DNA of 64,000 bases from Desulfobacterales bacterium (GCA_963674755.2 CAXXVS010000002.1:1920001-1984000); one strand, 5' to 3'. Positions 1 through 64,000 are shown, numbered from the stretch's first letter. The notes: generated from the sequence alone by a model not told the origin. A program made the numbers and translations.

Positions 1-811
1 CTTTCCAGGCATTCCAGGCTTGACCGGAAGGCTTCTTGCCGTGCACCATTTCGTAAACCTCGGGGAAACAGGGCAGATTCGGTTCGATGGGATCCCGCAC
101 GATATTGCCGTCATCGTCCAGCACGCCCCAGGTCATCAGGGGCACGGCCAAGCCCTGTTCCACCAAGGGCCGGACGTTTTTGATGTAAGCCGTGGAGGTC
201 TGATAGTCGATGCCGACCTCCCCCTGCTCAAAGGCCACTCGGCCGGCCCCGCGCCCCTTGTAGCCAAAAACCGCCTTGACGTTCAGCCCCAGCAGGTCAA
301 AGGCCAGCAGCGGGACGATATCCAGGGAGGTCGCTCCCTGGGAGGCGTAGTTCATCTCCGTGGTAAACCCTTTCAGGTCGGCGGCGGATTTGACGCCCAT
401 TTTAGGATTGATGTAAACCACCCCGCCGGTGGGCGAGGCGAACACGATGTGGTATTTGGCGAAATCATAGCGGACTTTGCTGTTGCCCAGAAGATAGGGA
501 AAGCTCGTGGACCCCGAGGAGCCGAATACCACCAGCCCGTCATTGCCCCGCACGCGCTGCGCAAAGTAGTTGCCACCTGTGATGCTGCCCCCGCCGGGCA
601 TGTTTTTGACAGCCACGATGGGGTTTCCCGGAAGGTATTTCTGAAAGAACGGGGCATACAGCCGCGACCAGACATCGCTGCCGCCCCCGACCCGGAAGGG
701 AATGATCCATTCGATTTTCTCACCTGAAAAATCAACCTCGGCCTGTGCCGCCGGTGCCGCCAGCACCAGGGCACATACCATCGCCAGAACGACGCTCAAC
801 CATTTTTTCAT
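1..811 (-). CDS. tctC: Tripartite tricarboxylate transporter substrate-binding protein (TctC/Bug family), 3'-partial (runs off the window)
   Basis: Not in ORF track (no stop in window). Manual translation from ATG 811: MKKWLSVVLAMVCALVLAAPAAQA (signal peptide) then IEWIIPFRVGGGSD...KNMPGGGS, the Bug-family motifs; open to base 1. Confidence 0.85.
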   Translation of the reverse strand, partial: MKKWLSVVLAMVCALVLAAPAAQAEVDFSGEKIEWIIPFRVGGGSDVWSRLYAPFFQKYLPGNPIVAVKNMPGGGSITGGNYFAQRVRGNDGLVVFGSSGSTSFPYLLGNSKVRYDFAKYHIVFASPTGGVVYINPKMGVKSAADLKGFTTEMNYASQGATSLDIVPLLAFDLLGLNVKAVFGYKGRGAGRVAFEQGEVGIDYQTSTAYIKNVRPLVEQGLAVPLMTWGVLDDDGNIVRDPIEPNLPCFPEVYEMVHGKKPSGQAWNAWK

Positions 812-1020
812 TGGGGAACCTCCTCTCCCAAATAACCCGGTGGATACCATTTCCGGGACCGGTGTCCTGCGGTCCCGCCCTCGACCTCTCCGTCTGAACG
901 GCCATCGGCAATGACTCCGCTTTCCCCAGGCGTGCGGAACACGTTGCGGACGGAAATGCGGTTCCCGACAAGCCCTCCGGGGGCCATGGGCCGGCGAACG
1001 ACATTTAATCCGACATAAAT

Positions 1021-1036
1021 TTCATAAAGTATGCCA
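1021..1036 (-). promoter_or_regulatory. Putative sigma-54 promoter of tctC (GG-N10-GA variant)
   Basis: Minus strand TGGCATACTTTATGAA; -12 dinucleotide is GA, not GC; next to a sigma-54 activator gene. Confidence 0.45.
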
Positions 1037-1140
1037 ATTACAAAAATCAAATTAATTTTTAATAACGTCCGTTTATTGGGTAGATGATGGTTCAGTTGCA
1101 CCGTGGTGGGGCGGGGCCTGTTAAAGTCGATTGACAATAT

Positions 1141-1167
1141 GTTTTAATTATGAAACTTATCGTTTCA
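1141..1167. promoter_or_regulatory. Putative enhancer site of the PrpR-type activator
   Basis: GTTTTA-ATTA-TGAAAC-TTATC-GTTTCA: GTTTCA/TGAAAC half-sites; a similar motif recurs at 9986-10002. Confidence 0.5.
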
Positions 1168-1199
1168 CATTTTTCACATTCTCCCATGGAAAGGCCCCC

Positions 1200-3128
1200 A
1201 TGCCCCATAAAAAAATCCGGATCGGTATTTTCGCTTCCAGCCACTCCCTGATCGAACGGGTCCAGATCCTGGCGGCCCGCCAGCAGGATCAGATCTTTAT
1301 CAATACCCAGGGACTGGACGACGCCATTCCCCTGGCGCGGGACATGGTTCGCAACGGGGTCGAGATCATCATCAGCCGACGGGGCACCGCTCATCTGCTG
1401 CGCGAAAACCTGCGCATCCCGGTGCTGTCCTTTCCCCACCGCTCCCTGGACATCCTGATCAGCCTAAAAAAAGCCGCCGCCCGAAGCCGCAAAATTCTCC
1501 TCCCGGTTTTTCGCCAGGAATGGAGCGGCATCGAAACACTCGAGGATTTGTTCCGTATCGAACTCGTCCAAAAAGTTTACCATGACAAACCCAGTCTCCG
1601 GCAGGCCGTCGCCGCGGCCTGCCGGGAGGGCTGCGACATGGCCGTCGGGGGCAGCGTGACCCAGCACTTCGCCGATGCCATGGAACTGAAATTCACCGAG
1701 ATCCGAACTTCGGACGAAGATGTCGCCGCCACCATCGAAGACGCCAAATCGATCGCCCTCTCGGCACGCAATCAAAAGGCCGCCACCCTGCGCTACCGCG
1801 CCATTATCGATGCCGCCTCGGACGGCATCATCGCCGTGGATGAAAACGGTCACATCACCACCGTCAATGCGGCCGCGGACATCCTGCTCAAAATCGGCCA
1901 GGAGGACGTTTTGGGGCGTCCGATCACCCAAGTGATTCCCGGCTGCCCGATCACCCAGGTCCTGATGACCAAAAAACCCATCAACGACCGTCTGACCCGC
2001 ATCGCAAAGGATCGCTATATCTTCAATTATCAGCCGGTCATGCTGGAGAATGCCGTCATCGGGGCCGTGGCGGCCTTCCGGGATATCGGTCATGTCATGC
2101 GCGCCGAGCAAGTGGTCCGCCGCTCCCTGTCCAAGGGGCTCGTGGCCAAATACGACCTCGACGACCTGATCCATGCCAGCCCGGCCATGCGCGATGTCGT
2201 CAATCTCGGGCGGCAGTATGCCGGCACCGACTCCACCATCCTGGTCGTGGGAGAAACCGGCACCGGCAAGGAAATTTTCGTCCACGGCATCCACAGCCTC
2301 AGCCAGCGTGCCGCGCAACCCTTTGTCTCGGTGAACTGCGCGGCCCTGCCCGAAACGCTGCTGGAAAGCGAATTGTTCGGCTATGAAGAAGGCGCCTTTA
2401 CCGGCTCCAAAAAGGGCGGCAAGGCCGGACGCTTCGAAATTGCCCATCAGGGCACCATTTTTCTGGACGAGATCGACTCCACCCCCGAAACGGTCCAGAT
2501 TCGCCTGTTGCGGGTCCTCCAAGAAAAGGAGGTCATGCGCGTGGGCGGCGACCGCAAGATCCCGGTGGATGTACGCATCATTGCCGCCGCCAGCCGGGAT
2601 TTGAACACCGCCGTCCAGGAAGGCAAATTCCGGGCGGACCTTTTCTTCCGGCTCAATGTGCTGCGGCTGCACATCCCCCCCTTGCGGCAGCGGCTGGAAG
2701 ACATCCCGCTGCTGTTGGATTTCTTCGTCCGCCACTTCTCCGAGCGTCACGGACTGGAGCCCATCGCGCTGCCCGAGGTCTACCTCGAACGGTTGACGGC
2801 CTATGCCTGGCCGGGCAATGTGCGCCAGTTGCGCAACTTCGCCGAACGGCTGGTGATGAACTGCAGCCTGCGCTGCAGTCCGGATACCCTGGAAGTGCTC
2901 TACCGGGAATTGCTGCAATATGGCAGCCCCCAGGTGGTGCCGGAGAAAACCGCCGCGGTGGCCGACACCCTCAAAGACCGCCTCAAAGTCCACACCCTGG
3001 ACAACGAGCGCAGCATCATTCTGGATGCCCTCGAAAAGTGCCGCTTCCATAAAAACAAGGCCGCCGAACGCCTCGGGATCAGCCGCACCACCCTTTGGCG
3101 TAAGATCAAGGAACTCGGGATTGACTGA
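1200..3128 (+). CDS. PrpR-family sigma-54-dependent activator (PrpR_N, PAS, AAA+, Fis-type HTH)
   Basis: IISRRGTA PrpR-like N-terminus, PAS, GETGTGKE, GAFTG(S), FLDEI, WPGNVRQL, C-terminal AAERLGISRTTLWRK. Start set at MPHKK. Confidence 0.9.
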   Translation: MPHKKIRIGIFASSHSLIERVQILAARQQDQIFINTQGLDDAIPLARDMVRNGVEIIISRRGTAHLLRENLRIPVLSFPHRSLDILISLKKAAARSRKILLPVFRQEWSGIETLEDLFRIELVQKVYHDKPSLRQAVAAACREGCDMAVGGSVTQHFADAMELKFTEIRTSDEDVAATIEDAKSIALSARNQKAATLRYRAIIDAASDGIIAVDENGHITTVNAAADILLKIGQEDVLGRPITQVIPGCPITQVLMTKKPINDRLTRIAKDRYIFNYQPVMLENAVIGAVAAFRDIGHVMRAEQVVRRSLSKGLVAKYDLDDLIHASPAMRDVVNLGRQYAGTDSTILVVGETGTGKEIFVHGIHSLSQRAAQPFVSVNCAALPETLLESELFGYEEGAFTGSKKGGKAGRFEIAHQGTIFLDEIDSTPETVQIRLLRVLQEKEVMRVGGDRKIPVDVRIIAAASRDLNTAVQEGKFRADLFFRLNVLRLHIPPLRQRLEDIPLLLDFFVRHFSERHGLEPIALPEVYLERLTAYAWPGNVRQLRNFAERLVMNCSLRCSPDTLEVLYRELLQYGSPQVVPEKTAAVADTLKDRLKVHTLDNERSIILDALEKCRFHKNKAAERLGISRTTLWRKIKELGID

Positions 3129-3164
3129 CGCCCCCACGGGGAGGACCGCGCCCGTGGAGATCAC

Positions 3165-3180
3165 TGGCATTTATCTTGCT
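3165..3180 (+). promoter_or_regulatory. Sigma-54 promoter for the prpF-like operon
   Basis: TGGCATTTATCTTGCT, canonical GG-N10-GC, about 145 bp upstream of ATG 3326. Confidence 0.8.
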
Positions 3181-3325
3181 TAAAACATTCAGGAAGCCAC
3201 GTCTCTGTTCCGGAAACTCCGATGCGGCCAAATGCGGACCCCGCCGGTCTGCCATGCCACCGGCGATCTGAGGCTCCCGCAATCCGCTCGTCACCGCTCA
3301 CAATGCCAGAAGGAGGCCATCGGCC

Positions 3326-4480
3326 ATGCAAAAACGTATTCCCGCAGTCCTGATGCGGGGTGGCACCAGCAAAGCATTGTTCTTCCATGACAACCACCTG
3401 CCCCAGGATCCCGCTATCCGCAGCCGGGTCGTTCTGGCGGCTTTCGGCAGCCCGGATCCTAACCGGCGCCAGATCGACGGATTGGGCGGCGGTGTCAGCA
3501 CCACCAGCAAGATGGCCATCATCAGCCCTTCTCCATCGCCGGATTACGATGTGGTCTACAATTTCGGGCAGGTTTCCATCGACCGGCCCATCGTGGATTA
3601 CAAAAGCAACTGCGGCAATATTTCTTCGGCCGTGGGACCCTTCGCGGTGGATGAAGGTCTGGTCAAGGTGGTGGAACCCGTCACCCGGGTCCGCATCCAC
3701 CAGTTGAACACCAACAAGCTGATCACGGCCGAGGTTCCGGTCAAGGACGGCCGCTTCGACGAAACGGGCGACTACAGCATCGCCGGGGTACCGGGGACCC
3801 ATGCGCGTATCACCCTGCGGTTTGCCGACCCGGGCGGGGCCGTCACCGGCCGGCTTTTCCCCACCGGCCATCGCCGGGATGACATCGAGGTGCCGGGCCA
3901 CGGCCGGGTCACCATCACCATCATCGACGCCGCCAACCCGGTGGTTCTGGTGCGAGCGGAGGCCATCGGGCTGACCGGCACCGAGATCGACGAAATCGAA
4001 GCCACTCCGGACATCAAACGCACCCTGGAAGCCATCCGCTGCCAGGCCGCCGTCATGACCGGGCTGGCCGCCAGCACGGAGGAGGCCACCCAGCGCAGCC
4101 AGGCCGTACCCAAGATCGCCTTCGTGGCGCCCCCCCGGTCGTACACCGACACGGGCGGACGCACGGTGGCCGCCGAGGCCATCGACATCACGGCCCGCAT
4201 CATGTCCATGGGCACCCTGCACCGCTCCTACGCCGTCAGCGGGGGCATCGCCACGGCCGGTGCCGCCATGATTCCCGACACGGTGGCCTACGATCTCCTG
4301 ACGGATGCAGCCCGCCAGCGGGATCTGCTGCGCATCGGACATCCCGGGGGCATCATCGACCTGGGCGCCGCCATCGACCTGGAAGGAAACGACTGCACCT
4401 ACCGCGAGGCGATCGTCGGCCGCACCGCCCGGCGCCTCATGGAAGGCTACGCCCTGGTTCCGGAAGAGCACTTCGGATAG
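3326..4480 (+). CDS. PrpF family isomerase (methyl-aconitate/aconitate-type)
   Basis: MRGGTSK, QIDGLGGG.STTSK, NCGNIS, SMGTLH, GRTARRLMEG; GGAGG RBS. Confidence 0.92.
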   Translation: MQKRIPAVLMRGGTSKALFFHDNHLPQDPAIRSRVVLAAFGSPDPNRRQIDGLGGGVSTTSKMAIISPSPSPDYDVVYNFGQVSIDRPIVDYKSNCGNISSAVGPFAVDEGLVKVVEPVTRVRIHQLNTNKLITAEVPVKDGRFDETGDYSIAGVPGTHARITLRFADPGGAVTGRLFPTGHRRDDIEVPGHGRVTITIIDAANPVVLVRAEAIGLTGTEIDEIEATPDIKRTLEAIRCQAAVMTGLAASTEEATQRSQAVPKIAFVAPPRSYTDTGGRTVAAEAIDITARIMSMGTLHRSYAVSGGIATAGAAMIPDTVAYDLLTDAARQRDLLRIGHPGGIIDLGAAIDLEGNDCTYREAIVGRTARRLMEGYALVPEEHFG

Positions 4481-4552
4481 CCCCCAAGCCGGCCCACAGG
4501 CCGCCCGTCCGGATGCCCCGCCTCCGGCAACCGTGCAGGCAAGGAAAACGCA

Positions 4553-5647
4553 ATGACTGCAAGCTATTGGGTCGTCATTCTACCGGGCGACGGCATCGGC
4601 CCCGAAATCGTCGACGCCACCCTGGAAGTACTGGAAACCCTGCAAAATCTGTCGGGCCGTTTCGCCCTGATCTACGAATTTCACCAGGCCGGGGCGGGCT
4701 GCTACCGGGAGACCGGGCAGACCATTACCGACGAAGCCCTGGAGGCGTTTCAACGGGCCAACGCCACCCTCAAAGGGCCGGTGGGGCTGCCGGACGTGCG
4801 ACGTCCGGACGGTACCGAAGCGGGGCTCCTGGGGGGCGAGCTGCGGGTGCGCTTCGATCTTTTCGCCAACGTACGCCCCATCCGCCTCTACCCCAACGTG
4901 GCCTGCCCATTGCGGGACCATGCGCCCGATCATATCGACTACATCATCGTGCGGGAAAACTGCGAAGGGCTGTATCTTTCGCGGGGCTTAGGGCTCACCA
5001 CGCCCCAGGCTGCCACCGACACCCTCCTCCTGACGGCCCAAGGCTGCGAGCGTATTGCCCGGCACGCCTTCCGCCTGGCGCAGACCAAGGAACGGGGCGC
5101 CCCCGGGGACGGCAAACGGCGGGTGACCCTGGTGGACAAGAGCAACGTCCTGCGCTCCTTCGCTTTTTTCCGCAGGATTTTCCTGGAGGTCGCGGCGGAC
5201 TATCCCGATGTGACCGCCGAATGCCTTTACATCGACGCGGCGGCCGCCGCCCTGGTCAACCGCCCCGAGCACTTTCAGATCATCGTGACCGAAAACCTGT
5301 TCGGGGATATCCTAAGCGACCTGGGGGGCGCCACCATCGGCGGACTCGGCATGTGCCCGGGCGCCAATATCGGCACCCGCCTCGCCTATTTCGAGCCCAT
5401 CCACGGTTCGGCGCCGGACATTGCCGGCCGCCGTCTGGCCAACCCCACCTCCCAGATCCTGGCTGCGGCCATGATGCTCCGCCATCTGGGAGAGGAGGAA
5501 GATGCCGCTCTCTTGGAGAGGGCCGTCTGGGAGCTCTACGCGCGCAAGCGCATACCACTGATGCCCACCGGTACGATCGAGGGTGGCCCGACCCTTGTTG
5601 CCAGGGAATTGCAAAACGTTCTCAAATCACTAATCGACCGCGCCTGA
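4553..5647 (+). CDS. Isocitrate/isopropylmalate-family beta-decarboxylating dehydrogenase
   Basis: LPGDGIGPEI, RENCEGLY, VDKSNVL, NLFGDILSDL, FEPIHGSAPDIAG, ANP. Confidence 0.92.
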   Translation: MTASYWVVILPGDGIGPEIVDATLEVLETLQNLSGRFALIYEFHQAGAGCYRETGQTITDEALEAFQRANATLKGPVGLPDVRRPDGTEAGLLGGELRVRFDLFANVRPIRLYPNVACPLRDHAPDHIDYIIVRENCEGLYLSRGLGLTTPQAATDTLLLTAQGCERIARHAFRLAQTKERGAPGDGKRRVTLVDKSNVLRSFAFFRRIFLEVAADYPDVTAECLYIDAAAAALVNRPEHFQIIVTENLFGDILSDLGGATIGGLGMCPGANIGTRLAYFEPIHGSAPDIAGRRLANPTSQILAAAMMLRHLGEEEDAALLERAVWELYARKRIPLMPTGTIEGGPTLVARELQNVLKSLIDRA

Positions 5648-5677
5648 TCTCGTGAGCCCGGCCCAAAGGATCGCCCT

Positions 5678-6172
5678 ATGAATCCCAATTTCGGATGGAT
5701 AACCTATATCGTTATCGGTACCCTCGGCGGTATCGCCGGATCCCGTCTCAAAATCCCGGCCGGGAGCCTGATCGTGGCCATGCTGGCGATCATCGTCTTC
5801 AAACTGATTACCCGAACCCACTGGGAAATGCCCCGGGGATTCAATTTCATCCTGCAGATCGCCCTGGGGATCATGGTGGGGGCCTCGTTTCAACCGGCCA
5901 TGCTGCCCGTTCTCCGGCAGATCTTCTTCCCGGTGCTGGCCTCCACCCTGACCCTGGTGGGGGTGGGCATCCTGCTGTCCATCATCTTCACCCGCATGGG
6001 GGTTCTGGACGCCCCTTCGGCCTATCTGGGCACCAGCCCCGGTGCCATGAGCGCCCTGATCGTGCTGGCCTTTGAAAGCGGCTCCAGCGCCACCTTGGTG
6101 GTCTGTTTTCACTTTTTCCGGGTGGTGTTTGTGATTTTGACGGCGCCTCTCCTCCTAAAATTCTTCTCCTGA
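5678..6172 (+). CDS. AbrB-family (PF05145-like) membrane protein
   Basis: Hydrophobic; IPAGSLI, Q-LGIMVG, LGTSPGAMS, HFFR motifs. Confidence 0.8.
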   Translation: MNPNFGWITYIVIGTLGGIAGSRLKIPAGSLIVAMLAIIVFKLITRTHWEMPRGFNFILQIALGIMVGASFQPAMLPVLRQIFFPVLASTLTLVGVGILLSIIFTRMGVLDAPSAYLGTSPGAMSALIVLAFESGSSATLVVCFHFFRVVFVILTAPLLLKFFS

Positions 6173-6182
6173 GACGGGTGCG

Positions 6183-6286
6183 TAAGCGGTCCAATATCGG
6201 CGTTGCGCGGCGCTCCTCGTCGCTGCGACGTACCTGGTGTACGTCTCACTCCTCAGATCTTGCGCGCCTTGATCTTGAACCGCTTA
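6183..6286 (+). repeat. Palindromic MITE-like element, copy E
   Basis: Terminal stem TAAGCGGTCCAATATC / GATCTTGAACCGCTTA; core GGCGTT..CCTCG..CGTAC..GTACG..GCG..CCTTG..GAAC; right end includes the TAA of the QueG-like gene. Confidence 0.65.
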
Positions 6287-7156
6287 TCGATCGCCGGGGA
6301 TGGGGATGCACGACTCGCAGGGCACGCCGGTCTGGCACAGGCCGCAGCCCTTGCCTTCGAAGCCGTAGCGGGATTTGATGGCGGGCATGGTCGTCCCGCG
6401 GATATAGGCTTTGCATTTGACCTTGTCGTGGCCGGCCGCCGTGATGGCGCCGGCCGGGCAGCGCTGCATGCACTTGCCGCAAATGCCCCGGGTGTGGAAG
6501 AGGCAATAGGCGTGGTGGTGGTCGTAGGACCGGGGGGAGGGAGCGATCCGGATCGCGGCCACCACCGATCCCACCCGGATGGCCTTGCCCAGGGGCGTGA
6601 TCAGACCGTCGCTCAACCCGAAGGTTCCCAGTCCGCAGGCATAGGCCGCGTGGCGCTCCGACCAGGTGGAGGCATAGCCGTGCTTCGGGGATTCCCGTTT
6701 TTCCCAAGAGGGGGAGAGCATCGGCGCCACGGCCCGGATGCCGGCCGCTTCCAGCCGATCGACGGCATACTGTCTTACCTTGACGTTGAACAATTCACCG
6801 AACGTCCGCGCCCGGCTCCAGGGCTCGGCCGGAAATTGCTTCTCCCGACTATTGGCGGTCTTGGTGGCCCGGGTCTGGGGCAGGATCCAGCTGATGACGG
6901 TCAGGGCATCCGCCCCGACAGGGGTATCTGGAAAGGACCGCGCAAAGATTTCCTGCGGTGTCCAGTGAAAAGGCCCGACATGGTCCTTGTAAGCCTCGAA
7001 CAGGGGGTCGTCCCCGGCCGCAAATCCCACCAAAGGCGTGTCAAAGGCTCTTGTGCGCCCCGCATCCTGCAGATGGTTTTCCGGCGAGTGCGCCACATAG
7101 TGCCGGATGCCGTCCTGGATCCACCCGGCCGTGCCCGCTTGTCCTTCGCCCGTCAT
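6284..7156 (-). CDS. Epoxyqueuosine reductase (QueG)-like Fe-S protein
   Basis: WSERHAAYACGLGTFGLS, RVGSVV, CGKCMQRCP, CGLCQTGVPC. Confidence 0.8.
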   Translation of the reverse strand: MTGEGQAGTAGWIQDGIRHYVAHSPENHLQDAGRTRAFDTPLVGFAAGDDPLFEAYKDHVGPFHWTPQEIFARSFPDTPVGADALTVISWILPQTRATKTANSREKQFPAEPWSRARTFGELFNVKVRQYAVDRLEAAGIRAVAPMLSPSWEKRESPKHGYASTWSERHAAYACGLGTFGLSDGLITPLGKAIRVGSVVAAIRIAPSPRSYDHHHAYCLFHTRGICGKCMQRCPAGAITAAGHDKVKCKAYIRGTTMPAIKSRYGFEGKGCGLCQTGVPCESCIPIPGDR

Positions 7157-7275
7157 GAATTCTCCCTCCCGACCTCGCTCCGCAAGACATCATTCCATGC
7201 CGCCCGGCCACAGGGCAGCGCTCTTCATTGATGCTTCGCCCGCACCTTACTGGCCGGACCCGGCGAGCGCTTTCC

Positions 7276-8376
7276 TCACCTTTTCTCGTGGGATTGTTCG
7301 GCCGCATTGCGAACCAGCGCCGCATAGCGGTAAAGTCCGTGCAGGAACTTGCCGTAAGGCATGGTGATGAACAACCCCAGGACAAACCCGAGATGAATGG
7401 CGAGCAGGCCTCCCATGAGCGGCGTCGCCCGGAACACGAGAAGCAGCAAGCCGGTCAGACCCGTCATGAAAAGCACGATGATAAAGGCCATATCCATACC
7501 AAGGGTTTCCGGCGCAGCCGGTTTGCGGTCCATCCGACGCTTGAGATAGAACAGTCCCCCCGTACCGATCACCAGGGCCAGCCCTCCCAGGGTTCCCAGT
7601 AGAACGGGCCAGCTCCAGAAGGGATAGGGCGCCGGTCGGTGCAGCAGGTGGTCATAGAAGAACGCTACCGTAGTAGAAGTCAAGCACAGTAGAAAGCCAT
7701 AGAAGACCGCGTGGTGCAGGCGGCGACGGATCATGCTGAAGCGATCGTCGGGGTAGTTGCAGCCGTGCCCCCCGCCGTCCAGATATTTGAGCCGCAGGAC
7801 ATCCCAGACCGCCTGCCGGTGCGCCGGCCAGCGCTTGAGCTCTTCCGGGGTGCCGCCGAAAACCTGCCATAAACGGACGAACCCCTTGCCAAGGCCCACC
7901 AGCACCCACACGGCCAGCGCCATGAACGGCAATACCATGGCGGCATAGGGGATCACCTGGTAGAAGGCGCCTTCTCCCGTATGGGTGGCGAAGAGCACGC
8001 CACGCCCCTGGAACAAAAGGGTCAGCACAAGCACCAGCGCGACACCGAGGGCGGCGATCAGCCCGACGATCAGGCCGTTGTTCTGGAAAAAGCCCGCCAT
8101 GGCCCTGGGCCAGCTCGCCTCCCGGTAGGTGTCCTGGCGCAGCTCCGCCAGGGTCCGGGGCACGTTGAGCATGAACTCGTGGGGCGGTGCATACTGGCAG
8201 GCATAATAGCAGCCGCGGCAGTTGTGGCAGAGATTGGCCAGATATTTCAGGTCCTGTTCCGAGAACACCCGCCGCAGTTCCATGGCCGGAAAGACGGCGC
8301 AAAACCCTTCGCAGTAGCGGCAGGCATTGCAGATCGTCATCACCCGGTCAGCTTCCTTTAAGATTGTCGATGACAT
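7276..8376 (-). CDS. tcuB: Tricarballylate utilization Fe-S membrane protein TcuB
   Basis: CNACRYCEGFCAVFP, LCHNCRGCYYACQYAPPHEF, TM helices, PYGKFLH; directly after tcuA. Confidence 0.93.
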   Translation of the reverse strand: MSSTILKEADRVMTICNACRYCEGFCAVFPAMELRRVFSEQDLKYLANLCHNCRGCYYACQYAPPHEFMLNVPRTLAELRQDTYREASWPRAMAGFFQNNGLIVGLIAALGVALVLVLTLLFQGRGVLFATHTGEGAFYQVIPYAAMVLPFMALAVWVLVGLGKGFVRLWQVFGGTPEELKRWPAHRQAVWDVLRLKYLDGGGHGCNYPDDRFSMIRRRLHHAVFYGFLLCLTSTTVAFFYDHLLHRPAPYPFWSWPVLLGTLGGLALVIGTGGLFYLKRRMDRKPAAPETLGMDMAFIIVLFMTGLTGLLLLVFRATPLMGGLLAIHLGFVLGLFITMPYGKFLHGLYRYAALVRNAAEQSHEKR

Positions 8377-9790
8377 GGTGCACCGCCTCCTTTCCTGCGA
8401 TTCGACCAAAAACCGTACCGATGGTCATCCCGAAGCCGGCCATGTAGCCCTGCCCCAGGATGTTGCCCGCCATGATCTCGCCGGCCGCGAAGATGTTCGG
8501 GGACGGGCGGCCGTCCTGGAGCACCACCTGGGCCCGCTCGTTGACGGTCACCCCGAGATAGGTGAAGGTGATCCCCGGTCGCAGGGGATAGCCGTAAAAG
8601 GGCGGCGTATCCAGGGGCCGGGCCCAGTGGCTTTTGGGCGGTGTCAAACCTTCGGTGGCACAGGCGTCCAGCTCCGCCGGATCGAATGCCGCGGGACGCG
8701 TGGCGGCGTTGAAGGCGGCCACGGTTTCTTCCAGAGCGTCCGGATCCAGGGTCAGCTTATCGGCCATCTCCCGGATCGAGGCCGCCTCGATGGGCGGAAA
8801 CACCGAGGGCATGAAGAGCTCGATGGACTTGGCATCGATGATTGAATAGGCGATCTGCTCGGGCTGCTGGGCCACCAGACGCCCCCAGATGGCATAGCGT
8901 TTGGGCCAGAAATCCTCCCCTTCGTCGTAAAAGCGTTCGGCGTTCCGGTTGACGACGATCCCGAAGGAGACGCAGTCCAGCCGCGTCACGATGCCGCCGT
9001 CGAATTTGGGCGCCCGGGCATCGATGGCCACGGCGTGGCATTGTCGGGGGTCGCCCACGGGCCTGGCGCCCTGATCCAGCAGAAGGCGCAGCAGGCGCCC
9101 CTTGTCATAGGGCGTGCCGCGGATGATGAAGTTGTCGGCGGCCTCCCCCCAGGCTTCTTTCAGCCAGTCGATATTGGCCTGGAACCCGCCGGCCGCCACC
9201 ACCACGGCCCGGGCCGTGACAGTCCGGCGAACGCCGTCCTTTTCGACGGTGGCCGAGGTGAAACAGCCATCTTCAATAACAAGGTCCACCACTTCCGCTT
9301 CGTATAAAATAGCGACCCCCAGCCGCCGGGCGTTGGCATAATAGGCGTTCATCAGAGCCTTGCCGCCGCCCAGGAAAAAAGCATTGGTGCGGGAGAGGTG
9401 CAGGGTGCCGCGCATGGAGGGCTGGAACATGCAGCCGTGCCGGACCATCCAGGCGCCCAGATTGTTTGATTCGCGGATGGCGAAACGCGCCAGGTCCTCG
9501 TTCGTCTTGCCGGCGGTGACGCGCATCAGGTCGTCCCAGAATTCTTCCTCGAGATAGGGGCCGGTCAAATGGCTGTTGGCGCTGGTGTGCAGATAGCGCA
9601 GATTGCGCGTATGCCGGCTGTTGCCCCCCCGGAACTCGAAGGGGGCGCTTTCCAGCAGCAGCACGCTGGCTCCGGCTTCCCGTGCGGTCATGGCGGCACA
9701 CAGGGCCGCGTTGCCGCCGCCCACGACGAGCACGTCGTAGGTACGGGAAAGATCGGCGGTGGTTTGACCGGTCGCGGTCATGGCGGTCAC
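8348..9790 (-). CDS. tcuA: FAD-dependent tricarballylate dehydrogenase TcuA
   Basis: DVLVVGGGNAALCAA, RGGNSRHTRN, TNAFFLGGGK, APKFDGGIVTR, EGEDFWPKRYAIWG; strong RBS. Confidence 0.95.
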   Translation of the reverse strand: MTAMTATGQTTADLSRTYDVLVVGGGNAALCAAMTAREAGASVLLLESAPFEFRGGNSRHTRNLRYLHTSANSHLTGPYLEEEFWDDLMRVTAGKTNEDLARFAIRESNNLGAWMVRHGCMFQPSMRGTLHLSRTNAFFLGGGKALMNAYYANARRLGVAILYEAEVVDLVIEDGCFTSATVEKDGVRRTVTARAVVVAAGGFQANIDWLKEAWGEAADNFIIRGTPYDKGRLLRLLLDQGARPVGDPRQCHAVAIDARAPKFDGGIVTRLDCVSFGIVVNRNAERFYDEGEDFWPKRYAIWGRLVAQQPEQIAYSIIDAKSIELFMPSVFPPIEAASIREMADKLTLDPDALEETVAAFNAATRPAAFDPAELDACATEGLTPPKSHWARPLDTPPFYGYPLRPGITFTYLGVTVNERAQVVLQDGRPSPNIFAAGEIMAGNILGQGYMAGFGMTIGTVFGRIAGKEAVHHVIDNLKGS

Positions 9791-9895
9791 GTTGGGTTCC
9801 TCCTCCTGGTCTATTGGTTGCGTCTATCGATTGCGTCTATGGGCTGCGGCCCCTCCGGCACAGGGCCGGTGGCCTGCCAAAAAAGCAAAAGGCCT

Positions 9896-9911
9896 CTCAA
9901 AATGCGTACCA
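9896..9911 (-). promoter_or_regulatory. Putative sigma-54 promoter of tcuA (GG-N10-GA variant)
   Basis: Minus strand TGGTACGCATTTTGAG, about 105 bp upstream of tcuA. Confidence 0.5.
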
Positions 9912-9985
9912 ATTTTGCGATCGGCGCCATAATTCGGCCCCTGTAAGGACAAGGGCGACCATGGCAAGATTTCCCATCGCTATTA

Positions 9986-10012
9986 TAAAACATAACGTTT
10001 CATTTATTGGAC
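9986..10012. promoter_or_regulatory. Putative PrpR-type enhancer site upstream of tcuA
   Basis: TAAAAC-ATAAC-GTTTCA-TTTAT-TGGAC resembles TGAAAC-TTATC-GTTTCA at 1151-1167. Confidence 0.45.
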
Positions 10013-10069
10013 ACTTTGTGTCAACATCGTGTTCCTCGTGCGGCCACCTCCTTGCCGACCTAACACATT

Positions 10070-11134
10070 TTATGGCCTCGAAGGAAACGGTACCCCAACC
10101 CGCTCGCCCTCGCGCACCAGGGAAGCCACCACGTCCGGTGTCAGCGGAATCCCGGTCGTCCGGCGCACCTGCTCGTTCAGCGCTTCCGGCTCACCCGGCA
10201 TGCGGATCGCGTCGACCCCCGCCGCCCGGGGTTGGGCCTTCACCCGCGCCACAAGGGTTTCCATGCGGGCCTCGAACTGCGCCCGAGGCATGAAGAGGTC
10301 GGCTTTGAAGGCCAGGAAGAAATGCCCCGTTCCCTGGGGACCGTCCAGTCCGGTAAAGGGGTTGCGGGTCTCGCCGCCAAAGGCGGCCCCCGTGAAAACG
10401 CCGCTCAGCACATCCATCAGCATGGAAAGACCGGCCCCCTTGACGCCGCCCATGGGCAGCACGACGCCCTCGAAGGCTTCCGCCCCGTCGGTGGTGGGCC
10501 GGCCGTGCCGGTCCAGGGCGAGCCCCTCCGGGATGGCATCGCCCCGCTGGGCGGCAAACTTCAATTTGCCCCGGGCCACCACCGAGCAGGCCATGTCCAA
10601 CACGAAGGGCGACGCCTGCCCCGCCGGGGCGCCCGCCGCAAACGGGCTGGTGCCCAGGAAGGGCGCCCGGCCGCCCCACACGGGCAGGGCCGGTGAGGCA
10701 TTCGTGAAGGCCAGTCCCACGCAGCCGCCTTCGACCGCCTGGAGGATGTAAAGGGCGGCCATGCCGTAGTGGCCGCTGCGGTTTACCCCGGCCAGGCCCA
10801 GGCCGCACTCTCCGGCAATGGCAATGGCTTCAGCCATGGCCCGGCGTCCCACCACCAGACCGAGACCGTCGTCACCGTCCACCAGGGCCGCGGCCGGGGC
10901 CACGCGGTTAATTTTGATGTCCGGAGTGGGATTGGCGACTCCCCGCCGCAGGCGTTCGCAATACATGGGCACCCGGGCCACACCATGGGAATCGACTCCC
11001 CGCAGATTGGCTTTCACCAGGGCCCGGGCCGCGGTCCGGGCGTCGTGGGCCGACAGGCTGTAGCCGGCAAAGACCTCGGCCAGCCAGGTTTCCAGTTCTT
11101 GCCAGGCCACATTGATCGACTGATCCGGTTGCAC
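10070..11134 (-). CDS. Ldh_2 family oxidoreductase (malate/L-lactate/sulfolactate/ureidoglycolate dehydrogenase type)
   Basis: LRGVDSHGV, SGHYG, GTSPFA, VLDMA, KGAGL, MPGE; GTG start after AAGGAGG. Confidence 0.88.
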   Translation of the reverse strand: MQPDQSINVAWQELETWLAEVFAGYSLSAHDARTAARALVKANLRGVDSHGVARVPMYCERLRRGVANPTPDIKINRVAPAAALVDGDDGLGLVVGRRAMAEAIAIAGECGLGLAGVNRSGHYGMAALYILQAVEGGCVGLAFTNASPALPVWGGRAPFLGTSPFAAGAPAGQASPFVLDMACSVVARGKLKFAAQRGDAIPEGLALDRHGRPTTDGAEAFEGVVLPMGGVKGAGLSMLMDVLSGVFTGAAFGGETRNPFTGLDGPQGTGHFFLAFKADLFMPRAQFEARMETLVARVKAQPRAAGVDAIRMPGEPEALNEQVRRTTGIPLTPDVVASLVREGERVGVPFPSRP

Positions 11135-11244
11135 GAACACCTCCTTCCGGGCGTCTTTGCAGGTCAAACGCCCCTGTTGGGCTGCTTGCGAACGCCTGTA
11201 AAGTCTTTTCGCATCCCCGCCGAATCGACGGGAGCGCCCATCCG

Positions 11245-11736
11245 CTATCCGTCACGCGGCAAAAAAAGGTCGGCGGTCCGGGTGTCGGGATCCTCCCGGG
11301 CCGCGACGCCTTCGGGGGCGACTTCCAGAATAGCCACCACGACCTTGATGCCGCAGATCGTTTCATGGGTCAGGTGCCCTCCCATGGTGGCCACCGTATT
11401 CCCCTCCACGAGAGAGGCGGCAAAGTGGGCGTGAATTTCGGCCCCGCCGGCGGCTTGTGGTGCAATCCATCCGGTCAGGGATACCAGTTCCATGGGACGC
11501 GTGATTTCCAGATAAAGGCGGTCCTCGGGTCTGACCGGAAATTGCCGGGGGAAATGTCTCAGGTTCCGGAAGACAGCCTTTTCCAAGGCGCCCAGTCCGG
11601 AAACGATGACCCCGGCCCGGATCTCCTCGCTTTGAACCGCTTCTTCGATGGCGCCCAGCAGGGGCGCCCCCCGTCGGGCGCGAAACTGCACCACCCGCCC
11701 GACGGCCTGACTGCCGATCTGGTCAATCCTTGTCAT
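11245..11736 (-). CDS. PPC/DUF296 domain protein
   Basis: SGLGAL, ELVSLTG, HAH, GGHL; GAGGAGG RBS before ATG 11736. Confidence 0.85.
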   Translation of the reverse strand: MTRIDQIGSQAVGRVVQFRARRGAPLLGAIEEAVQSEEIRAGVIVSGLGALEKAVFRNLRHFPRQFPVRPEDRLYLEITRPMELVSLTGWIAPQAAGGAEIHAHFAASLVEGNTVATMGGHLTHETICGIKVVVAILEVAPEGVAAREDPDTRTADLFLPRDG

Positions 11737-12152
11737 GACGCGCCTCCTCCTCTTCAACTGGTGATGGTATGCCAATGATCAACCGCACCCGCTGGCATGG
11801 CGCAACCGGCAGGCATGGGCAACCTTGAAACGCAAATGTGGAACCGATTGCCTGCGGTTTGCAATAGACGTGCACAGAATGCGCTTGATCCGCTGTGGTA
11901 AATGGAGAAACCGTGCCGTGGGCAACCTGGCGGTTAGCCCGGCTATTTTATGAAAGTTGGGACGCATGCCATTGGCGGTTTGGATTAAAGCGGCAGAAAA
12001 AGAAGGGCGGCCTTTGGGGGAGATAGAGGAGAAATCGAAGCGCGCCTACGACCATGAAACCGTGTGCCTGAAAACGGTCGGGCCCCACTTGCGCGGCCGG
12101 CGCCAGGCATAAAAGGGACGGATCTCAAAGCAGAAAGACCACTTGATTGAAA

Positions 12153-12441
12153 TAGTGCCCCTCCGGAGGTGGTCGATTTTGGTTTCTGGTCCCGCCGCAC
12201 AGCGCGGGATTTCACGCCTGATCTTAAAAACTGCGGTGTTCAACAAAGCCGCAGACGACTGGCGTCCCGCTGGGCGGGACTTCCCATCTGATTGATTTTT
12301 CAACGGTGGGTGCCCACAGGCGTAGCCGGGCTACGCCGAGGACCGACAGGAGGCGAGAACGCCAGCCTGTCCGCCAAAGGTGGATTTGGTCCACCGGCGG
12401 CGGGCCAGGGGCCAGAAGATGCCATTTATGGATGGGCCCTA
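12153..12441 (-). repeat. Palindromic MITE-like element, copy A (long form)
   Basis: Nearly identical to 40937-41224; imperfect terminal inverted repeats TAGTGCCCCTCCGGAGGTGG / CCATTTATGGATGGGCCCTA; 20 bp downstream of the tctA stop. Confidence 0.85.
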
Positions 12442-12461
12442 AATAGCAAATTGGCAAGATG

Positions 12462-14006
12462 TTAAGCGTTGAAACGGTCCCCCGCCCTTCTGCTCTTGCG
12501 GAAAGCCAGGATCATCTGAGCCACGGGCATCACGAGAAATCCCAGGGTCATCAGGTTAATGACCATGGTGACGGGACGCTGCCACAAAAAGGCAATGGAA
12601 CCGTTGTAAATTTCAAGCGAGCGTCTGAGATTGTCCTCCATCAACCCTCCCAGAATGAATCCCAGCAGTATCGGCGCCATGGGGTAGTTCAAGAGCCTCG
12701 CCACCAGGGCGACGGCAGCAATCGCCACCATCATCTCGATATCGAAAGTATTGAAGGTCACCAGGTAGACGCCGATGATCGAGAAGAAAAAGATGCAGGG
12801 GATGAGGATGTTTTTGGGCACGGCCAGGAGACGCGCAAAATAGGGAATCAACGGCAGGTTGAGAATGAGCAGGAACACATTGCCCAAATACATGGACATG
12901 ATGACGGCCCAGAAGACTTCGGGCCGTTCCACGAACATCCGCGGGCCGGGCTCGATGCCGTAGGCGATCAAGGCCCCCAGCATCACGGCCGTGGTTCCGG
13001 AGCCCGGTATCCCCAGAGTCAAAAGCGGAACGAAAGACCCGGAACTCGCCGCATTGTTGCCCGTTTCCGGTGCCGACAAGCCGATGATGCTCCCCTTGCC
13101 GAACTCTTCCCGGTCTTCTTTGGAGGCCAGGTTGCGCTCCATTCCGTAGGAAAGGAACGAGCCCAGCGTGGCCCCGGCGCCGGGCAGGGCCCCGATGAAA
13201 AACCCCAACAGGGAACAGCGGCCCATGGTGGGCAGGATTTTTTTAAACTCTTTTTTGGTAACCTTGAGATCGCTGATGCTGCCGACGTTTTCCGATTTGA
13301 AGACCCCCGTGGTGTCCAGGCGCTTGAGAATCATCAGCAGGCCTTCGGTGAGGGCGAACGTGGCCATGGCCAGCATCAGAAAACTGATGCCGTCGAGCAG
13401 GTCCAGGCTCCCAAAGGTATAGCGCTGGACGCCCGAGGTCTGATCCGTTCCCACGGTGGACAGCATCAACCCGACCACGACCATCAAAACCGCCTTTAAA
13501 AAGCCCCCCTTGCCTGCGAAGGCGGACACCGCCGTGAGCCCCATGACCATCAGGGCGAAATAATCGGATGACTGGAAGCTTTTGGCAACCGAGGCCATCA
13601 TGGGCGCCGCGATCATCAGCAGGATCACGGCCACGGTACCCCCTGTGAAGGAGGAATACGCGGCGATGGCCAGGGCTTTACCCGGCTTGCCCTTTTGGGC
13701 CATGGGGTAGCCGTCGAAGGCGGTTGCCACGGTGGCGGCTTCGCCCGGCGCATTGATCAGGATCGAACATGTGGATCCGCCGAAGATGGCGCCATAATAT
13801 ACGCCGGCCAGCAGTACCATACCGGTGGCGGGATTCAACCCGTAGGTCACGGGAATCATCAACGCCACGGCGGTAATCGGCCCAAGCCCCGGCAGCATGC
13901 CGATAAAGCTGCCGATAAAGCATCCAAAGAGCACCACCACGATATTGACGGGGATCAACGTGGTCTGGATGCCGATCCACATCCCGTCTAGCATGCCTTC
14001 CCACAT
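12462..14006 (-). CDS. tctA: Tripartite tricarboxylate transporter large permease TctA
   Basis: GMLPGLG, YYGAIFGGS, PGE...DGYPMA, GNNAA, LTLGIPGS. Confidence 0.95.
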   Translation of the reverse strand: MWEGMLDGMWIGIQTTLIPVNIVVVLFGCFIGSFIGMLPGLGPITAVALMIPVTYGLNPATGMVLLAGVYYGAIFGGSTCSILINAPGEAATVATAFDGYPMAQKGKPGKALAIAAYSSFTGGTVAVILLMIAAPMMASVAKSFQSSDYFALMVMGLTAVSAFAGKGGFLKAVLMVVVGLMLSTVGTDQTSGVQRYTFGSLDLLDGISFLMLAMATFALTEGLLMILKRLDTTGVFKSENVGSISDLKVTKKEFKKILPTMGRCSLLGFFIGALPGAGATLGSFLSYGMERNLASKEDREEFGKGSIIGLSAPETGNNAASSGSFVPLLTLGIPGSGTTAVMLGALIAYGIEPGPRMFVERPEVFWAVIMSMYLGNVFLLILNLPLIPYFARLLAVPKNILIPCIFFFSIIGVYLVTFNTFDIEMMVAIAAVALVARLLNYPMAPILLGFILGGLMEDNLRRSLEIYNGSIAFLWQRPVTMVINLMTLGFLVMPVAQMILAFRKSRRAGDRFNA

Positions 14007-14488
14007 TATTTGATCACTCCTATCATGTAGAAAATCTCACCTGGCGCGATGTACATCCCCAGGATGTAGGACATCAGGAAGAACAGCCCGATGACCAGCG
14101 GTACGGAGGCCAATACCATCACTTTGAGGCTTCGCTCACCGAGAATATAAAAACCGGTATTCAAGAAAAGAATCGAGGAGATGATGAACCCCAGCCATTT
14201 CATGATCAGCCCGTAGATGACGGTGATGCCGAGAAACCAGATGGCCCTTTGCCAGTCCAGCCCGGCGAAAACCTCTTTCAGGCTCCGACGGCCTTCCGCT
14301 TCGATGGTCGGCAGCAGAATAATCAAAAGCGATATCACCACGCCGGCAATGCCCAGGGCAAAGGGCATGGTGCGGGCATTGATGACCTCATCCTGCGATA
14401 GAAAGGTCAGGGGAATCGTGAAGGCGCCCAGTCCGTAGGCCACGGAAAAGAGCAGACACAGGAAAGCCCCGATTTTTTCACTGTTCAT
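14006..14488 (-). CDS. tctB: Tripartite tricarboxylate transporter small subunit TctB
   Basis: 160-aa multi-TM protein between tctC and tctA. Confidence 0.88.
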   Translation of the reverse strand: MNSEKIGAFLCLLFSVAYGLGAFTIPLTFLSQDEVINARTMPFALGIAGVVISLLIILLPTIEAEGRRSLKEVFAGLDWQRAIWFLGITVIYGLIMKWLGFIISSILFLNTGFYILGERSLKVMVLASVPLVIGLFFLMSYILGMYIAPGEIFYMIGVIK

Positions 14489-14589
14489 AGGTGTTGCCCC
14501 CGTTGGGCGGGACCGTCGACGACATATTCATGTGCGGCGTGCGACGATCCCGCGTGGCACTAGCAAAAACGATCCATTCCGGACGGGCA

Positions 14590-15588
14590 TTATTTGATGA
14601 ATCCCATGGTCCGCATCAACCCGCCGATCATCTTTTCCTGCTTTTCCAGAAAGGCGTAGAATTCTTTGCCCGGTTTGTAGAGGTTCTGCCAGCCGTGGCT
14701 TTTCCGGATGGCTTCCCATTCCGGGGTTCCATACATCGCTTTCAACATCTGCTCAAAGGCCAGCGCCCGTTCAGCAGGCAGCCCTGGAGCGCCGAAAAAT
14801 CCGCGCCAATTGGCGAAGGTGGCATCGTAGCCCAATTCCGTGAGGGTCGGGACATCCGGTGTGGCGGCCAATCGCTCCTCGGAGGTGACGGCCAGAATGC
14901 GCACCTCGTCCTGCCTGGCCAAACCCACCGCTTCTGAATAGCCCGTGGACAACACCTGGGTATCTCCGGATAAAAGGCCGGCCATGGCTTTTCCACCGGC
15001 ATCATAGGGAACGTATTTGACTTTCAGCGGATCGCCGCCGGCCGCCTGAAAGGCCATCGCGGCCACGATATGGTCCATCCCCCCCTTGACCGATCCACCG
15101 GCAATGCGAACCGATGTGGGATCCTTTTTGAAATCATCCACAACCTGCGTCCAGGTTTGATATTTGGAGTTGCTGGGCACCACAAAGGCCGCATAGTCGG
15201 CGATCACCGATGCAATGGGTGTCAAGTCCCGGAACGACTGGGGGAACACGCCCGTAAGCGAGCGGATGATGATGGGCGTGGAATTGACCATGAGGGTGTC
15301 CTGCTGGCGTTTGGCCGTTGAGATCATGTAGTTGAGGGCCTTGCCGCCGCCACCGCCGGACATGTTCTCAAACGAGGCGTGTTTGATGATACCGGCATCC
15401 ATCAGGGCCTTGCCCACGCCCCGGGCGGTACCGTCCCATCCGCCGCCGGCGCCGCCGGGAATCAGAAAATGCACTTTCTCAGGCCAATCTCCGGCGCCGA
15501 CCGGAACGGCAAACACCATTGCGGCCATCAGGATCACAGCCACCATCCATTTTCCGTGCAAAAGCCATTTTCGGGGAATCGCTTGCAT
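14590..15588 (-). CDS. tctC: Tripartite tricarboxylate transporter substrate-binding protein TctC
   Basis: Signal peptide; PGGAGGGWD, ENMSGGGG, VPYDAGG, NWRG; AGGAGG RBS. Confidence 0.92.
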   Translation of the reverse strand: MQAIPRKWLLHGKWMVAVILMAAMVFAVPVGAGDWPEKVHFLIPGGAGGGWDGTARGVGKALMDAGIIKHASFENMSGGGGGKALNYMISTAKRQQDTLMVNSTPIIIRSLTGVFPQSFRDLTPIASVIADYAAFVVPSNSKYQTWTQVVDDFKKDPTSVRIAGGSVKGGMDHIVAAMAFQAAGGDPLKVKYVPYDAGGKAMAGLLSGDTQVLSTGYSEAVGLARQDEVRILAVTSEERLAATPDVPTLTELGYDATFANWRGFFGAPGLPAERALAFEQMLKAMYGTPEWEAIRKSHGWQNLYKPGKEFYAFLEKQEKMIGGLMRTMGFIK

Positions 15589-15719
15589 TTCATTCCTCCT
15601 TTCGTCACCGCGTTGTTGGGCCGCTGCCACGCAAAGGCAACGGTGCTATCAAAGGCGGGGGGCCCGGCCTAAAAGAGTTGATGGCCGGCCGTTCCGTGTT
15701 GTTAGGGAGGGATCATGGC

Positions 15720-16913
15720 TTACCGGATTTCGATAATGCCGTTTGCAATTAACCCCTCGATCTCGTCGGTCGTGTACCCGCACCGGCGATAAAAATCCCG
15801 GGAGCCCTCTCCGATGCCCGGCGGATGGGATCGGAGATCGAATCCGGAGCCATCGAGCCGCAACGGGATTTTCGGCAGCTTCACCGTTGCCCCTTCGGGG
15901 ATTTTCGTCGTGACCAGGCCGCCGGATTGGTTCAAGTGCGGGTCTTCAAACAAATCCTGGGGGCGATTAACCGGGGCAAAGGGGATGCCGGCCTGCTCGG
16001 CCAGCGCCATCAGCTGTGCTTTGGGGACCCCCCCCAGCCGACGGCGCAGCTCCGGCAAAAACCACTCCTGAGCCTCGATCCGACCCTGGTTGGATGCCAG
16101 CCGGTCATCGGCCGCCCAGTCGGTGAACTGGAAGGTATCGCACATCCGCTTCCAATGCCGATCCGAGGTAATGCCGATGAATACCTGCTCGCCATCCGCC
16201 GTCTGGAAAAGATCGTAGATCGACCAGGCACGGCCCCGCTCGGGCATGGGGGGCGGCGCCTCACCGCTGACCGCGGCTACGGCCATATGCTGCCCCACCA
16301 GGAAGGCCACCGACTCGAAGAGCGAGGCCTGCACCAGTTGACCCCGGCCCGTAAACTCGCGCTGGTATAACGCTGCCAGGATTCCGATCGCACCATAGCT
16401 GCCGCCCAGGATGTCGGTCACCGAAGCCCCTGCCCGCAGCGGCCGGCCGGCTGGTCCGGTCATGTAGGCCAGCCCGCCCATCATCTGAACCACCTCGTCC
16501 AGGGCCGGACGCTGGGCATAAGGACCGGGCATAAAGCCTTTCAGGGAACAGTAAATCAAGCGGGGATTGCAGCGGGAACAGACGTCGTAACCCACCCCGA
16601 GCCGTTCAACCGTGCCGGGACCGAAGTTTTCAACCAGCACGTCAGCCTGGGCCACCAGCTTCAGCAGAAGCTCCCGTCCCTTGTCGGATTTCAAATCGAT
16701 CGCGAGGCTTTTTTTATTGCGGTTGAAACAGGTAAAAAAACCCGAGCCGAACCCCTTGAGCCACCGCGTGTCGTCACCCATGCCGGTGCGCTCGACCTTA
16801 TAGACATCCGCGCCCATGTCGGCCAGCACGAGGCCGCAGGTCGGGCCCATGACCGTATGTCCTAGTTCCAGGACGGTAATGCCCTCCAGCGGCAGGGACT
16901 GCTGGTTTTGCAT
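15720..16913 (-). CDS. Family III CoA-transferase (CaiB/BaiF)
   Basis: PLEGITVLELG, LADMGADV, NRNKKS, ENFGPG, ALDEVVQ; start MQNQQ after AGGAG. Confidence 0.92.
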   Translation of the reverse strand: MQNQQSLPLEGITVLELGHTVMGPTCGLVLADMGADVYKVERTGMGDDTRWLKGFGSGFFTCFNRNKKSLAIDLKSDKGRELLLKLVAQADVLVENFGPGTVERLGVGYDVCSRCNPRLIYCSLKGFMPGPYAQRPALDEVVQMMGGLAYMTGPAGRPLRAGASVTDILGGSYGAIGILAALYQREFTGRGQLVQASLFESVAFLVGQHMAVAAVSGEAPPPMPERGRAWSIYDLFQTADGEQVFIGITSDRHWKRMCDTFQFTDWAADDRLASNQGRIEAQEWFLPELRRRLGGVPKAQLMALAEQAGIPFAPVNRPQDLFEDPHLNQSGGLVTTKIPEGATVKLPKIPLRLDGSGFDLRSHPPGIGEGSRDFYRRCGYTTDEIEGLIANGIIEIR

Positions 16914-16996
16914 GCGCCTTCTCCTGTGTGTCGTTTGGATCGTTATGATTGATCTGAGTCCTCCATCAGCGGTAGAGGGCTCAAAGCGATACGAAT

Positions 16997-17012
16997 TGCA
17001 AAGGGGAGGCCA
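16997..17012 (-). promoter_or_regulatory. Sigma-54 promoter for the CoA-transferase/tctCBA operon
   Basis: Minus strand TGGCCTCCCCTTTGCA, canonical GG-N10-GC. Confidence 0.7.
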
Positions 17013-17096
17013 AACATGCCAAAAGGTTATAACCGACTGTTTAATCAGATAAATTCTGAAAAACCGCATGACCAACAACACTAGAGTGCGCCGAAA

Positions 17097-17146
17097 ATCT
17101 GAAAAAAACAGTCCAAAAAAAATGGAACTGTCTGAAAAAATCAGAC
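17097..17146. promoter_or_regulatory. Tandem A-tract palindromes, putative enhancer sites of the NtrC-type regulator
   Basis: GTCTGA-AAAAA-TCAGAC (17130-17146) preceded by GTCCA-A7-TGGAAC and TCTG-A7-CAG; about 85-135 bp upstream of the sigma-54 promoter. Confidence 0.55.
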
Positions 17147-17226
17147 CATTCCATCGCCCCGCATTGACCGTCAACACCCGGGGCGGATACGTTGCTTCGT
17201 ATCAAGGAACCTGATATCAAGCTCCC

Positions 17227-18189
17227 ATGATACGTTTGGTTCTATCGGTCATCTGTCTTTGGTGGACCATCGGGGTTTCACCGGCCTGGGGCTACCGGAT
17301 TGCCATTTTCGATTTCGATGACCGACATCCATTCCCCGATGAACTGGGACGCCATATCGAATCCCGCCTCGAAGCCCTGCTGGATGACGCTGTCGTGGAG
17401 CACTTTTGCGGCCGAGGCGATGAAAAACGCGCCGTTCGAATCCTGGTCGGCATCGAACAGCAGGGTTTCGACCTGGCCATCGTTCGCACCTCGGACGCAC
17501 TCATCGTCGCCCAGCACACCCTCTTCAACACCCCGACGCTCTACACCAATGCCAACAATCCTCTGATTCTGGGGTTTCACACCCTGGGGCCGCCCGGCGG
17601 CAACATATCAGGCGTCTCCTATTACATCCCCATCGAAAAGCGCTTGCGTGTCTACCGGGTTCTCCAGCCGTCACTGCAGCACCCCGGCTTCATCTTCGAT
17701 CTCAACAACCAGTCCTGCCACGCCGAAATACCGGAAACCCAGGAGGCCTGCGCCCGGTTAGGGCTGACCTTTGATGTCGAGTTCGTCGAAACGACCGCCC
17801 AGCTCCCCCAGGCCGCCCGGGCCCTCATCGGGCGAGGTGCCGATGCGGTGGTGGCCGCGACCAGCGGGATGATCTATGAAAACATCGATACCTTCATCGA
17901 TGTTACCGATCAGGCCGGCATCCCGATTTATTCGTTTTACAAGACAGGCGTTCAGCAGGGGGCGGTGGCCGCCATGTCCAGCGATTTTTTTCAGATGGCG
18001 GACGAACTTCTGCTGCCCATGGCGGTAAGGGTGTTGCGGGACAAGGTCAGTCCGGGGGACATGCCGGCCGCCTTCCTGGAAAGAAACAAAGTGTTTATCA
18101 ACATCGGCCAGGCCCGCAAACTCCATCTCACCATTCCGGATCGCATCCGCCTCGATACTTCCGATCTCATTATCGAGAAAATTCCCTGA
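17227..18189 (+). CDS. ABC_sub_bind-like periplasmic binding protein (no permease nearby)
   Basis: Signal peptide; NP..LG, PGGNISGVS, GAVAA, INIGQARKL. Confidence 0.75.
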   Translation: MIRLVLSVICLWWTIGVSPAWGYRIAIFDFDDRHPFPDELGRHIESRLEALLDDAVVEHFCGRGDEKRAVRILVGIEQQGFDLAIVRTSDALIVAQHTLFNTPTLYTNANNPLILGFHTLGPPGGNISGVSYYIPIEKRLRVYRVLQPSLQHPGFIFDLNNQSCHAEIPETQEACARLGLTFDVEFVETTAQLPQAARALIGRGADAVVAATSGMIYENIDTFIDVTDQAGIPIYSFYKTGVQQGAVAAMSSDFFQMADELLLPMAVRVLRDKVSPGDMPAAFLERNKVFINIGQARKLHLTIPDRIRLDTSDLIIEKIP

Positions 18190-18250
18190 GGTATCGCCGC
18201 GCTGCGCCAGCCCTCCCGCCGGACGGCAAACAATCGGAGGCCGGGGGCCT

Positions 18251-19702
18251 TCAGGCGCCGGGCTTGCGGATCCCGTATTGTTTCAGCAATTGGTAAAGCC
18301 GGGCGCGTTTTAAACCCGAGACGGCGCAGGCCTTGTCCATATCGGCGCGGCAGTGTTCGACGAGTCGTTCCAGATAATCGCGTTCCACCTTTGCGATGGC
18401 TTCGGCCCGATACTGTTTCAGCGCCGGAAAGGCGGTTTCCCCGGCCCGCAACAACGCCGCCGGATCGGCGTGCGGTCCGTCGCAGGGACTCGTCCGCTGG
18501 CGGATATGCTGGGCCCGGATGTATTCCGGCAGGTGTTTGGGATAGAGCGTCGGGCAGGCCGGCTCCATGACCAGGGCACTCTCCACGGTATTGATCAATT
18601 CACGCACGTTGCCCGGCCAGTGATAGCGCATCAGAACATCCAGGAATTCATGCGAAGGGTCTTTGGCCGGCCCGCCGGACCGTTCGCCAAAAGTTTCCAC
18701 GGTGTGGGCCACGATGTCGCGAATATCCTTTTTGCGGTCGCGCAACGCCGGGAGTTCGATCATAAAGGTCCGCAGCCGGAAGAAAAGATCCCGCCGGAAG
18801 CGCTTCTGCTCGACATCCGATTCCAGGTCGCGATTGGTGGCGGAAATCAGCCGGAAATTGCTGCCCACCTCGGTATTACCCCCCACCGGAAGACAGGTCT
18901 TCTCCTGCAGCACCCGCAGAAACGTTTTCTGCATGGCCAGCGGCAATTCGCCCACCTCGTCCAGAAACAGGGTACCGCCGTCGGCCTTCTTGATCAGCCC
19001 CTGGCGCGCCTTTTGCGCACCCGTGAAGGCGCCCCGCACATGGCCGAAGAGAATACTTTCGGCCAGGGTCTGGGGCAGGGCGGCACAATCCACCACCACA
19101 AAGGCGTGGTCGGCCCGGGCACTGTTTTGATGGATGGCCCGCGCCAGCAGCTCTTTACCGGTGCCGGTCTCGCCGCCGATCAGGACGCTGGCGTCGGTCT
19201 TGGCGGCATGGCTCATGAGAACGAGGCACATGAAAAGCTTCGAGCTATGGCCGATGATGCCGCATCGATCGACCGCCAGCGGTTCCGCGAAGGATGCTTT
19301 CTGCCGGCGATATTGGAGGGCCCTCTTCAGGGATAGCCGCAGGTCGTTGATACGGGCCGGTTTTTCGATATAATCCCACACGCCGCTTTGTAGCGCCACT
19401 TTGGCGCCGCCTTTGTCCCCGTACCCCGTAATGATGATGACCTCCGGCGCACGCGGTATGGCCTGGAGGGCGGGGACACAGCTCAGACCGCTGCCGTCGG
19501 GGAGTCGGACATCGAGGAAAATCACGTCAAACGCTCCCGACAAGGCCAGGGAAAGTCCTTCCGCCACGGTTCCGGCGGTTCGAGCTTCAAACCCCTCCTC
19601 TTGGACCATGCGCGCCAGGGTGTAGCACATCCCCTCATCGTCATCCACGATCAGGATCGCGGTCGCCTGGGGTGCCTCCTCTTCCATTTTATCGTTTTTC
19701 AT
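18251..19702 (-). CDS. NtrC-type sigma-54-dependent response regulator
   Basis: Receiver (VDDD, D.RLPD), GETGTGKE, GAFTGA, WPGNVREL, HTH. Confidence 0.93.
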   Translation of the reverse strand: MKNDKMEEEAPQATAILIVDDDEGMCYTLARMVQEEGFEARTAGTVAEGLSLALSGAFDVIFLDVRLPDGSGLSCVPALQAIPRAPEVIIITGYGDKGGAKVALQSGVWDYIEKPARINDLRLSLKRALQYRRQKASFAEPLAVDRCGIIGHSSKLFMCLVLMSHAAKTDASVLIGGETGTGKELLARAIHQNSARADHAFVVVDCAALPQTLAESILFGHVRGAFTGAQKARQGLIKKADGGTLFLDEVGELPLAMQKTFLRVLQEKTCLPVGGNTEVGSNFRLISATNRDLESDVEQKRFRRDLFFRLRTFMIELPALRDRKKDIRDIVAHTVETFGERSGGPAKDPSHEFLDVLMRYHWPGNVRELINTVESALVMEPACPTLYPKHLPEYIRAQHIRQRTSPCDGPHADPAALLRAGETAFPALKQYRAEAIAKVERDYLERLVEHCRADMDKACAVSGLKRARLYQLLKQYGIRKPGA

Positions 19703-22241
19703 CCAAAACCCTCCGCACGGCCAGGGACAAATCTGTCCGGCTCAGTGGCTTGTTCAAAAACTTCCAGGTCCCCTCGCGCTGCGCCGCCCGTCCCAGATTT
19801 TCGAGTTTCATCCCCGTGTAAAGAATGACCGGCAGATCGGGACGCAGCGCCTGCAACCGCTGGCCGAGGTCAAGACCGTTCAGGTCCGGCATATTGTAAT
19901 CGAGCAAGGCGAGATCGAAACCGTCCGGATCACGCTGGAAAAAGGCCAGCGCCTGCGGACTGTCGAGGAAAAGACGCACCCGATAGCCCAAACCGGACAG
20001 GATCCTTTTGATAATATCCCCCAGGACCGGCTCGTCATCGACCACCAAAATGGCTTCGGATCCTTCGGGCAGGGGTAAGGCGGTTTCGGTCAGGGCGACG
20101 ATATCCGGATGACTCAGACTCGGCAGCAGGACCTGGAAGGTCGTCCCGTTTCCCACCGCGCTGCTCACATAGACGCCCCCCTCGTGCCCCTGGACGATGC
20201 CATGCACGACGGAGAGTCCCAGGCCCGTCCCCTGCCCGACACCCTTGGTCGTAAAAAAAGGGTCGAAAATGCGGTGGAGCTGTTCCTGCGGAATACCGCA
20301 TCCGGTGTCACTGACCGTGAGCAGGGCGTAGGGTCCGGCTTTCAACTCCGGAAAGGCACCGCCCGCGTCCAGGATCTCTTCTTCGGTCAGGGCGATGCGG
20401 ATGACACCACCGCCCGGCGCCATGGCGTGGGCGGCATTGGTACAGAGGTTCAACAAAACCTGCTGCATCTGGGTCGGGTCGGCCATCACGGTGCCGTCGG
20501 TGGCGTCCAGGCGTGTCTGAATCGTCACCGCGGCCGGCAGCGTGGACGCCAGGAATTTGACCACCTCCTTGATAAAGGGCCTTAGCATCAGAGGCTTCGG
20601 TTCGCTTTCATCCTGCCGGCTGAAGGTCAGGATCTGCCGCACCAGGGCTTTGGCCCGCATGCCGGCGTCGACCACCTTTTCCAGATCGTCGCGGGCGAGA
20701 CTGTTGGCGGGAATTTGATCCATGGCCAGTTCGCTGCATCCGATGATCACGCCCAGCATATTGTTGAAATCGTGGGCGATGCCGCCGGCCAACGTGCCGA
20801 TGGCTTCCATTTTCTGGGTCTGGCGCAGTTGGGCCTCGAAGCGCAGCTTTTCGGTCACGTCCCGACTGACCGCGGCACAGCTGATAAACCGGCCGGAGGC
20901 GCTTTTAATGGGCGAGACCGTCGTTTCCATGATAATTTCGCTGCCGTCCTCCTTGCGGTTGGAAAAGGTCCCGGTCCAGACCCGGCCCTGGGTGGCGGTG
21001 TCAAAAGCCTCACGGTAGCGCATCACGTTGCGCTGATCCGCCCCCAGAAAATCGGGCTGGCGGCCGAGGGCCTCCTCCCTGCGGAAGCCTGTCGTCGTCT
21101 CGAAGGCCGGGTTGACGTAATCGATTTCACCCCGGTCGTTGGTAATGATGATGGTGTCCGCCACTTGAACGACAGCGGCCGATAGCCGGCGCAGTTCGGC
21201 CTCGGCGTTTTTGCGGTGGGTAATATCCTGGACCATGCCTTCGATGTGCCGCAAAGCCCCCTGGGCATCGTAAACCGCCCGGCCGTTGATGAGCACCCAG
21301 ATCCGGCGGCCGTCCCTGCGAACCATCCGGGTTTCGAAGGACTGGAGCGTTTTGCTGTCCAGAATCGAGCGGATCATGCGCTGCCGGTCGGCCGGCTGGG
21401 CCCAGTGCTGGGATGCGATGTCGGTGGTTTGGGCAATCACCTGCTCAGGGGAATCATAGCCCAAAATAGCGGCATAGGCGGGGTTGGCACTCAGGATCCG
21501 CCCTTCGCGCGTGGACTGGTAGATGCCCTCCAGGGCGTTTTCAAAGATACTCCGGTATTTCTTTTCGGCCTTCTGAATCGTGGTGAGTTGCAGCTGAATG
21601 CGCCGCCCCATCTGGTGGAGGGTATCGACCAGCGAACGGAATTCGGCGTGGTGCGCCTCGGGCGGCAGCCCCTCATAATGCCCCGCGGCATAAGCGTTGA
21701 CCACGGCATTGAGCCGATCCAGCGGTCTTTTCAGCAGGGTGCGCAGCATGATGCCGGTCAGCAGAGCCAACGCGGCGATATTGAGAATGATGGTCAGGCC
21801 GAATGATCCGAAGAGCTGACGCGTAAAGCGGCTGATGTACCCATGGGTCAGCACGATCCGCACCCTGCCGATGGGGATACCGAGCCGCGAGAGGGTCACG
21901 CTGCGCTCGAAGGATGAGGAGGCTTCCGGTTTGGCCATGGCGATGTCGAGCAGTCCGCGTTTGTCCTGAACCTGGATGCCCATGATCAGATCGTTCTGGA
22001 GATAGGTCCGGCAGACCGCATTGATGGTTTCGTAATCGTAGTTCCACAAGGGGGTCACGAGGGTATCCTTGAGGAAGGCCACGTATTCGTCCGCTTTGGC
22101 CTGCAGCTCGGACTGGGCCTTGTGCTTGGCCGTGTAGTAGGCTGTGACAAAGGCGATGGAGGAGACCAGCGCCGCAATCAGGATAAGCCCGAGGGTCAAA
22201 TCCTTGGATAGGGAGCGGGGGGATGCTTTCAGGATGCCCAT
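19689..22241 (-). CDS. Hybrid sensor histidine kinase (TM, HAMP, 2 PAS, kinase, receiver)
   Basis: GGIAHDFNN, NLCTNA, DTGCG, FDPFFTTK..GTGLGL, C-terminal receiver. Confidence 0.93.
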   Translation of the reverse strand: MGILKASPRSLSKDLTLGLILIAALVSSIAFVTAYYTAKHKAQSELQAKADEYVAFLKDTLVTPLWNYDYETINAVCRTYLQNDLIMGIQVQDKRGLLDIAMAKPEASSSFERSVTLSRLGIPIGRVRIVLTHGYISRFTRQLFGSFGLTIILNIAALALLTGIMLRTLLKRPLDRLNAVVNAYAAGHYEGLPPEAHHAEFRSLVDTLHQMGRRIQLQLTTIQKAEKKYRSIFENALEGIYQSTREGRILSANPAYAAILGYDSPEQVIAQTTDIASQHWAQPADRQRMIRSILDSKTLQSFETRMVRRDGRRIWVLINGRAVYDAQGALRHIEGMVQDITHRKNAEAELRRLSAAVVQVADTIIITNDRGEIDYVNPAFETTTGFRREEALGRQPDFLGADQRNVMRYREAFDTATQGRVWTGTFSNRKEDGSEIIMETTVSPIKSASGRFISCAAVSRDVTEKLRFEAQLRQTQKMEAIGTLAGGIAHDFNNMLGVIIGCSELAMDQIPANSLARDDLEKVVDAGMRAKALVRQILTFSRQDESEPKPLMLRPFIKEVVKFLASTLPAAVTIQTRLDATDGTVMADPTQMQQVLLNLCTNAAHAMAPGGGVIRIALTEEEILDAGGAFPELKAGPYALLTVSDTGCGIPQEQLHRIFDPFFTTKGVGQGTGLGLSVVHGIVQGHEGGVYVSSAVGNGTTFQVLLPSLSHPDIVALTETALPLPEGSEAILVVDDEPVLGDIIKRILSGLGYRVRLFLDSPQALAFFQRDPDGFDLALLDYNMPDLNGLDLGQRLQALRPDLPVILYTGMKLENLGRAAQREGTWKFLNKPLSRTDLSLAVRRVLDEKR

Positions 22242-22304
22242 CGATCAGCCGTCCTTTCATCGATCAGCTTGCTGCCACCGGCGGATCGGGATTCTGCCGT
22301 GCCG

Positions 22305-23471
22305 TCAAATGAAACGTTTCATGAGCTCGTCGATGGCCGCATCCACATTGCCGGCATGGATCCCGTACTGCCGGCAGGCCTGCGCCACCCGGTCCCGTCG
22401 ATCAGGTACCGCCAAGTCCGCCAGGCGGGTGAAAAGCCCCAGGCGGCGGCCCACCTGGTAGAGGACCTGCTCTTCCGGGGGCAAGGCCAGGAAATCCCGG
22501 ATGACCCGGGTCATGGCGGCTTTGTCCGCGGGCAGGCGGCCTTCCACCTCCTGGAAGAGATTGAGAATGTGGTCGCTCTTGATAATGCTGGAAATCCCCT
22601 CCAGATGTTCCAGGAAGAGCAGGGTTTCTTCCGCCATTTCACGGTCCGTCAGTTTGACGAAACGACCGGCCGCGGAATCCTCGTAGAGCGCGGTGTGGTT
22701 GGGAATGGCCAGGGTGCGCAGCCGGATGAAATCCGGATCGATCTGATTGAGGGCCTCGGCGGTCTCCAGGGCGTGCTCCCGGGAGAGATCCCGCCCCCCC
22801 AGGCCCGGCATGACGTATTCGGAGAGTTCCATCCCGGCCTGTTTGATCTTGCGGCCGGCCTTGATGTGAACGGCCTTGCTGACCCCCTTTTGCATGCGGG
22901 CCAGCACCCGGTCCGATCCGGATTCCAGCCCGATATGGATGCGGTTCAGACCGGCATCGGCATAAGCGCGCAAGTCCTCTCCTGCGATGCGGGCCACGGT
23001 GTGGGAACGGGCATAGGAGGTGATGCGTTCCACCGAGGGGAAACAGGCGCGCAAACGGGCCAGGACCTGCTTCAGGTCCTCCGGTTTGATGATCAGGCTG
23101 TTGGCGTCCTGGAGAAAAATGGAACGCATGCCGCCGGAGAACCAGTGCAGGGCCGCCTGGAAAGCGCCGTCGTCGCGCGGGACCACGCTGCTGCCCACCC
23201 GGTGCACATCATCGGGGGTGATGCGCCCTGCCCCGCCGGCTGCCTCCTGCAGGGCCGCGACGTAGCGCTGCACCCGATCGATGTCTTCGATCACATGGGC
23301 AACTGGCCGCAGAGAAAAGCGCCGGCCCTTGTAGACCGGGCAGAAGCGGCAGCGGTTCCAGGGGCAGTTGCGCGTTACACGGATCAGCAGACTGTCAGCT
23401 TCGCTGGGGGGCCGGATGGGACCCTGTTCGAAGCCCTGGTAGCGCTGCTTTTCTTCTCTGCTGGGGATCAT
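22305..23471 (-). CDS. Radical SAM protein of unknown function
   Basis: GPIRPPSEA.S, CPWNRCRFC (CxxxCxxC), FLQDAN, GLESG, SDHILN. Confidence 0.88.
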   Translation of the reverse strand: MIPSREEKQRYQGFEQGPIRPPSEADSLLIRVTRNCPWNRCRFCPVYKGRRFSLRPVAHVIEDIDRVQRYVAALQEAAGGAGRITPDDVHRVGSSVVPRDDGAFQAALHWFSGGMRSIFLQDANSLIIKPEDLKQVLARLRACFPSVERITSYARSHTVARIAGEDLRAYADAGLNRIHIGLESGSDRVLARMQKGVSKAVHIKAGRKIKQAGMELSEYVMPGLGGRDLSREHALETAEALNQIDPDFIRLRTLAIPNHTALYEDSAAGRFVKLTDREMAEETLLFLEHLEGISSIIKSDHILNLFQEVEGRLPADKAAMTRVIRDFLALPPEEQVLYQVGRRLGLFTRLADLAVPDRRDRVAQACRQYGIHAGNVDAAIDELMKRFI

Positions 23472-23583
23472 GATCGTCGTCTCCGCACGGAAAGCGATTG
23501 ATCCCCTTACATATCTTCAGGGTGGCGAAAAGTAAAGAATGCCGGCCGGTGGGCGCAGAAGCGGTCGGTCTATGCGCGCCGCT

Positions 23584-24882
23584 TCAGGGGCGCGCCGCTT
23601 GGCCAGCCGGGGGAGGCGGGGCGGCCGGGAGGGCCTCCTCGCCGGGCGCCGTCTTCTGCCAGCGGAAGCGGATCTTGGCCCCGCCATAGGGGCACTGGTC
23701 CACGCAGCGCAGGCACATGAGGCACTCGGCCATGGGAATCTTCGGCGATATGCCCTCCCGTAAGGCCTCCCGGTCGATAATGCCGGTGGGGCAGATATCG
23801 GCGCATTGCATACAGGAAAACTTCTTGCACTGCCGGGCGCCGATCACGATCTTGATCAGGCCCATGCGCGCGGCCAGGGCCAGCACCGCGCCCACCGGGC
23901 AGAAATAGCGGCACCAGCTCCGGCGCTGGCCCACTTCAAGGGCGGCCACCGCCGGGAAAATCGCCATCTGGACGCCCGCGAGCAGACCGTTGGGGCCGTA
24001 AGAGCGGCACAGGCTGCCGATGGGACAGACCGTACAAAAGGGTTGAAACCCCAGACCGGCACTGGCGCCCACCGCGCCGGCCAGCACCCCGTATTTGATC
24101 ATGCGGTTTTTAAGAAACCGGGGCAATCCGAACGTGGGGGTCACCTTGCCCACCAGGTCGAGCAAAAACCCGAAGGGGCAGATCCAGCCGCAAAACACGC
24201 GCCCCAGCAGCAGGGTCAGCACCATGAGGATCGCCGCCGACCCCAGACCGGTCAGCCACAGGGTCCGGGAGGAGGCCAGGTTCTGCAGAAAACCGGTGGG
24301 GCAGGCCAGGTTGACCGCCCCGGCTCGGAAATAGCAGAAGGTTCCCACGAACACCATCACCAGCAAAAAGAAGGCCAGGGCCTGAACCGGCCAGCGCAGC
24401 AGCCTGATCCAGCCGAAAGCCTTGCCCCGGGTAAGCTTGAGGGCCTTTTCCGGGCATTGCTTTACACATGCCGGGTCGCCGTTGCACAGATCGCACTTTT
24501 CGACGCGGCCGGTCTCCGGATCTTTCAAGGGCGCCGCTTCCGGACAGGCCAGAGCGCACAGGCCGCAGTCCGTGCAAAGACGCCGCTCGATGCGCACGAT
24601 TCCGTCTTCCCCCTTGGCAATGGCACGGGTGGGACAGACCGCCATGCACAGGGGGTCCCGGCAGTGCTGGCAGTAAATGGCAAAGTTTCGGCCGTCCTTC
24701 TCCGCCGTGAGCACACGGATGGCTGCGACCGCCGGGCCGTCCTCCAGGGAATGCCGGTTGGCGCAGGCGGTCACGCATTCGCCGCAGCCCGTACAGCGCG
24801 CCGGATCGAACAGCATCACCGGCGGCCGGCGGGGCAGCTTGCGCTTCCCGGTCCGGGGCCGCAGCTCTTCCATGGTGATCAT
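23584..24882 (-). CDS. Fusion of a 4x[4Fe-4S] DmsB-like ferredoxin and a NapH/MauN-like membrane Fe-S domain
   Basis: N-terminal CTGCGECVTAC, CQHCRDPLCMAVCP, CTDCGLCALACP, CDLC..CVKQCP; then TM helices with GRVFCGWICPFG, WCRYFCPVG and a C-terminal 2x[4Fe-4S]. Start uncertain. Confidence 0.8.
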   Translation of the reverse strand: MITMEELRPRTGKRKLPRRPPVMLFDPARCTGCGECVTACANRHSLEDGPAVAAIRVLTAEKDGRNFAIYCQHCRDPLCMAVCPTRAIAKGEDGIVRIERRLCTDCGLCALACPEAAPLKDPETGRVEKCDLCNGDPACVKQCPEKALKLTRGKAFGWIRLLRWPVQALAFFLLVMVFVGTFCYFRAGAVNLACPTGFLQNLASSRTLWLTGLGSAAILMVLTLLLGRVFCGWICPFGFLLDLVGKVTPTFGLPRFLKNRMIKYGVLAGAVGASAGLGFQPFCTVCPIGSLCRSYGPNGLLAGVQMAIFPAVAALEVGQRRSWCRYFCPVGAVLALAARMGLIKIVIGARQCKKFSCMQCADICPTGIIDREALREGISPKIPMAECLMCLRCVDQCPYGGAKIRFRWQKTAPGEEALPAAPPPPAGQAARP

Positions 24883-24901
24883 CGTTTCGACTCCGTTGGC
24901 T

Positions 24902-25414
24902 CTATCCAGCATCGTGTTTCCGCTGCTCTTGTTGTTGGTCTGGCCGCAGGGAGGGAGCCCCAGCGTTGTGCCGGGCATACCGGTGCTGCCGGCATACGGC
25001 ACAGGTGGCCAGGTAATCCCCGGCGGGATGGCCCAGACGCGCCTGGACAAAGGCCTCCACCGGCCGGGGCACAAAGGGCGTGCCACAGATGGCGCAGGGG
25101 CGGATCTGGTCATCCCGGCCCGTTTCGACGGCCAGCCGGCGCAATCCCTGGATCAGGTCCCGGCAACTGACCCCTTCCGGGCAGACATCGGTGCCGGCAT
25201 TGCATCCGGTGCAGCACCAGATGGCCGGATCCTGGAGAAGGTCGTCGTCCGTCAACGCCCTGCGGATGATGCCCCGGGGCGACATCTCCCACCGGAAGTC
25301 AGGGTACATTTCCACCATGGGGCAGGCCGCCACGCACTTGCCGCACTCCACGCAGCCCCGGGCGCCCGTGGCCGTCAGGATGGCGTCCATTTTTGCTTTC
25401 AGGGATTCGGACAT
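24902..25414 (-). CDS. HdrC-like 2x[4Fe-4S] protein
   Basis: CVECGKCVAACP, SPRGII, IWCCTGCNAGTDVCP; extra C-terminal CxxC pairs. Confidence 0.75.
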   Translation of the reverse strand: MSESLKAKMDAILTATGARGCVECGKCVAACPMVEMYPDFRWEMSPRGIIRRALTDDDLLQDPAIWCCTGCNAGTDVCPEGVSCRDLIQGLRRLAVETGRDDQIRPCAICGTPFVPRPVEAFVQARLGHPAGDYLATCAVCRQHRYARHNAGAPSLRPDQQQEQRKHDAG

Positions 25415-27447
25415 GTCGCCTCCCTGACGATTTGGGCCGCACAGGCCTTGAATTCAGGCACCTCGGAAACCGGGTCCAGAGCATTGTTGGTCAAGGCGTC
25501 GGCCGGCGCTTCGTTAAAATGAAAGGCGGCAAACACCGTCCCCGCAGCCACCTTCGGCACCACCCGGGCCGTGGTCATTATGGCGCCGCGTCGCGTCTCG
25601 ACCCGGATGCGGTCCCCGTCACAGATCCCCCGGCCTTGTGCATCCTGCGGGTTGACCTCCACAAAGGGTCGGTCCACCTCGCGCTGAAGGGACGGGGACC
25701 GTCGCGTCATGGTGCCGGTGTGGTAATGGCAAAACATCCGGCCGGTGATCAGCACCAGCGGATAGCGCTCGTCCGGCATCTCCCGGGGGGGCTGGTAGTC
25801 CGGTACCACGAACAGGCCCCGCCCCCGGGCGAATTGTTCCTGGTGCAGCACGGCCGTCCCTGGATGATTGGTATCCGGACAAGGCCACTGCAAGCCCCCT
25901 GCGTTCAGCCGCCCGTAGCGGATGCCGCCATAGGAGGGCGTCAGCGATGCGATCTCGTCCATGACCGCGGCGCTGTCGGCATAGCTGAAATCCAGGCCCA
26001 GGGCCTGTCCCACCCGGCACAGGATCGTTAAATCGTCCCGGGCGTCTCCCGGCGGATCCACGGCTTTGCGGAGGCGCTGCACCCGGCGCTCGGTATTGGT
26101 AAAGGTGCCCTCCTTTTCGGCAAAGCAGGCCGCCGGCAGCACCAGGTCGGCCAGGCGCGTGGTGTCGGTAGGAAAGATGTCCTGGACCACCAGGAAATCG
26201 AGCCGCTTTAGAAATTCAATGGTGTGCCGCTGGTCGGGGTCGCTCATCACCGGGTTCTCCCCCATGATATAGGCCGCCCGGATCGGGCTTTCGGCAGCAG
26301 CCATGGCCGCGGTCACGGTCAGGCCGGGTTCCGCCGGCAGCGAACCGCCCCATTGCGCTTCGAAGCGGGCCCGCACGCGGTCATCGTCGACCTTCTGGTA
26401 GCCGGGCAGCACATTCGGCAGCCCCCCCATGTCGCAGGCCCCCTGGACATTGCATTGGCCGCGCAGGGGGCAGATGCCGGCCTGGGGCCTGCCCACCTGG
26501 CCGCACATCAGCGCCAGATTGCACACCGCAAATACATTGGCCGTGCCGCACACATGCTGGGTAATGCCCATGCAAAAAACGATCATGGCCGCGGGCGCCC
26601 GGGCGTAATCCTCGGCCACCTGCCGGATCAGCTCCGGCGCCACGCCGCATACCGTTGCGGCCCGCTCCGGCGCCCAATCGTCCAGGTGGGCAGCAAGGGC
26701 CGCCAACCCCTCGGTGCGCTGATCGATAAAGGTCTGGTCCGCCAGTCCGTTGGCCAGGAGGTGATGCATCATGCCGTTAAAAAGCGGGATGTCGGTGCCG
26801 GGCCGCAGGGTCAGATGGAGATCGGCGTTCCTGGCCATTTCCGTGGTCCGGGGATCGATCACCACCAGCCGGGCCCCTTTTTCCCGGGCCCGGTAGATTT
26901 CCCCCATGGCCACCGGAAAGGTCTCGGCCGCGTTGGATCCGACGGCCAGGATGAAATCGGTATTGGCAAAATCCGCCAGGGAATTGGTCATGGCGCCGCT
27001 GCCCAGGGCCCGGCCCATGGCCGCCACGGTGGGGCCGTGGCAAAGACGGGCGCAGTGGTCCACATTGTTGGAACCGAAGCCCCGACGGATCAGCTTCTGG
27101 AACAGGTAGTTCTCCTCGTTGGTGCAGCGGGCCGAGCAGAGGCCGCCCACCGCGCCGGCACCATGGCGCTCCGCCACCTCACCCAGCCGCCCTACCAGGA
27201 CGTCGATGGCCTCGTCCCAGGAAATGTCAACAAAACGCCCGCCCTTTTTCAGCAGGGGTGTCGTCAGCCGGTCCGGATGGTGGATAAATTCGCCGGCCGA
27301 CCAGCCCTTGATGCACAAGGTGCCCTTGGAGACAGGATGCCCCCGGTCCGGCTGGCAGCCCACCACCCGGCCGTCGCGTACCGTCAGGATGAGGCCGCAG
27401 CCGGTACCGCAATAGGGGCAGATGGTTTTTACGAAATCAGGTCCCAT
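25399..27447 (-). CDS. fdhF: Formate dehydrogenase alpha subunit (FdhF type, Cys ligand, no Tat signal)
   Basis: TICPYCGTGC, LCIKG, NNVDHCARLCHGPT, RGQCNVQG, GTFTNTERR, YHTGTMTRR, PEFKACA. Confidence 0.93.
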   Translation of the reverse strand: MGPDFVKTICPYCGTGCGLILTVRDGRVVGCQPDRGHPVSKGTLCIKGWSAGEFIHHPDRLTTPLLKKGGRFVDISWDEAIDVLVGRLGEVAERHGAGAVGGLCSARCTNEENYLFQKLIRRGFGSNNVDHCARLCHGPTVAAMGRALGSGAMTNSLADFANTDFILAVGSNAAETFPVAMGEIYRAREKGARLVVIDPRTTEMARNADLHLTLRPGTDIPLFNGMMHHLLANGLADQTFIDQRTEGLAALAAHLDDWAPERAATVCGVAPELIRQVAEDYARAPAAMIVFCMGITQHVCGTANVFAVCNLALMCGQVGRPQAGICPLRGQCNVQGACDMGGLPNVLPGYQKVDDDRVRARFEAQWGGSLPAEPGLTVTAAMAAAESPIRAAYIMGENPVMSDPDQRHTIEFLKRLDFLVVQDIFPTDTTRLADLVLPAACFAEKEGTFTNTERRVQRLRKAVDPPGDARDDLTILCRVGQALGLDFSYADSAAVMDEIASLTPSYGGIRYGRLNAGGLQWPCPDTNHPGTAVLHQEQFARGRGLFVVPDYQPPREMPDERYPLVLITGRMFCHYHTGTMTRRSPSLQREVDRPFVEVNPQDAQGRGICDGDRIRVETRRGAIMTTARVVPKVAAGTVFAAFHFNEAPADALTNNALDPVSEVPEFKACAAQIVREATCPNP

Positions 27448-28289
27448 GACGTTTCCTCGATGGAATCGGTCCAATCGGGAAGGGCAATCTCCTGCGCCGG
27501 CGCATCGATATAGTTGGCCAGCAGCGGCGACAACCGCTCCGCTTCCGTCCCAGCGTCGTACTGATAGCTGCGCTGCAGGGCGTTTCGCAGGGGAAGCTGC
27601 AGCAGCATCAGCGGGATGCCCACCGGGCAGGCCTCCTGACAGGCGCCGCAGGCCACGCAGGCATCGGCCACATGCATGGCCCGCACCAAATGGAAGGTGA
27701 GCATGTCCGGCGCGATCTCGCCCGGCGCCGTCCACACACGATCCTCCAGTTTGCAGCTCTCGCAATGGCACACCGGACAGGCATTGCGGCAGCCGTAGCA
27801 CTTGATGCAGCGGGAAAACACCTCCTGCCATTTGGCAAGCCGGACGGCACGCTCCCCGCCCAGGTATTGGCGGACCAGGTCGCTGCGGGACAGATCGGCG
27901 CCGGCCGCCTTTTCACCTGCGTCCACCCGGGACGGCCAAGGACGCCGGCACAGGCAGCGCTGGGCCTGGGCGGCTGAGCAGGCCACCCCGATCATGTGCA
28001 GACGTCCGGGATCGAGGCGGTGGCGTTTGCCCAGTTCCACCAGGGCCCGTTCGTCACAGCCCCGGCACACCACTGCCAGGCGGTAACTCTCCGGGGTCTG
28101 GACCAGCACGGACAGCGCGATTTTGGCCAACACCCATTTGGGCTCCAGCACCAGAGCGGCCAGCGCGTCGGCCTTGTCGAAGACCCGGGGCGCCACGCCG
28201 TCCTCATCCCCGGCAAGCCCCAGGACCCCGTCGGCGGTTTGATGTTCGAGTATGTCCCGGGCCATCCCGCGGACCGTATCAAGCGTCAT
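27429..28289 (-). CDS. FdhB/FlxD-like Fe-S subunit
   Basis: RGCDER, CIKCYGCRNACPVCHC, FHLVRAMH, CVACGACQEACPVGIP. Confidence 0.75.
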   Translation of the reverse strand: MTLDTVRGMARDILEHQTADGVLGLAGDEDGVAPRVFDKADALAALVLEPKWVLAKIALSVLVQTPESYRLAVVCRGCDERALVELGKRHRLDPGRLHMIGVACSAAQAQRCLCRRPWPSRVDAGEKAAGADLSRSDLVRQYLGGERAVRLAKWQEVFSRCIKCYGCRNACPVCHCESCKLEDRVWTAPGEIAPDMLTFHLVRAMHVADACVACGACQEACPVGIPLMLLQLPLRNALQRSYQYDAGTEAERLSPLLANYIDAPAQEIALPDWTDSIEETSWDLIS

Positions 28290-28773
28290 CGCCCCAACCT
28301 CCAAGGACAGGGTCCGTCTTCGTCACCCGGCACGTCAGGGCGGACAGGGCCGCTATCCGCTGGGAAAAGCGCCGCATCAGGGCCGCGAACTGGTGGCCTT
28401 CATGGGCGGTCCCGAAACTGGTCAACAGCCGGTCCGCGCCGATCCCCACGGTTTCGAGCAGGGTGGTCAGCAGGGCCATGCGTTTGGCCGCGGCATGGTT
28501 GGCCCGGTTGTAGCGGCAGCCGTCCAGGTGACAGCCCAGGACCGCCACCCCCTCCGCCCCGGCGGAAAAAGCCTTGAGGATGACATCCGGATCGACCCCG
28601 GCGGCGCATTCCACCGGCACGCAGCGGAAACCCGCCGGCATGGGCAGCCGTTGCCGCCCGGCCTCGTCCGCGCCGATCCCGGAACACCACCGGCAGGCAA
28701 AGACCAGGATTTTCGGATCGGCCCCATCCTGGGGTCGGTTTGCGATCGTTTTTTCGGTGACGCATGCGGTCAT
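28279..28773 (-). CDS. mvhD: MvhD-like [2Fe-2S] subunit (Cys, no Sec)
   Basis: KILVFACRWC, VPVEC, GAEGVAVLGCHLDGCRY; ATGA overlap with the hdrA stop. Confidence 0.88.
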   Translation of the reverse strand: MTACVTEKTIANRPQDGADPKILVFACRWCSGIGADEAGRQRLPMPAGFRCVPVECAAGVDPDVILKAFSAGAEGVAVLGCHLDGCRYNRANHAAAKRMALLTTLLETVGIGADRLLTSFGTAHEGHQFAALMRRFSQRIAALSALTCRVTKTDPVLGGWGDDA

Positions 28774-30515
28774 TGGTCGGCAACCCTCCCCTGAATAGTG
28801 CGGCAAGGGCGGCCATCCTGCCGGCCGGCAAAGGCATCCGCCACGATACGGACCATCGCACGGAATCCGTTTTCCGGCAGGACGGCGCTCTGATTGGGAC
28901 AGACGGCCGCACAGCTGCCGCACCCCATGCAGCGCACCGGGTCCACCATCGCCCGCCAGCCGGTTGGGGTCTGTTCCAGACGGCAGGCCGTAAACGGACA
29001 GACTGCCACACAATTGCCACAGCCCGTGCAGGTCTCCGGCAACACCTGGGCACAGGCCGCACGGGCCTTCTGAAAACTGATCAACTCGGAGGCCCGGCAG
29101 ACCGGGCGGGACACCAGATGCAGGGCCTTGGCGGCCGCGGCCCGGCCCTGGGTCATGGCCCCTTCGACCATCACCGGCCAGCGCGCGGCGCCGCATACAA
29201 ACAGGCCCGGGGCCGAGGTTTCCACCGTGTGCAGAAAGGGCTGCACCCGGTAGAAGCCGTGGCGCTCCGCCGGGAGCGGGATGGCCCGGTTCTCCCGGGG
29301 CTCCAGCGGAGTGCTGAGCACCACGCGCTGCGCTGCGATCGAGCGCTCCCGGCCGGACAGGGCATCCGCGACCGTTACGCCGGTGACCTTGTCTCGGCCT
29401 TCGATACGGGGCGGCTCCTGCGGATCGAAGCGGATGAACAGTACCCCGGCGGCCGTGGCCCGGCGGTACAGGGCCTCCAGCTGGCGGCCGGGGCTCATGA
29501 TGTCCCGGTGCAGAATGGTCACCGCCATTCCGGGATCGCCCTCCTTCAAGCGGATGGCGTTTTTGAGGGCCGCCGGACAGCAGACCGCCGAACAATAGGA
29601 GCGCTCCTGGTTGCGGACATTCACACACTGGATGAAAACCGTGTCCCCGCCGATGGGTCCACCGTCCCGGAAGGCCTTCTCCATTTCCATGCCGCTGATC
29701 ACCCCGGGCAACTCGCCGTAGCGGTAGATGCCCCGGGAGAGCCGCGGCTTGGCCCCGGTGGCCACGATTACCGCCCCGGCCGTGAGATGCGTCTCCCCGT
29801 TCTTGCCGGACAGACGGGCCTCAAAATTTCCGGCGCTGCCGCTGAGCGCCGCCACCCGGGTGCCGAGATGCACCTGGATATGGGGATCGTTTTGGATCGC
29901 TTCCACCAGCGGCTCCCGCATGGCGTCCGCGCCCTGGTTCGACGGCGTCACCCGTCCGAGGTAGTTCAGCATGCCGCCCAGCCGGCCGGTCGCTTCCACC
30001 AGGGTCACAGCGACCCCGGCGCGCCCCAGGGCCGCTGCCGCGGCCAGGCCGGCCGGCCCGCCGCCCATGACCAGAACGCGTTGGCAGACCGCGATGTCAA
30101 TATCCGGCGGAGCCTCGCGGTAGCGCAGGGCCGTGATGCCCATACGGATCAGGTCCGCGGCCTTGGCCGTGGCCGCCTCTGATTGAGCGGCGTGAATCCA
30201 GGCGCATCCCTCGCGGATATCGGTGACCATCACCCGTGCGGGATCGACGCCGTAAGCTTCGAGGCGGTCGATCAGGTCCTCGCCCCGGGCCAGTGGGGAG
30301 CAGCCCGCGATCAGGAGCCGGGTTCCGTTGTCGGCTTGCATGCGTCGGGCCAGGTTGGCCAGGATATCGCCCAAGCACAGGGCGTCACAACTCTCGACGG
30401 AAGCCACCCGGTCATCACCGGCCAACTGCCGTTGCAACCGGTTAAAACTCACGATATCGCCGATCTCCCCGTGGCAGCGGCATAAGATGCAATTAACGAC
30501 AGGGAAAGCGGTCAT
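28770..30515 (-). CDS. hdrA: HdrA-like flavoprotein (N-terminal Cys domain, C-terminal 2x[4Fe-4S])
   Basis: CRCHGEI, AGCSP, IREGCAWIH, GGGPAGL, FIQCV.R..YCSAVCC, CTGCGNCVAVCP, CMGCGSCAAVCP. Confidence 0.88.
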   Translation of the reverse strand: MTAFPVVNCILCRCHGEIGDIVSFNRLQRQLAGDDRVASVESCDALCLGDILANLARRMQADNGTRLLIAGCSPLARGEDLIDRLEAYGVDPARVMVTDIREGCAWIHAAQSEAATAKAADLIRMGITALRYREAPPDIDIAVCQRVLVMGGGPAGLAAAAALGRAGVAVTLVEATGRLGGMLNYLGRVTPSNQGADAMREPLVEAIQNDPHIQVHLGTRVAALSGSAGNFEARLSGKNGETHLTAGAVIVATGAKPRLSRGIYRYGELPGVISGMEMEKAFRDGGPIGGDTVFIQCVNVRNQERSYCSAVCCPAALKNAIRLKEGDPGMAVTILHRDIMSPGRQLEALYRRATAAGVLFIRFDPQEPPRIEGRDKVTGVTVADALSGRERSIAAQRVVLSTPLEPRENRAIPLPAERHGFYRVQPFLHTVETSAPGLFVCGAARWPVMVEGAMTQGRAAAAKALHLVSRPVCRASELISFQKARAACAQVLPETCTGCGNCVAVCPFTACRLEQTPTGWRAMVDPVRCMGCGSCAAVCPNQSAVLPENGFRAMVRIVADAFAGRQDGRPCRTIQGRVADQ

Positions 30516-31735
30516 CGAACCACCTCCGTCAGGGTCTCCATGGCCGCCGCCGAACCCTGGACCGCCGCCGTCTCCACATCGGCCGGTGCCTTGCAGAAGC
30601 CGCAGCTTCGAGCCCCGGGAACGTCTTCTGCCACAAAACCGCCCGCGGCAAGGCAGGAGGCCTCCACGGCCTCGGGTACGGCCGGTCGCAGGCCGCCGTT
30701 CAGCACCACCAGATCGAAGCGTTCCATGGCCGGCGTCCGGGTGAGGGTGTTTTCATACTTGACGGCGATCCCGTCGCCGCCGGGCAGGGGGTAGACCAGT
30801 CCCGGCCGGGCACGGACCATTTCGATGCCTTCGGCAAGGGCCGCCTGGCGGAAATAGGTTTCGTAGCCGTGCCCCTCGGTCCGCAAATCCGTATAGAAGA
30901 TTACGCACCGGCCATCGCCCTGGCGGCGCCGCACCCAGCGGGCCTGTTTGAGGGCATGCATGCAACAGACCGCGCTGCAGTGGGACTGCAGCCGCCGGTC
31001 GCGCGCTCCGGCGCACTGGATGAACGCCACCCGGGTGGCCGGCCGGCCGTCGTGACAGCGGATCGCCCCCTGGTTGGGACCGGCCTCGGCGATCCAGGTT
31101 TCAAAGGCCAGGGCATCCATGATGTCCGGGTGGCTGCCGGCACCGAATTCCGGGGCCGGCGCCAAATCGGCCGCCTCAAACCCCGTGGCCCAGATCACGC
31201 CGCCAATCCGGAGCCGCTGCGCCTCGGCCGGACGATGCAGATCCACGGCGCCCGTGGGACAGGCCTCGCTGCAACGGCCGCAGCCGGTGCAGCGTGCCGC
31301 ATCGATCCGGAAGACCGGCGGATAGACGTGCGGCGCCGTCAATGCCACGGCGTTTTCTTCGCATGCCGCCGCACACCGTCCGCAGCAGATGCAGCGCTCA
31401 GGATCGATGGCGTTGGGCGACGTGTGCAGCACCGCGGTCTGAAAGCCCTCGCCGGGCATCAGTTCGGAAACAGTGGTCCAGGTGTGAACGCTGATCCGGG
31501 GATGGCGCCGACAGAGGCGGGCCTCGGACCAGACCGGGCAGAAACCGCAATGATCGGTGGGGTAGAGTTTGTCCAGGTGCGCCGTCCGGCCGCCCAGTTC
31601 GCCGGCGCGCTCCACCAGATGGACGCTTCGGCCGGCCCGGGCCAGGTCGAGGGCCGCGCTGATGCCGGCCACCCCGCCGCCCACCACCAGGACGGGATCG
31701 GCAATGGCATCGGATTGGGCGGGCTGTTCCATCAT
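30512..31735 (-). CDS. hdrA: Short HdrA-like flavoprotein with ferredoxin insert
   Basis: VLVVGGGVAG, LDKLYPTDHCGFC, two CxxCxxCxxxC motifs, FIQCAGARD..HCSAVCCM. Confidence 0.85.
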   Translation of the reverse strand: MMEQPAQSDAIADPVLVVGGGVAGISAALDLARAGRSVHLVERAGELGGRTAHLDKLYPTDHCGFCPVWSEARLCRRHPRISVHTWTTVSELMPGEGFQTAVLHTSPNAIDPERCICCGRCAAACEENAVALTAPHVYPPVFRIDAARCTGCGRCSEACPTGAVDLHRPAEAQRLRIGGVIWATGFEAADLAPAPEFGAGSHPDIMDALAFETWIAEAGPNQGAIRCHDGRPATRVAFIQCAGARDRRLQSHCSAVCCMHALKQARWVRRRQGDGRCVIFYTDLRTEGHGYETYFRQAALAEGIEMVRARPGLVYPLPGGDGIAVKYENTLTRTPAMERFDLVVLNGGLRPAVPEAVEASCLAAGGFVAEDVPGARSCGFCKAPADVETAAVQGSAAAMETLTEVVR

Positions 31736-32433
31736 TCCGTCCCCTCGGGGTCTTTCAACCCGTGGTTGCGGGCGATTTGTTCCAGACGCTTACCGAACCA
31801 GGTCACGAAATCGTCCTGTTCGAACTCATAGGGCCCGAGCCGGTCTTCGGGACGCATGGCAATTCTCTTTTCCGGCGCCGGGTAGCGTTTGGGATCCTCA
31901 TAGGCCACCCGGATCGCGAGGGGCTGGGTGGGACAACGGCGCACGCAGGCCCCGCAGCCGTTGCAGCGTTCGGCGATCACCACCGGATAGCGGCGCTTTT
32001 CCAGTTTGATGGCCTTGGCCTCGCAGGCCTGATAGCAGTCCTTGCAGCGCTTCTTCTTCAGCCAGGCCAGGCAGGTGTCCTGGTCGATGACGGCGTTGCC
32101 GATATCGACCTCGGCCTTGGGAACTTTGGTAATGGCGCCTGTGGGGCAGGCCCGGACGCATTCCATGCAGAAAATGCAATGGCTCGGATCAAGCACCGGC
32201 GTGCCCAGATTGACGATGCCCTCCATAAGCGAAGCCGGACGCAAGGCGCCGGCCGGGCAGGCGTCGATACAACGGTAGCAGCGGGCACAGGCCTTGCGAA
32301 AGTCGTCTTCCTCCAGGGCGGCCGGCGGCCGGGGCAGGGCCTTGGCATGCCCCACCTTCAGCAATCCGAAAAAGGTGCCGGAAAGGGCCGCACTGACCAG
32401 AAAATGAAGGAAATCTCTACGTGGGGGTTCCAT
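31732..32433 (-). CDS. NapG/MauM-family ferredoxin with twin-arginine signal
   Basis: PRRDFLH Tat motif, LPRPPAA, CARCYRCIDACP and three further Fe-S motifs. Confidence 0.85.
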   Translation of the reverse strand: MEPPRRDFLHFLVSAALSGTFFGLLKVGHAKALPRPPAALEEDDFRKACARCYRCIDACPAGALRPASLMEGIVNLGTPVLDPSHCIFCMECVRACPTGAITKVPKAEVDIGNAVIDQDTCLAWLKKKRCKDCYQACEAKAIKLEKRRYPVVIAERCNGCGACVRRCPTQPLAIRVAYEDPKRYPAPEKRIAMRPEDRLGPYEFEQDDFVTWFGKRLEQIARNHGLKDPEGTE

Positions 32434-32524
32434 GGCGCCTCACGCGATCCTGCTGTCTAGCTGTCAGTTGCCGAAACCGGGGCCGCGCCGCCCGCCGGCG
32501 CGGCCCCGTGTTTTATGACATCCC

Positions 32525-34321
32525 TCAGGCCGCCGTCTGCACATCGTCGACGGCGAACTCAAGCCCCAGCTCCTTAAGGGTTTTCTCCGTGGGGATGCCG
32601 TTGTCGTCCCAGCCGAAATAGGCATAGTAGTCGTCCTGCACCTTTTTCATCTCGGCGGGGGAAAACACCGCTCCCTTTTTGGGCCCTTCCGGCAGGGGCT
32701 CCGTCAGCATCCGCTTGGGCAGGGTATCGTCCTTGCGGCTGGTCCCCTCCCGGACATTGAAGCAGCGCTCCAGGGTCCGGATGCGGCGGGCCGTAGCCAT
32801 CAGCTCGGCTTCGTCCATATCCCATCCGCAAAGGGGATTGAGCATGTCCACAAACATTTGGGGCGACCAGTAGCCCCCCACAAAGCTGCAGATCACCAGC
32901 GAGTTGTGCAGGCAGCGCTGGGCCTGTCCGGCCGGACTGTTGCCTTCGTGGTGGTCCCCGCCGCAGGTGCCCATGGCATAGCTGACCCCGCGGGGTTTGT
33001 CGCCGCGCGGATCGTGGGCCGCCATTTCCTTGCCCTTGACCACGCAGGCAAAATCCGCAGCGTTGCCGCCCAGTTCCTTGGCCATGGCGGAAACCCCCTG
33101 GGCCAGGAATTGTCCGGCCTGGCCCTCCTTGTAGGCGATCTTGCGGACCAGTTCGATCACGGCCTCGCCGTCGCCCCACTCGAGGGTCATGCCGTCAAAC
33201 TTGTCGGCCGTGAGCAGACCCCGCTGAAACGCTTCCATGGCAAAGCCGATACAGCCGCCGGTGGAGATGGAATCCAGCCCCATGGCGTCGCACAGCTCGA
33301 TGGCCGCCATCATCAGGTCGAAATCCGCCAGCCCCAGGTTGCTGCCCAGCAGTCCGCCGGTTTCGTACTCGGGCCCTTCGGCGATGAGGCCGTCATAGTC
33401 GCCGCCCCGGATCACCCCGAGCTTCATGCAGTGGTTCGGGCAGTTGTAGCAGGCGCTGTGTTTTTTCCAGAACCGGCGGTTGGCCTCTTCCGCCCCGATC
33501 TCCTCGACATCCGGATACCAGGTCGTCTGAAAGTTCTTGGTGATCAGGGAGCCGGTAACATGGTTTTTGAATTCCAGCAGGCCGGCCGTCCCCCAGCGTT
33601 TGAGTCCCTGCCAGCCTTCTTTCTTGATGGAAAACTGTTTGTTGGCCTCGGCCGCCTTGTTAAACGCATCACGGTCCACCACCGGCACATAGCGGGTCCC
33701 CCGCAACGCGATCGCCTTGAGCTTCTTGCCCCCCATCAGGGCACCGGTGCCGGTCCGGGCCGCCGCCCGGAAGCGTTCCACCATCACGGCGGCGTATCCC
33801 ACCTGGTTTTCTCCGCCGGGACCAATGGAGGCCACCTTGACGTAGGGGTCCTTGACTTCTTCGAGAATGGTCTCTTCGGTCACATGGGTATCTTTACCCC
33901 ACAACTTGCCGGCGTCCTTGAATTCGACCTTGTCGTTGCGGACGTACAGGTAGACCGGCTTTTTCGATTGGCCGGTAATCAGAATCCCGTCCCATCCGGC
34001 CCACTTGAGTTCGTTGCCGATAAAACTGCCCACTTCGGCATGACTTAAACGCCCGGTATAGGGACTCTTATTGACAAAGCTGCAGCGGGTCGAAGCACAG
34101 GCCGTTCCCGACAGGGGACCGGCCCCCATGAAGATCGGGCTGTCCGCCGCCATGGGGTCGTGCTTGGGCTTGAGCCGCTGGAACAGCAGATAACAGCCCA
34201 GACCGGCCCCGCCGATGTAACGCCGACAGGTATCCTCATCGATCGCCAAGGTTTTGTAGGTCTGCGTGGTCAAATCGACTTCGAGAACCCGTCCGAAATG
34301 GCCGCCTTTGGGATTTGCCAT
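32525..34321 (-). CDS. aor: Tungsten-dependent aldehyde:ferredoxin oxidoreductase family catalytic subunit
   Basis: KSPYTG, ELKWAGWDG, IGPGGE, AARTGTGA..KKLKAI, CYNCPNHC, EGPEYET, GLDSIS, YY..GWD.NGIP; no signal peptide. Confidence 0.93.
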   Translation of the reverse strand: MANPKGGHFGRVLEVDLTTQTYKTLAIDEDTCRRYIGGAGLGCYLLFQRLKPKHDPMAADSPIFMGAGPLSGTACASTRCSFVNKSPYTGRLSHAEVGSFIGNELKWAGWDGILITGQSKKPVYLYVRNDKVEFKDAGKLWGKDTHVTEETILEEVKDPYVKVASIGPGGENQVGYAAVMVERFRAAARTGTGALMGGKKLKAIALRGTRYVPVVDRDAFNKAAEANKQFSIKKEGWQGLKRWGTAGLLEFKNHVTGSLITKNFQTTWYPDVEEIGAEEANRRFWKKHSACYNCPNHCMKLGVIRGGDYDGLIAEGPEYETGGLLGSNLGLADFDLMMAAIELCDAMGLDSISTGGCIGFAMEAFQRGLLTADKFDGMTLEWGDGEAVIELVRKIAYKEGQAGQFLAQGVSAMAKELGGNAADFACVVKGKEMAAHDPRGDKPRGVSYAMGTCGGDHHEGNSPAGQAQRCLHNSLVICSFVGGYWSPQMFVDMLNPLCGWDMDEAELMATARRIRTLERCFNVREGTSRKDDTLPKRMLTEPLPEGPKKGAVFSPAEMKKVQDDYYAYFGWDDNGIPTEKTLKELGLEFAVDDVQTAA

Positions 34322-34323
34322 GA

Positions 34324-35040
34324 TCAGGACCTCCTTTCGCCGTCTTCATTGGGGTAGAACATGTCGATGATCAGGTCTTCACCAGCTTGCTGCGGCGTGA
34401 CGTTCCGGTAGGACTGATTCACCCCGAAGCCGAGTTTGCCGGCCATCAGGCAGGGCCCCACCGGATTGCCGGATTGGGCTTCGCAGGCCTTTACACACTC
34501 GGGATCCCCATCACAAAGGTCACACATCAACGGCAATCCGTTTTCCTCGTCCCGCCGGATGAATTTCGACGGGCAGGCTTCGATGCATTTGTTGCATTTG
34601 GCACCGAGACAGAGCTTGGCATCCAGCTTGATGCCGTTGGTCTTCTCATCTTTCTGGATGGCTTTGGGGTTGGTGGGGCAGGCCTTGATACAGGGCGCAT
34701 CGTCGCAATGCCAGCAGATCACCGGGACATCGACCACGCCTTTGTGCTTGTAAACGTGAATCCGCGATTTGGCCGGCCATACCACCTTCTCGTGGTGCAG
34801 GCTGCAGGCGTATTCGCAGGCCCGGCACCCGACGCAGTTCTGCCGCTCGGCAAACAAATACCGCATCTGGGGGTTCGGTTGGGCCGGCTCGGCAGCCGCC
34901 GCCGACCGCCGGGGCGGCCCAATCGTGGTGGACGCCAGAGCGATTCCGGCCGCGGTGCCGACTTCCTTTAAAAAGGTCCTGCGACTGGTCTTCTTATCCA
35001 GAAACTTGTCGCTTCCGCTATCCATCGGTTTCTTCTCCAT
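34324..35040 (-). CDS. DmsB-like Fe-S subunit of the AOR with twin-arginine signal
   Basis: SRRTFLK Tat motif plus h-region and Ala-rich cleavage site; CVGCRACEYAC, CWHCDDAPCIKACP, CNKCIEACP, CDLCDGDPECVKAC; AAGGAGG RBS. Confidence 0.88.
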   Translation of the reverse strand: MEKKPMDSGSDKFLDKKTSRRTFLKEVGTAAGIALASTTIGPPRRSAAAAEPAQPNPQMRYLFAERQNCVGCRACEYACSLHHEKVVWPAKSRIHVYKHKGVVDVPVICWHCDDAPCIKACPTNPKAIQKDEKTNGIKLDAKLCLGAKCNKCIEACPSKFIRRDEENGLPLMCDLCDGDPECVKACEAQSGNPVGPCLMAGKLGFGVNQSYRNVTPQQAGEDLIIDMFYPNEDGERRS

Positions 35041-35269
35041 CCACGACCTCCTTCCCGTAGGGGGGTTCTTGGGCTTCTTTTCCAGCCTGTTGCGCCTTGC
35101 CGAAGCGGCCCCCGGGCCTGATTCTCTTCCGGGCACCGCAACCATTGGATGCCCGGGGGGGACGGAGATGCGTCAGAAAGCGCCTGTTGGTGGCATGGGT
35201 TACCGATAGCAGGACAATGACAGCCCGACAATTCGGGATATCACTCAATTGGATGGGGGTAGTACTACC

Positions 35270-35416
35270 TAGTGTCTGTTCAGAGATGGCATCTTTTGGC
35301 CCCTGGCGGCGTTCTCGCCTCCTGTCGGTCCTCGGCGTAGCCGGGCTACGCCTGTGGGCGCCCGTCGGCTGCGGCCTTGCCAGGAACCAAAATCTACCAT
35401 CTCTGGGCAGACACCA
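35270..35416 (+). repeat. Palindromic MITE-like element, copy C (short form)
   Basis: Terminal stem GTGTCTGTTCAGAGATGG / CCATCTCTGGGCAGACAC; core GGCGTTCTCGCCTCCTGTCGGTCCTCGGCGTAGCCGGGCTACGCCT also in copy A (reverse complement). Confidence 0.85.
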
Positions 35417-35556
35417 CATAGGCGAAAACTCGGCCGTCGAACAATCAGCGCAAATCAGGACAGATAATAGAATAGTGGCCGTCCACCGGCGGCGGAGCCG
35501 AGGCTGCAAGATACCCGTTATGGATGGGCACTGGGATAGGGCTACACAGGCAGGTG

Positions 35557-36207
35557 CTATTCGGAGGTATAGCCTTTACGGATGGCGTACTTGACGAGAT
35601 CGGCCAGGCTTTTCAAGCCCAGCTTCTTCATGATGCTGGCCCGGTGGTGTTCCACGGTCCGGGTACTGATGCACAACAGGTCGGCAATCTCCCGATTTGG
35701 GGCTCCCTCGGCAATCAATTTGATGACCTCCGATTCGCGGACTGTCAGCGGAGGGGCATCCAGCCGGCCGCCGCTGCGTGCCAGAAAAGCCAAACCTTCG
35801 GTCAAATCCTGCTGTAAAAGGGGCGAGAGGAATTTTTTGCCCTGACGGACGGTCTCCACGGCCAGGAGCAGTTCGGTATCCGAATCCTCTTTGAGAAGGT
35901 AACCGTCGGCCCCGGCGGCAAAGGCGTGGTAGATGTATTCGCGGTTTTTATGCATGGAAACCACCAGAATCCGCATGGGGGGGTATAGGGAGCGGATCTC
36001 GCGGACCGCTTCGATGCCCCGCAAGCGGGGCATGGCCACATCGACCAGCACCATGTCCGGGGTCATGCGCTGCAGCAGTTTCAGCAGTTCCAGACCGTCA
36101 CCGGCCTCGCCGATCACCTCCAGATCCGGCTGGCTGTCGATCATCATCTGCAATCCCCGACGCATGAGGATGTGGTCGTCCGCGATGACGATGCGGCAGG
36201 AGGTCAT
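35557..36207 (-). CDS. NarL/FixJ-family response regulator
   Basis: IADDH, DVAMP, GYLLK, LTVRESEV..IAEG..NREIA..L.IS.RTVEHHR. Confidence 0.93.
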   Translation of the reverse strand: MTSCRIVIADDHILMRRGLQMMIDSQPDLEVIGEAGDGLELLKLLQRMTPDMVLVDVAMPRLRGIEAVREIRSLYPPMRILVVSMHKNREYIYHAFAAGADGYLLKEDSDTELLLAVETVRQGKKFLSPLLQQDLTEGLAFLARSGGRLDAPPLTVRESEVIKLIAEGAPNREIADLLCISTRTVEHHRASIMKKLGLKSLADLVKYAIRKGYTSE

Positions 36208-36208
36208 G

Positions 36209-37813
36209 TCAGCGAACCCCTTCATCGATCGGGATGGTCACCCGGAGGCAGGTACCACGGCCGGGGTGGGAGTCGACCACGAGCCGACCGCCGAGCATAC
36301 GGGCGCGCTCTCCCATGGTGACGAGACCGAAACCGTCTGTGGGGGATTGCCGCCGTCGCGCCCCATCCGGATCCATGCCCTTGCCATTGTCGGTGATTTC
36401 ACAGCATACGCTCCCCGGGGTGCGTTGCATGGCCACCCGCACCCGGGAGGCCTCGGCGTGCTTGTAGATGTTGTTCAAGGCTTCCTGGAAAATCCGGTAA
36501 ATCATCAATTGGGCATCCCGGCGGAAGATATGGTCGACATTGTCCAACTCCACGGAAAACGCGCAATCCAAATACCGGACGAACTCCTCGAACAGCCAGC
36601 GCAGCGCGGCATTGAGCCCGAGATCCTCCAGAACCGCCGGCGTCAGATCATGGCAAAGCCGGCGGACGTTGTTAATGATGCCCGCTATATAGGTCAGGGT
36701 CTGTTCGCAATCGGCGCGCAGGTCGTTTTGGGCCGGCTCCAGCTTCATCTGGACGGCCCGGACCTGGAGCTTCAGCAGGGCCAGGGACTGCCCAAGTTCG
36801 TCGTGCAGGGCCCGGAAAATACGGTGACGCTCCTCCTCCTGGGCCTCGATCAGCTTCGAGGACATGCTGCGCAATTCACGGGTGGTGTTGCGGGCGGCCC
36901 CATCGGCATTTTCGCGTTCCACCGCCAATGCCAGCATATTGCCCACCCCCTGGAGAAAATCGATATCGATCTGGGAAAACGGCCGCGGCCGGGTGGCAAA
37001 GGCCCCGACCACGCCATATTGTGCGGATTCCCGGCGGACCGCCACGATCACCCCGCTCACCGCACCGAGTTTTGCGACCAGGGGGAATGCGTCCCGGAGA
37101 AGGGGGGCTTCGTTCAGGTCCTCGATCACCACCGGAGCATCAAATGTCATCGTGCACCGGAGTCGTTGGGGATAGCCGTCTTCACCGGTCAGGCTTCGGA
37201 CGACATTTTTTTCCCTGACTGCGCCGGCATGCATCTGATAACCGTCACCGTCTGGCAGAGCATCCAGAATCAGACCATATTCGACCCCCAGCACCTCGGC
37301 AACCATTGCGGCCGCCTCATCGAACAGGCGGTCGCAGGCAATGCCTGAAAGGGCCCGTTGGCCAAGATCCACGACGGCCTTCTGCTGAAGGACACGACAA
37401 TCGAGTTCGGCCTCGGTACGCTTCATCTCGCTGATGTCCACGGCCAGACCGGCCACACCGATAATGTCGCCCGCTTGGTTGTAAAAAGGAATTTTCTCGG
37501 TGCGCAGCCAGCGCTGCGTGTCGGTTATATGGGTCATCGTAATGTTGCGTTTGGGTCGGCCGCTCTCGATCACCTCCCGGTCATCTTCCCAATAGGCCGT
37601 GGCCATCCCGGGATCGGAAAGGAAATCGCCCACCGATTTTCCGATGATCTCCTCCTTGGGCAATCCGACCGCCTCGGCATAGGCGCGGTTGACCTGGACG
37701 AAACGATTGTCCCGGTTTTTGAAGAAGACCATGGCGGGAACCGCATCGAGCAGGCGTTCCCACTCTTTGCGAAGCCGCTGAAACTTCATGTCGTTTGGTG
37801 TTTCCTGCCCCAT
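36209..37813 (-). CDS. Cytoplasmic PAS-GAF HisKA_3 sensor kinase
   Basis: PAS and GAF; QEEER..RALHDELGQ, YRIFQEALNN, DNGKG, FGL..MGER. Start uncertain (37813 or 37858). Confidence 0.9.
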   Translation of the reverse strand: MGQETPNDMKFQRLRKEWERLLDAVPAMVFFKNRDNRFVQVNRAYAEAVGLPKEEIIGKSVGDFLSDPGMATAYWEDDREVIESGRPKRNITMTHITDTQRWLRTEKIPFYNQAGDIIGVAGLAVDISEMKRTEAELDCRVLQQKAVVDLGQRALSGIACDRLFDEAAAMVAEVLGVEYGLILDALPDGDGYQMHAGAVREKNVVRSLTGEDGYPQRLRCTMTFDAPVVIEDLNEAPLLRDAFPLVAKLGAVSGVIVAVRRESAQYGVVGAFATRPRPFSQIDIDFLQGVGNMLALAVERENADGAARNTTRELRSMSSKLIEAQEEERHRIFRALHDELGQSLALLKLQVRAVQMKLEPAQNDLRADCEQTLTYIAGIINNVRRLCHDLTPAVLEDLGLNAALRWLFEEFVRYLDCAFSVELDNVDHIFRRDAQLMIYRIFQEALNNIYKHAEASRVRVAMQRTPGSVCCEITDNGKGMDPDGARRRQSPTDGFGLVTMGERARMLGGRLVVDSHPGRGTCLRVTIPIDEGVR

Positions 37814-38011
37814 GCACTCTCTCGGAAAGCCCCACCTAACCGGCACCGTTATTTTCATTCCTGGAAGGCCTACTCTCTGGCATAATCAGATTCGATTTTT
37901 TTTTCAACGCCAAAGGCGAGCGGCAACCCGGGCGATTCGGCTTTGACAACAAACGCCGGCATGCCTTATGGTAGTCCTTCTGATACGATGTAACACAGGA
38001 AATGATGAAGA

Positions 38012-39034
38012 ATGTTCAAAAAAGCGGGGGCCATCCTTTTCGCTCTGGCCTTTGTCGGAATCGGAATCGCCGGCCTGCTCTATATGCATCTCATGTCCTG
38101 GGCACAGCAGCCGGCGGGGACGGTCGCAACCGAAAAGCTGTTCGCCATCGCCCCCGGACAGGGTCTGCGTAAGATCGCCGATGGCTTGCAGCAGGAGGGC
38201 TTGGTTGGGGATGCCCTGCGTTTTACCATCCTGGCCCGGCTCTCCGGGCAAGACAAGCTGATCAAGGCGGGCGAGTATGCCTTGGCAGCCACCATGACCC
38301 CCCATGAAATCCTGGGCCAGATGGTGGCGGGCCGGGTTCACCTCTACCGGCTCACGATTCCGGAAGGGTTTAATCTGCATCAAATTGCCGCCGCCGTCGC
38401 GGCCGCCGGTCTGGCATCGGAGGCGGACTTCCTGGCCACCGCCCGCAATCCGCAAACCGCCGAAGCCTTGGGCATTCCGGGCAAGACCGTGGAGGGATAC
38501 CTGTTCCCCGACACTTACTATTTCCCACGGGGAATGAACTGCACCGCCATCATCACCACCATGGTCAGGCGCTTCGAGACGGCTTTTACGCCGGAATGGC
38601 ATCAACGGGCGGAAGCGCTGGGCCTGAGCGTGCACCAGGTGGTCACCCTGGCTTCCATCATCGAGAAAGAGACCGGGGTTCCCGAGGAACGCCCCCTGAT
38701 CGCCTCGGTTTTTCATAACCGCCTGCGCAAGGGTATGCGTCTGGAAACCGATCCCACCGTCATCTATGGGATCACGGATTTCGACGGCAACCTGACCCGC
38801 AAGCATCTGCGCACCATGACGCCCTACAACACCTATCTCATCAAGGGACTGCCGCCCGGCCCCATCGCCAGCCCGGGGCGGGCCGCCCTGGAAGCCGCCC
38901 TCTATCCGGCCGATACCGACTACCTGTTCTTTGTGGCCCGCAGGGACGGCACCCACCAGTTCTCAAGCACCCTGGCAGAGCACCAGAAGGCGGTCCGCAA
39001 ATACCAGTTGCACCGCAGAGGGAAATCATCGTAA
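38012..39034 (+). CDS. mltG: Endolytic transglycosylase MltG
   Basis: EGYLFPDTY, LASIIEKET, DPTVIYG, PYNTY..GLPPGPI. Confidence 0.96.
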   Translation: MFKKAGAILFALAFVGIGIAGLLYMHLMSWAQQPAGTVATEKLFAIAPGQGLRKIADGLQQEGLVGDALRFTILARLSGQDKLIKAGEYALAATMTPHEILGQMVAGRVHLYRLTIPEGFNLHQIAAAVAAAGLASEADFLATARNPQTAEALGIPGKTVEGYLFPDTYYFPRGMNCTAIITTMVRRFETAFTPEWHQRAEALGLSVHQVVTLASIIEKETGVPEERPLIASVFHNRLRKGMRLETDPTVIYGITDFDGNLTRKHLRTMTPYNTYLIKGLPPGPIASPGRAALEAALYPADTDYLFFVARRDGTHQFSSTLAEHQKAVRKYQLHRRGKSS

Positions 39035-39099
39035 GGGCGCTATCCTGGATTTCGCCGCCGTAAATCCAAAACCACCATGGAGCGAACCCCATACACCTT

Positions 39100-40092
39100 A
39101 TGACGATCGACACCTTTTCCGATGAACAACTGGCCGGCCAACGCCTGGTGGCGGGCTTCGAAGGACAGACCTTCAACGACGATCTGCGGGTCCTGATCGG
39201 CGATCTCGCCGTGGGCGGCTTGATTTTGTTTTCGCCCAACATCGCCGATCCGGACCAACTCCAGCGTCTCTGCCACGACTGCCAGGCCTATGCCGCCCGC
39301 TGCGGCCAGCCGCCCCTGATCATCGCCGTGGACCAGGAGGGGGGCATCGTGGCCCGCCTGAAAGCCCCCCACTTCACCGAGTTCGCCGGCAACCCCGCCA
39401 TGCGGGATGTGGCCGATGCCCGGACCTTCGCCCGCACCACGGCCCGGGAACTGTCCGCCGCCGGGATCAACATGGACATGGCCCCGGTCATGGACGTGGC
39501 CCCTGAGGATCTCTCCGGCATCATGGCCGACCGGGTCTTCGGCAGCCGCCCCGACCATGTGGCCCGCATGGGCACCGCCCTGATCGAAACCTTGCAGGCC
39601 GGCGGGGTGATGGCCGTGGCCAAGCACTTTCCCGGCATCGGGCGCACCGCGCTGGATTCCCACCTGGATCTGCCCGCCTTCGGCGAAGATCTGGCCGCCA
39701 TGGAAGATGTGGACCTGCCCCCCTTCCGGGCCGCCATCAATCAAAAGGTGGCCGGAATCATGCTCTCCCACATCCTCTATACCCGAATCGACCCCCACTG
39801 GCCGGCCAGCCTCTCGCCGCGCATCGCCCGGGACCTGCTGCGCAATCGCATGGGCTACCAGGGTGTCACCCTTACGGACGATCTGGACATGGGCGCCATC
39901 GTGCGCCATTTCGACATCCGCACCGTCATCCGCCAAGTCATGGCCGCCGAGGTGGATATCGCCCTGATCTGCCACAAGGGACCCCGCATCCGGGAGGGCT
40001 GGGAAGAAATGCGGGACCAGACCCGCCAGCATCCCGAACTGGCCCGCGTTTCGGTGCAGCGCATCCTGGCACTGAAAAACGCCTACCGCTGA
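39100..40092 (+). CDS. nagZ: Beta-N-acetylhexosaminidase (GH3)
   Basis: VDQEGG.V.R, KHFPGIG...DSH, TDDLDMGA. Confidence 0.92.
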   Translation: MTIDTFSDEQLAGQRLVAGFEGQTFNDDLRVLIGDLAVGGLILFSPNIADPDQLQRLCHDCQAYAARCGQPPLIIAVDQEGGIVARLKAPHFTEFAGNPAMRDVADARTFARTTARELSAAGINMDMAPVMDVAPEDLSGIMADRVFGSRPDHVARMGTALIETLQAGGVMAVAKHFPGIGRTALDSHLDLPAFGEDLAAMEDVDLPPFRAAINQKVAGIMLSHILYTRIDPHWPASLSPRIARDLLRNRMGYQGVTLTDDLDMGAIVRHFDIRTVIRQVMAAEVDIALICHKGPRIREGWEEMRDQTRQHPELARVSVQRILALKNAYR

Positions 40093-40161
40093 TAACCGGT
40101 CCGTGGTCATGGCTTAGGGCCGGATGCCGGACAGATGCGGCCAAACACCGTGCCCGTTGCC

Positions 40162-40230
40162 GAAATCGAAATCGGAATCGGAATCGAATCCGTCGAAAAC
40201 ACGATTTGGATAGCGATTTCGAATCCCGAT
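40162..40230. repeat. Short (GAAATC/GGAATC)n tract with inverted copies
   Basis: GAAATCGAAATCGGAATCGGAATCGAATC followed by GATTTGGATAGCGATTTCG in a convergent intergenic region. Confidence 0.55.
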
Positions 40231-40381
40231 GCCGTCGAAGGCCTGTTGTGGAAACCGCAGGCACACGCGAGGCTATCGAACGTTTAGCGTGAGGGTGACC
40301 GACGGAAGGGGCAAGAGGGGAAAAAGCTGGCGAAAGGTGCCCGATCCAAAGATGAAGATTTTTTTATCCTGTTTCTGAACA

Positions 40382-40864
40382 TCACAGCGCGCGGAGGAAG
40401 GTCGACGTCTCTCCGCGGGCGCTTTTTACCACCAGCTCATTTTGCTTAAAGGTCACAATCCTGCCCGTCGTCGTCCTGTCGAGCAACCGTTCGTCTTCAG
40501 CGCTGTCAATGCTCAGCGTGATAGCCTGGCCCTGGACGGTCCAGGTACCCCGAATCGTTCCCGTGGTCCCCTGGTCGAGGGTGTTGCTGATAAATCCCAT
40601 GGGCCGCACCAGCGCCGTGAACCCGCCGTCCGCCCGGAAGCTGATGGACTCTTTTGTTGCGCCGACCGTGCCTTGCCAGTCCCCCACCAGGTTGGTCGCA
40701 TATTGGGACTCGGGGATCGGCGCGCCATCCCGCTCACAGGAAGAGAGCCCCAACACGAGCAGCACCAACAGCAGAGGCCCGAGCATCAACCCCGGAAGAG
40801 ATTTGGGAAAGGCTCCGAACAATTGCCGAAGGTGGGCCTGAGATAATAATTTGCTTTTCAACAT
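40382..40864 (-). CDS. Hypothetical lipoprotein (beta-rich)
   Basis: Hydrophobic stretch ending LSSC (lipobox), LVGDWQG, GTW; GAGGAGG RBS. Confidence 0.7.
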   Translation of the reverse strand: MLKSKLLSQAHLRQLFGAFPKSLPGLMLGPLLLVLLVLGLSSCERDGAPIPESQYATNLVGDWQGTVGATKESISFRADGGFTALVRPMGFISNTLDQGTTGTIRGTWTVQGQAITLSIDSAEDERLLDRTTTGRIVTFKQNELVVKSARGETSTFLRAL

Positions 40865-40936
40865 GCCGATCACCCCTCCTCTATGATTCAGTACCCCTTT
40901 AGAAATGGCTTCTTTCGGCCCCTGACGAACACGATT

Positions 40937-41224
40937 CAGTGCCCCTCCAGAGGTGGTAGATTTTGGTTCCTGGTCCCGCCGCACAGCGCGGGATTTCAGG
41001 CCTGAGCTTAAAAACTGCGGTGTTCAACAAAGCCGCAGCCGACGGGCGTCCCGCCGAGCGGGACTTCCCATCTGATTGCGTCTTCAACGGTGGGTGCCCA
41101 CAGGCGTAGCCGGCTACGCCGAGGACCGACAGGCGGCGAGAACGCCCGCCTGTCCGCCAAAGGTGGATTTGGTCCACCGGCGGCGGGCCAGGGGCCAAAA
41201 GATGCCATCTATGGATGGGCACTA
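40937..41224 (-). repeat. Palindromic MITE-like element, copy B (long form)
   Basis: Terminal repeats AGTGCCCCTCCAGAGGTGG / CCATCTATGGATGGGCACT; begins at the tsaD TAG; a truncated opposite-orientation end lies at about 40889-40927. Confidence 0.85.
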
Positions 41225-42220
41225 AAGCGGAACCCGCGAATAGACGTCATCATCCAGCTTCCCACGCCGCCCCCGCTTCAACTGGTGGTACCCCGCCGCC
41301 GCGATCATGGCGGCGTTGTCGCCGCACAGCTCCAGCCCCGGAATGTGGACGGCCATTCCCTGCGCGGCACCGGCCTGGCGCACCCGTTCCCGCAGGCGGC
41401 GGTTGGCGGCCACGCCGCCCACCACCACCACGTGGCGGCTCCCCTTGTCCCGGGCGGCCTGGATGAGTTTGTAAGTCAGGACGTCGATCACGGCTTCCTG
41501 GAACCCGGCCGCCACGTCGGCCACCTGGCCGGCCATGCCCTCCGGATCGCCCTGCACCAGGCGGTTTACGGCGGACTTGATGCCGCTGAAGCTGAAGTCG
41601 AACCCGTTGCGGTCCAGAAAGGGCCGTTTGAAGGGAATCCGGGTGGGATCGCCCTGGTGGGCCAGGTCGTCGATGACCTTGCCGCCGGGGTAGCCCAGGC
41701 CGAGCACCTTGGCGACTTTGTCATAGGCTTCCCCGGCCGCGTCGTCCCGGGTCTGGCCCATGCGTTCCATGGCGGTATAACCGGTGACATGGTAGATAGC
41801 GGTGTGCCCTCCCGAAGCCAGCAAGGCGCAAAACGGGAAAGACGGCGGATCGTCTTCCAGGAAGACGGACAGGATGTGGCCCTCCAGGTGGTTGACCCCC
41901 ACCCAGGGGATGTCCAGCCCGTAGGCCAGGGCCTTGGCAAAAGAGTAGCCCACCAGGAGGGACCCCACCAGGCCGGGCCCCTGGGTCACGGCCACGGCGT
42001 CGATCGCCTCCCGGGCCAGACCAGCCTGGGCTAAGGTCTCCCGCACCACCGGCAAAATGGCCTCGATGTGCTTGCGCGAGGCCAGCTCCGGCACCACGCC
42101 GCCGAACCTGTGGTGGACATCCACCTGGGAGGCCACCACCGATGACAGCACCCGTTGCCCGTCTTCCACCACCGCCGCCGCGGTCTCGTCACAGGAGGAT
42201 TCAATCCCCAGAATCTTCAT
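41222..42220 (-). CDS. tsaD: tRNA N6-threonylcarbamoyladenosine synthesis protein TsaD
   Basis: ILGIESSCDET, GGVVPELASRKH, HLEGH, SGGHT, DDAAGEAYDK, DNAAMIA. Confidence 0.97.
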   Translation of the reverse strand: MKILGIESSCDETAAAVVEDGQRVLSSVVASQVDVHHRFGGVVPELASRKHIEAILPVVRETLAQAGLAREAIDAVAVTQGPGLVGSLLVGYSFAKALAYGLDIPWVGVNHLEGHILSVFLEDDPPSFPFCALLASGGHTAIYHVTGYTAMERMGQTRDDAAGEAYDKVAKVLGLGYPGGKVIDDLAHQGDPTRIPFKRPFLDRNGFDFSFSGIKSAVNRLVQGDPEGMAGQVADVAAGFQEAVIDVLTYKLIQAARDKGSRHVVVVGGVAANRRLRERVRQAGAAQGMAVHIPGLELCGDNAAMIAAAGYHQLKRGRRGKLDDDVYSRVPL

Positions 42221-42289
42221 ACACCCATCACTCCCATCAGGGGTTTTTCATCCGCCGGCAACCAACACCCCCGGCCATGCCCTTCCCTG

Positions 42290-43864
42290 TCAGCTGTCGG
42301 ATTTTTCAGGGGCTTCTTCGCTTTTATCGGCCGCCCCGGTGTCTTTGGTATCATCCATCCGTCCCAAATATTTGGGAAGCTCAAGCCCCGCCATTTCGGC
42401 GATATCATGCAGCGGCGGCAGACTCTTCACGATCCCCGACAAAAAATTGGCCGTGGTGGTGCTGCCATTGCCGGTCTGACCGCCGTCCCAGACCGTGATC
42501 TTGTCGATTTTCAGGTTCTTGACGGCTTCCACCTGCATCTGGACCATCTGCTCAATCTTTTCAATCATCAAAAGCGTTGCCGCCGCGCGCGCATCGCCCT
42601 GGCAGCTCTGGACGAGTTCGGCATAACCGGAGGCCTTGCTCTCCAGCACCTGTTTGATGCCCCGGGCCTCGGCTTCGTATTTGAGAAGAACGGCATCGGC
42701 TTCGCCTTTGGCTTCGCGGCGCCGCTTTTCGGCCTCTGCTTCGGCCGCAATTTCGATCTCGCGTTTCTCGATCTCCCGCTTGACGATCTCCTCGGCATTG
42801 AGGCGCTCCAATTCGGATCGGTATTGGGCCTTCTGGATCTCGACCAGGGCGTCGCGCTTGGCCACCTCGCCGAGCTTGTCGGCTTCGGCGCGTTTGACGG
42901 CCAATTCCGCTTCCGCATCGGCAATCGCGGCCTTGGCCTTGTTTTCGCCCGCAATGGCCGTGGCTTCCTGCTCCTGCACATAAATGCGCTTGTCGGCATC
43001 GGCGTGCTTGCGGCCTTTCTCGGCCTCGGCCAGGTTTTCGGCCACCTTGATTTCCTTCTCCTTATCGGCGACCGCCTCCCCGATGGTGGCGGCCGATTCC
43101 TGCTGCTGGACGAAGATGCGCTGGTCCGCTTCCGCCTTTTTCTTGCCCTTCTCGGCCTCGGCCACGTTTTCGGCCACCTTGATTTCCTTCTCCTTGGACG
43201 CCATGGCCTGGCCGATCGCGCCGTGCTTCTCCTGTTCGGCCACGTCGATCTTGGCCTGGTTGATGGCTTCGGCCGCGGCCTTCTTGCCGATGCTTTCGAT
43301 GTAGTCCGATGAATCGGTGATGTCGGTGATATTGACGTTGATCAGGTAGAGTCCGATCTTGTTCAGCTCCGGGGCGACGTTCTTGCGGATTTCCTCCAGG
43401 AAGCGTTCCCGGTCCTGATTGATCTGCTCGATGGTGAGCGAAGCCACGGTGAGGCGCAACTGGCCGAAAATGATCTCCTTAGCCATTTCCTCGATCTCCT
43501 GCTGGGGCAGGTTGAGGAGCCGTTCGGCCGCGTTGTTCATAATCCCGGGTTCTGTACTGACCCCCACCGTAAAGGTGCTCGGCACGTTGATCCGGATATT
43601 TTGCTGGGAGAGGGCGTTTTGCAGGGGAATATTGATGGTCATGGGGGTCAGGTCCATAAAAGCGTAATCCTGGATCAACGGCCAGACCAAGGTGCCGCCG
43701 CCATGGATGCAGTCCGCCGACTGACCGCCCCCCACCTTGCCGAAGATCACCAGAATCTGGTCTGAAGGGCAGCGCTTGTAGCGCGAGGCCAGAAACACCA
43801 GCGTCATCGTCACGAGCAGAACAAACGCAATGATTACAATGGCCCAGAAACCGAGTGCTTCCAT
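42290..43864 (-). CDS. Flotillin-like SPFH domain protein
   Basis: N-terminal TM, SPFH domain, long AEA-rich coiled coil. Confidence 0.92.
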   Translation of the reverse strand: MEALGFWAIVIIAFVLLVTMTLVFLASRYKRCPSDQILVIFGKVGGGQSADCIHGGGTLVWPLIQDYAFMDLTPMTINIPLQNALSQQNIRINVPSTFTVGVSTEPGIMNNAAERLLNLPQQEIEEMAKEIIFGQLRLTVASLTIEQINQDRERFLEEIRKNVAPELNKIGLYLINVNITDITDSSDYIESIGKKAAAEAINQAKIDVAEQEKHGAIGQAMASKEKEIKVAENVAEAEKGKKKAEADQRIFVQQQESAATIGEAVADKEKEIKVAENLAEAEKGRKHADADKRIYVQEQEATAIAGENKAKAAIADAEAELAVKRAEADKLGEVAKRDALVEIQKAQYRSELERLNAEEIVKREIEKREIEIAAEAEAEKRRREAKGEADAVLLKYEAEARGIKQVLESKASGYAELVQSCQGDARAAATLLMIEKIEQMVQMQVEAVKNLKIDKITVWDGGQTGNGSTTTANFLSGIVKSLPPLHDIAEMAGLELPKYLGRMDDTKDTGAADKSEEAPEKSDS

Positions 43865-43975
43865 AGATCCTCCTGTTGATGGGTGCCGAGCGCAACGGCT
43901 GAAAGGCCCGGGCAGATGATCCGCATTAGGTGTTTTCCCGCACCAGGGGTCTCCCGTTCACAACGCGTGCCGCCT

Positions 43976-44557
43976 TCAAATCGGCTCCACGACCAGGACG
44001 TTCCCGTCGACCCAGACAACACGTACCGGCTTCCCGGTCTCGATGGGCTGCTTGTCCTGGGAACTGGCGTCGTATTCGCGCAGACTGTTGCGCACACTGA
44101 TCAATACGCGCCCCGTGCCGTTCGACGGAATCGTCAGATAGACCTTGCCCTGGGCACCAACCGTGCTCTCGATGGAAATCGTCCCGCTGGACTGCAGGCG
44201 GACAACCATCCTGAACATCTTGGCGATGACCCAGACCGATGCCAGGCCGGCGGCCAATCCGCCGATCATGGAGACCAGCATGCCCATGCGGCTTTCATGG
44301 TAGAACGCCATCCCCACCAGGCCGAACATCATGAGGAATGAGGTGATGCCCTGCAGCGACAGCAGCTTGAAGCCCACATCGGAATCCGCGTGATGGCCGT
44401 CCAGATCGGGTCCGCCGACCGTCCCATCGCCGGCGTCCCCGTCATGGAAACCGAACAGCAGCAGGACGAACCGGATGCCGACAAAAGCGCCGCCAACCAC
44501 CGCGCATATCAGGAAGAACACCTCAACGCCGTTAAACTGCGAAAAGTAGGCTGCCAT
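43976..44557 (-). CDS. NfeD-like membrane protein (flotillin partner)
   Basis: TM helices; C-terminal OB-fold G.VYLTIP..GRV..VRVV..LVVEP. Confidence 0.85.
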   Translation of the reverse strand: MAAYFSQFNGVEVFFLICAVVGGAFVGIRFVLLLFGFHDGDAGDGTVGGPDLDGHHADSDVGFKLLSLQGITSFLMMFGLVGMAFYHESRMGMLVSMIGGLAAGLASVWVIAKMFRMVVRLQSSGTISIESTVGAQGKVYLTIPSNGTGRVLISVRNSLREYDASSQDKQPIETGKPVRVVWVDGNVLVVEPI

Positions 44558-44792
44558 GGTCCATCTCCTTCGTTGTTCATCGGAATGGGGGCCGGTTCAC
44601 TTCGATCGGGAGGTGCGAACGGATCCCGTGACGCGGCTTTGGTCATGTTTGTTGCAAGTAGGCAATCGGGCTTGGCGAATAGTTTTAGATGGCGTGTTAT
44701 GAAAGGATCACAGGGTATGTTGAACGGTTATGCTTTCCTCCAAGACGCTATTGATGTTTGGGGTCCCGACCGGGAGCCTGTGGTTTAATCCC

Positions 44793-44897
44793 TCACCCCT
44801 GGCAGGGCGGCATCTGGGCCGCCCCCTTGGCGAGCCAGTCCAGGAGCCGCTTGAGCCAACCCGGACCGGCGTTTTCTTTACTGGGCGCGGCAGGCAT
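44793..44897 (-). CDS. Possible 34-aa small protein
   Basis: MPAAPSKENAGPGWLKRLLDWLAKGAAQMPPCQG*; overlaps the purM 3' end; amphipathic helix. Confidence 0.35.
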   Translation of the reverse strand: MPAAPSKENAGPGWLKRLLDWLAKGAAQMPPCQG

Positions 44898-45945
44898 CGT
44901 GTTCCACCCATTCGATACGGGGACCGGCATCCGGCCGTTTGATGATCTCGCCAATGACCGATACCGCTTCCCCCATGCCTTGCAGGCGCCCCACTACGTC
45001 CGCCACGGATGTTTCGGGCACCACCGCGATCATCCCGATGCCGTTGTTGAAGGTGCGCTTCATTTCGCGGTCGGCGATGCGGCCGGCGTTCTGCAAGAAA
45101 GGGAAAATGGGGGGGATTTCCCAACTGCCCTCGAACATGCGGATACCGCAGGATTCCGGGATGATGCGCACCACATTCTCCGAAATGCCGCCGCCGGTGA
45201 TGTGGGCCAGGCCCTTGAGGGGCAGATCCCGGTGAAGACTTTCGATGGCGGCGGCATAGATGCGGGTGGGGGTGAGCAGTTCCTCCCCGATGGTGCGTCC
45301 CAGTTCCGGCACATGGGTGCCCACATCCATTTTGAGAACGTCGAACACGATCTTGCGCACCAGGGAGTAGCCGTTGCTGTGCAGCCCGCTGGAGGCGATG
45401 CCCACGAGGCTGTCGCCCCGGCGAATCTCGCTGCCGTCGATGATTTTGGCATTGTCCACCAGGCCCACTGCGAAGCCGGCCAGATCGTACTCGTTGTCCG
45501 CATAAAATCCCGGCATTTCGGCGGTTTCGCCGCCGATCAGGGCGCACCCGGCCTGGCGGCAGCCTTCCCCGACGCCGCTGATCACGGCTTCGGCGATCCC
45601 TTCATCCAGTCGACCGGTGGAGAAGTAATCCAGGAAGAACAGCGGCCGGGCCCCCTGGACGATGATGTCGTTGACGCTCATGGCCACCAGGTCGATCCCC
45701 ACCGTGTCGTGGCGGCCCGTGAGAAAGGCGATCTTGAGTTTGGTGCCCACCCCGTCGGTGGAACTCACCAGCACGGGCTTCTCCATCTGGGCCACGTTGA
45801 GCGAAAACATGCCGCCGAAGCCGCCGATATCGCCCATGACACCGGGTCGGGCGGTGGATTTGGCGATGGCTTTGATCCGATCCACCAGGCGGTTGGCCTT
45901 GTCGATATCCACGCCGGCCGCGGCGTAAGTCAATTCTTCCGTCAT
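44878..45945 (-). CDS. purM: Phosphoribosylformylglycinamidine cyclo-ligase
   Basis: YAAAGVDI, TDGVGTK, GGETAEMPG, SSGLHSNGYSL, HITGGG. Confidence 0.97.
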   Translation of the reverse strand: MTEELTYAAAGVDIDKANRLVDRIKAIAKSTARPGVMGDIGGFGGMFSLNVAQMEKPVLVSSTDGVGTKLKIAFLTGRHDTVGIDLVAMSVNDIIVQGARPLFFLDYFSTGRLDEGIAEAVISGVGEGCRQAGCALIGGETAEMPGFYADNEYDLAGFAVGLVDNAKIIDGSEIRRGDSLVGIASSGLHSNGYSLVRKIVFDVLKMDVGTHVPELGRTIGEELLTPTRIYAAAIESLHRDLPLKGLAHITGGGISENVVRIIPESCGIRMFEGSWEIPPIFPFLQNAGRIADREMKRTFNNGIGMIAVVPETSVADVVGRLQGMGEAVSVIGEIIKRPDAGPRIEWVEHDACRAQ

Positions 45946-46183
45946 GATCTGTTCTCCTGAACCCGGCAAGTTGCAAGAGCCTCCAAGGGCTCGATATCCC
46001 TTCCTGATATGCCAAAACAATTTTTTTGACAAGCCCCCGGCGATATTGTAACTCACTTCTCACAAGGTCACGATTGGTGCTCACATCGCCAAGGCCCGCC
46101 CTGCCCCCTGGCGTATTTCCGACGACCTGACGCGTCCGGCATCCGGCACTGCCCCTCAGGTCGTATTCCCCAAGAGGTGAACA

Positions 46184-47353
46184 ATGACGCGCTTTGCCCG
46201 CCTGGATCGCCTGCCGCCCTATGTTTTTGCCACGGTCAACGAATTGAAAATGGAGTGCCGCCGTGCCGGTGAAGACATCATCGACATGGGCATGGGCAAC
46301 CCCGACCTCTCCACGCCCCCCCATATCGTCGCCAAGATGGTGGAGGCCGCCCAGAAACCCCACAACCACCGCTACTCGGCCTCCATGGGCATCACCCGGC
46401 TGCGCAGTGCCATTGCCGACTGGTACGGGCGCCGCTTCGATGTGGACATCGATCCGGAGCGCGAAGCCATCGTCACCATCGGCGTCAAGGAAGGCATGTC
46501 CCACCTCGTGCTGGTCACCATCCGCCCCGGCGACGTGGTCTTCACCCCCACCCCCACCTACCCCATCCATCCCTATTCCGCCATTATCGCCGGCGGCGAC
46601 GTGCGCGGCATCCCGGTGGGGCCGGGCAACGATTTTTTCGCCAACCTGGTGGAGGCCACCCGCCAGACCTGGCCCAAGCCCAAAGTCCTGATCATCAGCT
46701 ACCCCCACAACCCCACCACCGAGGTGGTGGATCTGGATTTCTTTGAAAAAATCGTGGCCTACGCCAAAGAGCACGATATCATGGTCATCCATGATTTCGC
46801 CTATGCCGATCTGACCTTCGACGGCTACCAGGCCCCCAGCTTTATGCAGGCCGAGGGCGCCCGGGACGTGGGGGTGGAATTCTTCTCCCTGTCCAAGAGC
46901 TACAGCATGCCCGGTTGGCGGGTGGGTTTCTGCGTGGGCAACCCCGAGATCATCTTCGCCCTGAAGCGCATCAAAAGCTATCTGGATTATGGTATTTTCC
47001 AGCCCATCCAGATCGCTTCCATCATCGCCCTGAACGAAGACCAGAGCTGTGTCGCCGACATCCGGGACATCTACCGCGAGCGCCGGGACGCGCTCATCGC
47101 CGGCCTGGGCCGGATCGGCTGGGAGATCCCCTCCCCCAAAGGCACCATGTTCGTGTGGGCCCGCATTCCCGAGCAGTTCCGCCATATGGGATCGGTGGAG
47201 TTTTCCAAATTCCTCATCCGGGAGGCCAAAGTGGCGGTTTCCCCGGGGCTGGGTTTCGGCAGCTACGGGGACGATTTCGTGCGCTTCGCGCTGATCGAAA
47301 ATGCCATGCGCATCAACCAGGCCGTGCGGGGTATCCGCACGATCATGAAATAA
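46184..47353 (+). CDS. Class I/II PLP aminotransferase (AlaC/DapL-like)
   Basis: [35 protein letters not shown]. Confidence 0.92.
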
Positions 47354-47553
47354 TATCTGGCCAGGAGTGGCATCTTTGGGCCCCGGCTCCGCCGCCGGTG
47401 GACCGGGCTCCCGAACGAGGATATATCCACCTTTGGCGGACAAGGCGGCGTTCTCACTCTTAGGAAATCCTCGCCGTAGCTCGGCTACGCCTCCGGTTTC
47501 CTAATCGCTGCGGCCTTGGCCGGAACCCAAATCTACCACTCCTGGCCAGATAT
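47353..47553 (+). repeat. Palindromic MITE-like element, copy D
   Basis: Perfect 18-bp terminal inverted repeat ATATCTGGCCAGGAGTGG; same core; starts at the aminotransferase TAA. Confidence 0.82.
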
Positions 47554-47715
47554 ACGATAGACGCTAACGCAAAAACACCATTCGCCGGTTTCCCCGGGGA
47601 GGGAAATCTGTTAAAGGTGGGCCGTTTTAATGGATGGATCCCGCATCCGATAGGAGCCAACAGGAAGCACCGGTCGATCGCGCGGTGCGTTGCCGGATAG
47701 AGAGGAGCAACAGGG

Positions 47716-49032
47716 ATGAAGACGCTGCAGGTGGGACTGCTGGGATTCGGCACGGTGGGGGCCGGTGTCGCGAAGTTGCTGGTGGAAAGCGCCGACCTTA
47801 TCCAGGCCCGCTTGGGCATGGCGCTGAACCTTAAATATGTGGCCGATATCGACATAGTGAGCGACCGGGGCGTGCGCCTGCCGGAGGGCGTCCTGATCAA
47901 GGACGCCGAGCGGGTGGTCAGCGATCCGGAGGTGGATATCGTCGTGGAGATGATCGGCGGCGAAGGCATCGCCAAAACCATGATCCTGAAAGCCGTCGAA
48001 AACGGGAAATCCGTGGTCACCGCCAACAAGGCTCTGCTGGCCAAGCACGGCGCTGAAATCTTCAAGGCCGCCGACCTCAAGGGGGTGGACCTGGCCTATG
48101 AGGCCAGCGTAGGGGGCTGCATGCCGGTCATCAAAACCATCCGGGAATCCCTGGTGGGCAACCGCATCGTGGGCATGGGCGGCATTTTGAACGGCACCTG
48201 CAACTACATCCTGAGCCGCATCACGGACGAGGGCCTCGGCTTCCCGGAAGCCCTGGCCAGGGCCACCGAGGCCGGCTATGCCGAAGCCGATCCTACGTTG
48301 GACGTGGAAGGCTTCGACACGGCCCACAAGCTGGCCATCCTGACCTCCCTGGCCTACGGTACCGAGGTCAATTTCGACGACATCTATATCGAGGGCATCA
48401 CCCAGATCACGCCGCTGGACATCGATTACGCCCGGCAGTTCGGCTACCGCATCAAGCTGCTGGCCATCAGCAAAAACCACGGTGATCGGGTGGAGGCCCG
48501 CGTGCATCCCACCATGATCCCCGAAGACAACCTGCTGTCCACCATCAGCGGATCCCTCAACGCCCTCAAGATCTCCGGCGATGCCGTGGAGGACGTCATG
48601 CTCTACGGCCACGGGGCCGGCCGGATGCCCACGGCCAGCGCCGTGATCGGCGACGTTGTGGATATCGCCCGCAACCTGGCCTACGGCGCCGGCGGCCGGG
48701 TGCCCCTGCGCTCCTTCCAGCCGGACCGGATCGGGCGTATTCCGATCCTGCCCATGGACGACCTGGTGACCCATTATTATTTCCGCTTTGCCGTCAAGGA
48801 CCAGCCCGGGGTGCTTTCCACCATTGCGGGTATTCTGGGGGAATACGGCATCAGCATCCAGTCCGTCCAGCAGAAGGGCCGTAAATCCACCGGGTCCGTG
48901 CCGGTGGTCATGCTGACCCACCAGGCCCGGGAAGCCGATGTGCAGGAGGCCTTCCGCCGCATCGGAGCCCTGGATGTGGTGGAAGAAAAGCCCATGCTCA
49001 TCCGACTGGAGGAGGCCGACCGCCTGGATTGA
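47716..49032 (+). CDS. hom: Homoserine dehydrogenase with ACT domain
   Basis: GFGTVG, VVTANK, EASVGG, GILNGTCN, GYAEADP.LDVEG.D.AHK, C-terminal ACT. Confidence 0.96.
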   Translation: MKTLQVGLLGFGTVGAGVAKLLVESADLIQARLGMALNLKYVADIDIVSDRGVRLPEGVLIKDAERVVSDPEVDIVVEMIGGEGIAKTMILKAVENGKSVVTANKALLAKHGAEIFKAADLKGVDLAYEASVGGCMPVIKTIRESLVGNRIVGMGGILNGTCNYILSRITDEGLGFPEALARATEAGYAEADPTLDVEGFDTAHKLAILTSLAYGTEVNFDDIYIEGITQITPLDIDYARQFGYRIKLLAISKNHGDRVEARVHPTMIPEDNLLSTISGSLNALKISGDAVEDVMLYGHGAGRMPTASAVIGDVVDIARNLAYGAGGRVPLRSFQPDRIGRIPILPMDDLVTHYYFRFAVKDQPGVLSTIAGILGEYGISIQSVQQKGRKSTGSVPVVMLTHQAREADVQEAFRRIGALDVVEEKPMLIRLEEADRLD

Positions 49033-49125
49033 ACCGTCTAGCGCGGAAGTCTCAACCAAGGGCTGCGGCCCGGTCGCCAGCCCTCAACACGGCTGTTCAT
49101 CGACGGCCAAACCCTGCGAGGATCG

Positions 49126-49755
49126 ATGCATATCGTCTGTTCTGATTTGGAAGGGGTATTCGTACCGGAAATCTGGATCAATGTGGCCCAGATCACCGGC
49201 ATCGACGAACTGCGGCTGACCACCCGCGACATCAGCGACTACAATGTCCTGATGCGCAAGCGCCTGAGCATATTGGATGCCAACGGGCTGACCCTGCACG
49301 ACATCCAGCAGGTCATCGCCACCATGGAGCCCCTCAAGGGCGCCTTGGAACTCCTGGACTGGCTGCGGGCCCGCACCCGGGTGATCGTCGTCTCGGACAC
49401 CTTCGTGGAATTCGCCGCCCCGCTCATGGAAAAGCTCCAGCGCCCGACCCTGTTCTGCAATTCCCTGACGGTGGCGCCCGACAGCCGGATCACCGGCTAC
49501 ACCCTGCGCCAGCAGGATGGCAAGCGCAAGGTGGTGGAAGGATTGCAGGGCATGAATTTCAAGGTCGTCGCCATGGGCGACTCCTACAACGACATTACCA
49601 TGCTGCAAACGGCCGAAAAGGGCATCCTCTTCCGGCCACCCGAAAACGTGATGGCGGAATATCCGGATTTTCCCGTAACCGACAATTTCGAAGACCTGCG
49701 GGAACTCCTCGGGAAGGCCCTGGCCGATCTCTCCGACGGATCGGACCAGGCTTAA
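49126..49755 (+). CDS. thrH: Phosphoserine phosphatase/homoserine phosphotransferase ThrH
   Basis: DLEGVFVPEIW, TTRDI.DY, SDTF, GDSYND. Confidence 0.93.
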   Translation: MHIVCSDLEGVFVPEIWINVAQITGIDELRLTTRDISDYNVLMRKRLSILDANGLTLHDIQQVIATMEPLKGALELLDWLRARTRVIVVSDTFVEFAAPLMEKLQRPTLFCNSLTVAPDSRITGYTLRQQDGKRKVVEGLQGMNFKVVAMGDSYNDITMLQTAEKGILFRPPENVMAEYPDFPVTDNFEDLRELLGKALADLSDGSDQA

Positions 49756-49796
49756 GCAAGCGGCCGCCGCCAACACCCAGGGTAGGATATGATCGT

Positions 49797-51245
49797 ATGA
49801 AGCAGCTTGTCCATCGTTTCGCCGACTGCCGCCTGCTGGTCATCGGCGATTTGATGATCGACGAATATGTCTGGGGCGAAGTGGACCGGATCTCGCCGGA
49901 GGCGCCTGTGCAGGTGGTCTCGGTGGTGCGCGAGGACCTGACCCTGGGCGGGGCCGGCAACGTGGTGAACAACCTGCGGGCCCTGGGAGGGCAGGTTGCC
50001 GTGGCCGGCGTCGTGGGCACGGCCGCAGACGGCAACCGCATGATCGCGATGTTCGAGCACCTGGCTGTGGACTGCCGGGGCGTGGTGCAGGAGGCCGAAC
50101 GCCCCACCACGCGCAAGACCCGCATCATCGCCTCCAGCCAGCACGTGCTGCGGGTGGACCGCGAAACCAAACGCGACATCTCGGCCGCTTCATTCGACCG
50201 GCTGGTGGCCTTTATCGAGGCGGTCATGCCGGAAATCGACATCGTCCTGGTGTCCGATTACAACAAGGGTTTGGTCACCAGGGATCTCATTGCCCGCATC
50301 ACCGCACTGGCGGGTCAACACGGCAAATACATCATCATCGACCCCAAGGGCCAGGACTACACCAAATACCAGGGGGCAACCCTGCTGACCCCCAACCGCA
50401 AGGAAGCCTCCCTGGCCTCGGGGATCGAAATCAGGGACGATGCCAGCCTGGACAAGGCCGCCGCCCGGATCATGGCAAGCGCGGGCATCGAGAAGCTGCT
50501 CATCACCCTGGGCAAGAACGGCATGGCGCTCTTCGCGTCCGGCCGGCCGGTCTATCGCATCGCCACCCGGGCCCGCCAGGTGTACGATGTCTCCGGCGCC
50601 GGGGACACCGTGCTGTCCGTGCTGGGTCTGGCCCTGGGCGCAGGCGCCTCTTTCCAGGAGAGCGTCAGAATGGCCAACAGCGCGGCCGGCATCGTGGTGG
50701 GCAAAGTCGGCACCGCGCCGGTCAGCATCGAGGAACTGACTTCCGCCCTGACCAACACCGGCGGACGCTTCCCCTCCAAGCACCGCACCCTGGAGGAGCT
50801 GCCGGCCATCGTCGGCGACCTGCAGCGCAACGGCCAGAAGGTCGTCATGACCAACGGCTGCTTCGATCTGCTGCACGCCGGCCACGTTCAGCTCTTTGCC
50901 GCGGCCAAGGAGCTGGGGGACTTCCTGATCGTGGCCATCGACGATGACGCTTCGGTGCGGGCCCTCAAAGGCCACGGCCGCCCGGTGATCCGGGCCGAGG
51001 AGCGCATCCGTATTTTGAGCGCCCTGGACAGTGTGGACGCGGTGGTGGTCTTCGCCTCCGACCGATTAGAGGCCGTACTCGAAGCCATACGACCCGATGT
51101 GCTGGTCAAAGGCAGCAACTACGACTCGGATCAGGTGCGGGGCGGCGACCTGGTGATCCGCCAGGGCGGGCGGGTGGCCCTGATTCCCATCAGTGAAGAC
51201 ATCTCGTCCTCACGCATCATCAAGAATATTCAGGAAAACAGATAG
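49797..51245 (+). CDS. hldE: Bifunctional heptose 7-phosphate kinase / heptose 1-phosphate adenylyltransferase
   Basis: RISPEAPV, GGAGNV, SDYNKG, DVSGAGDT, TNGCFDLLHAGH. Confidence 0.95.
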   Translation: MKQLVHRFADCRLLVIGDLMIDEYVWGEVDRISPEAPVQVVSVVREDLTLGGAGNVVNNLRALGGQVAVAGVVGTAADGNRMIAMFEHLAVDCRGVVQEAERPTTRKTRIIASSQHVLRVDRETKRDISAASFDRLVAFIEAVMPEIDIVLVSDYNKGLVTRDLIARITALAGQHGKYIIIDPKGQDYTKYQGATLLTPNRKEASLASGIEIRDDASLDKAAARIMASAGIEKLLITLGKNGMALFASGRPVYRIATRARQVYDVSGAGDTVLSVLGLALGAGASFQESVRMANSAAGIVVGKVGTAPVSIEELTSALTNTGGRFPSKHRTLEELPAIVGDLQRNGQKVVMTNGCFDLLHAGHVQLFAAAKELGDFLIVAIDDDASVRALKGHGRPVIRAEERIRILSALDSVDAVVVFASDRLEAVLEAIRPDVLVKGSNYDSDQVRGGDLVIRQGGRVALIPISEDISSSRIIKNIQENR

Positions 51246-51400
51246 AAGGAAAAGGGGCCGAGGGTTTTAAAACAAACAATATTAACGGTGTCGGGTGGGC
51301 TTACCGCCTTTCCCGGATGCGATAGAGCATCGGAATGTTTTTCGGTTTTTCACTTGACCCCTTGAATCCTCGGATCCTTGAACCCTATTCGAACTGACCT

Positions 51401-51721
51401 ATGTGCTTCCACGACCATCCCCAAGGCCTGCTGATCGATGTGCGGGTGCAACCCAAATCAGCGCAGAACGCCATCGTCGGCGAGCACGACGGCGCCCTCA
51501 AGATCAAGCTCAACGCCCCGCCGGTCGAAGGCAAGGCCAACAAGGCCCTCGTGCAATTCCTGGCCAAACGGCTGCGCTGCCCCAAGTCCTCCCTGGAAAT
51601 CATCTCCGGCCAGACCAGCCGCAGCAAGCGCCTCCTGGTGCGCATCGCCACGGATGCCGAATTCACGGCCCGCCGCGAAACCATGAAAAAGATCCTGAAT
51701 CATCAGGTTTCGAACCGATAA
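51401..51721 (+). CDS. DUF167 (YggU) family protein
   Basis: VRVQPKS, APPVEGKANKAL, GQTSRSK. Confidence 0.9.
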   Translation: MCFHDHPQGLLIDVRVQPKSAQNAIVGEHDGALKIKLNAPPVEGKANKALVQFLAKRLRCPKSSLEIISGQTSRSKRLLVRIATDAEFTARRETMKKILNHQVSNR

Positions 51722-51725
51722 TGAC

Positions 51726-51754
51726 TTGACAATGATACCGGATAGGACTAAATT
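51726..51754 (+). promoter_or_regulatory. Sigma-70 promoter of tRNA-fMet
   Basis: TTGACA-17 bp-TAAATT. Confidence 0.75.
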
Positions 51755-51771
51755 GCGTTTTTACAAATTGA

Positions 51772-51848
<77 letters not shown>

Positions 51849-51857
51849 TCAAACAAA

Positions 51858-51896
51858 ACAGGCACTTACAAGCAATTGTGAGTGCCTTGTTTTTTG
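51858..51896 (+). terminator. Hairpin/terminator after tRNA
   Basis: AGGCACTTACAA-GCAA-TTGTGAGTGCCT followed by a T-tract. Confidence 0.6.
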
Positions 51897-51910
51897 CCTT
51901 AAAATTCCGA

Positions 51911-52134
51911 TTTCTCACCATATTTCCCACCACGAGAAAGCTCCGTCAAATAAGGGCTTGCCGCTTCGGTGGCCTGGTGGGTCGCCTTTGAACCTGGAAA
52001 GGCGCGCCGATCCGGCCGCCATTGGTCCGCGCTTTGCTATTGGCTTATGGGTGGGTTAAAAGGTGGGAAAACGTGGTGGGAAAAGTGACCTACCATCGCC
52101 CCGCGTTCGCCTTCTGGCATTGTTTGGCGATCCG
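51911..52134. mobile_element. Collapsed integrative-element remnant (arm-type repeats plus 3' end of a xis-like gene)
   Basis: TTTCTCACC/TTTCCCACCACG (51911-51934) inverted to GGTGGGAAA/CGTGGTGGGAAA (52062-52083); 52090-52134 encodes RIAKQCQKANAGRW* on the minus strand. Confidence 0.55.
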
Positions 52135-52152
52135 CATTTTAGCTGTCAGACC

Positions 52153-52197
52153 TTCCTAATCCATGTGCCGCAAGTTCGATTCTTGCCGGGGGCACCA
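52153..52197 (+). mobile_element. tRNA-Arg(CCT) 3' fragment, att core site
   Basis: Starts at anticodon loop TTCCTAA, has T-arm GCAAG-TTCGATT-CTTGC and ends GGGGGCACCA; no 5' half; tandem TTTACCCCCAT/TTTGCCCCCAT at 52253-52274. Confidence 0.75.
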
Positions 52198-52522
52198 ATT
52201 AATTCAACCACTTAAAAACTTAGATTTATCACCTTACAGAAAATTATTTCTTTTTACCCCCATTTTGCCCCCATAAAAGCATGGCAACAAAACCGGCCCG
52301 CTATGGTCATCGATCGCGGCATAAAGAATGGGGACCAGGCCCGCCGGCCACCCCCCGGTATCGGTTTTGCTTTTGAGTTGGGGATCAGGCTTGAAGCGGT
52401 GTATACCACCGTACTAAATTAGTGTTTCTCTCAAATTGGGATCTTGCTTATAAGTCACCAACACTATATATAGAGCCATCCCGCATTTTAATCACCATAT
52501 TTTGAGCCAGCTCAAATAACAC

Positions 52523-52550
52523 TTGACAGATTTAACCTACAGGTTAAATT
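52523..52550 (+). promoter_or_regulatory. TA promoter with palindromic operator
   Basis: TTGACA (52523) and TAAATT (52545) overlapped by the perfect palindrome ATTTAACCT-AC-AGGTTAAAT (52530-52549). Confidence 0.65.
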
Positions 52551-52551
52551 C

Positions 52552-52947
52552 ATGAAAATAGCTGAAATTGGTTCTGGCGATGGGTATAGTCTATATGCCC
52601 TCGAAATTAATGATAAATACCCCGTCAAAGAGTACCTTGAAACTTTAGATGAAAAAAGCCTAAAGCAATTTTTAGCTCTGTTCGAACATATATACAGCCA
52701 GGGGCCGCCAACAAACGAACGCAAATTTAGGCGTATATTTGATAAAATTTATGAGCTGAAAATTTATAGTGGAGGACGTATCCTTTGTTTTATCCCTGAT
52801 GAATCACTACCAAAATCACTAATTTTAACACATGGGTTTCCTAAACCCCCTAAAAAAACTTTGCAACGTGAGGCAAAAAGAACAAATAAATATCGATCAG
52901 ATTTCATCGAATACGTAAATAAAAACAAAAATATTATTGTTGAATAA
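52552..52947 (+). CDS. RelE/HigB-superfamily (Gp49-like) toxin
   Basis: PVKEYL, KIYELK, RILCF, LILTHGFPK; basic; precedes an HTH antitoxin. Confidence 0.85.
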   Translation: MKIAEIGSGDGYSLYALEINDKYPVKEYLETLDEKSLKQFLALFEHIYSQGPPTNERKFRRIFDKIYELKIYSGGRILCFIPDESLPKSLILTHGFPKPPKKTLQREAKRTNKYRSDFIEYVNKNKNIIVE

Positions 52948-52963
52948 TCCACGGAGAAGAACC

Positions 52964-53371
52964 ATGGCAAACAAATCAAATTGGTTTAAGGAAAAGCTAA
53001 ATGAGTTCCAAAACGATTTTGATTTCCGCCTTGAAAAATTAATATTGGATGTTACCGAAAAAATTTCAAAGCGGATCAAACAAAAGAAGCTTTCGCGCGT
53101 TAAATTTGCCGAAAAACTGAAAGTATCACCGCCAGCAGTGACAAAAATTCTTGATGGAAATTCTAACTTTACTCTTAGGACGTTATTATCATTAGCGGAT
53201 GCATTAGAGTTGAATCTAAAGATAGATTTCCAAGAAACCGTAACTGTTATGCAGGCAGGAGTAGAGGCGGCATCAACCTATACTTACCTACCAGCAAATA
53301 GTTATGCTGTTGTTGTAAACCAGGCTAATGATATTGCATACGGAACCTCAGTTTTTGAAAAAGCTGCTTAG
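52964..53371 (+). CDS. HigA-like XRE-HTH antitoxin with C-terminal extension
   Basis: LSRVKFAEKLKVS..VTKILDGNSNFTLRTL..ALEL; about 45-aa tail ending EKAA; GGAG RBS. Confidence 0.85.
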   Translation: MANKSNWFKEKLNEFQNDFDFRLEKLILDVTEKISKRIKQKKLSRVKFAEKLKVSPPAVTKILDGNSNFTLRTLLSLADALELNLKIDFQETVTVMQAGVEAASTYTYLPANSYAVVVNQANDIAYGTSVFEKAA

Positions 53372-53395
53372 TTAGATATTTTATAGGAGATAAGT

Positions 53396-53815
53396 ATGAA
53401 GTTAAGCGCTGAAAATAAAAAACTAATAGTAGATGAAGTTGATTTTGTCACAAAAAAAATGAACGCAGAGGAAGATCCCTCAAAAAAACTTTATTACTTC
53501 AGCGCCATCCCGGGTATGATACAGCGTGTTTATAATATAGATTATGATAACGACCTTGTGTTTGCACATTTCGTATTACAAGCGGTTTTTACTGTAATTA
53601 ATGAACGAATTGTTGCGCTGCGGCAAAAAGGGGATGGAAATGTTCAATTGAGCCTCGAACAATTTGAAAAGTTAGAACAATTATCCGTTGAATTTGGTAT
53701 AAAGTTAAAGGAAAACAAGTCAGTTGATACTGTTCTTAAAAAATTTGTATTATTATTAACGTCTACTACTGGAAACGGATATTATTTAATGCAAAAAGGC
53801 TTCTTAAAAATATGA
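53396..53815 (+). CDS. Hypothetical protein, third gene of the TA operon
   Basis: 139 aa, AGGAG RBS, 24 bp after the antitoxin stop, same AT-rich composition; no recognised family. Confidence 0.8.
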   Translation: MKLSAENKKLIVDEVDFVTKKMNAEEDPSKKLYYFSAIPGMIQRVYNIDYDNDLVFAHFVLQAVFTVINERIVALRQKGDGNVQLSLEQFEKLEQLSVEFGIKLKENKSVDTVLKKFVLLLTSTTGNGYYLMQKGFLKI

Positions 53816-53879
53816 TATTGAAGCCCTAATTGTTATATATCAAATCCATTCTGTGTCGCTGATCAAAGATCCGTAGGTC

Positions 53880-54050
53880 CTACCATCGCCTTGCGTTCGC
53901 ATCTTTGCATTGTTCTGCGATCCGACCGGCACGCCACTTATCAATCATTTCGGTTTCACTTATCCAGGACCCGCCGATCTTGGCGGCCGGCAACCCGTCG
54001 TTTCGGATCAATAGTTTGACCGTCGTTTCGGAATAGCCGACATACACACA
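53880..54050 (-). pseudogene. 5'-truncated excisionase-like (HTH_17) gene
   Basis: CVYVGYSETTVKLLIRNDGLPAAKIGGSWISETEMIDKWR...NARRW*; in-frame stop just upstream, next to a REP-like repeat. Confidence 0.65.
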
Positions 54051-54058
54051 AGAAGTCT

Positions 54059-54237
54059 AATGGGGTCAAGTCTGCCCATGACCCAATTAAATTCCAAGAT
54101 GAGTCATGAGCAGATTTGACCCCAAGAACATTTTGGTGATCATCGATAGGATAATTTGCTTATGCAACCAGTCCCACTTATTTGCCTATGAAGGATCAAA
54201 AACGTCGGAATGCGTCATGGGCAGACTTGACCCCATT
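54059..54237. repeat. REP-like repeats: inverted doublet 54059-54124 and single copy 54211-54237
   Basis: Unit (AAT)GGGGTCAAGTCTGCCCATGACCCA, also present at 57403-57429 and 58082-58106. Confidence 0.8.
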
Positions 54238-54242
54238 TTCCC

Positions 54243-54290
54243 ACGCTCCACTCGGACTCGCTGAAGCTCGCCGGTGAACTTAAACGTTAT
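54243..54290 (+). other. Partial integron attC site (L''-L'-R'), R' split by the intron
   Basis: ACGCTCCACTCGG-ACTCGCTGAAGCTCG-CCGGTGAACTT-AAAC-GTTAT; joined to 56550 it gives GTTATGT; R'' replaced by a REP-like repeat. Confidence 0.7.
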
Positions 54291-56549
54291 TCGCGACACG
54301 AAGTCGCGTATTTATATGTGATTTCATATTGTTAGATGAAGTCACCCGGCGTGTCCCCGCCGGTATCCTAGGGAGGCGTGCTACCGTTGCGCTGATGACG
54401 GGGTGCGAAGCCCTCCTGACAATGTACCGAATTGGGAAGAAGCCGTGAGGTGGACTCCCCTCTGGGAATCCCGCCCGGTTAAGGGCTAGGATGGGGCAAT
54501 ATGGCGAGAGTAGGCAAAGGACTTTACGCGCCGTCAGTGAGCACGGGCCTACCGGGATTTACAGGTCTACGACGCGTTTCTTAGCGGTTACGCGTGTTGG
54601 AGAGGTTGCAGGAGACTAACGTGCCTGCACGGGACCCCATTTCCTTCCGGCGTCCAAGTTCCGCCTAAGTTGCCCGTTAAAGTAAATACGTGGAACGTGG
54701 CAACCCCGTCCCTTCGCCCAGGGCAATCCATGGGCAGGCATTACCGTAAGGCGTGTTGCTGGAGTGGCGGGCTGGAGAGGTTGAAAGAAGCGAAGGCCTC
54801 CGGGTAAGCCGGGGGATAGGGCCTGCAACACGGCCCAACGCTAAATCTGGAAGCTTCTGAGCAGACAGAAAACGGCGTGCTGACGTTCAACTGGTATCTT
54901 CTTGCGAGAGAATCCGGAGAACCTTTGAAGATAGGAAAGCGAAAGACGGCCGCCATGGCTGGCGCCCCTGTCGACACCGCCTTACAGTGGCATTCCATCA
55001 ATTGGAAGGCTGCCCAAAGGCATGTCAGAAGGCTGCAGATACGCATCGCAAAGGCTGTGCAGGAAAGAAGATGGGGCAAGGTGCGATCCTTGCAGAACAT
55101 TCTGACCCATTCGTTCTACGCCAAGCTGCTGGCTGTGAAACGAGTGACTTCCAACAAGGGGAAAAATACTCCTGGTGTTGACGGCGTCCTGTGGAAAGGC
55201 GTCCGAGCCAAACGACAGGCTGTTTTCAGCCTGCGCAGACGTGGTTACAGGCCGATGCCGCTGAGAAGGATTTATATTCCGAAGAAAAACGGCAAGAAAC
55301 GCCCTTTGTCAATACCAACTTTAACCGACAGAGCGATGCAGGCATTGTACAAGCTGGCACTGGCGCCGGTGGCGGAAACCACTGCAGATCGAAATTCCTA
55401 TGGATTTCGAGAGGGGCGCTCCTGCGCCGATGCCGTACAAGCCGGATTCAACGCACTGAACAAGCCTAATTCGGCAACATGGGTATTGGAGGCGGATATC
55501 GCCGGTTGTTTCGATAACATATCATCAGGCTGGATGCTTGAAAACATCGTAATGGATAAAGTGGTTCTTCGCAAGTGGCTTACGGCAGGATATGTGGAAA
55601 ACGGCATCCTTTATCCTTCTCGAAAAGGAACACCCCAGGGTGGTATAATCAGCCCGACGCTTTCCAATATGACACTCGACGGTTTGGAGGAGGTCGTCCG
55701 CGGTGCAGTCCCCCGTCGCAATCGTGTCAATTTCATTCGATATGCTGACGATTTCATTGTCACAGGCAAATCGAAACGCCTGCTGGAAAGGACGGTTCAG
55801 CCAGCAGTGGAAAGATTCCTGGCCGAACGCGGACTGACCCTATCAAGGGGAAAGACTGTTATCAGCCATATTCGAGACGGATTTACGTTCCTCGGGCAAA
55901 CTTTTCGAAAGCGTGGTAGGAAACTGCACATCAAACCATCTATTGAGGGAGTTCACGCCCTTAGAAGAAAAGTGGGAGCGTTAATCAGAAAATACGTCAG
56001 CGCGCCGATGGAGGCCCTGATCAAGGAGTTGAACCAAACGCTCCGCGGTTGGGCAAACTACCACCGCCATGTGGTATCATCGGAAGTCTTCAGCCGCATC
56101 GACACATATGTATTTGAACAACTATGGCGCATGCTCCGGAAGCGACATCCGAGGAAATCCAAACAGTGGCTATTCAAGAGATACTGGACAGCCGGTGAAA
56201 GGAAACATATCTTCGCTGTCAAATCCAAGACCGGGAAAGGCGTAGTCAAAGTCTATCAGGTTGTCCGAATATGCTCCATAGGTATTAGGAGACATATCAA
56301 AATCAAAGCGGCCGCAAATCCGTATTTACCTGAGTACTCCAGATACTTTTGGCAACGCAGGAACAATAGGGAGAGCAAGCTGTTGCCGGTAGTCTCGGCA
56401 AGAGAATTACGAGCAACGGTTGCATAGGAAGTTAACAGCCGGGCCGCCCACCAAGGGTTGCCTTGAAGATGCTTGAGCCGTGTGATGGGAAACTATCATG
56501 CACGGTTCTTAGGGGGGAAAGAGGCTGCAAAGCCTCTGACCTACCCGGT
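54291..56549 (+). mobile_element. Group II intron (IIB/chloroplast-like class), about 2.26 kb
   Basis: 5' TCGCGACACGAAGTCGC; domain V GAGCCGTGTGATGGGAAACTATCATGCACGGTTC (56475-56508); domain VI ending CCTACCCGGT; internal RT. Confidence 0.85.
54955..56427 (+). CDS. ltrA: Group II intron reverse transcriptase/maturase, no HNH endonuclease
   Basis: W.SINW, NKGKNTPGVDG, RPLSIPT..DR, SYGFR, DIAGCFD, GTPQGG.ISP, RYADDF, FLG, LRGWANY. Start uncertain (54877 or 54955). Confidence 0.95.
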   Translation: MAGAPVDTALQWHSINWKAAQRHVRRLQIRIAKAVQERRWGKVRSLQNILTHSFYAKLLAVKRVTSNKGKNTPGVDGVLWKGVRAKRQAVFSLRRRGYRPMPLRRIYIPKKNGKKRPLSIPTLTDRAMQALYKLALAPVAETTADRNSYGFREGRSCADAVQAGFNALNKPNSATWVLEADIAGCFDNISSGWMLENIVMDKVVLRKWLTAGYVENGILYPSRKGTPQGGIISPTLSNMTLDGLEEVVRGAVPRRNRVNFIRYADDFIVTGKSKRLLERTVQPAVERFLAERGLTLSRGKTVISHIRDGFTFLGQTFRKRGRKLHIKPSIEGVHALRRKVGALIRKYVSAPMEALIKELNQTLRGWANYHRHVVSSEVFSRIDTYVFEQLWRMLRKRHPRKSKQWLFKRYWTAGERKHIFAVKSKTGKGVVKVYQVVRICSIGIRRHIKIKAAANPYLPEYSRYFWQRRNNRESKLLPVVSARELRATVA

Positions 56550-56639
56550 GTGAAACCAAAACAAACGGTCGGAAATGGGCAGGCTCTCTCCATAGTTGCT
56601 GAGAGCATCAATCAAATGATTGATAGCGAGGAGAATGGC

Positions 56640-57365
56640 ATGAGTGTGAACTTCGAGGAACTGGATTACCAGCGTACGGCTCTCGGTGAATTGAGTCTAC
56701 GACGGCGGCGGGCCTTGGGAATGGGCGGGCGTGAGGTATTCGAGGTAAAACTCAATGAAGAATATCTCATGTCGTCTTTATTTCATGAAGGTGAAGTGGC
56801 GTTAGCTGATCTCGGATTGTCAGGACTTGCAGGCGAGAAATGGGATGTTGTGGTTGGAGGGTTGGGTTTGGGCTACACGGCGGCTGCCGTTTTGAAATAT
56901 AATCAGGTCGCACGAATAATTGTGGTTGAGGCATTGGCGCCTGTGATTGATTGGCATCAACGCAAACTTGTTCCCAACGGCGCACTGCTTTCGGAAGATT
57001 ATAGATGCCGCTATTACCATGATGATTTCTTTGCACTCGTGCGGAGAGATGGCTTCGATCCGGATAACCCGAGGCACTTGTTTGATGCCATACTTCTCGA
57101 TATTGATCACACACCTAATGCCCTGCTTAATCCAGCCCATTCAGATTTTTATTCGAAGGAAGGAATGATGCGCCTGCGAGCATTCCTCAAACCGGGGGGC
57201 GTGTTCGGATTGTGGTCTAACGACGCTCCTGAAAAGGGATTTTTAGCCATTTTATCCAGTGTGTTCGATCAGGTTGATGGACATATCGTCGAGTTTGAAA
57301 ATCCAATTCAGGGCAAAACAGCGGAGAATGGCATATACGTCGCGACGGTTGAGAAACGTTCTTAG
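56640..57365 (+). CDS. Spermidine-synthase-like SAM-binding protein (putative gene cassette)
   Basis: YLMSS, VVVGGLGLGYT, VVEAL, FDAILLDIDH.P, LKPGGVFGLWS; follows the attC R' box. Confidence 0.85.
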   Translation: MSVNFEELDYQRTALGELSLRRRRALGMGGREVFEVKLNEEYLMSSLFHEGEVALADLGLSGLAGEKWDVVVGGLGLGYTAAAVLKYNQVARIIVVEALAPVIDWHQRKLVPNGALLSEDYRCRYYHDDFFALVRRDGFDPDNPRHLFDAILLDIDHTPNALLNPAHSDFYSKEGMMRLRAFLKPGGVFGLWSNDAPEKGFLAILSSVFDQVDGHIVEFENPIQGKTAENGIYVATVEKRS

Positions 57366-57402
57366 CCGGAACGATTCAGCGAATGCCGTACCCGTGGGTC
57401 AT

Positions 57403-57429
57403 AATGGGGTCAAGTCTGCCCATGACCCA
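57403..57429 (+). repeat. REP-like repeat, left arm of the doublet interrupted by IS200
   Basis: AATGGGGTCAAGTCTGCCCATGACCCA, identical to 54059-54085. Confidence 0.8.
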
Positions 57430-58067
57430 GTCATATACCTCCGGCAAAGCCGGAGGCTTGAAAGATGTGAACCGCTCAAAGCGGTTATTTAATGGGCCAC
57501 CTCAAAGGTGGCGGTGCTTTACTTGAATAAATTCAATTGATCGAGCCGACGGTCCTCTTTCTCTTGAGCCCGGATATATTCTCGGACCGTTTTTTCATCT
57601 CGACCAACGGTAGAAACATGATATCCACGAGCCCAAAAATGGGCGCCTGTGAAATTCTTTTTCTGACCCAGATAATTGCGGGCCACATGGGTGGCACTTT
57701 TACCCTTGATATACCCAATCACCTGAGCCACCGCATATTTCGGAGGGATTGACACCAGCATGTGCACATGGTCTGACATCATATGCCCTTCAAGTATTTC
57801 GCACTCCCGGTGCTGGGCCAATTCCTTGAATACTTGGCCAAGATACTTCCGCAATTGGCCGTACAGTAATTTTTTGCGGTACTTGGGAATCCATACCACA
57901 TGGTATTTGCATTCCCATACGCTGTGGCTTAAACTTGAAATGTCGTTCATGAAAGCCTCTCCTTTGTGAATTTTGAGCGGTTCACATCCGGAGGGGCTTT
58001 CATTTGCTCCCGTAAATGTCAAACTCTGGTGAGTCCCCCGGCATAGCCGGGGGTTTACCTAATGGCA
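57430..58067 (-). mobile_element. IS200-family element (tnpA only, about 638 bp)
   Basis: Subterminal hairpins CCTCCGGCAAAGCCGGAGG and CCCCCGGCATAGCCGGGGG; ends defined against the empty REP doublet at 54059-54124 (2-bp ambiguity). Confidence 0.88.
57519..57950 (-). CDS. tnpA: IS200/IS605 Y1 (HUH) transposase
   Basis: HSVWECKYHVVWIPKYR, DHVHML, KGKS, FWARGY, EYIRAQ; AGGAG RBS. Confidence 0.96.
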   Translation of the reverse strand: MNDISSLSHSVWECKYHVVWIPKYRKKLLYGQLRKYLGQVFKELAQHRECEILEGHMMSDHVHMLVSIPPKYAVAQVIGYIKGKSATHVARNYLGQKKNFTGAHFWARGYHVSTVGRDEKTVREYIRAQEKEDRRLDQLNLFK

Positions 58068-58081
58068 ATTAAATTTCAAGA

Positions 58082-58106
58082 TGAGTCATAAGCAGACTTG
58101 ACCCCA
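58082..58106 (-). repeat. REP-like repeat, right arm of the doublet
   Basis: TGAGTCATAAGCAGACTTGACCCCA preceded by ATTAAATTTCAAGA, as in the intact doublet. Confidence 0.8.
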
Positions 58107-58335
58107 AGGACCCCACTAAAATACCCTTATCGTCTAACCGAAACCCCTCTCGCAAAGCCATCGTCTCCCCTCTTCGGACCGCATATCCCGACCCGGCAGG
58201 GGGCGCTCTGGGAGAAGTCGCTCTGGGAAACCATGCCCCCACGAGCGCCCGTGTCAGGAGGGACTGCGGGCCTCCATTCGAATGCCCCATATCCTTGCGA
58301 GGCATTATGTTTTAAGGTAAACTGACGATAATAAA

Positions 58336-58416
58336 TACTCAGACAAAGCCAAACCAGTTGCGAAACTGGGACGGAAAGCCACGGATCTCAGCTACGAGAC
58401 GGCCGGGTTGCCTGGA
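58336..58416 (+). ncRNA. Cyclic di-GMP-I (GEMM-I) riboswitch
   Basis: GCCAAACCAGTT-GCGA-AACTGGGACGGAAAGCC-ACGGATCTC..GAGACGGCCGGGTTGCC. Confidence 0.88.
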
Positions 58417-58423
58417 AGATGAC

Positions 58424-58455
58424 GCCGGACAACCCATTGGGTTTCCGGCTTTTTT
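58424..58455 (+). terminator. Intrinsic terminator (riboswitch expression platform)
   Basis: GCCGGACAACCC-ATT-GGGTTTCCGGC-TTTTTT. Confidence 0.8.
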
Positions 58456-58583
58456 AATCCGCCAGCGGCGGACGAGGGTTTAATTCCCCGCCGCTTATGG
58501 CGCACCATGGCCGTTATCGCTACCCCTTTGCTTTGCGGTGGGGTAGTTCATTCGTCAAGTTGGCCTAACGACTTGGGGGCACC

Positions 58584-60044
58584 ATGTTTAAACGATCCTT
58601 GCTTGCGTTGTGTATAATGATATTGATACCGGTCTGTTCACAGGCCGAGCCCACCTTCAAATCCGCCATGGTAAAGATCTTTACGGTCAGCAGTTTCCCC
58701 GACTATGCAACCCCGTGGAACAAGGAGGGACCTCAGTCGTTCAGCGGCTCGGGGGTGGTGATCGATGGCAACCGGATTCTGACCAATGCCCATGTGGTAA
58801 GCTATGAAACCTTTCTGCAGGTAAGATCCCATGGCCAGGCCAAAAAATATGATGCCTATGTCCTGGCCGTTTCCCACGAAGCGGATTTGGCGGTGCTGGG
58901 CGTCAAGGACCCGGCCTTTTTCGATGGAATCGAGCCGTTGGAGATCGGCGGGCTGCCGGAATTGCAGGAACCGGTGGTCGTGTGCGGCTTCCCCACCGGT
59001 GGCGATACCATGAGCATGACCACGGGGGTCGTATCGCGCATAGAAAACCAGACCTATATTCACAGTTTAATGGATATGCTGGCCATTCAGGTCGATGCCG
59101 CGATCAATCCGGGCAACAGCGGCGGCCCGGCCCTTTCCGACGATGACCTCATCGTCGGGGTGGCCATGCAAACCCAGGAACGGGCCAGCAACATTTCCTA
59201 TCTCATTCCGACGCCAGTCATCCAGCATTTCTTGACGGATATCGATGACGGCCATCTCGATGGCGTGCCCGAATTGGGCATTTATTGCCAACCCACCGAA
59301 AATAACGCTCTCAAGGAAAAACTGGGGATGTCCCCTGACATGACAGGGGTGCTGGTCAATCAAACCGTTCCGGATACCGCTGCCGCTGCAATTCTAAACG
59401 AAGGGGATGTCATTTTGAAAATCGATGAATTCGATGTGGCTTCCGACGGCACCATTGAATTCCGCCCCCAGGAACGAACCATTTTCAATTTTGCGGCCCA
59501 ACGCAAACAAATTGGCGAATCGGTTACGTTTGGAATTCTCAGAGACGGCAACATCCGAAGTGTCTCCATGATCCTGGAGCATAAGATCGGAACACATCGT
59601 CTTGTAAGAATCGAGAACGATAAACAACCCACCTACTATATCTACGGAGGGATGGTTTTTAATCCCCTGACCATCAATTATCTGGAGTGCTGGGGGGATA
59701 GTTGGTGGGATGAGGCCCCCAAGGCGCTGCTATCCCATTTACAGCGGAACTGGAAAAAGCCTGGGCAGGAAGAAATCGTTGTCTTGAACAGGGTGCTTCC
59801 GATTGAGGAAAATGTGGGCTATCATGATATCAATGACGTGCAAGTCGTCTCGATCAACGGCAAAAATATCACACGCATGAAAGACGTGGTCGAAATCATA
59901 GACCATAATACAACCGAGTACGTCGATATCTTGACCGCCAAGGGGTCGCACATCATTCTGAAAAGCAAAGATCGTATGAACGCCCAAAAGTCCATAAAAA
60001 CAATCTACGATATCAAATCAGACATCTCGGGCGATCTTCTTTAG
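58584..60044 (+). CDS. HtrA/DegP-family serine protease (trypsin plus PDZ domains)
   Basis: Signal peptide, GSG..ILTNAHVV, DLA, DAAINPGNSGGP, PDZ regions. Confidence 0.93.
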   Translation: MFKRSLLALCIMILIPVCSQAEPTFKSAMVKIFTVSSFPDYATPWNKEGPQSFSGSGVVIDGNRILTNAHVVSYETFLQVRSHGQAKKYDAYVLAVSHEADLAVLGVKDPAFFDGIEPLEIGGLPELQEPVVVCGFPTGGDTMSMTTGVVSRIENQTYIHSLMDMLAIQVDAAINPGNSGGPALSDDDLIVGVAMQTQERASNISYLIPTPVIQHFLTDIDDGHLDGVPELGIYCQPTENNALKEKLGMSPDMTGVLVNQTVPDTAAAAILNEGDVILKIDEFDVASDGTIEFRPQERTIFNFAAQRKQIGESVTFGILRDGNIRSVSMILEHKIGTHRLVRIENDKQPTYYIYGGMVFNPLTINYLECWGDSWWDEAPKALLSHLQRNWKKPGQEEIVVLNRVLPIEENVGYHDINDVQVVSINGKNITRMKDVVEIIDHNTTEYVDILTAKGSHIILKSKDRMNAQKSIKTIYDIKSDISGDLL

Positions 60045-60475
60045 ACCCTCCAGCAAAAGCATTGTTTAAATCCGTAGGCGAAGAATGCCACCGCCCGGAT
60101 CGGGCACTCCACGGCGAACGCCGGGGCTACTTGGAATGCCCCGGCGTACGACGGATAGCCCCGATAGCTACATTCCGCTCTCACTCCTCAAATCAGCATC
60201 CCGACAAACCCGAACCCGCCAACGGCCATTGACGCAGACAAACCGCCTATCGCATCCCCAGAGACGCCCATCACCCGGGACCGCTGTCCCGCATGCCTGG
60301 CTGAGGGCTTCGAGATCGCCTATCTGAATCCTATGGGGAAGGCTGCCTTTTTTGCTCATCTGTTCATGTTTTCTTCATGATGGGGTTTTATTGTGGCGTC
60401 AAAATGGAAGTTGGGACGACATGGATCTTCTTGATGCGATCCTGTCCTGGCAACCTATCATTAGGAGGTATCAAC

Positions 60476-60871
60476 ATGAAGAAAAAATGGACCGTAATTG
60501 TTGCCAGCAGCGGTTTGATCATCGGCATTGCCGCTGCCGGGGCGAGCTTCGCAAATTGGGATGGCAGTGACATCCACAATGGCACCATCCGGGTCGAAAA
60601 ACAGTCCGAGGCGGACTTTCCTTCACTGGCCACGATCTCCACCGACCAGGCCGTCCAGAAAGCCTTGGCCACGGTGCAAGGCCAAGTTTTGAAAATGGAA
60701 CTGGAAGAGGAAAACGGCTTCCTGGTCTATGGCGTTGAAGTGGTGCGAGCCGACAAGGCTATCATGGATGTGAAGGTGGATGCCGGCTCGGGGGAAGTGC
60801 TCGCTGTGGAACGGGACAAAGTGGATGAGGAAGATCACGACGAAGCGAACGATCGGGACCGTGAGGACTGA
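60476..60871 (+). CDS. PepSY domain exported protein
   Basis: Signal peptide; ISTDQAVQKAL, ELE.ENG.LVYGVEV, VDAGSGEVL; AGGAGG RBS. Confidence 0.88.
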   Translation: MKKKWTVIVASSGLIIGIAAAGASFANWDGSDIHNGTIRVEKQSEADFPSLATISTDQAVQKALATVQGQVLKMELEEENGFLVYGVEVVRADKAIMDVKVDAGSGEVLAVERDKVDEEDHDEANDRDRED

Positions 60872-60977
60872 CAGCATAAGCGGCGCGCACCGCAAATCTC
60901 ACCAGCGCGTCCGTCGGGACGTATGGTTATGACGTGGGAGCGCGCCGCCTCAACACCTTTTTAGTGAGGCAGCCGCC

Positions 60978-61910
60978 ATGATCGAAATCGACAACCTTCG
61001 CCTGGCGATAAACGGCAAAGAAATCCTCAAGGGAATCGCCATGCACCTGCAGCCCGGCGACACTTACGGCTTTCTGGGACCGAACGGCGCGGGCAAGTCC
61101 ACCACGATCTTCGCCCTTTTGGGGCTGCGCCCTTATGAAGGCGGAAGTGTCAGCGTCCTGGGGGAAGATCCGGCCCGGAATGCCGTTGCCATCCGTCGTG
61201 CAGTGGGGGTGATGCCGGAAAAGGCAGGCGTTTACGACTGGATGTCCGCCATGGACTACCTCGAATGGTTCGGACGCTTTTACGCTTTTCAACCGAGCGG
61301 GCGCGATTTGACCATGATGCTGGAAAAAGTGGGGCTTGGAGAGGAGATGGGGCGGCCTGTCGGCACCTATTCCAGAGGGATGAAGCAGCGCCTGGCCGTG
61401 GCCCGCGCCATGATAATCCGCCCTCGGCTCCTGATCCTGGACGAGCCCACCAACGGGCTCGATCCCAAGGGCCGTCGCGAAATCCACGACCTGTTGGGGG
61501 AATTCGCGACCCGCAAAAACACCGCTGTTCTGCTGTGCACCCATCTGCTGGATGATGTGGACCGCTTATGCAACCGGATCGGGATTATCGACCATGGCCG
61601 CACCCGGCTGGAAGGCTCCCTTTCCAAGCTGCTGGCGCAGGAGGGCGGCGGCCGGCCGTACCGGTTGCGTCTGGGGTCGGCGCCCGACACCACCGATCTT
61701 CCGACCGGTGTTGCGGTGCTGGGCCACGAAGGCGGCTGGTGGCGTGTTCAGGTGCAGGGCACGCCGGCCGAAAATCCTTCCGCGCTGTGGAGCGAGTTGT
61801 GGCGGCGGGGCTGGAAAATGATGGAAATCCGCGCCGAGGCATCCAGCCTGGAGGATCTTTACCTGCGCCATACCGGCCCGGAAGGCCATCAATCGCAGGA
61901 GGCCGCGTGA
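60978..61910 (+). CDS. ABC transporter ATP-binding protein (exporter type)
   Basis: GPNGAGKST, YSRGMKQR, LILDEPT.GLDP, TH. Confidence 0.93.
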   Translation: MIEIDNLRLAINGKEILKGIAMHLQPGDTYGFLGPNGAGKSTTIFALLGLRPYEGGSVSVLGEDPARNAVAIRRAVGVMPEKAGVYDWMSAMDYLEWFGRFYAFQPSGRDLTMMLEKVGLGEEMGRPVGTYSRGMKQRLAVARAMIIRPRLLILDEPTNGLDPKGRREIHDLLGEFATRKNTAVLLCTHLLDDVDRLCNRIGIIDHGRTRLEGSLSKLLAQEGGGRPYRLRLGSAPDTTDLPTGVAVLGHEGGWWRVQVQGTPAENPSALWSELWRRGWKMMEIRAEASSLEDLYLRHTGPEGHQSQEAA

Positions 61911-62665
61911 TGAACCCCATTTTGACCATTGCCCGCAACGAAAGCACCCAAATGCTGATGAGCCGCCGGGGCCTGGCGTGGCTGCTGACTTTCAGCGGAT
62001 TGCTGTCGGCCTTCAGCGTGCTTCTGGTGAGCAATACCGAACTAAGCCTGCTCGACAACGCCCAAGTGCTCTATATGATGACCGGAACGGTCCTGGCCGC
62101 CGGAGCGCTTGTGGCCGCCATCCTGGGAAGCGACGCCTACGCGGGCGAGAAAGAGCGCGGCACCCTGATCCCCCTGTTGTGCGCCCCCATCGCTCCCGAT
62201 GCCCTGCTGGCCGGCAAGGCCATCGGTCTGCTGGCCGCCTGGGGCGTCATGTTCATGACGAGCATCCCCTATCTTTGGGCGGTGGGCGCAAGCGGCCAGA
62301 ACCTGGGCGCGGCCGTTTGCTACCTGGCCCTTTTCGGCACGCCCGTGGTGCTCGGATTCGGCTACCTGGCCATGGCGGTGTCGTCCCGCACCGGCAGCGT
62401 CATAACGTCGCTGCTCACCACGATCACCCTGCTGATGCTGGCCGCCAGTCCGCTGTTGATCGGGCCGGGCCTGCGCGGCACCGCCATCGGACGCGCCCTG
62501 GACGCCATCAATCCGTTGGCCGGAGCCCTCAACACCTTCGACAGCGTCATTATCGACAGCGATCCGTTCACAGCCCAGACGACCCGGCTGATCCTGGTTG
62601 CCGTATGGCTGGTGATCGGCTTGCTTGCGGCCCGGCGCAGCGCCAGCCAACCGGTTTTTCAATAA
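61910..62665 (+). CDS. ABC-2 type permease
   Basis: About 6 TM helices, GEKERGTL..LL..P..LLAGK; overlaps the ATPase stop. Confidence 0.9.
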   Translation: MNPILTIARNESTQMLMSRRGLAWLLTFSGLLSAFSVLLVSNTELSLLDNAQVLYMMTGTVLAAGALVAAILGSDAYAGEKERGTLIPLLCAPIAPDALLAGKAIGLLAAWGVMFMTSIPYLWAVGASGQNLGAAVCYLALFGTPVVLGFGYLAMAVSSRTGSVITSLLTTITLLMLAASPLLIGPGLRGTAIGRALDAINPLAGALNTFDSVIIDSDPFTAQTTRLILVAVWLVIGLLAARRSASQPVFQ

Positions 62666-62677
62666 GAGGAGCTAGTC

Positions 62678-63214
62678 ATGAAAACATGGAAACGTCTGCT
62701 GGCGGCCGTTCTTATGACCTTCTGGTTCGTTTCCGTTTCAGAAGCGGCCCAGCCTCCGGTCTCCCTTATGCTTCAGCCCGACAACAGCAACCCCGCCGCC
62801 CCCATGATGGGGGACCACCTGCGGTTCTGGAGCACCATCACCAACACGGGATCATCGACCATCGATGGTCTGGTGGCGTGGATCAGCCTGGTGGAAATCG
62901 ATCCGGGCAACGAGCAGCCGGTGGATCTGGAAGACTGGAGCGCCCAGAAAGCCGTTACCGGCGCGCGCCTGCGGCCCGGAGCACACCTGATGACCGCTTG
63001 GCCCATGCGGCTGATCAAGGGCGGCGATTACCGGGTGGTGGTCAGTGTCACCGACCGCGGCGGCCGCCAGGTCTACACCAGCCCGACCATCCAGTTCCAT
63101 GTCCGGCAAAAACCGGTCCTCCAGGTGGGACGCGTGTTGCCGGTGGCCGCGGGGATACCCGTCTTCTTCATCGGTATGATGGTTTTCACCAGGAGAAGAC
63201 GGCGCCGCGCATAA
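62678..63214 (+). CDS. Exported beta-rich protein with C-terminal TM and basic tail
   Basis: Signal peptide, ITNTG.., C-terminal hydrophobic helix followed by RRRRRRA; GAGGAG RBS. Confidence 0.75.
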   Translation: MKTWKRLLAAVLMTFWFVSVSEAAQPPVSLMLQPDNSNPAAPMMGDHLRFWSTITNTGSSTIDGLVAWISLVEIDPGNEQPVDLEDWSAQKAVTGARLRPGAHLMTAWPMRLIKGGDYRVVVSVTDRGGRQVYTSPTIQFHVRQKPVLQVGRVLPVAAGIPVFFIGMMVFTRRRRRRA

Positions 63215-63220
63215 GGAGGA

Positions 63221-63835
63221 ATGACCATGTTTCATCAATTCGTTGTCTGGCTGGCCCATGCCGTTGGTCAGTGGGGATATCCCGGCATTGTGCTGCTCAT
63301 GGCCCTGGAATCCTCCTTTTTTCCGTTTCCCAGCGAGGTGGTGATCCCGCCAGCCGCCTACCTTGCCACCACCGGCGAGATGAACATCGCCATGATCGTT
63401 CTTTGCGGCACATTGGGAAGTCTTCTGGGAGCGGTATTCAATTATTGGCTGGCCCTGCGGTTTGGAAGACCTTTTTTTGAAAAACACGGACGCTACCTTC
63501 TGGTCAGTCCCCGGTCCCTGGCGAAGGCCGACCGTTTTTTCGAACGGCACGGACAGATCAGCATGTTTGTTGGGCGGCTGCTGCCTGGCATCCGGCAATA
63601 TATTTCCCTGCCGGCAGGCTTGGCCCGCATGAATATGACCGTCTTTTGCGCGGCTACGCTTCTGGGGGCGGGGCTGTGGGTGCTGGTGCTGGCCGGCATG
63701 GGATACGGGTTCGGCCGCAACGAACAACTGCTGCTCCAGAACCTGCACTGGGTGACTTTGATTTTGGTGCTCGGATGCGGCATGATCGTGTTGTATTACA
63801 GGCGTAAACGGAAGGGCCGATCAATCGATCGTTGA
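63221..63835 (+). CDS. DedA family membrane protein
   Basis: [33 protein letters not shown]. Confidence 0.93.
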
Positions 63836-64000
63836 CCATCCATCATGGCGTCGTCAGAAACTTTTCTCTCTATCACCAAAATCGGGAATTCCGATAGACC
63901 CATCGAGGCATTGACATTTTCGCTATTCAACCCAACTGTCTATGTGATCTGGCAATCGATTCCCAAGCATTTCCCACTTTGTAAAAAACCCCAAAAGATT

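Follow-up and report, generated by a model that had tools for sequence, protein, structure and literature searches.

A conserved ten-gene block places HdrA, formate dehydrogenase and NapGH genes beside a predicted exported WOR-family enzyme

Gene content and organization of the locus

The window analysed here, 64,000 nucleotides from a Desulfobacterales bacterium (GCA_963674755.2 CAXXVS010000002.1:1920001-1984000), carries a block of ten genes, worS to napH, the order of which is shared by sulfate reducers and syntrophs. On the minus strand, the block opens with a WorS/AorA-type Fe-S small subunit bearing a Tat signal (34324-35040; Fer4_11) and the large subunit of an AOR/WOR-family enzyme, WorL (aor, 32525-34321; AFOR_N and AFOR_C), followed by a spacer with a GC hairpin (32478-32508) and a NapG/MauM-type Fe-S protein with a Tat signal and a C-terminal extension (31732-32433). 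Next come HdrA1 (407 aa; 30512-31735, aligning to 5ODC_A 143-560), HdrA2 (581 aa; 28770-30515, with a two-part alignment to 5ODC_A), an MvhD/FlpD [2Fe-2S] adaptor (164 aa; 28279-28773; PF02662 122 bits, VhuD model 71 bits), a shortened FdhB/ElpB-type Fe-S subunit (27429-28289; 7bkb_E 8e-33, 8rvu_E 3e-31), the formate dehydrogenase alpha subunit FdhA (25399-27447; TIGR01591 809 bits, cut-off 666), an HdrC-like protein (24902-25414), in which an HdrC fold over residues 1-102 is followed by a four-Cys tail and a helix, and a ferredoxin-NapH fusion (23584-24912). On the same strand, the block is flanked downstream by a radical SAM gene (22305-23471; PF04055) and upstream by a PAS-GAF histidine kinase with a LuxR-type response regulator (35557-37858; profile matches).

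ORF and profile checks confirmed the eleven genes of the initial annotation, with their order, strand and family matches, and its description of the genes as mostly overlapping: each of the seven gene junctions between napG and napH is an overlap, and gaps of 2, 91 and 112 bases separate worS from aor, aor from napG, and napH from the radical SAM gene. Longer ORFs of 449, 810 and 509 aa proved to be upstream extensions of mvhD, fdhA and napH, the true starts of which lie elsewhere. The radical SAM gene, previously counted as an operon member, had to be removed, as its orthologue lies near napH (1.3 kb past it) in just one of five related genomes, is distant in two and has no close match in the remaining two. 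In most relatives napH is followed by an eleventh gene, a short member of the AOR family (17 of 24 loci that reach napH). It is missing in the window, and a query for a short WorL in trans found none in G000, G061 or G062, a 27% match in G065 and longer AORs only in G063. The kinase and regulator pair, also found upstream in L004, L006, L007, L008, L009 and L011 and absent from other loci, is likely a regulator in part of the range and outside the core.

The aor-napG hairpin comprises 13 GC pairs (z -2.6 against 200 dinucleotide shuffles), and among 34 orthologous loci the spacer reaches z <= -2 in 29 when compared with mononucleotide shuffles, which are a weaker control. The hairpin lacks a U-run on the coding strand and is possibly a partial terminator or an mRNA stabiliser. 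Because this is the sole non-overlapping, hairpin-bearing junction of the block, a break in the block, if there is one, is expected at aor-napG and not between napG and hdrA. A sigma-70 scan performed at chance (3 matches found, 2.8 expected), and the single promoter-like match within the block falls inside the end of napG.

Conservation and linkage across genomes

The ten-gene order is kept in all 24 genome loci that reach napH, with fdhA in place in 23. These belong to a sample of 38 loci with an AOR identity of at least 50%, of which the other 14 stop at contig ends, none contradicting the order, which holds from 93% down to 50% AOR identity. The loci are mutually related and some may represent one organism (L020 and L057 give the same identities), so that the counts are not independent events. 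The linkage also holds in the reverse direction: in a reciprocal search from ferredoxin-NapH, all nine loci with at least 8 kb of upstream sequence have the AOR and the whole block, and both genomes recovered through HdrC alone contain it. The initial annotation had allowed that the aor/napG and hdr/fdh halves might be unlinked elsewhere; locus comparison finds them linked in other genomes.

The most mobile member is fdhA, gone from the block in Desulfosarcina alkanivorans and relocated behind napH in L133, L069, L083 and L084; in every rearranged locus hdrC directly precedes napH. Cultured carriers are Desulfosarcina widdelii PP31 and D. alkanivorans PL12, and the recovered Syntrophales loci frequently contain the block. 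A close AOR was found in none of 60 relatives, with two distant matches at 37-40%, and the HdrC profile has matches in at least 2 of 400 genomes of the phylum (nine candidates scored per genome). The genome studied here encodes aprBA-qmoABC on another contig, and aprBA-qmoABC-sat points to a sulfate-reducing host.

Simpler relatives exist. L087 and L088 carry a WorS-WorL-NapG-NapH module in which NapH has no fused domain and Hdr is absent. In the block, the Hdr-Fdh genes sit between napG and napH, seven genes being interposed, and napG overlaps hdrA1. The sister loci L090 and L091 carry tatC and a GltD/NfnB-like flavoprotein gene before napH. Together, these layouts suggest that an exported-WOR/NapGH module has been paired with a cytoplasmic flavoprotein more than once. 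Additional WorS-WorL pairs lie upstream in L007-L009, L015, L017, L029 and L036, and a sister Tat-WorS/WorL pair in L138 has no NapGH match alongside.

A predicted exported tungsten-type enzyme

The initial annotation expected Tat export of the Fe-S subunit and NapG, and the signals indeed lie on exactly these two proteins: a twin-arginine motif is present in 33 of 33 WorS and 34 of 34 NapG sequences and in none of the other subunits, R20, R21, F23 and L24 of WorS are invariant (34 rows), and TatC is encoded in the host genome. WorL carries no signal, and WorS likely exports it along with itself. Membership of WorL in the AOR/WOR family is borne out by both AFOR domains, the cluster cysteines and the catalytic Glu/His (C291, C294, C298, C478, R79 and E320 invariant, H457 and E318 at least 90%; 32 rows), and its best solved relative is 1aor, the Pyrococcus AOR (380 bits, compared with 209 bits for BamB). 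"Aldehyde" and "tungsten" are family labels. A TupA-like gene in the genome, matched over a partial stretch, scores 350 bits against a cut-off of 400, and the sole Tat-type WOR assayed in print, as the large subunit only, was inactive on 46 aldehydes (PMC13328260).

Orthology to YdhV was rejected (NF007354 204 bits, cut-off 868; BLAST 136 bits to YdhV), and so was a tree uniting WorL and YdhV as one clade (p-AU 0.03), in which YdhV is a long branch and clade 41 is represented by a single row. Tat-exported WORs have been reported in the YdhV branch (clade 41) only (PMC13328260); WorL appears to lie outside that branch and would belong to one not so far classed as exported.

NapG and the ferredoxin-NapH fusion

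Both NapG (79-87 bits) and NapH (105-108 bits) score under the curated cut-offs of their models, and both keep the expected residues: R5, R6, A30 and 16 Cys of NapG are invariant, as are W212 and R216 in its C-terminal extension, and NapH retains both CX3CP motifs and eight C-terminal cluster Cys without exception (22 rows). Hydrophobic segments above 1.9 occur in ferredoxin-NapH only. Its fused N-terminal domain, at residues 30-165, matches 8c0z_C (3e-32) and 9mqx_E (2e-27) best, with HycB (2e-18) behind; this WorS/HycB-type Fe-S domain has no signal and is predicted to be cytoplasmic. The AlphaFold model of the fusion has a pLDDT of 38.5. In most relatives, the short cofactor-less WorL is likely another partner for this domain. 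We know of no settled role for the cytoplasmic clusters of NapH.

A complementary HdrA pair

HdrA1 and HdrA2 each have an FAD site and a central cluster and retain the residues aligned to Glu356 and Lys409 of methanogen HdrA, which we take to be functional flavin-site residues. In HdrA1, where the inserted ferredoxin occupies residues 108-170, C63, C66, E212, K263, C241, C253, C257, C258 and eight ferredoxin Cys are invariant (33 rows), as are C12, C14, C47, C72, E279 and K318 in HdrA2 (29 rows). HdrA2 consists of an N-terminal cluster domain, an FAD domain and a C-terminal ferredoxin, without the inserted ferredoxin and the Cys197 equivalent. This domain makeup shows the Cys197/N-domain complementarity described in PMC9012536, which supports reading the two as complementary halves of one heterodimer, and they match the first and second halves, respectively, of a natural fused HdrA in the same genome.

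The pair had been called Qmo-like, which holds for layout (two HdrA, MvhD and an HdrC-membrane part) and fails for ancestry. The short and long HdrA with MvhD (407, 581 and 164 aa) compare with a QmoA of 423 aa and a QmoB of 780 aa in the same genome. In a 31-row tree, restricted to the paralogues of this one genome, QmoA and QmoB group together (100/98), HdrA1 falls with the first halves of fused HdrA proteins of about 1,000 aa (86/84) and HdrA2 with the second halves (90/82), so that orthology to QmoA/QmoB was rejected. The QmoC model matched none of the block's proteins.

The formate dehydrogenase arm, the HdrC-like protein and the missing HdrB

FdhA, with 9t1s_L as its best solved match (1e-216) and K47, C136, H137 and R329 invariant (23 rows), is predicted to be the alpha subunit of a cytoplasmic formate dehydrogenase of the Cys type; in its L026 orthologue, a TGA codon takes the place of the catalytic Cys. 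The FdhB-like protein keeps 15 invariant Cys (24 rows) in 286 aa, compared with 380-414 aa, and no FrhB/FdhB Pfam domain was detected in it at E 0.001.

As initially annotated, HdrB is absent from the cluster: none of the 29 genomic CCG (HdrB-type) matches lies in the window, and the HdrB-like genes elsewhere in the genome (L126, L129) sit inside their own hdrCB clusters. Many bacterial HdrA proteins have no HdrB, and we know of no established high-potential partner for them.

The HdrC-like protein superposes on 7bkb_C (VIA Z 13.4, rmsd 2.0, 94 aligned residues), with Gly74 in place of one cluster Cys and an altered second cluster motif. G74, C107, C110, C138, C141, R142 and N150 are invariant (23 rows) and C84 is kept in 22 of 23; a helix spans residues 139-151 in the predicted structure. 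In WorABCSL, a four-Cys zinc finger and a helix dock the bifurcating module on WorS (PMC12318220). The tail here has the same zinc-finger-plus-helix outline and the next gene starts with a WorS-like domain, hence our proposal that the tail may dock on that domain of NapH, replacing HdrB. The likeness to WorA (9mqx_A 200-247) is weak (VIA Z 3.1, rmsd 5.0, 46 residues). A tail-only profile retrieved neither WorA nor HycF at E <= 10, Foldseek lists neither, and the tail gave no match to the FdhB profile. A HycF-type tail is unsupported: the HycF match covers HdrC residues 18-35 only and leaves the tail unmatched.

A possible membrane-spanning redox complex

Our leading reading, which we hold tentatively and place a little short of evenly balanced, is that the ten genes encode a single membrane-spanning complex that runs from the exported WOR through NapG and NapH to HdrA and ferredoxin and on to formate dehydrogenase, reducing CO2 to formate. 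Electrons would come from a low-potential substrate, likely an aldehyde, oxidised by the WorSL pair, and would travel by way of NapG and NapH to the cytoplasmic HdrA1/HdrA2; there the flavin would combine them with those of reduced ferredoxin and deliver both, through MvhD and FdhB, to FdhA. By analogy with solved Hdr structures, the working flavin would reside in HdrA1, whose inserted ferredoxin would form the low-potential port, HdrC would serve as the high-potential port, and HdrA2, MvhD, FdhB and FdhA would make up a mobile arm forming the mid-potential port, an assignment that follows Extended Data Fig. 5 of PMC12350162. The HdrC-like tail, seated on the WorS-like domain of NapH, would stand in for HdrB, as the anatomy suggests. 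Protons would be freed outside and taken up inside, such that an inward run separates charge, and the ferredoxin input would let the inward flow go against the membrane potential. The reaction should be able to run both ways; for sulfate reducers, a plausible other mode is to oxidise formate while reducing ferredoxin and quinone.

Gene content, order and overlap, export signals, the complementary HdrA pair, the retained cofactor residues and the WorS-like fusion all support the single complex. Against it count the weak tail-WorA likeness, the absence or moves of fdhA, the aor-napG hairpin, HdrB-like genes in trans, the short WorL as alternative partner, the aldehyde inactivity of the assayed Tat-type WOR, and the characterisation of NapH as a quinol-oxidising unit, not a through-membrane wire (PMC5928378). 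Energetics also matter: with menaquinone at about -75 mV (PMC3333476), merging it with ferredoxin (-500 mV) reaches about -290 mV by our own arithmetic, which is marginal for CO2 reduction and counts against the complex if its electrons equilibrate with menaquinone. That the complex is a quinone-independent, charge-separating wire from the exported WOR through NapG/NapH to the HdrA flavin, with ferredoxin, and to CO2 reduction, is a stricter claim that we consider rather unlikely.

We regard as doubtful a pair of modules at one quinone site, in which WorSL-NapG would reduce menaquinone through NapH and a formate:(ferredoxin + menaquinone) bifurcating enzyme would share NapH, without obligatory coupling. 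It fits the published account of NapG and NapH as a quinol-oxidising unit, the stand-alone WorS-WorL-NapG-NapH loci, the QmoC plan of an HdrC-like domain with a quinone-reactive membrane part, and a sulfate-reducing host, for which passing formate electrons to ferredoxin and menaquinone is downhill. It leaves unexplained, however, why no Hdr-Fdh-NapH block lacking the AOR turned up among the loci with sufficient upstream sequence (9 of 9, plus 2 of 2), and syntrophs would have to repay a drop of about 400 mV into the quinone pool.

We consider improbable an outward low-potential wire, in which the NapH domain would sit on the inserted ferredoxin of HdrA1, formate electrons would drive WorL to reduce an acid or another substrate that is hard to reduce, and HdrC would serve an HdrB/HdrD-type partner encoded elsewhere. 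Polyferredoxins are described as binding the inserted domain in methanogens (MvhB); BamB is a WOR driven reductively through HdrA-like subunits; the genome has HdrB-like genes and 29 CCG matches, and the membrane potential should help outward flow. Yet the HdrB-like genes found belong to separate hdrCB clusters, the HdrC-like protein fits solved HdrC over residues 1-105 only, with a differing tail and altered second motif, hdrC overlaps the start of napH and stays directly before it in all rearranged loci, and BamB gives the AOR a far lower score than AOR/WOR does.

Mere co-regulated neighbours, with a worSL transcript ending at the hairpin and napG-napH as a second unit exchanging no electrons with it, would account for the structured spacer, the extra WorS-WorL pairs and the L138 pair, but are very improbable, since predicted-exported NapG would find no other partner among the block's proteins, a U-run is missing from the hairpin and the lone internal promoter-like match lies in the end of napG, the order persists throughout the identity range, and a WorSL surplus fits the 3:1 ratio in WorABCSL.

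A real wire of this kind would make this the first HdrA complex to receive its electrons from the periplasm, and its NapH the first one shown to conduct from one face to the other, and would give syntrophs and sulfate reducers a new redox loop; the single complex, if real, would be a new means of linking oxidation on the outer side to charge separation and to CO2 reduction, with a possible energy gain. NapH here has an added Fe-S domain fused at its cytoplasmic clusters and a defined cytoplasmic partner encoded next door, and D. alkanivorans PL12, without fdhA in the block, and D. widdelii PP31 offer a natural comparison. Pereira and colleagues reportedly listed hdrA-fdh clusters in sulfate reducers in 2011, and the cytoplasmic half by itself may therefore have been published. 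Neither an activity nor a role has been assigned to any Tat-exported WOR (PMC13328260), and WorL retains the catalytic residues found in WORs that oxidise aldehydes. A 2026 survey proposes bifurcation or confurcation instead of Rnf for the syntrophic genus Smithella (PMC13685792).

Comparison with known systems

Our literature search, which did not extend to one key supplementary table and some subscription reviews, found no description of such a system, and in the main text of PMC13328260 "NapH" and "heterodisulfide" do not occur, its two mentions of Hdr concerning BCR. Several characterised systems nevertheless resemble parts of the block. The Class V WORs (E. coli YdhYV and CsWOR41; PMC13328260) share a Tat WorS, a signal-less WorL and extra membrane subunits, whereas they are reported from clade 41 only and this WorL lies outside the YdhV branch. 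The quinol dehydrogenase modules NapGH, MauMN and NosGH share a Tat NapG and, on NapH, the two CX3CP motifs and the pair of C-terminal clusters, but not the WorS-like domain on NapH, the NapG extension or the genes intervening between napG and napH. QmoABC, for which confurcation has been proposed (PMC3333476), likewise combines two HdrA homologues, MvhD and an HdrC-like domain with a membrane subunit and has no HdrB; the membrane part here is of the NapH type instead of the haem b QmoC, and the partners are Fdh and WOR instead of AprAB.

The class II benzoyl-CoA reductase BamBCDEFGHI is the sole characterised case in which a WOR-family enzyme is joined to HdrA-like subunits. Orthology of the AOR to BamB was rejected on its far weaker score, and the block, without BamGHI and the HdrB-like BamD, has Fdh and NapGH and a WOR predicted to be exported. 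In WorABCSL of Acetomicrobium mobile (9MQX), WorSL likewise feeds a bifurcating flavin module, with a zinc finger and helix adaptor on WorS that the HdrC-like tail resembles weakly, in a cytoplasmic complex with a Bfu/HydABC-type core and NAD and ferredoxin as acceptors; here the core is of the HdrA type, with the membrane between.

The closest parallels of the cytoplasmic part are the Fdh-MvhD-HdrABC complexes of hydrogenotrophic methanogens (7BKB, 9T1S, 5ODC; Elp-Hdr 8RVU), which supply the best solved matches for FdhA, FdhB, MvhD, HdrA and HdrC and share the flavin-site and cluster residues. The block differs from them in its predicted split HdrA heterodimer with one arm and its short FdhB with no F420/FAD domain detected, has no HdrB, and adds a tail on HdrC, a membrane anchor and a predicted exported module.

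A conserved gene block in a sulfate-reducing host

All eleven genes that the initial annotation had joined into an operon were found on the minus strand of the window (G000:C2:1920001-1984000) and belong to the families it had named. The host genome, G000 (6.7 Mb), is that of a sulfate reducer, since it carries aprBA-qmoABC-sat, and an AOR scan of species genomes places the closest relatives of the window AOR in Desulfosarcina. All seven junctions from napG to napH are overlaps, 4 to about 19 bases long. There are gaps of 2 bases between worS and aor, 91 between aor and napG, and 112 between napH and the radical SAM gene; the aor-napG spacer contains a GC hairpin of 13 pairs (z -2.6). The block was also said to lack HdrB, and indeed none of the 29 matches to the HdrB-type (CCG) domain in G000 lies inside the window. 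HdrB-like genes occur in two other Hdr clusters of this genome (L126 and L129), with TIGR03288 scores of 127 and 186 bits, under the cut-off of 345.

The scan covered 185,579 species genomes and returned 43 loci, 38 of them with an AOR identity of at least 50%. napH was reached in 24 of these 38, two of them starting within worL or immediately ahead of it. Every one of the 24 shows the order worS-worL-napG-hdrA1-hdrA2-mvhD-fdhB-(fdhA)-hdrC-napH, with fdhA in place in 23; the other 14 stop at contig ends, in no conflict with this order. Downstream block genes are absent beside all five distant AORs (28-34% identity). When metagenomes were scanned reciprocally with the ferredoxin-NapH fusion, all nine close-fusion loci with at least 8 kb upstream, among the best 79 of 565 matches, were seen to hold the AOR and the full block. 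Of 400 phylum genomes searched with an HdrC-like profile, two matched, and both hold block and AOR, one with fdhA relocated behind napH. The aor/napG and hdr/fdh halves are thus linked elsewhere, in counts that measure conservation among partly redundant kin rather than independent origins. Hosts include Desulfosarcina, Desulfobacteraceae and Desulfomonilia, and are mostly Syntrophales/Syntrophaceae; the distribution is patchy, with the AOR in none of 12 same-genus genomes.

Membership of the radical SAM gene did not hold: it lies near napH in only one of five genomes tested and is a neighbour of the block. In Desulfosarcina alkanivorans (L006 / L134), the block has no fdhA, and behind napH come a MoaA-type gene and, next, the radical SAM orthologue; a stand-alone FdhA, 49% identical and with an in-frame TGA, is encoded elsewhere. 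That fdhA is missing or moved in some loci shows that the end of the predicted arm is exchangeable. At L132:13195-13524, the HdrC-like match stops at residue 111 (the open frame has 132 aa), so its four-Cys tail looks broken or lost.

The host genome holds further relatives of these families. At least nine more AOR-family genes are present, among which those at C3:2327246 and C3:2650280 are nearly identical. A second Qmo-like cluster (L128:5411-10743, on G000:C1) encodes an MvhD-like protein, HdrA proteins of 438 and 616 aa and a QmoC-like protein (199 bits against a cut-off of 300), with no aprBA in the 15 kb covered. L129:8162-11749 (G000:C2) encodes a double HdrA of 1196 aa that is interrupted at about residues 235-350 by a response-regulator receiver domain. 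Downstream of the block, past a hybrid kinase and a sigma-54 regulator, the window carries a CoA-transferase family III gene and, after it, the tripartite transporter genes tctC, tctB and tctA (12462-17177, minus strand). A 516-aa ORF at 54877-56427 (plus strand), which by eye resembles a group II intron reverse transcriptase/maturase, falls in a low-GC stretch (52000-60000; GC down to 0.39 at 52-54 kb).

A predicted exported WOR module and its simpler relatives

All 33 WorS and all 34 NapG orthologues carry a twin-arginine motif, which the remaining eight subunit sets (22-36 rows each) lack throughout, and G000 has a TatC gene. The block AOR retains the cluster and catalytic residues aligned with Pyrococcus AOR. 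The sister group (89/98) of its clade (support 100/100) consists of AORs whose WorS is likewise of the twin-arginine type, as observed for L138 (the L090 WorS is truncated and the L091 N-terminus not visible). One clade with E. coli YdhV was rejected (p-AU 0.03), in a test where YdhV forms a long branch and alone represents clade 41.

A minimal module (L087:7131-11295 and L088:645-4848) consists of adjacent Tat-WorS, WorL, NapG and plain NapH without Hdr, its WorL on a separate branch. A sister system (L090:567-9161 and L091:1518-10900) has WorS-WorL, NapG, a cysteine desulfurase, tatC, a GltD/NfnB-like flavoprotein and napH; here, too, an exported WOR comes together with a cytoplasmic flavoprotein. 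The window has napG and napH separated by seven genes, and its NapH bears an extra N-terminal Fe-S domain. Comparison of these arrangements suggests that an Hdr-Fdh module was inserted into an exported-WOR/NapGH unit. A second WorS-WorL pair sits directly upstream in some loci, as a close paralogue in L015, L017, L029 and L036 (about 5400-8000) and with a distant AOR (about 33%) in L007-L009 (about 6500-9100).

In 17 of the 24 napH-reaching loci, a short AOR-family gene lies downstream of napH. All 27 full copies (404-450 aa; L068:11296-12609 and 26 other loci) retain three cluster cysteines of a predicted [4Fe-4S] site. Pterin and catalytic residues have been lost, at the Arg79 and His457 positions in all copies and at Glu320 in 20, and on this residue pattern the protein is a cofactor-less WorL. 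The window lacks this gene, and a search of G000 found none either.

Two complementary HdrA proteins and a possible dock

HdrA1 combines the FAD domain with the inserted ferredoxin and the Cys197-equivalent and lacks the terminal domains, which HdrA2 has while lacking the inserted ferredoxin and the Cys197-equivalent. The heterodimer pattern is already known, since the available text of PMC9012536 reports the same complementarity in tandem and in fused HdrA. HdrA1 aligns to the first half and HdrA2 to the second half of the fused HdrA proteins of G000 (1007 and 1011 aa). The module had been called Qmo-like; its two HdrA homologues are there, but a tree of 31 rows, with 10 orthologues of each picked from 33 and 29, places them with the fused-HdrA halves and apart from QmoA/B.

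In HdrA dimers, as set out in the accessible part of PMC12350162, one HdrA uses its arm to reduce the partner's flavin; of the two electrons, the high-potential one exits through the central cluster and the low-potential one passes to the ferredoxin inserted in the partner. On this scheme, the block would have a single arm, HdrA2-MvhD-FdhB-FdhA, with the working flavin in HdrA1.

The HdrC-like protein has an HdrC fold at residues 1-102 (Z 13.4), an invariant Gly in place of the third Cys of the second motif, and a tail that contains a helix and four invariant Cys. For the NapH-fused domain, the best matches are WOR small subunits. In WorABCSL, the bifurcating module is docked on WorS by a four-Cys zinc finger and helix (PMC12318220, in part). 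Because the tail matches this WorA region only weakly (Z 3.1), and neither by profile nor by Foldseek, it is on anatomy that we suggest the HdrC-like protein may dock on the NapH N-domain.

Possible routes for the electrons

We applied potentials of about -500 mV for aldehyde/acid and ferredoxin; that of CO2/formate is about -420 mV (standard). Menaquinone lies at about -75 mV and the membrane potential is about 150 mV (PMC3333476, in part). An outside electron, its membrane potential paid, would arrive inside at about -350 mV, alone too weak for CO2 reduction at standard state. Averaging with ferredoxin would bring it to about -425 mV, which would suffice, and this lift is one reason why HdrA would be in the path. 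We tentatively prefer, at a little short of an even chance, a coupled inward reading in which outside WOR electrons merge with ferredoxin at HdrA to reduce CO2, the inward run being a charge-separating loop.

Two modules with one common quinone site are a rather unlikely arrangement, which the known role of NapH, quinol oxidation with NapG, speaks for (PMC5928378, in part); an archaeal homologue has been proposed to act on electrons on the cytoplasmic side (PMC4543118, in part). A route via the menaquinone pool would provide only about -290 mV, workable solely at very low formate. Distinctly less probable is an outward low-potential wire with HdrB supplied in trans, which the HdrB-like genes of the two other Hdr clusters speak for. 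Co-regulation alone, with no coupling, is the least probable reading.

Comparison with known systems

Known families account for every part of the block, and both the tandem-HdrA pattern and Tat-WORs are already published. We found no description of this gene set in the titles, abstract openings or passages covered by a literature search, including the available text of PMC13685792 and PMC5109826; HdrA-module reviews and Pereira 2011 may cover the cytoplasmic half. The block is a real, conserved, uncharacterised composite.

FdhA and FdhB have their best matches in the Hdr-linked Fdh of methanogens. The HdrC-like tail and helix are comparable in outline to the WorABCSL dock, with a weak likeness (Z 3.1). 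In the accessible part of PMC13328260, Class V WORs are defined by a Tat-bearing WorS and found only in clade 41; the paper reports there no activity assignment for them and no activity of CsWOR41L on 46 aldehydes. The block enzyme also has a Tat-bearing WorS but, with the YdhV clade rejected, is by its sequence a Class V-like WOR on another branch.

What the first reader, a model, noticed from the sequence alone, without database searches (positions are those of the whole stretch)
54243..56551. Group IIB-type intron apparently programmed to home into the attC R' core on the top strand
Seen: the intron splits an attC R' box (AAACGTTAT | GT, giving GTTATGT when spliced out). The domain I hairpin TGCAGG-AGACTAACGTG-CCTGCA (54607-54629) exposes CTAACGT, the exact complement of ACGTTAG, the canonical attC R' core; the present site ACGTTAT matches 6 of 7. 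Known: described attC-targeting introns are class IIC and insert in the bottom strand, antisense to cassettes. This one has a full 34-nt domain V with AGC triad, a chloroplast-like RT without endonuclease, and is sense to the cassette. Inference: an independent intron lineage targeting integron arrays by EBS1 pairing; insertion would disable attC recombination and fix the cassette, while splicing keeps the array transcript intact.
Basis: partly seen in the sequence, partly recalled or inferred. Interest (0 to 1): 0.85.

Follow-up and report, generated by a model that had tools for sequence, protein, structure and literature searches.

The report
Group II intron aimed at integron attC
This is an intact self-splicing mobile intron of the chloroplast-like type whose guide loop matches the conserved end of integron recombination sites; here it sits in a broken-off remnant of such a site, and one intron of this kind was already described in 2021.

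Summary
The intron is real, but it runs 54291-56549 (+), not 54243-56551. It looks intact. It has a 34-nt domain V with the AGC triad, a bulged branch A, and an RT/maturase ORF with YADD and no endonuclease domain. The RT is far closer to PDB 6ME0 (E 1e-165) than to a IIC RT (1e-38).

Its unusual ends, 5'-UCGCG...GU-3', are compensated across relatives: U1 goes with a penultimate G in 15 of 15, and G1 with a penultimate A in 33 of 33.

The loop at 54613-54623 is EBS1. In relatives it co-varies with the last 6-7 exon bases.

An attC covariance model built only from this genome's own integron array ends exactly at the intron's 5' junction in 14 of 23 related junctions. Every hit with E<0.1 lies on the intron's strand.

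The window copy is not in a complete attC: the model gives no hit there and the flank folds at only -2.9 kcal/mol. But the 37 nt upstream of the intron are identical to the 3' arm of complete attCs in two metagenome cassette arrays. The target is therefore a 5'-truncated attC relic, GTTAT|GT, 355 kb from the genome's real integron.

The premise that only IIC, bottom-strand introns are known is outdated. Sonbol & Siam 2021 described UHB.I2, a CL1/IIB1 intron in sense orientation next to an attC with UUGCG..GU ends. This is a new member of that kind. The clade-wide EBS1-to-R' rule was not found in three searches of the held library.

The parts
54254..54290 (+). Remnant of an attC 3' arm (L' plus the first 5 nt of the R' core, GTTAT). 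This is the 5' exon carrying IBS1 (ACGTTAT, 54284-54290).
   Evidence: These 37 nt are identical to the 3' arm of complete attCs in L113 and, in large part, L112. The attC model hits those sites but not the window. The sequence is unique in the genome.
54291..56549 (+). Full-length group II intron, 2259 nt, with ends 5'-UCGCG...GGU-3'.
   Evidence: Rfam hits. Boundaries come from four copies in one MAG and from other relatives, from the cassette rule, and from the intron-less joint in run X3. There is a 1-nt T ambiguity at the joint, resolved by homology of the 3' ends.
54607..54629 (+). Domain I hairpin carrying EBS1. The stems are 54607-54612 and 54624-54629, the loop is 54613-54623, and EBS1 CUAACGU is 54616-54622.
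   Evidence: Sequence. The loop co-varies with the exon ends of relatives at a constant loop offset of 3.
54877..56427 (+). Intron-encoded RT/maturase. The open frame runs from a GTG at 54877, and the first ATG is at 54955. It has YADD (FIRYADDFIV) and no endonuclease domain.
   Evidence: Translation. Pfam RVT_N, RVT_1, GIIM. PDB 6ME0 chain C at E 1.2e-165, GsI-IIC RT at 1.2e-38, LtrA at 4.7e-36.
56475..56508 (+). Domain V, 34 nt, with the AGC catalytic triad.
   Evidence: Alignment to Rfam RF00029.
56511..56549 (+). Domain VI with the bulged branch-point A at 56543, 7 nt from the 3' splice site.
   Evidence: Alignment to Rfam RF00029. The 3' ends of relatives are aligned.
56550..56551 (+). 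First two bases of the 3' exon (GT). They complete the R'-type word GTTAT|GT.
   Evidence: The same word GTTATGT is the R' core of L113's attC and of two attCs in this genome's own array.

Best explanation
The region 54291-56549 (+) is an intact, probably still mobile, endonuclease-less group II intron of the chloroplast-like (CL1/IIB1) kind. It belongs to a clade that homes into the top strand of integron recombination sites.

Shown:
- Its EBS1 loop (CUAACGU) is complementary to 5'-ACGTTAG. That sequence is the base before the attC R' core plus the core's first five bases.
- Relatives carry matching or compensating loops.
- Relatives lie 4-6 nt into the R' core (mostly GTTRR|RY or GTTRRR|Y) of attC sites, always in the cassette orientation.
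- In this window the target is the R' end (GTTAT|GT) of an orphan attC that has lost its 5' half.

Inferred:
- The excised intron RNA reverse-splices into single-stranded or hairpin-extruded top-strand DNA, guided mainly by the 6-7 bp EBS1-IBS1 helix. No conserved IBS2 is seen.
- Lacking an endonuclease, it uses a nascent DNA strand at a replication fork as primer.
- Splicing restores the transcript across the site.
- The unusual ends, U1 and a penultimate G, replace the usual G1 and penultimate A as a compensating pair.
For: Intactness:
- Ribozyme and ORF are intact.
- The RT is closest to PDB 6ME0 (E 1e-165), against 1e-38 for a IIC RT and 5e-36 for the IIA RT LtrA.

EBS1 covariation, loop/exon:
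- L025 CGAACG/CGTTCG
- L026 and L045 CTAACG/CGTTAG
- L018 TTAACGT/ACGTTAA
- L017 CATAAC/GTTATG
- L028 CCTAAC/GTTAGG
- The window pairs in 6 of 7.

attC association:
- Model R2 was built from 13 attCs of this genome's own array.
- It ends at the intron's 5' junction in 8 of 13 junctions of the window's 13-row clade.
- It does so in 6 of 10 further junctions, one of them weak at E 0.08-0.3.
- It does so in 0 of 27 junctions of other clades.
- All hits with E<0.1 are on the intron's strand. Further attCs lie up- and downstream on the same strand.
- The R'' of the next attC equals the complement of the ligated R' in 3 of 3 testable cases, exactly in L064 and L037 and with one mismatch in L027.
- An integron integrase over the curated cut-off is present in 5 of 5 relatives' genomes tested. 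In L023 it ends 84 nt before the intron.
- CGTTA[GT] occurs 2505 times in this genome but only 20 times in the array's top strand. IBS1 alone would therefore rarely land in an attC.

Ends: U1 with penultimate G in 15 of 15, G1 with penultimate A in 33 of 33.

Window site:
- 37 nt are identical to the attC 3' arm in L112 and L113.
- Run X3 holds an intron-less joint at exactly these boundaries.
- Run X6 holds a copy about 96% identical, preceded by an arm that, by eye, resembles this genome's attC a9.
Against: - The window site itself is not a recognisable attC. The copy that was handed to me therefore does not show attC homing directly.
- 9 of 23 related junctions have no attC hit. These include 2 of 5 copies in one MAG, although one of those two lies 84 nt after intI and may be in attI.
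- Exon position -1 (U) mismatches EBS1 (C) in the window, L015 and L019.
- EBS2/IBS2 and EBS3/IBS3 could not be identified. Five copies of one intron share no IBS2.
- The attC model comes from one genome's array and its E-values are rough.
- The tree is FastTree, midpoint-rooted, with no reference classes.
- The counts include close kin and are not independent.
- The X3 joint rests on one contig at depth 3.3 from a run of unknown kind.
- No splicing or mobility experiment exists.
Confidence: 0.8

Rival explanations
1. The window copy is a chance ectopic retrotransposition into an ordinary intergenic site that happens to match IBS1. It has no link to integrons.
For: No attC model hit at the site. 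The flank folds weakly. No intI or cassette array in the window. No R'' partner downstream. CGTTA[GT] is common, at 2505 sites.
Against: The 37 nt upstream plus the R' word are identical to the 3' arm of complete attCs in two metagenome arrays, and the attC model recognises those. This is far more than a 6-7 nt chance match.
Confidence: 0.1
2. It is a decaying, immobile relic. The non-canonical 5' UCGCG and 3' GU are inactivating mutations.
For: The ends depart from GUGYG...AY. There is only one full copy in the genome, and a 250-nt fragment of a 90-98% identical copy lies in the integron array.
Against: The same ends recur in relatives with 47-83% RT identity, and the first and penultimate bases switch together: 15 of 15 and 33 of 33. 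UHB.I2 has UUGCG..GU (PMC7923331, section 7). The ORF has no stops and keeps YADD. DV and DVI score above the Rfam threshold. Near-identical copies lie in other contexts in other runs.
Confidence: 0.07
3. It is a member of the known IIC-attC lineage.
For: It lacks an endonuclease domain, has an RVT_N domain and is associated with attC.
Against: The RT matches a IIC RT only at E 1e-38, against 1e-165 for 6ME0. EBS1 pairs over 6-7 bp rather than 3-4. The intron is in the sense orientation at R', not antisense at R'' (IIC-attC features as given in PMC7923331, section 3).
Confidence: 0.02

Closest known systems
UHB.I2, the group IIB1/CL1 intron in a cassette array of a soda-lake metagenome (Sonbol & Siam 2021, PMC7923331; sections 3, 7, 11, 12 read)
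   Same: CL1-type RT without endonuclease. IIB-type RNA. Same orientation as the cassettes. Directly at an attC. Non-canonical ends 5'-U(U/C)GCG...GU-3'.
   Different: The window copy lies in an orphan truncated attC outside any array and starts UCGCG, not UUGCG. The paper reports poor exon conservation and no EBS1-to-R' rule. Here the rule, its covariation and the clade-wide attC association are shown.
Group IIC-attC introns (S.ma.I2 type), as summarised in PMC7923331 section 3 and PMC4424553 section 8
   Same: Endonuclease-less introns that use integron attC sites as targets, with little or no IBS2 pairing.
   Different: Those are class C, insert in the bottom strand at R'' (TTGT/T) antisense to the cassettes, and use a 3-4 bp IBS1. 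This one is CL1/IIB, inserts in the top strand at R' in sense, and uses a 6-7 bp IBS1.
The RT of PDB 6ME0 (recalled, not from a call: the Thermosynechococcus T.el4h group IIB intron RNP)
   Same: Best solved relative of the RT: E 1.2e-165, residues 33-500 aligned to 18-484.
   Different: No attC association is known to me for that intron (recalled). Its RNA was not compared here.

Membership tests
Group II intron | Domain V with catalytic triad and domain VI with a bulged branch A | tested here: met
   RF00029 at 65.4 bits against a gathering score of 40. DV is 56475-56508 with AGC. The bulged A is at 56543.
Group II intron | Boundary consensus 5'-GUGYG ... AY-3' | tested here: not met
   The ends are UCGCG...GU. 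The departure is compensated across relatives: U1 with penultimate G in 15 of 15, G1 with penultimate A in 33 of 33. That the first and penultimate bases interact is recalled knowledge.
Group II intron | Intron-encoded RT with YADD and a maturase (X) domain | tested here: met
   Pfam RVT_1 1.2e-39 and GIIM 4.2e-24. FIRYADDFIV is present in the translation.
Chloroplast-like (CL1) / IIB1 class | RT groups with CL1 reference RTs | tested here: inconclusive
   The RT is closest to the 6ME0 RT (E 1e-165) and far from the IIC and IIA RTs. That 6ME0 is a CL1/IIB1 intron is recalled. No tree with the reference classes was built.
Chloroplast-like (CL1) / IIB1 class | IIB RNA features: EBS1 in a DI hairpin loop, EBS2, and EBS3 in the coordination loop | tested here: inconclusive
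   EBS1 was found and co-varies. EBS2/IBS2 were not found. EBS3 was not looked for. Rfam's best DI-DIV model is D1D4-7, and its class is not given.
IIC-attC introns | Class C RT and bottom-strand, antisense insertion at R'' | tested here: not met
   IIC RT matches only at E 1e-38. All attC hits beside relatives are on the intron's strand, with the intron at R'.
UHB.I2-type IIB intron at attC | Endonuclease-less CL1 RT, sense orientation at an attC, and U-start/GU-end boundaries | tested here: met
   For the window copy itself the attC is only a 3' remnant.
UHB.I2-type IIB intron at attC | Sequence relatedness to UHB.I2 | not tested
   The UHB.I2 sequence was not on hand. Its supplements were not opened.
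attC site (the target) | Imperfect palindrome R''-L''...L'-R' of about 55-140 nt | tested here: not met
   No R2 hit at the site. The flank folds at -2.9 kcal/mol. The 5' half is missing when compared with L113.
attC site (the target) | R' core GTTRRRY and homology to bona fide attCs | tested here: met
   GTTATGT matches 6 of 7 (T at position 5), and real attCs of this genome use the same word. 37 nt are identical to the attC arm of L113. R2 hits L112 1133-1214 at E 1.9e-4 and L113 1186-1242(-) at E 0.005.

The most novel reading that the evidence does not exclude
A whole clade of endonuclease-less CL1/IIB1 introns, found here in at least five phyla, has retargeted EBS1 to the conserved R' core of integron attC sites, and perhaps attI, on the top strand. 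It has also switched its first and penultimate bases together (G..A to U..G).

The intron enters 4-6 nt 3' of the G of the R' core, while IntI's crossover at G|TT (recalled) lies upstream of it. An occupied attC may therefore stay recombinogenic. The intron would then travel as the first part of the downstream cassette, as a retroelement that hitch-hikes on integron cassettes.
Probability: 0.35. Interest if true: 0.75.

Novelty: new member of a known kind. Interest (0 to 1): 0.55.

Why it matters
Integrons spread genes, including resistance genes, as cassettes, and anything that occupies their attC sites can change how cassettes move and are expressed. Until 2021 only class C introns, antisense in the bottom strand, were known there. 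One sense-oriented IIB intron was then reported, without a targeting rule.

The evidence gathered from this window gives that rule:
- a 6-7 bp EBS1 helix pairs with the R' core;
- the rule holds across a clade and several phyla;
- the odd intron ends are a compensated pair.

It also shows such an intron surviving in an orphan attC remnant far from the integron.

A sense-oriented, self-splicing insert at R' should be nearly silent for expression of the array. That makes these introns possible passengers of cassettes, and possible programmable tools for attC sites.

Tried and rejected
- A strict RYYYAAC...GTTRRRY plus fold filter found no attC in the integron region. It was too strict and was replaced by eye and then by a covariance model.
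- RNAalifold on a MAFFT alignment of 13 attCs gave no structure. The structure was set by hand on 3 sites and the model iterated.
- An empty site was sought in same-genus genomes through the downstream gene. Orthologues exist, but their upstream gene is elsewhere in this genome (C3), so there is no synteny and no empty site. A faint likeness of exon 1 to that gene's 3' end was dropped.
- Exon 1 has no other copy in the genome.
- No R'' partner for GTTATGTG lies downstream. The downstream gene is therefore not a cassette.
- EBS2/IBS2 was sought by eye in the DI alignment and nothing convincing was found.
- The hairpin-finder missed EBS1 in most distant relatives, so those were not used.
- The regex for 3' ends failed and mis-set L021/22/23/28. 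One search was used for those.
- The earlier-findings index had nothing for this genome.
- In run X5 and the small-share runs, only partial or conserved pieces were laid. No use was made of them.

Full report
**What is there.**
- Rfam finds a group II intron on the + strand. Group-II-D1D4-7 matches 54345-54486 (89.8 bits) and the DV/DVI model matches 56473-56549 (65.4 bits).
- Between them lies an open frame, 54877-56427, with its first ATG at 54955. It carries RVT_N, RVT_1 and GIIM domains and the YADD motif, and has no endonuclease match.
- Against solved structures the RT matches the maturase of 6ME0 at E 1.2e-165. It matches a IIC RT (GsI-IIC) at 1.2e-38 and the IIA RT LtrA at 4.7e-36.
- That 6ME0 is the T.el4h IIB intron is my recollection and does not come from a call.
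- The genome holds one full copy. A 250-nt fragment of a 90-98% identical copy also exists.

**Boundaries.**
- Four copies of a related intron in one MAG (L021, L022, L023, L028) diverge exactly before GUGCGAC and after ...CCUACCCGAU.
- Aligned to them, the window intron starts UCGCGAC at 54291 and ends ...CCCGGU at 56549.
- U-starting ends (UCGCG, UUGCG, UUGUG) recur in many relatives.
- In three arrays the R'' of the next attC gives the expected uninterrupted R'. That R' fits only if the U belongs to the intron: exactly in L064 and L037, and with one mismatch in L027.
- The first and penultimate bases switch together. U1 goes with G in 15 of 15 and G1 with A in 33 of 33. Many rows are close kin, but the tree needs several independent switches.
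- The odd ends therefore look functional and not decayed. UHB.I2 in the literature has UUGCG..GU (PMC7923331, section 7).
- In run X3 one contig joins 54273 to 56549 with 15 other letters ending ...ACGTTA. That is an intron-less ...ACGTTAT|GTGAAACC form of a slightly different allele (table 5c).
- That contig has depth 3.3, and the run's kind is unknown. It is either an empty DNA site or a spliced RNA. Either reading confirms the joint.

**EBS1.**
- The hairpin at 54607-54629 has the 11-nt loop AGACTAACGTG.
- In an alignment of domain I from 13 introns the loop changes with the exon:

| Locus | Loop | Exon end |
|---|---|---|
| L025 | CGAACG | CGTTCG |
| L026, L045 | CTAACG | CGTTAG |
| L018 | TTAACGT | ACGTTAA |
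| L017 | CATAAC | GTTATG |
| L028 | CCTAAC | GTTAGG |

- The pairing always starts at loop offset 3.
- GUGCG-type introns sit one base further into the core (GTTRRR|Y) than U-type introns (mostly GTTRR|RY), and their EBS1 is shifted to match.
- The window pairs in 6 of 7. Exon position -1 is U against C, the same as in L015.
- Five copies of one intron share no sequence upstream of IBS1. I found no EBS2/IBS2.

**Integron context in this genome.**
- The genome has a true integron integrase (TIGR02249, 415 bits, cut-off 265) at C2:2339256-2340191(-).
- A cassette array follows on the same strand, roughly C2:2319000-2337300. It shows typical attCs and the R''/R' rule between neighbours.
- I built an attC covariance model from 13 of these sites.
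- In the same array, three attCs carry short 5' fragments of a second intron lineage directly after GTTAT or GTTAG. The fragment of the window-type intron lies beside one of them.

**Integron context in relatives.**
- The model ends exactly at the intron's 5' junction in L028, L045, L015, L026, L023 (second copy), L018, L025 and L022. That is 8 of 13 junctions in the window's 13-row clade (filters off).
- It also does so in L037, L068, L064, L066 and L056, and weakly in L027. That is 6 of 10 further junctions.
- It does so at 0 of 27 junctions of other clades. Those are 18 at one conserved coding site in Bacillota-type loci, 5 Bacteroidota-type, 2 at a tRNA-like site and 2 others.
- Every hit with E<0.1 is on the intron's strand. 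More attCs lie on both sides on that strand.
- Integron integrases over the cut-off occur in 5 of 5 relatives' genomes tested.
- In L023 the integrase gene ends 84 nt before one intron copy. That copy may therefore sit in attI.
- The RT tree was FastTree with 56 rows: the window plus 55 of the 79 loci. L056 was dropped for 16 stops, and near-identical loci were left out. It puts all attC-associated introns in one half, and the window in a 13-row clade with SH-like support 100.
- CGTTA[GT] occurs 2505 times in this genome, only 20 of them in the array's top strand. A 6-nt match alone would not explain 14 of 23 junctions at attCs. Either the hairpin or single-stranded state of attC, or selection, adds to it.

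**The window's own site.**
- The model finds no attC at the intron (best E 0.77, elsewhere).
- The flank folds at -2.9 kcal/mol.
- There is no intI, no array and no downstream R'' partner.
- A scan of metagenome contigs with 22 nt of exon 1 returned two contigs. In these contigs the same sequence is the 3' arm of a complete, uninterrupted attC. L113 reads ACATAAC...GGACTCGCTGAAGCTCGCCGGTGAACTTAAAC-GTTATGT, which is 37 nt plus the R' word identical to the window. L112 is similar, with GTTATGA.
- The attC model hits both sites and further attCs on the same strand.
- The window site is therefore a 5'-truncated attC. Its left part is replaced by sequence that begins with a REP-type repeat.
- It lies 355 kb from the integron.
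- Run X6, a seawater metagenome, holds a copy about 96% identical. The arm before it resembles, by eye, attC a9 of this genome's array.

**Comparison with what is known.**
- IIC-attC introns insert antisense in the bottom strand at R'' with a 3-4 bp IBS1 (PMC7923331 section 3; PMC4424553 section 8, passages).
- Sonbol & Siam 2021 describe one full IIB1/CL1 intron, UHB.I2. It lies in the cassette orientation just after an attC, lacks an endonuclease domain and has UUGCG..GU ends. They note poor exon conservation and only speculate on a role for the hairpin (sections 7, 11, 12 read).
- Three full-text searches found no other paper on IIB or chloroplast-like introns at attC in the held library. 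Subscription journals are not covered.

**Verdict.**
- The element is a new member of that kind.
- The EBS1-to-R' rule, the clade-wide association and the compensated ends were not found described in the three searches of the held library.

Noticed in passing
window 57519-58022 (-), repeats at 57403-57432, 58082-58106, 54059-54124, 54211-54237: An IS200-like Y1 transposase gene (Pfam Y1_Tnp, 2e-40) is flanked by inverted 25-30-nt repeats. The same repeat forms a doublet and a single copy just upstream of the intron, and it clusters elsewhere in the genome (C1, C3). This looks like a RAYT with its REP/REPIN family.
   Followed up: partly
window 58339-58416 and 58584-60044: A c-di-GMP-I-GGC riboswitch aptamer (67.7 bits) lies upstream of a trypsin-like/PDZ protease gene.
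   Followed up: no
window 51772-54047: A tRNA gene is followed by a Gp49(HigB-like)/HTH pair (52552-53371), a 139-aa ORF with no family, two 46-nt direct repeats (52089 and 53879, 83% alike) and an HTH_17 fragment on the minus strand. This looks like the remains of an island next to the tRNA.
   Followed up: no
own genome C2:2319000-2340200 (loci L099, L100): This is an integron whose integrase and cassettes lie on the same strand. Three attCs are occupied, right after GTTAT or GTTAG, by 85 to about 480-nt 5' fragments of a second intron lineage (Rfam D1D4-6). No DV and no RT are present.
   Followed up: partly
L060 (junction 1883) and L063 (junction 1958): In these two gammaproteobacterial relatives the 3' exon holds ...GGTTCGATTCC..., a T-arm-like word. 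The intron may therefore sit inside a tRNA gene.
   Followed up: no
L061 1924 and 4149: Introns lie in tandem: each 5' end follows directly on the 3' end (...GGCTACTCGAC) of the previous intron.
   Followed up: no
L029-L044, L051, L070, L074, L078, L079, L087, L088, L091: Eighteen relatives, mostly from Bacillota genomes, all interrupt the same conserved coding site (mostly ...TGG|GUGCGAC, three end ...TAT). This is ordinary gene-site homing in the sister clade.
   Followed up: no
L023 708-1823 and 1907: An integron integrase gene (495 bits) ends 84 nt before an intron copy on the same strand, at ...AAGTTAGA|. The intron may have entered attI.
   Followed up: partly
L015 about 1850-1905 and 4176-4182: The 3' exon begins GCCCAAC, the same word as the R'' of the attC just upstream of the intron. 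Two attCs may abut there. This is unexplained.
   Followed up: no
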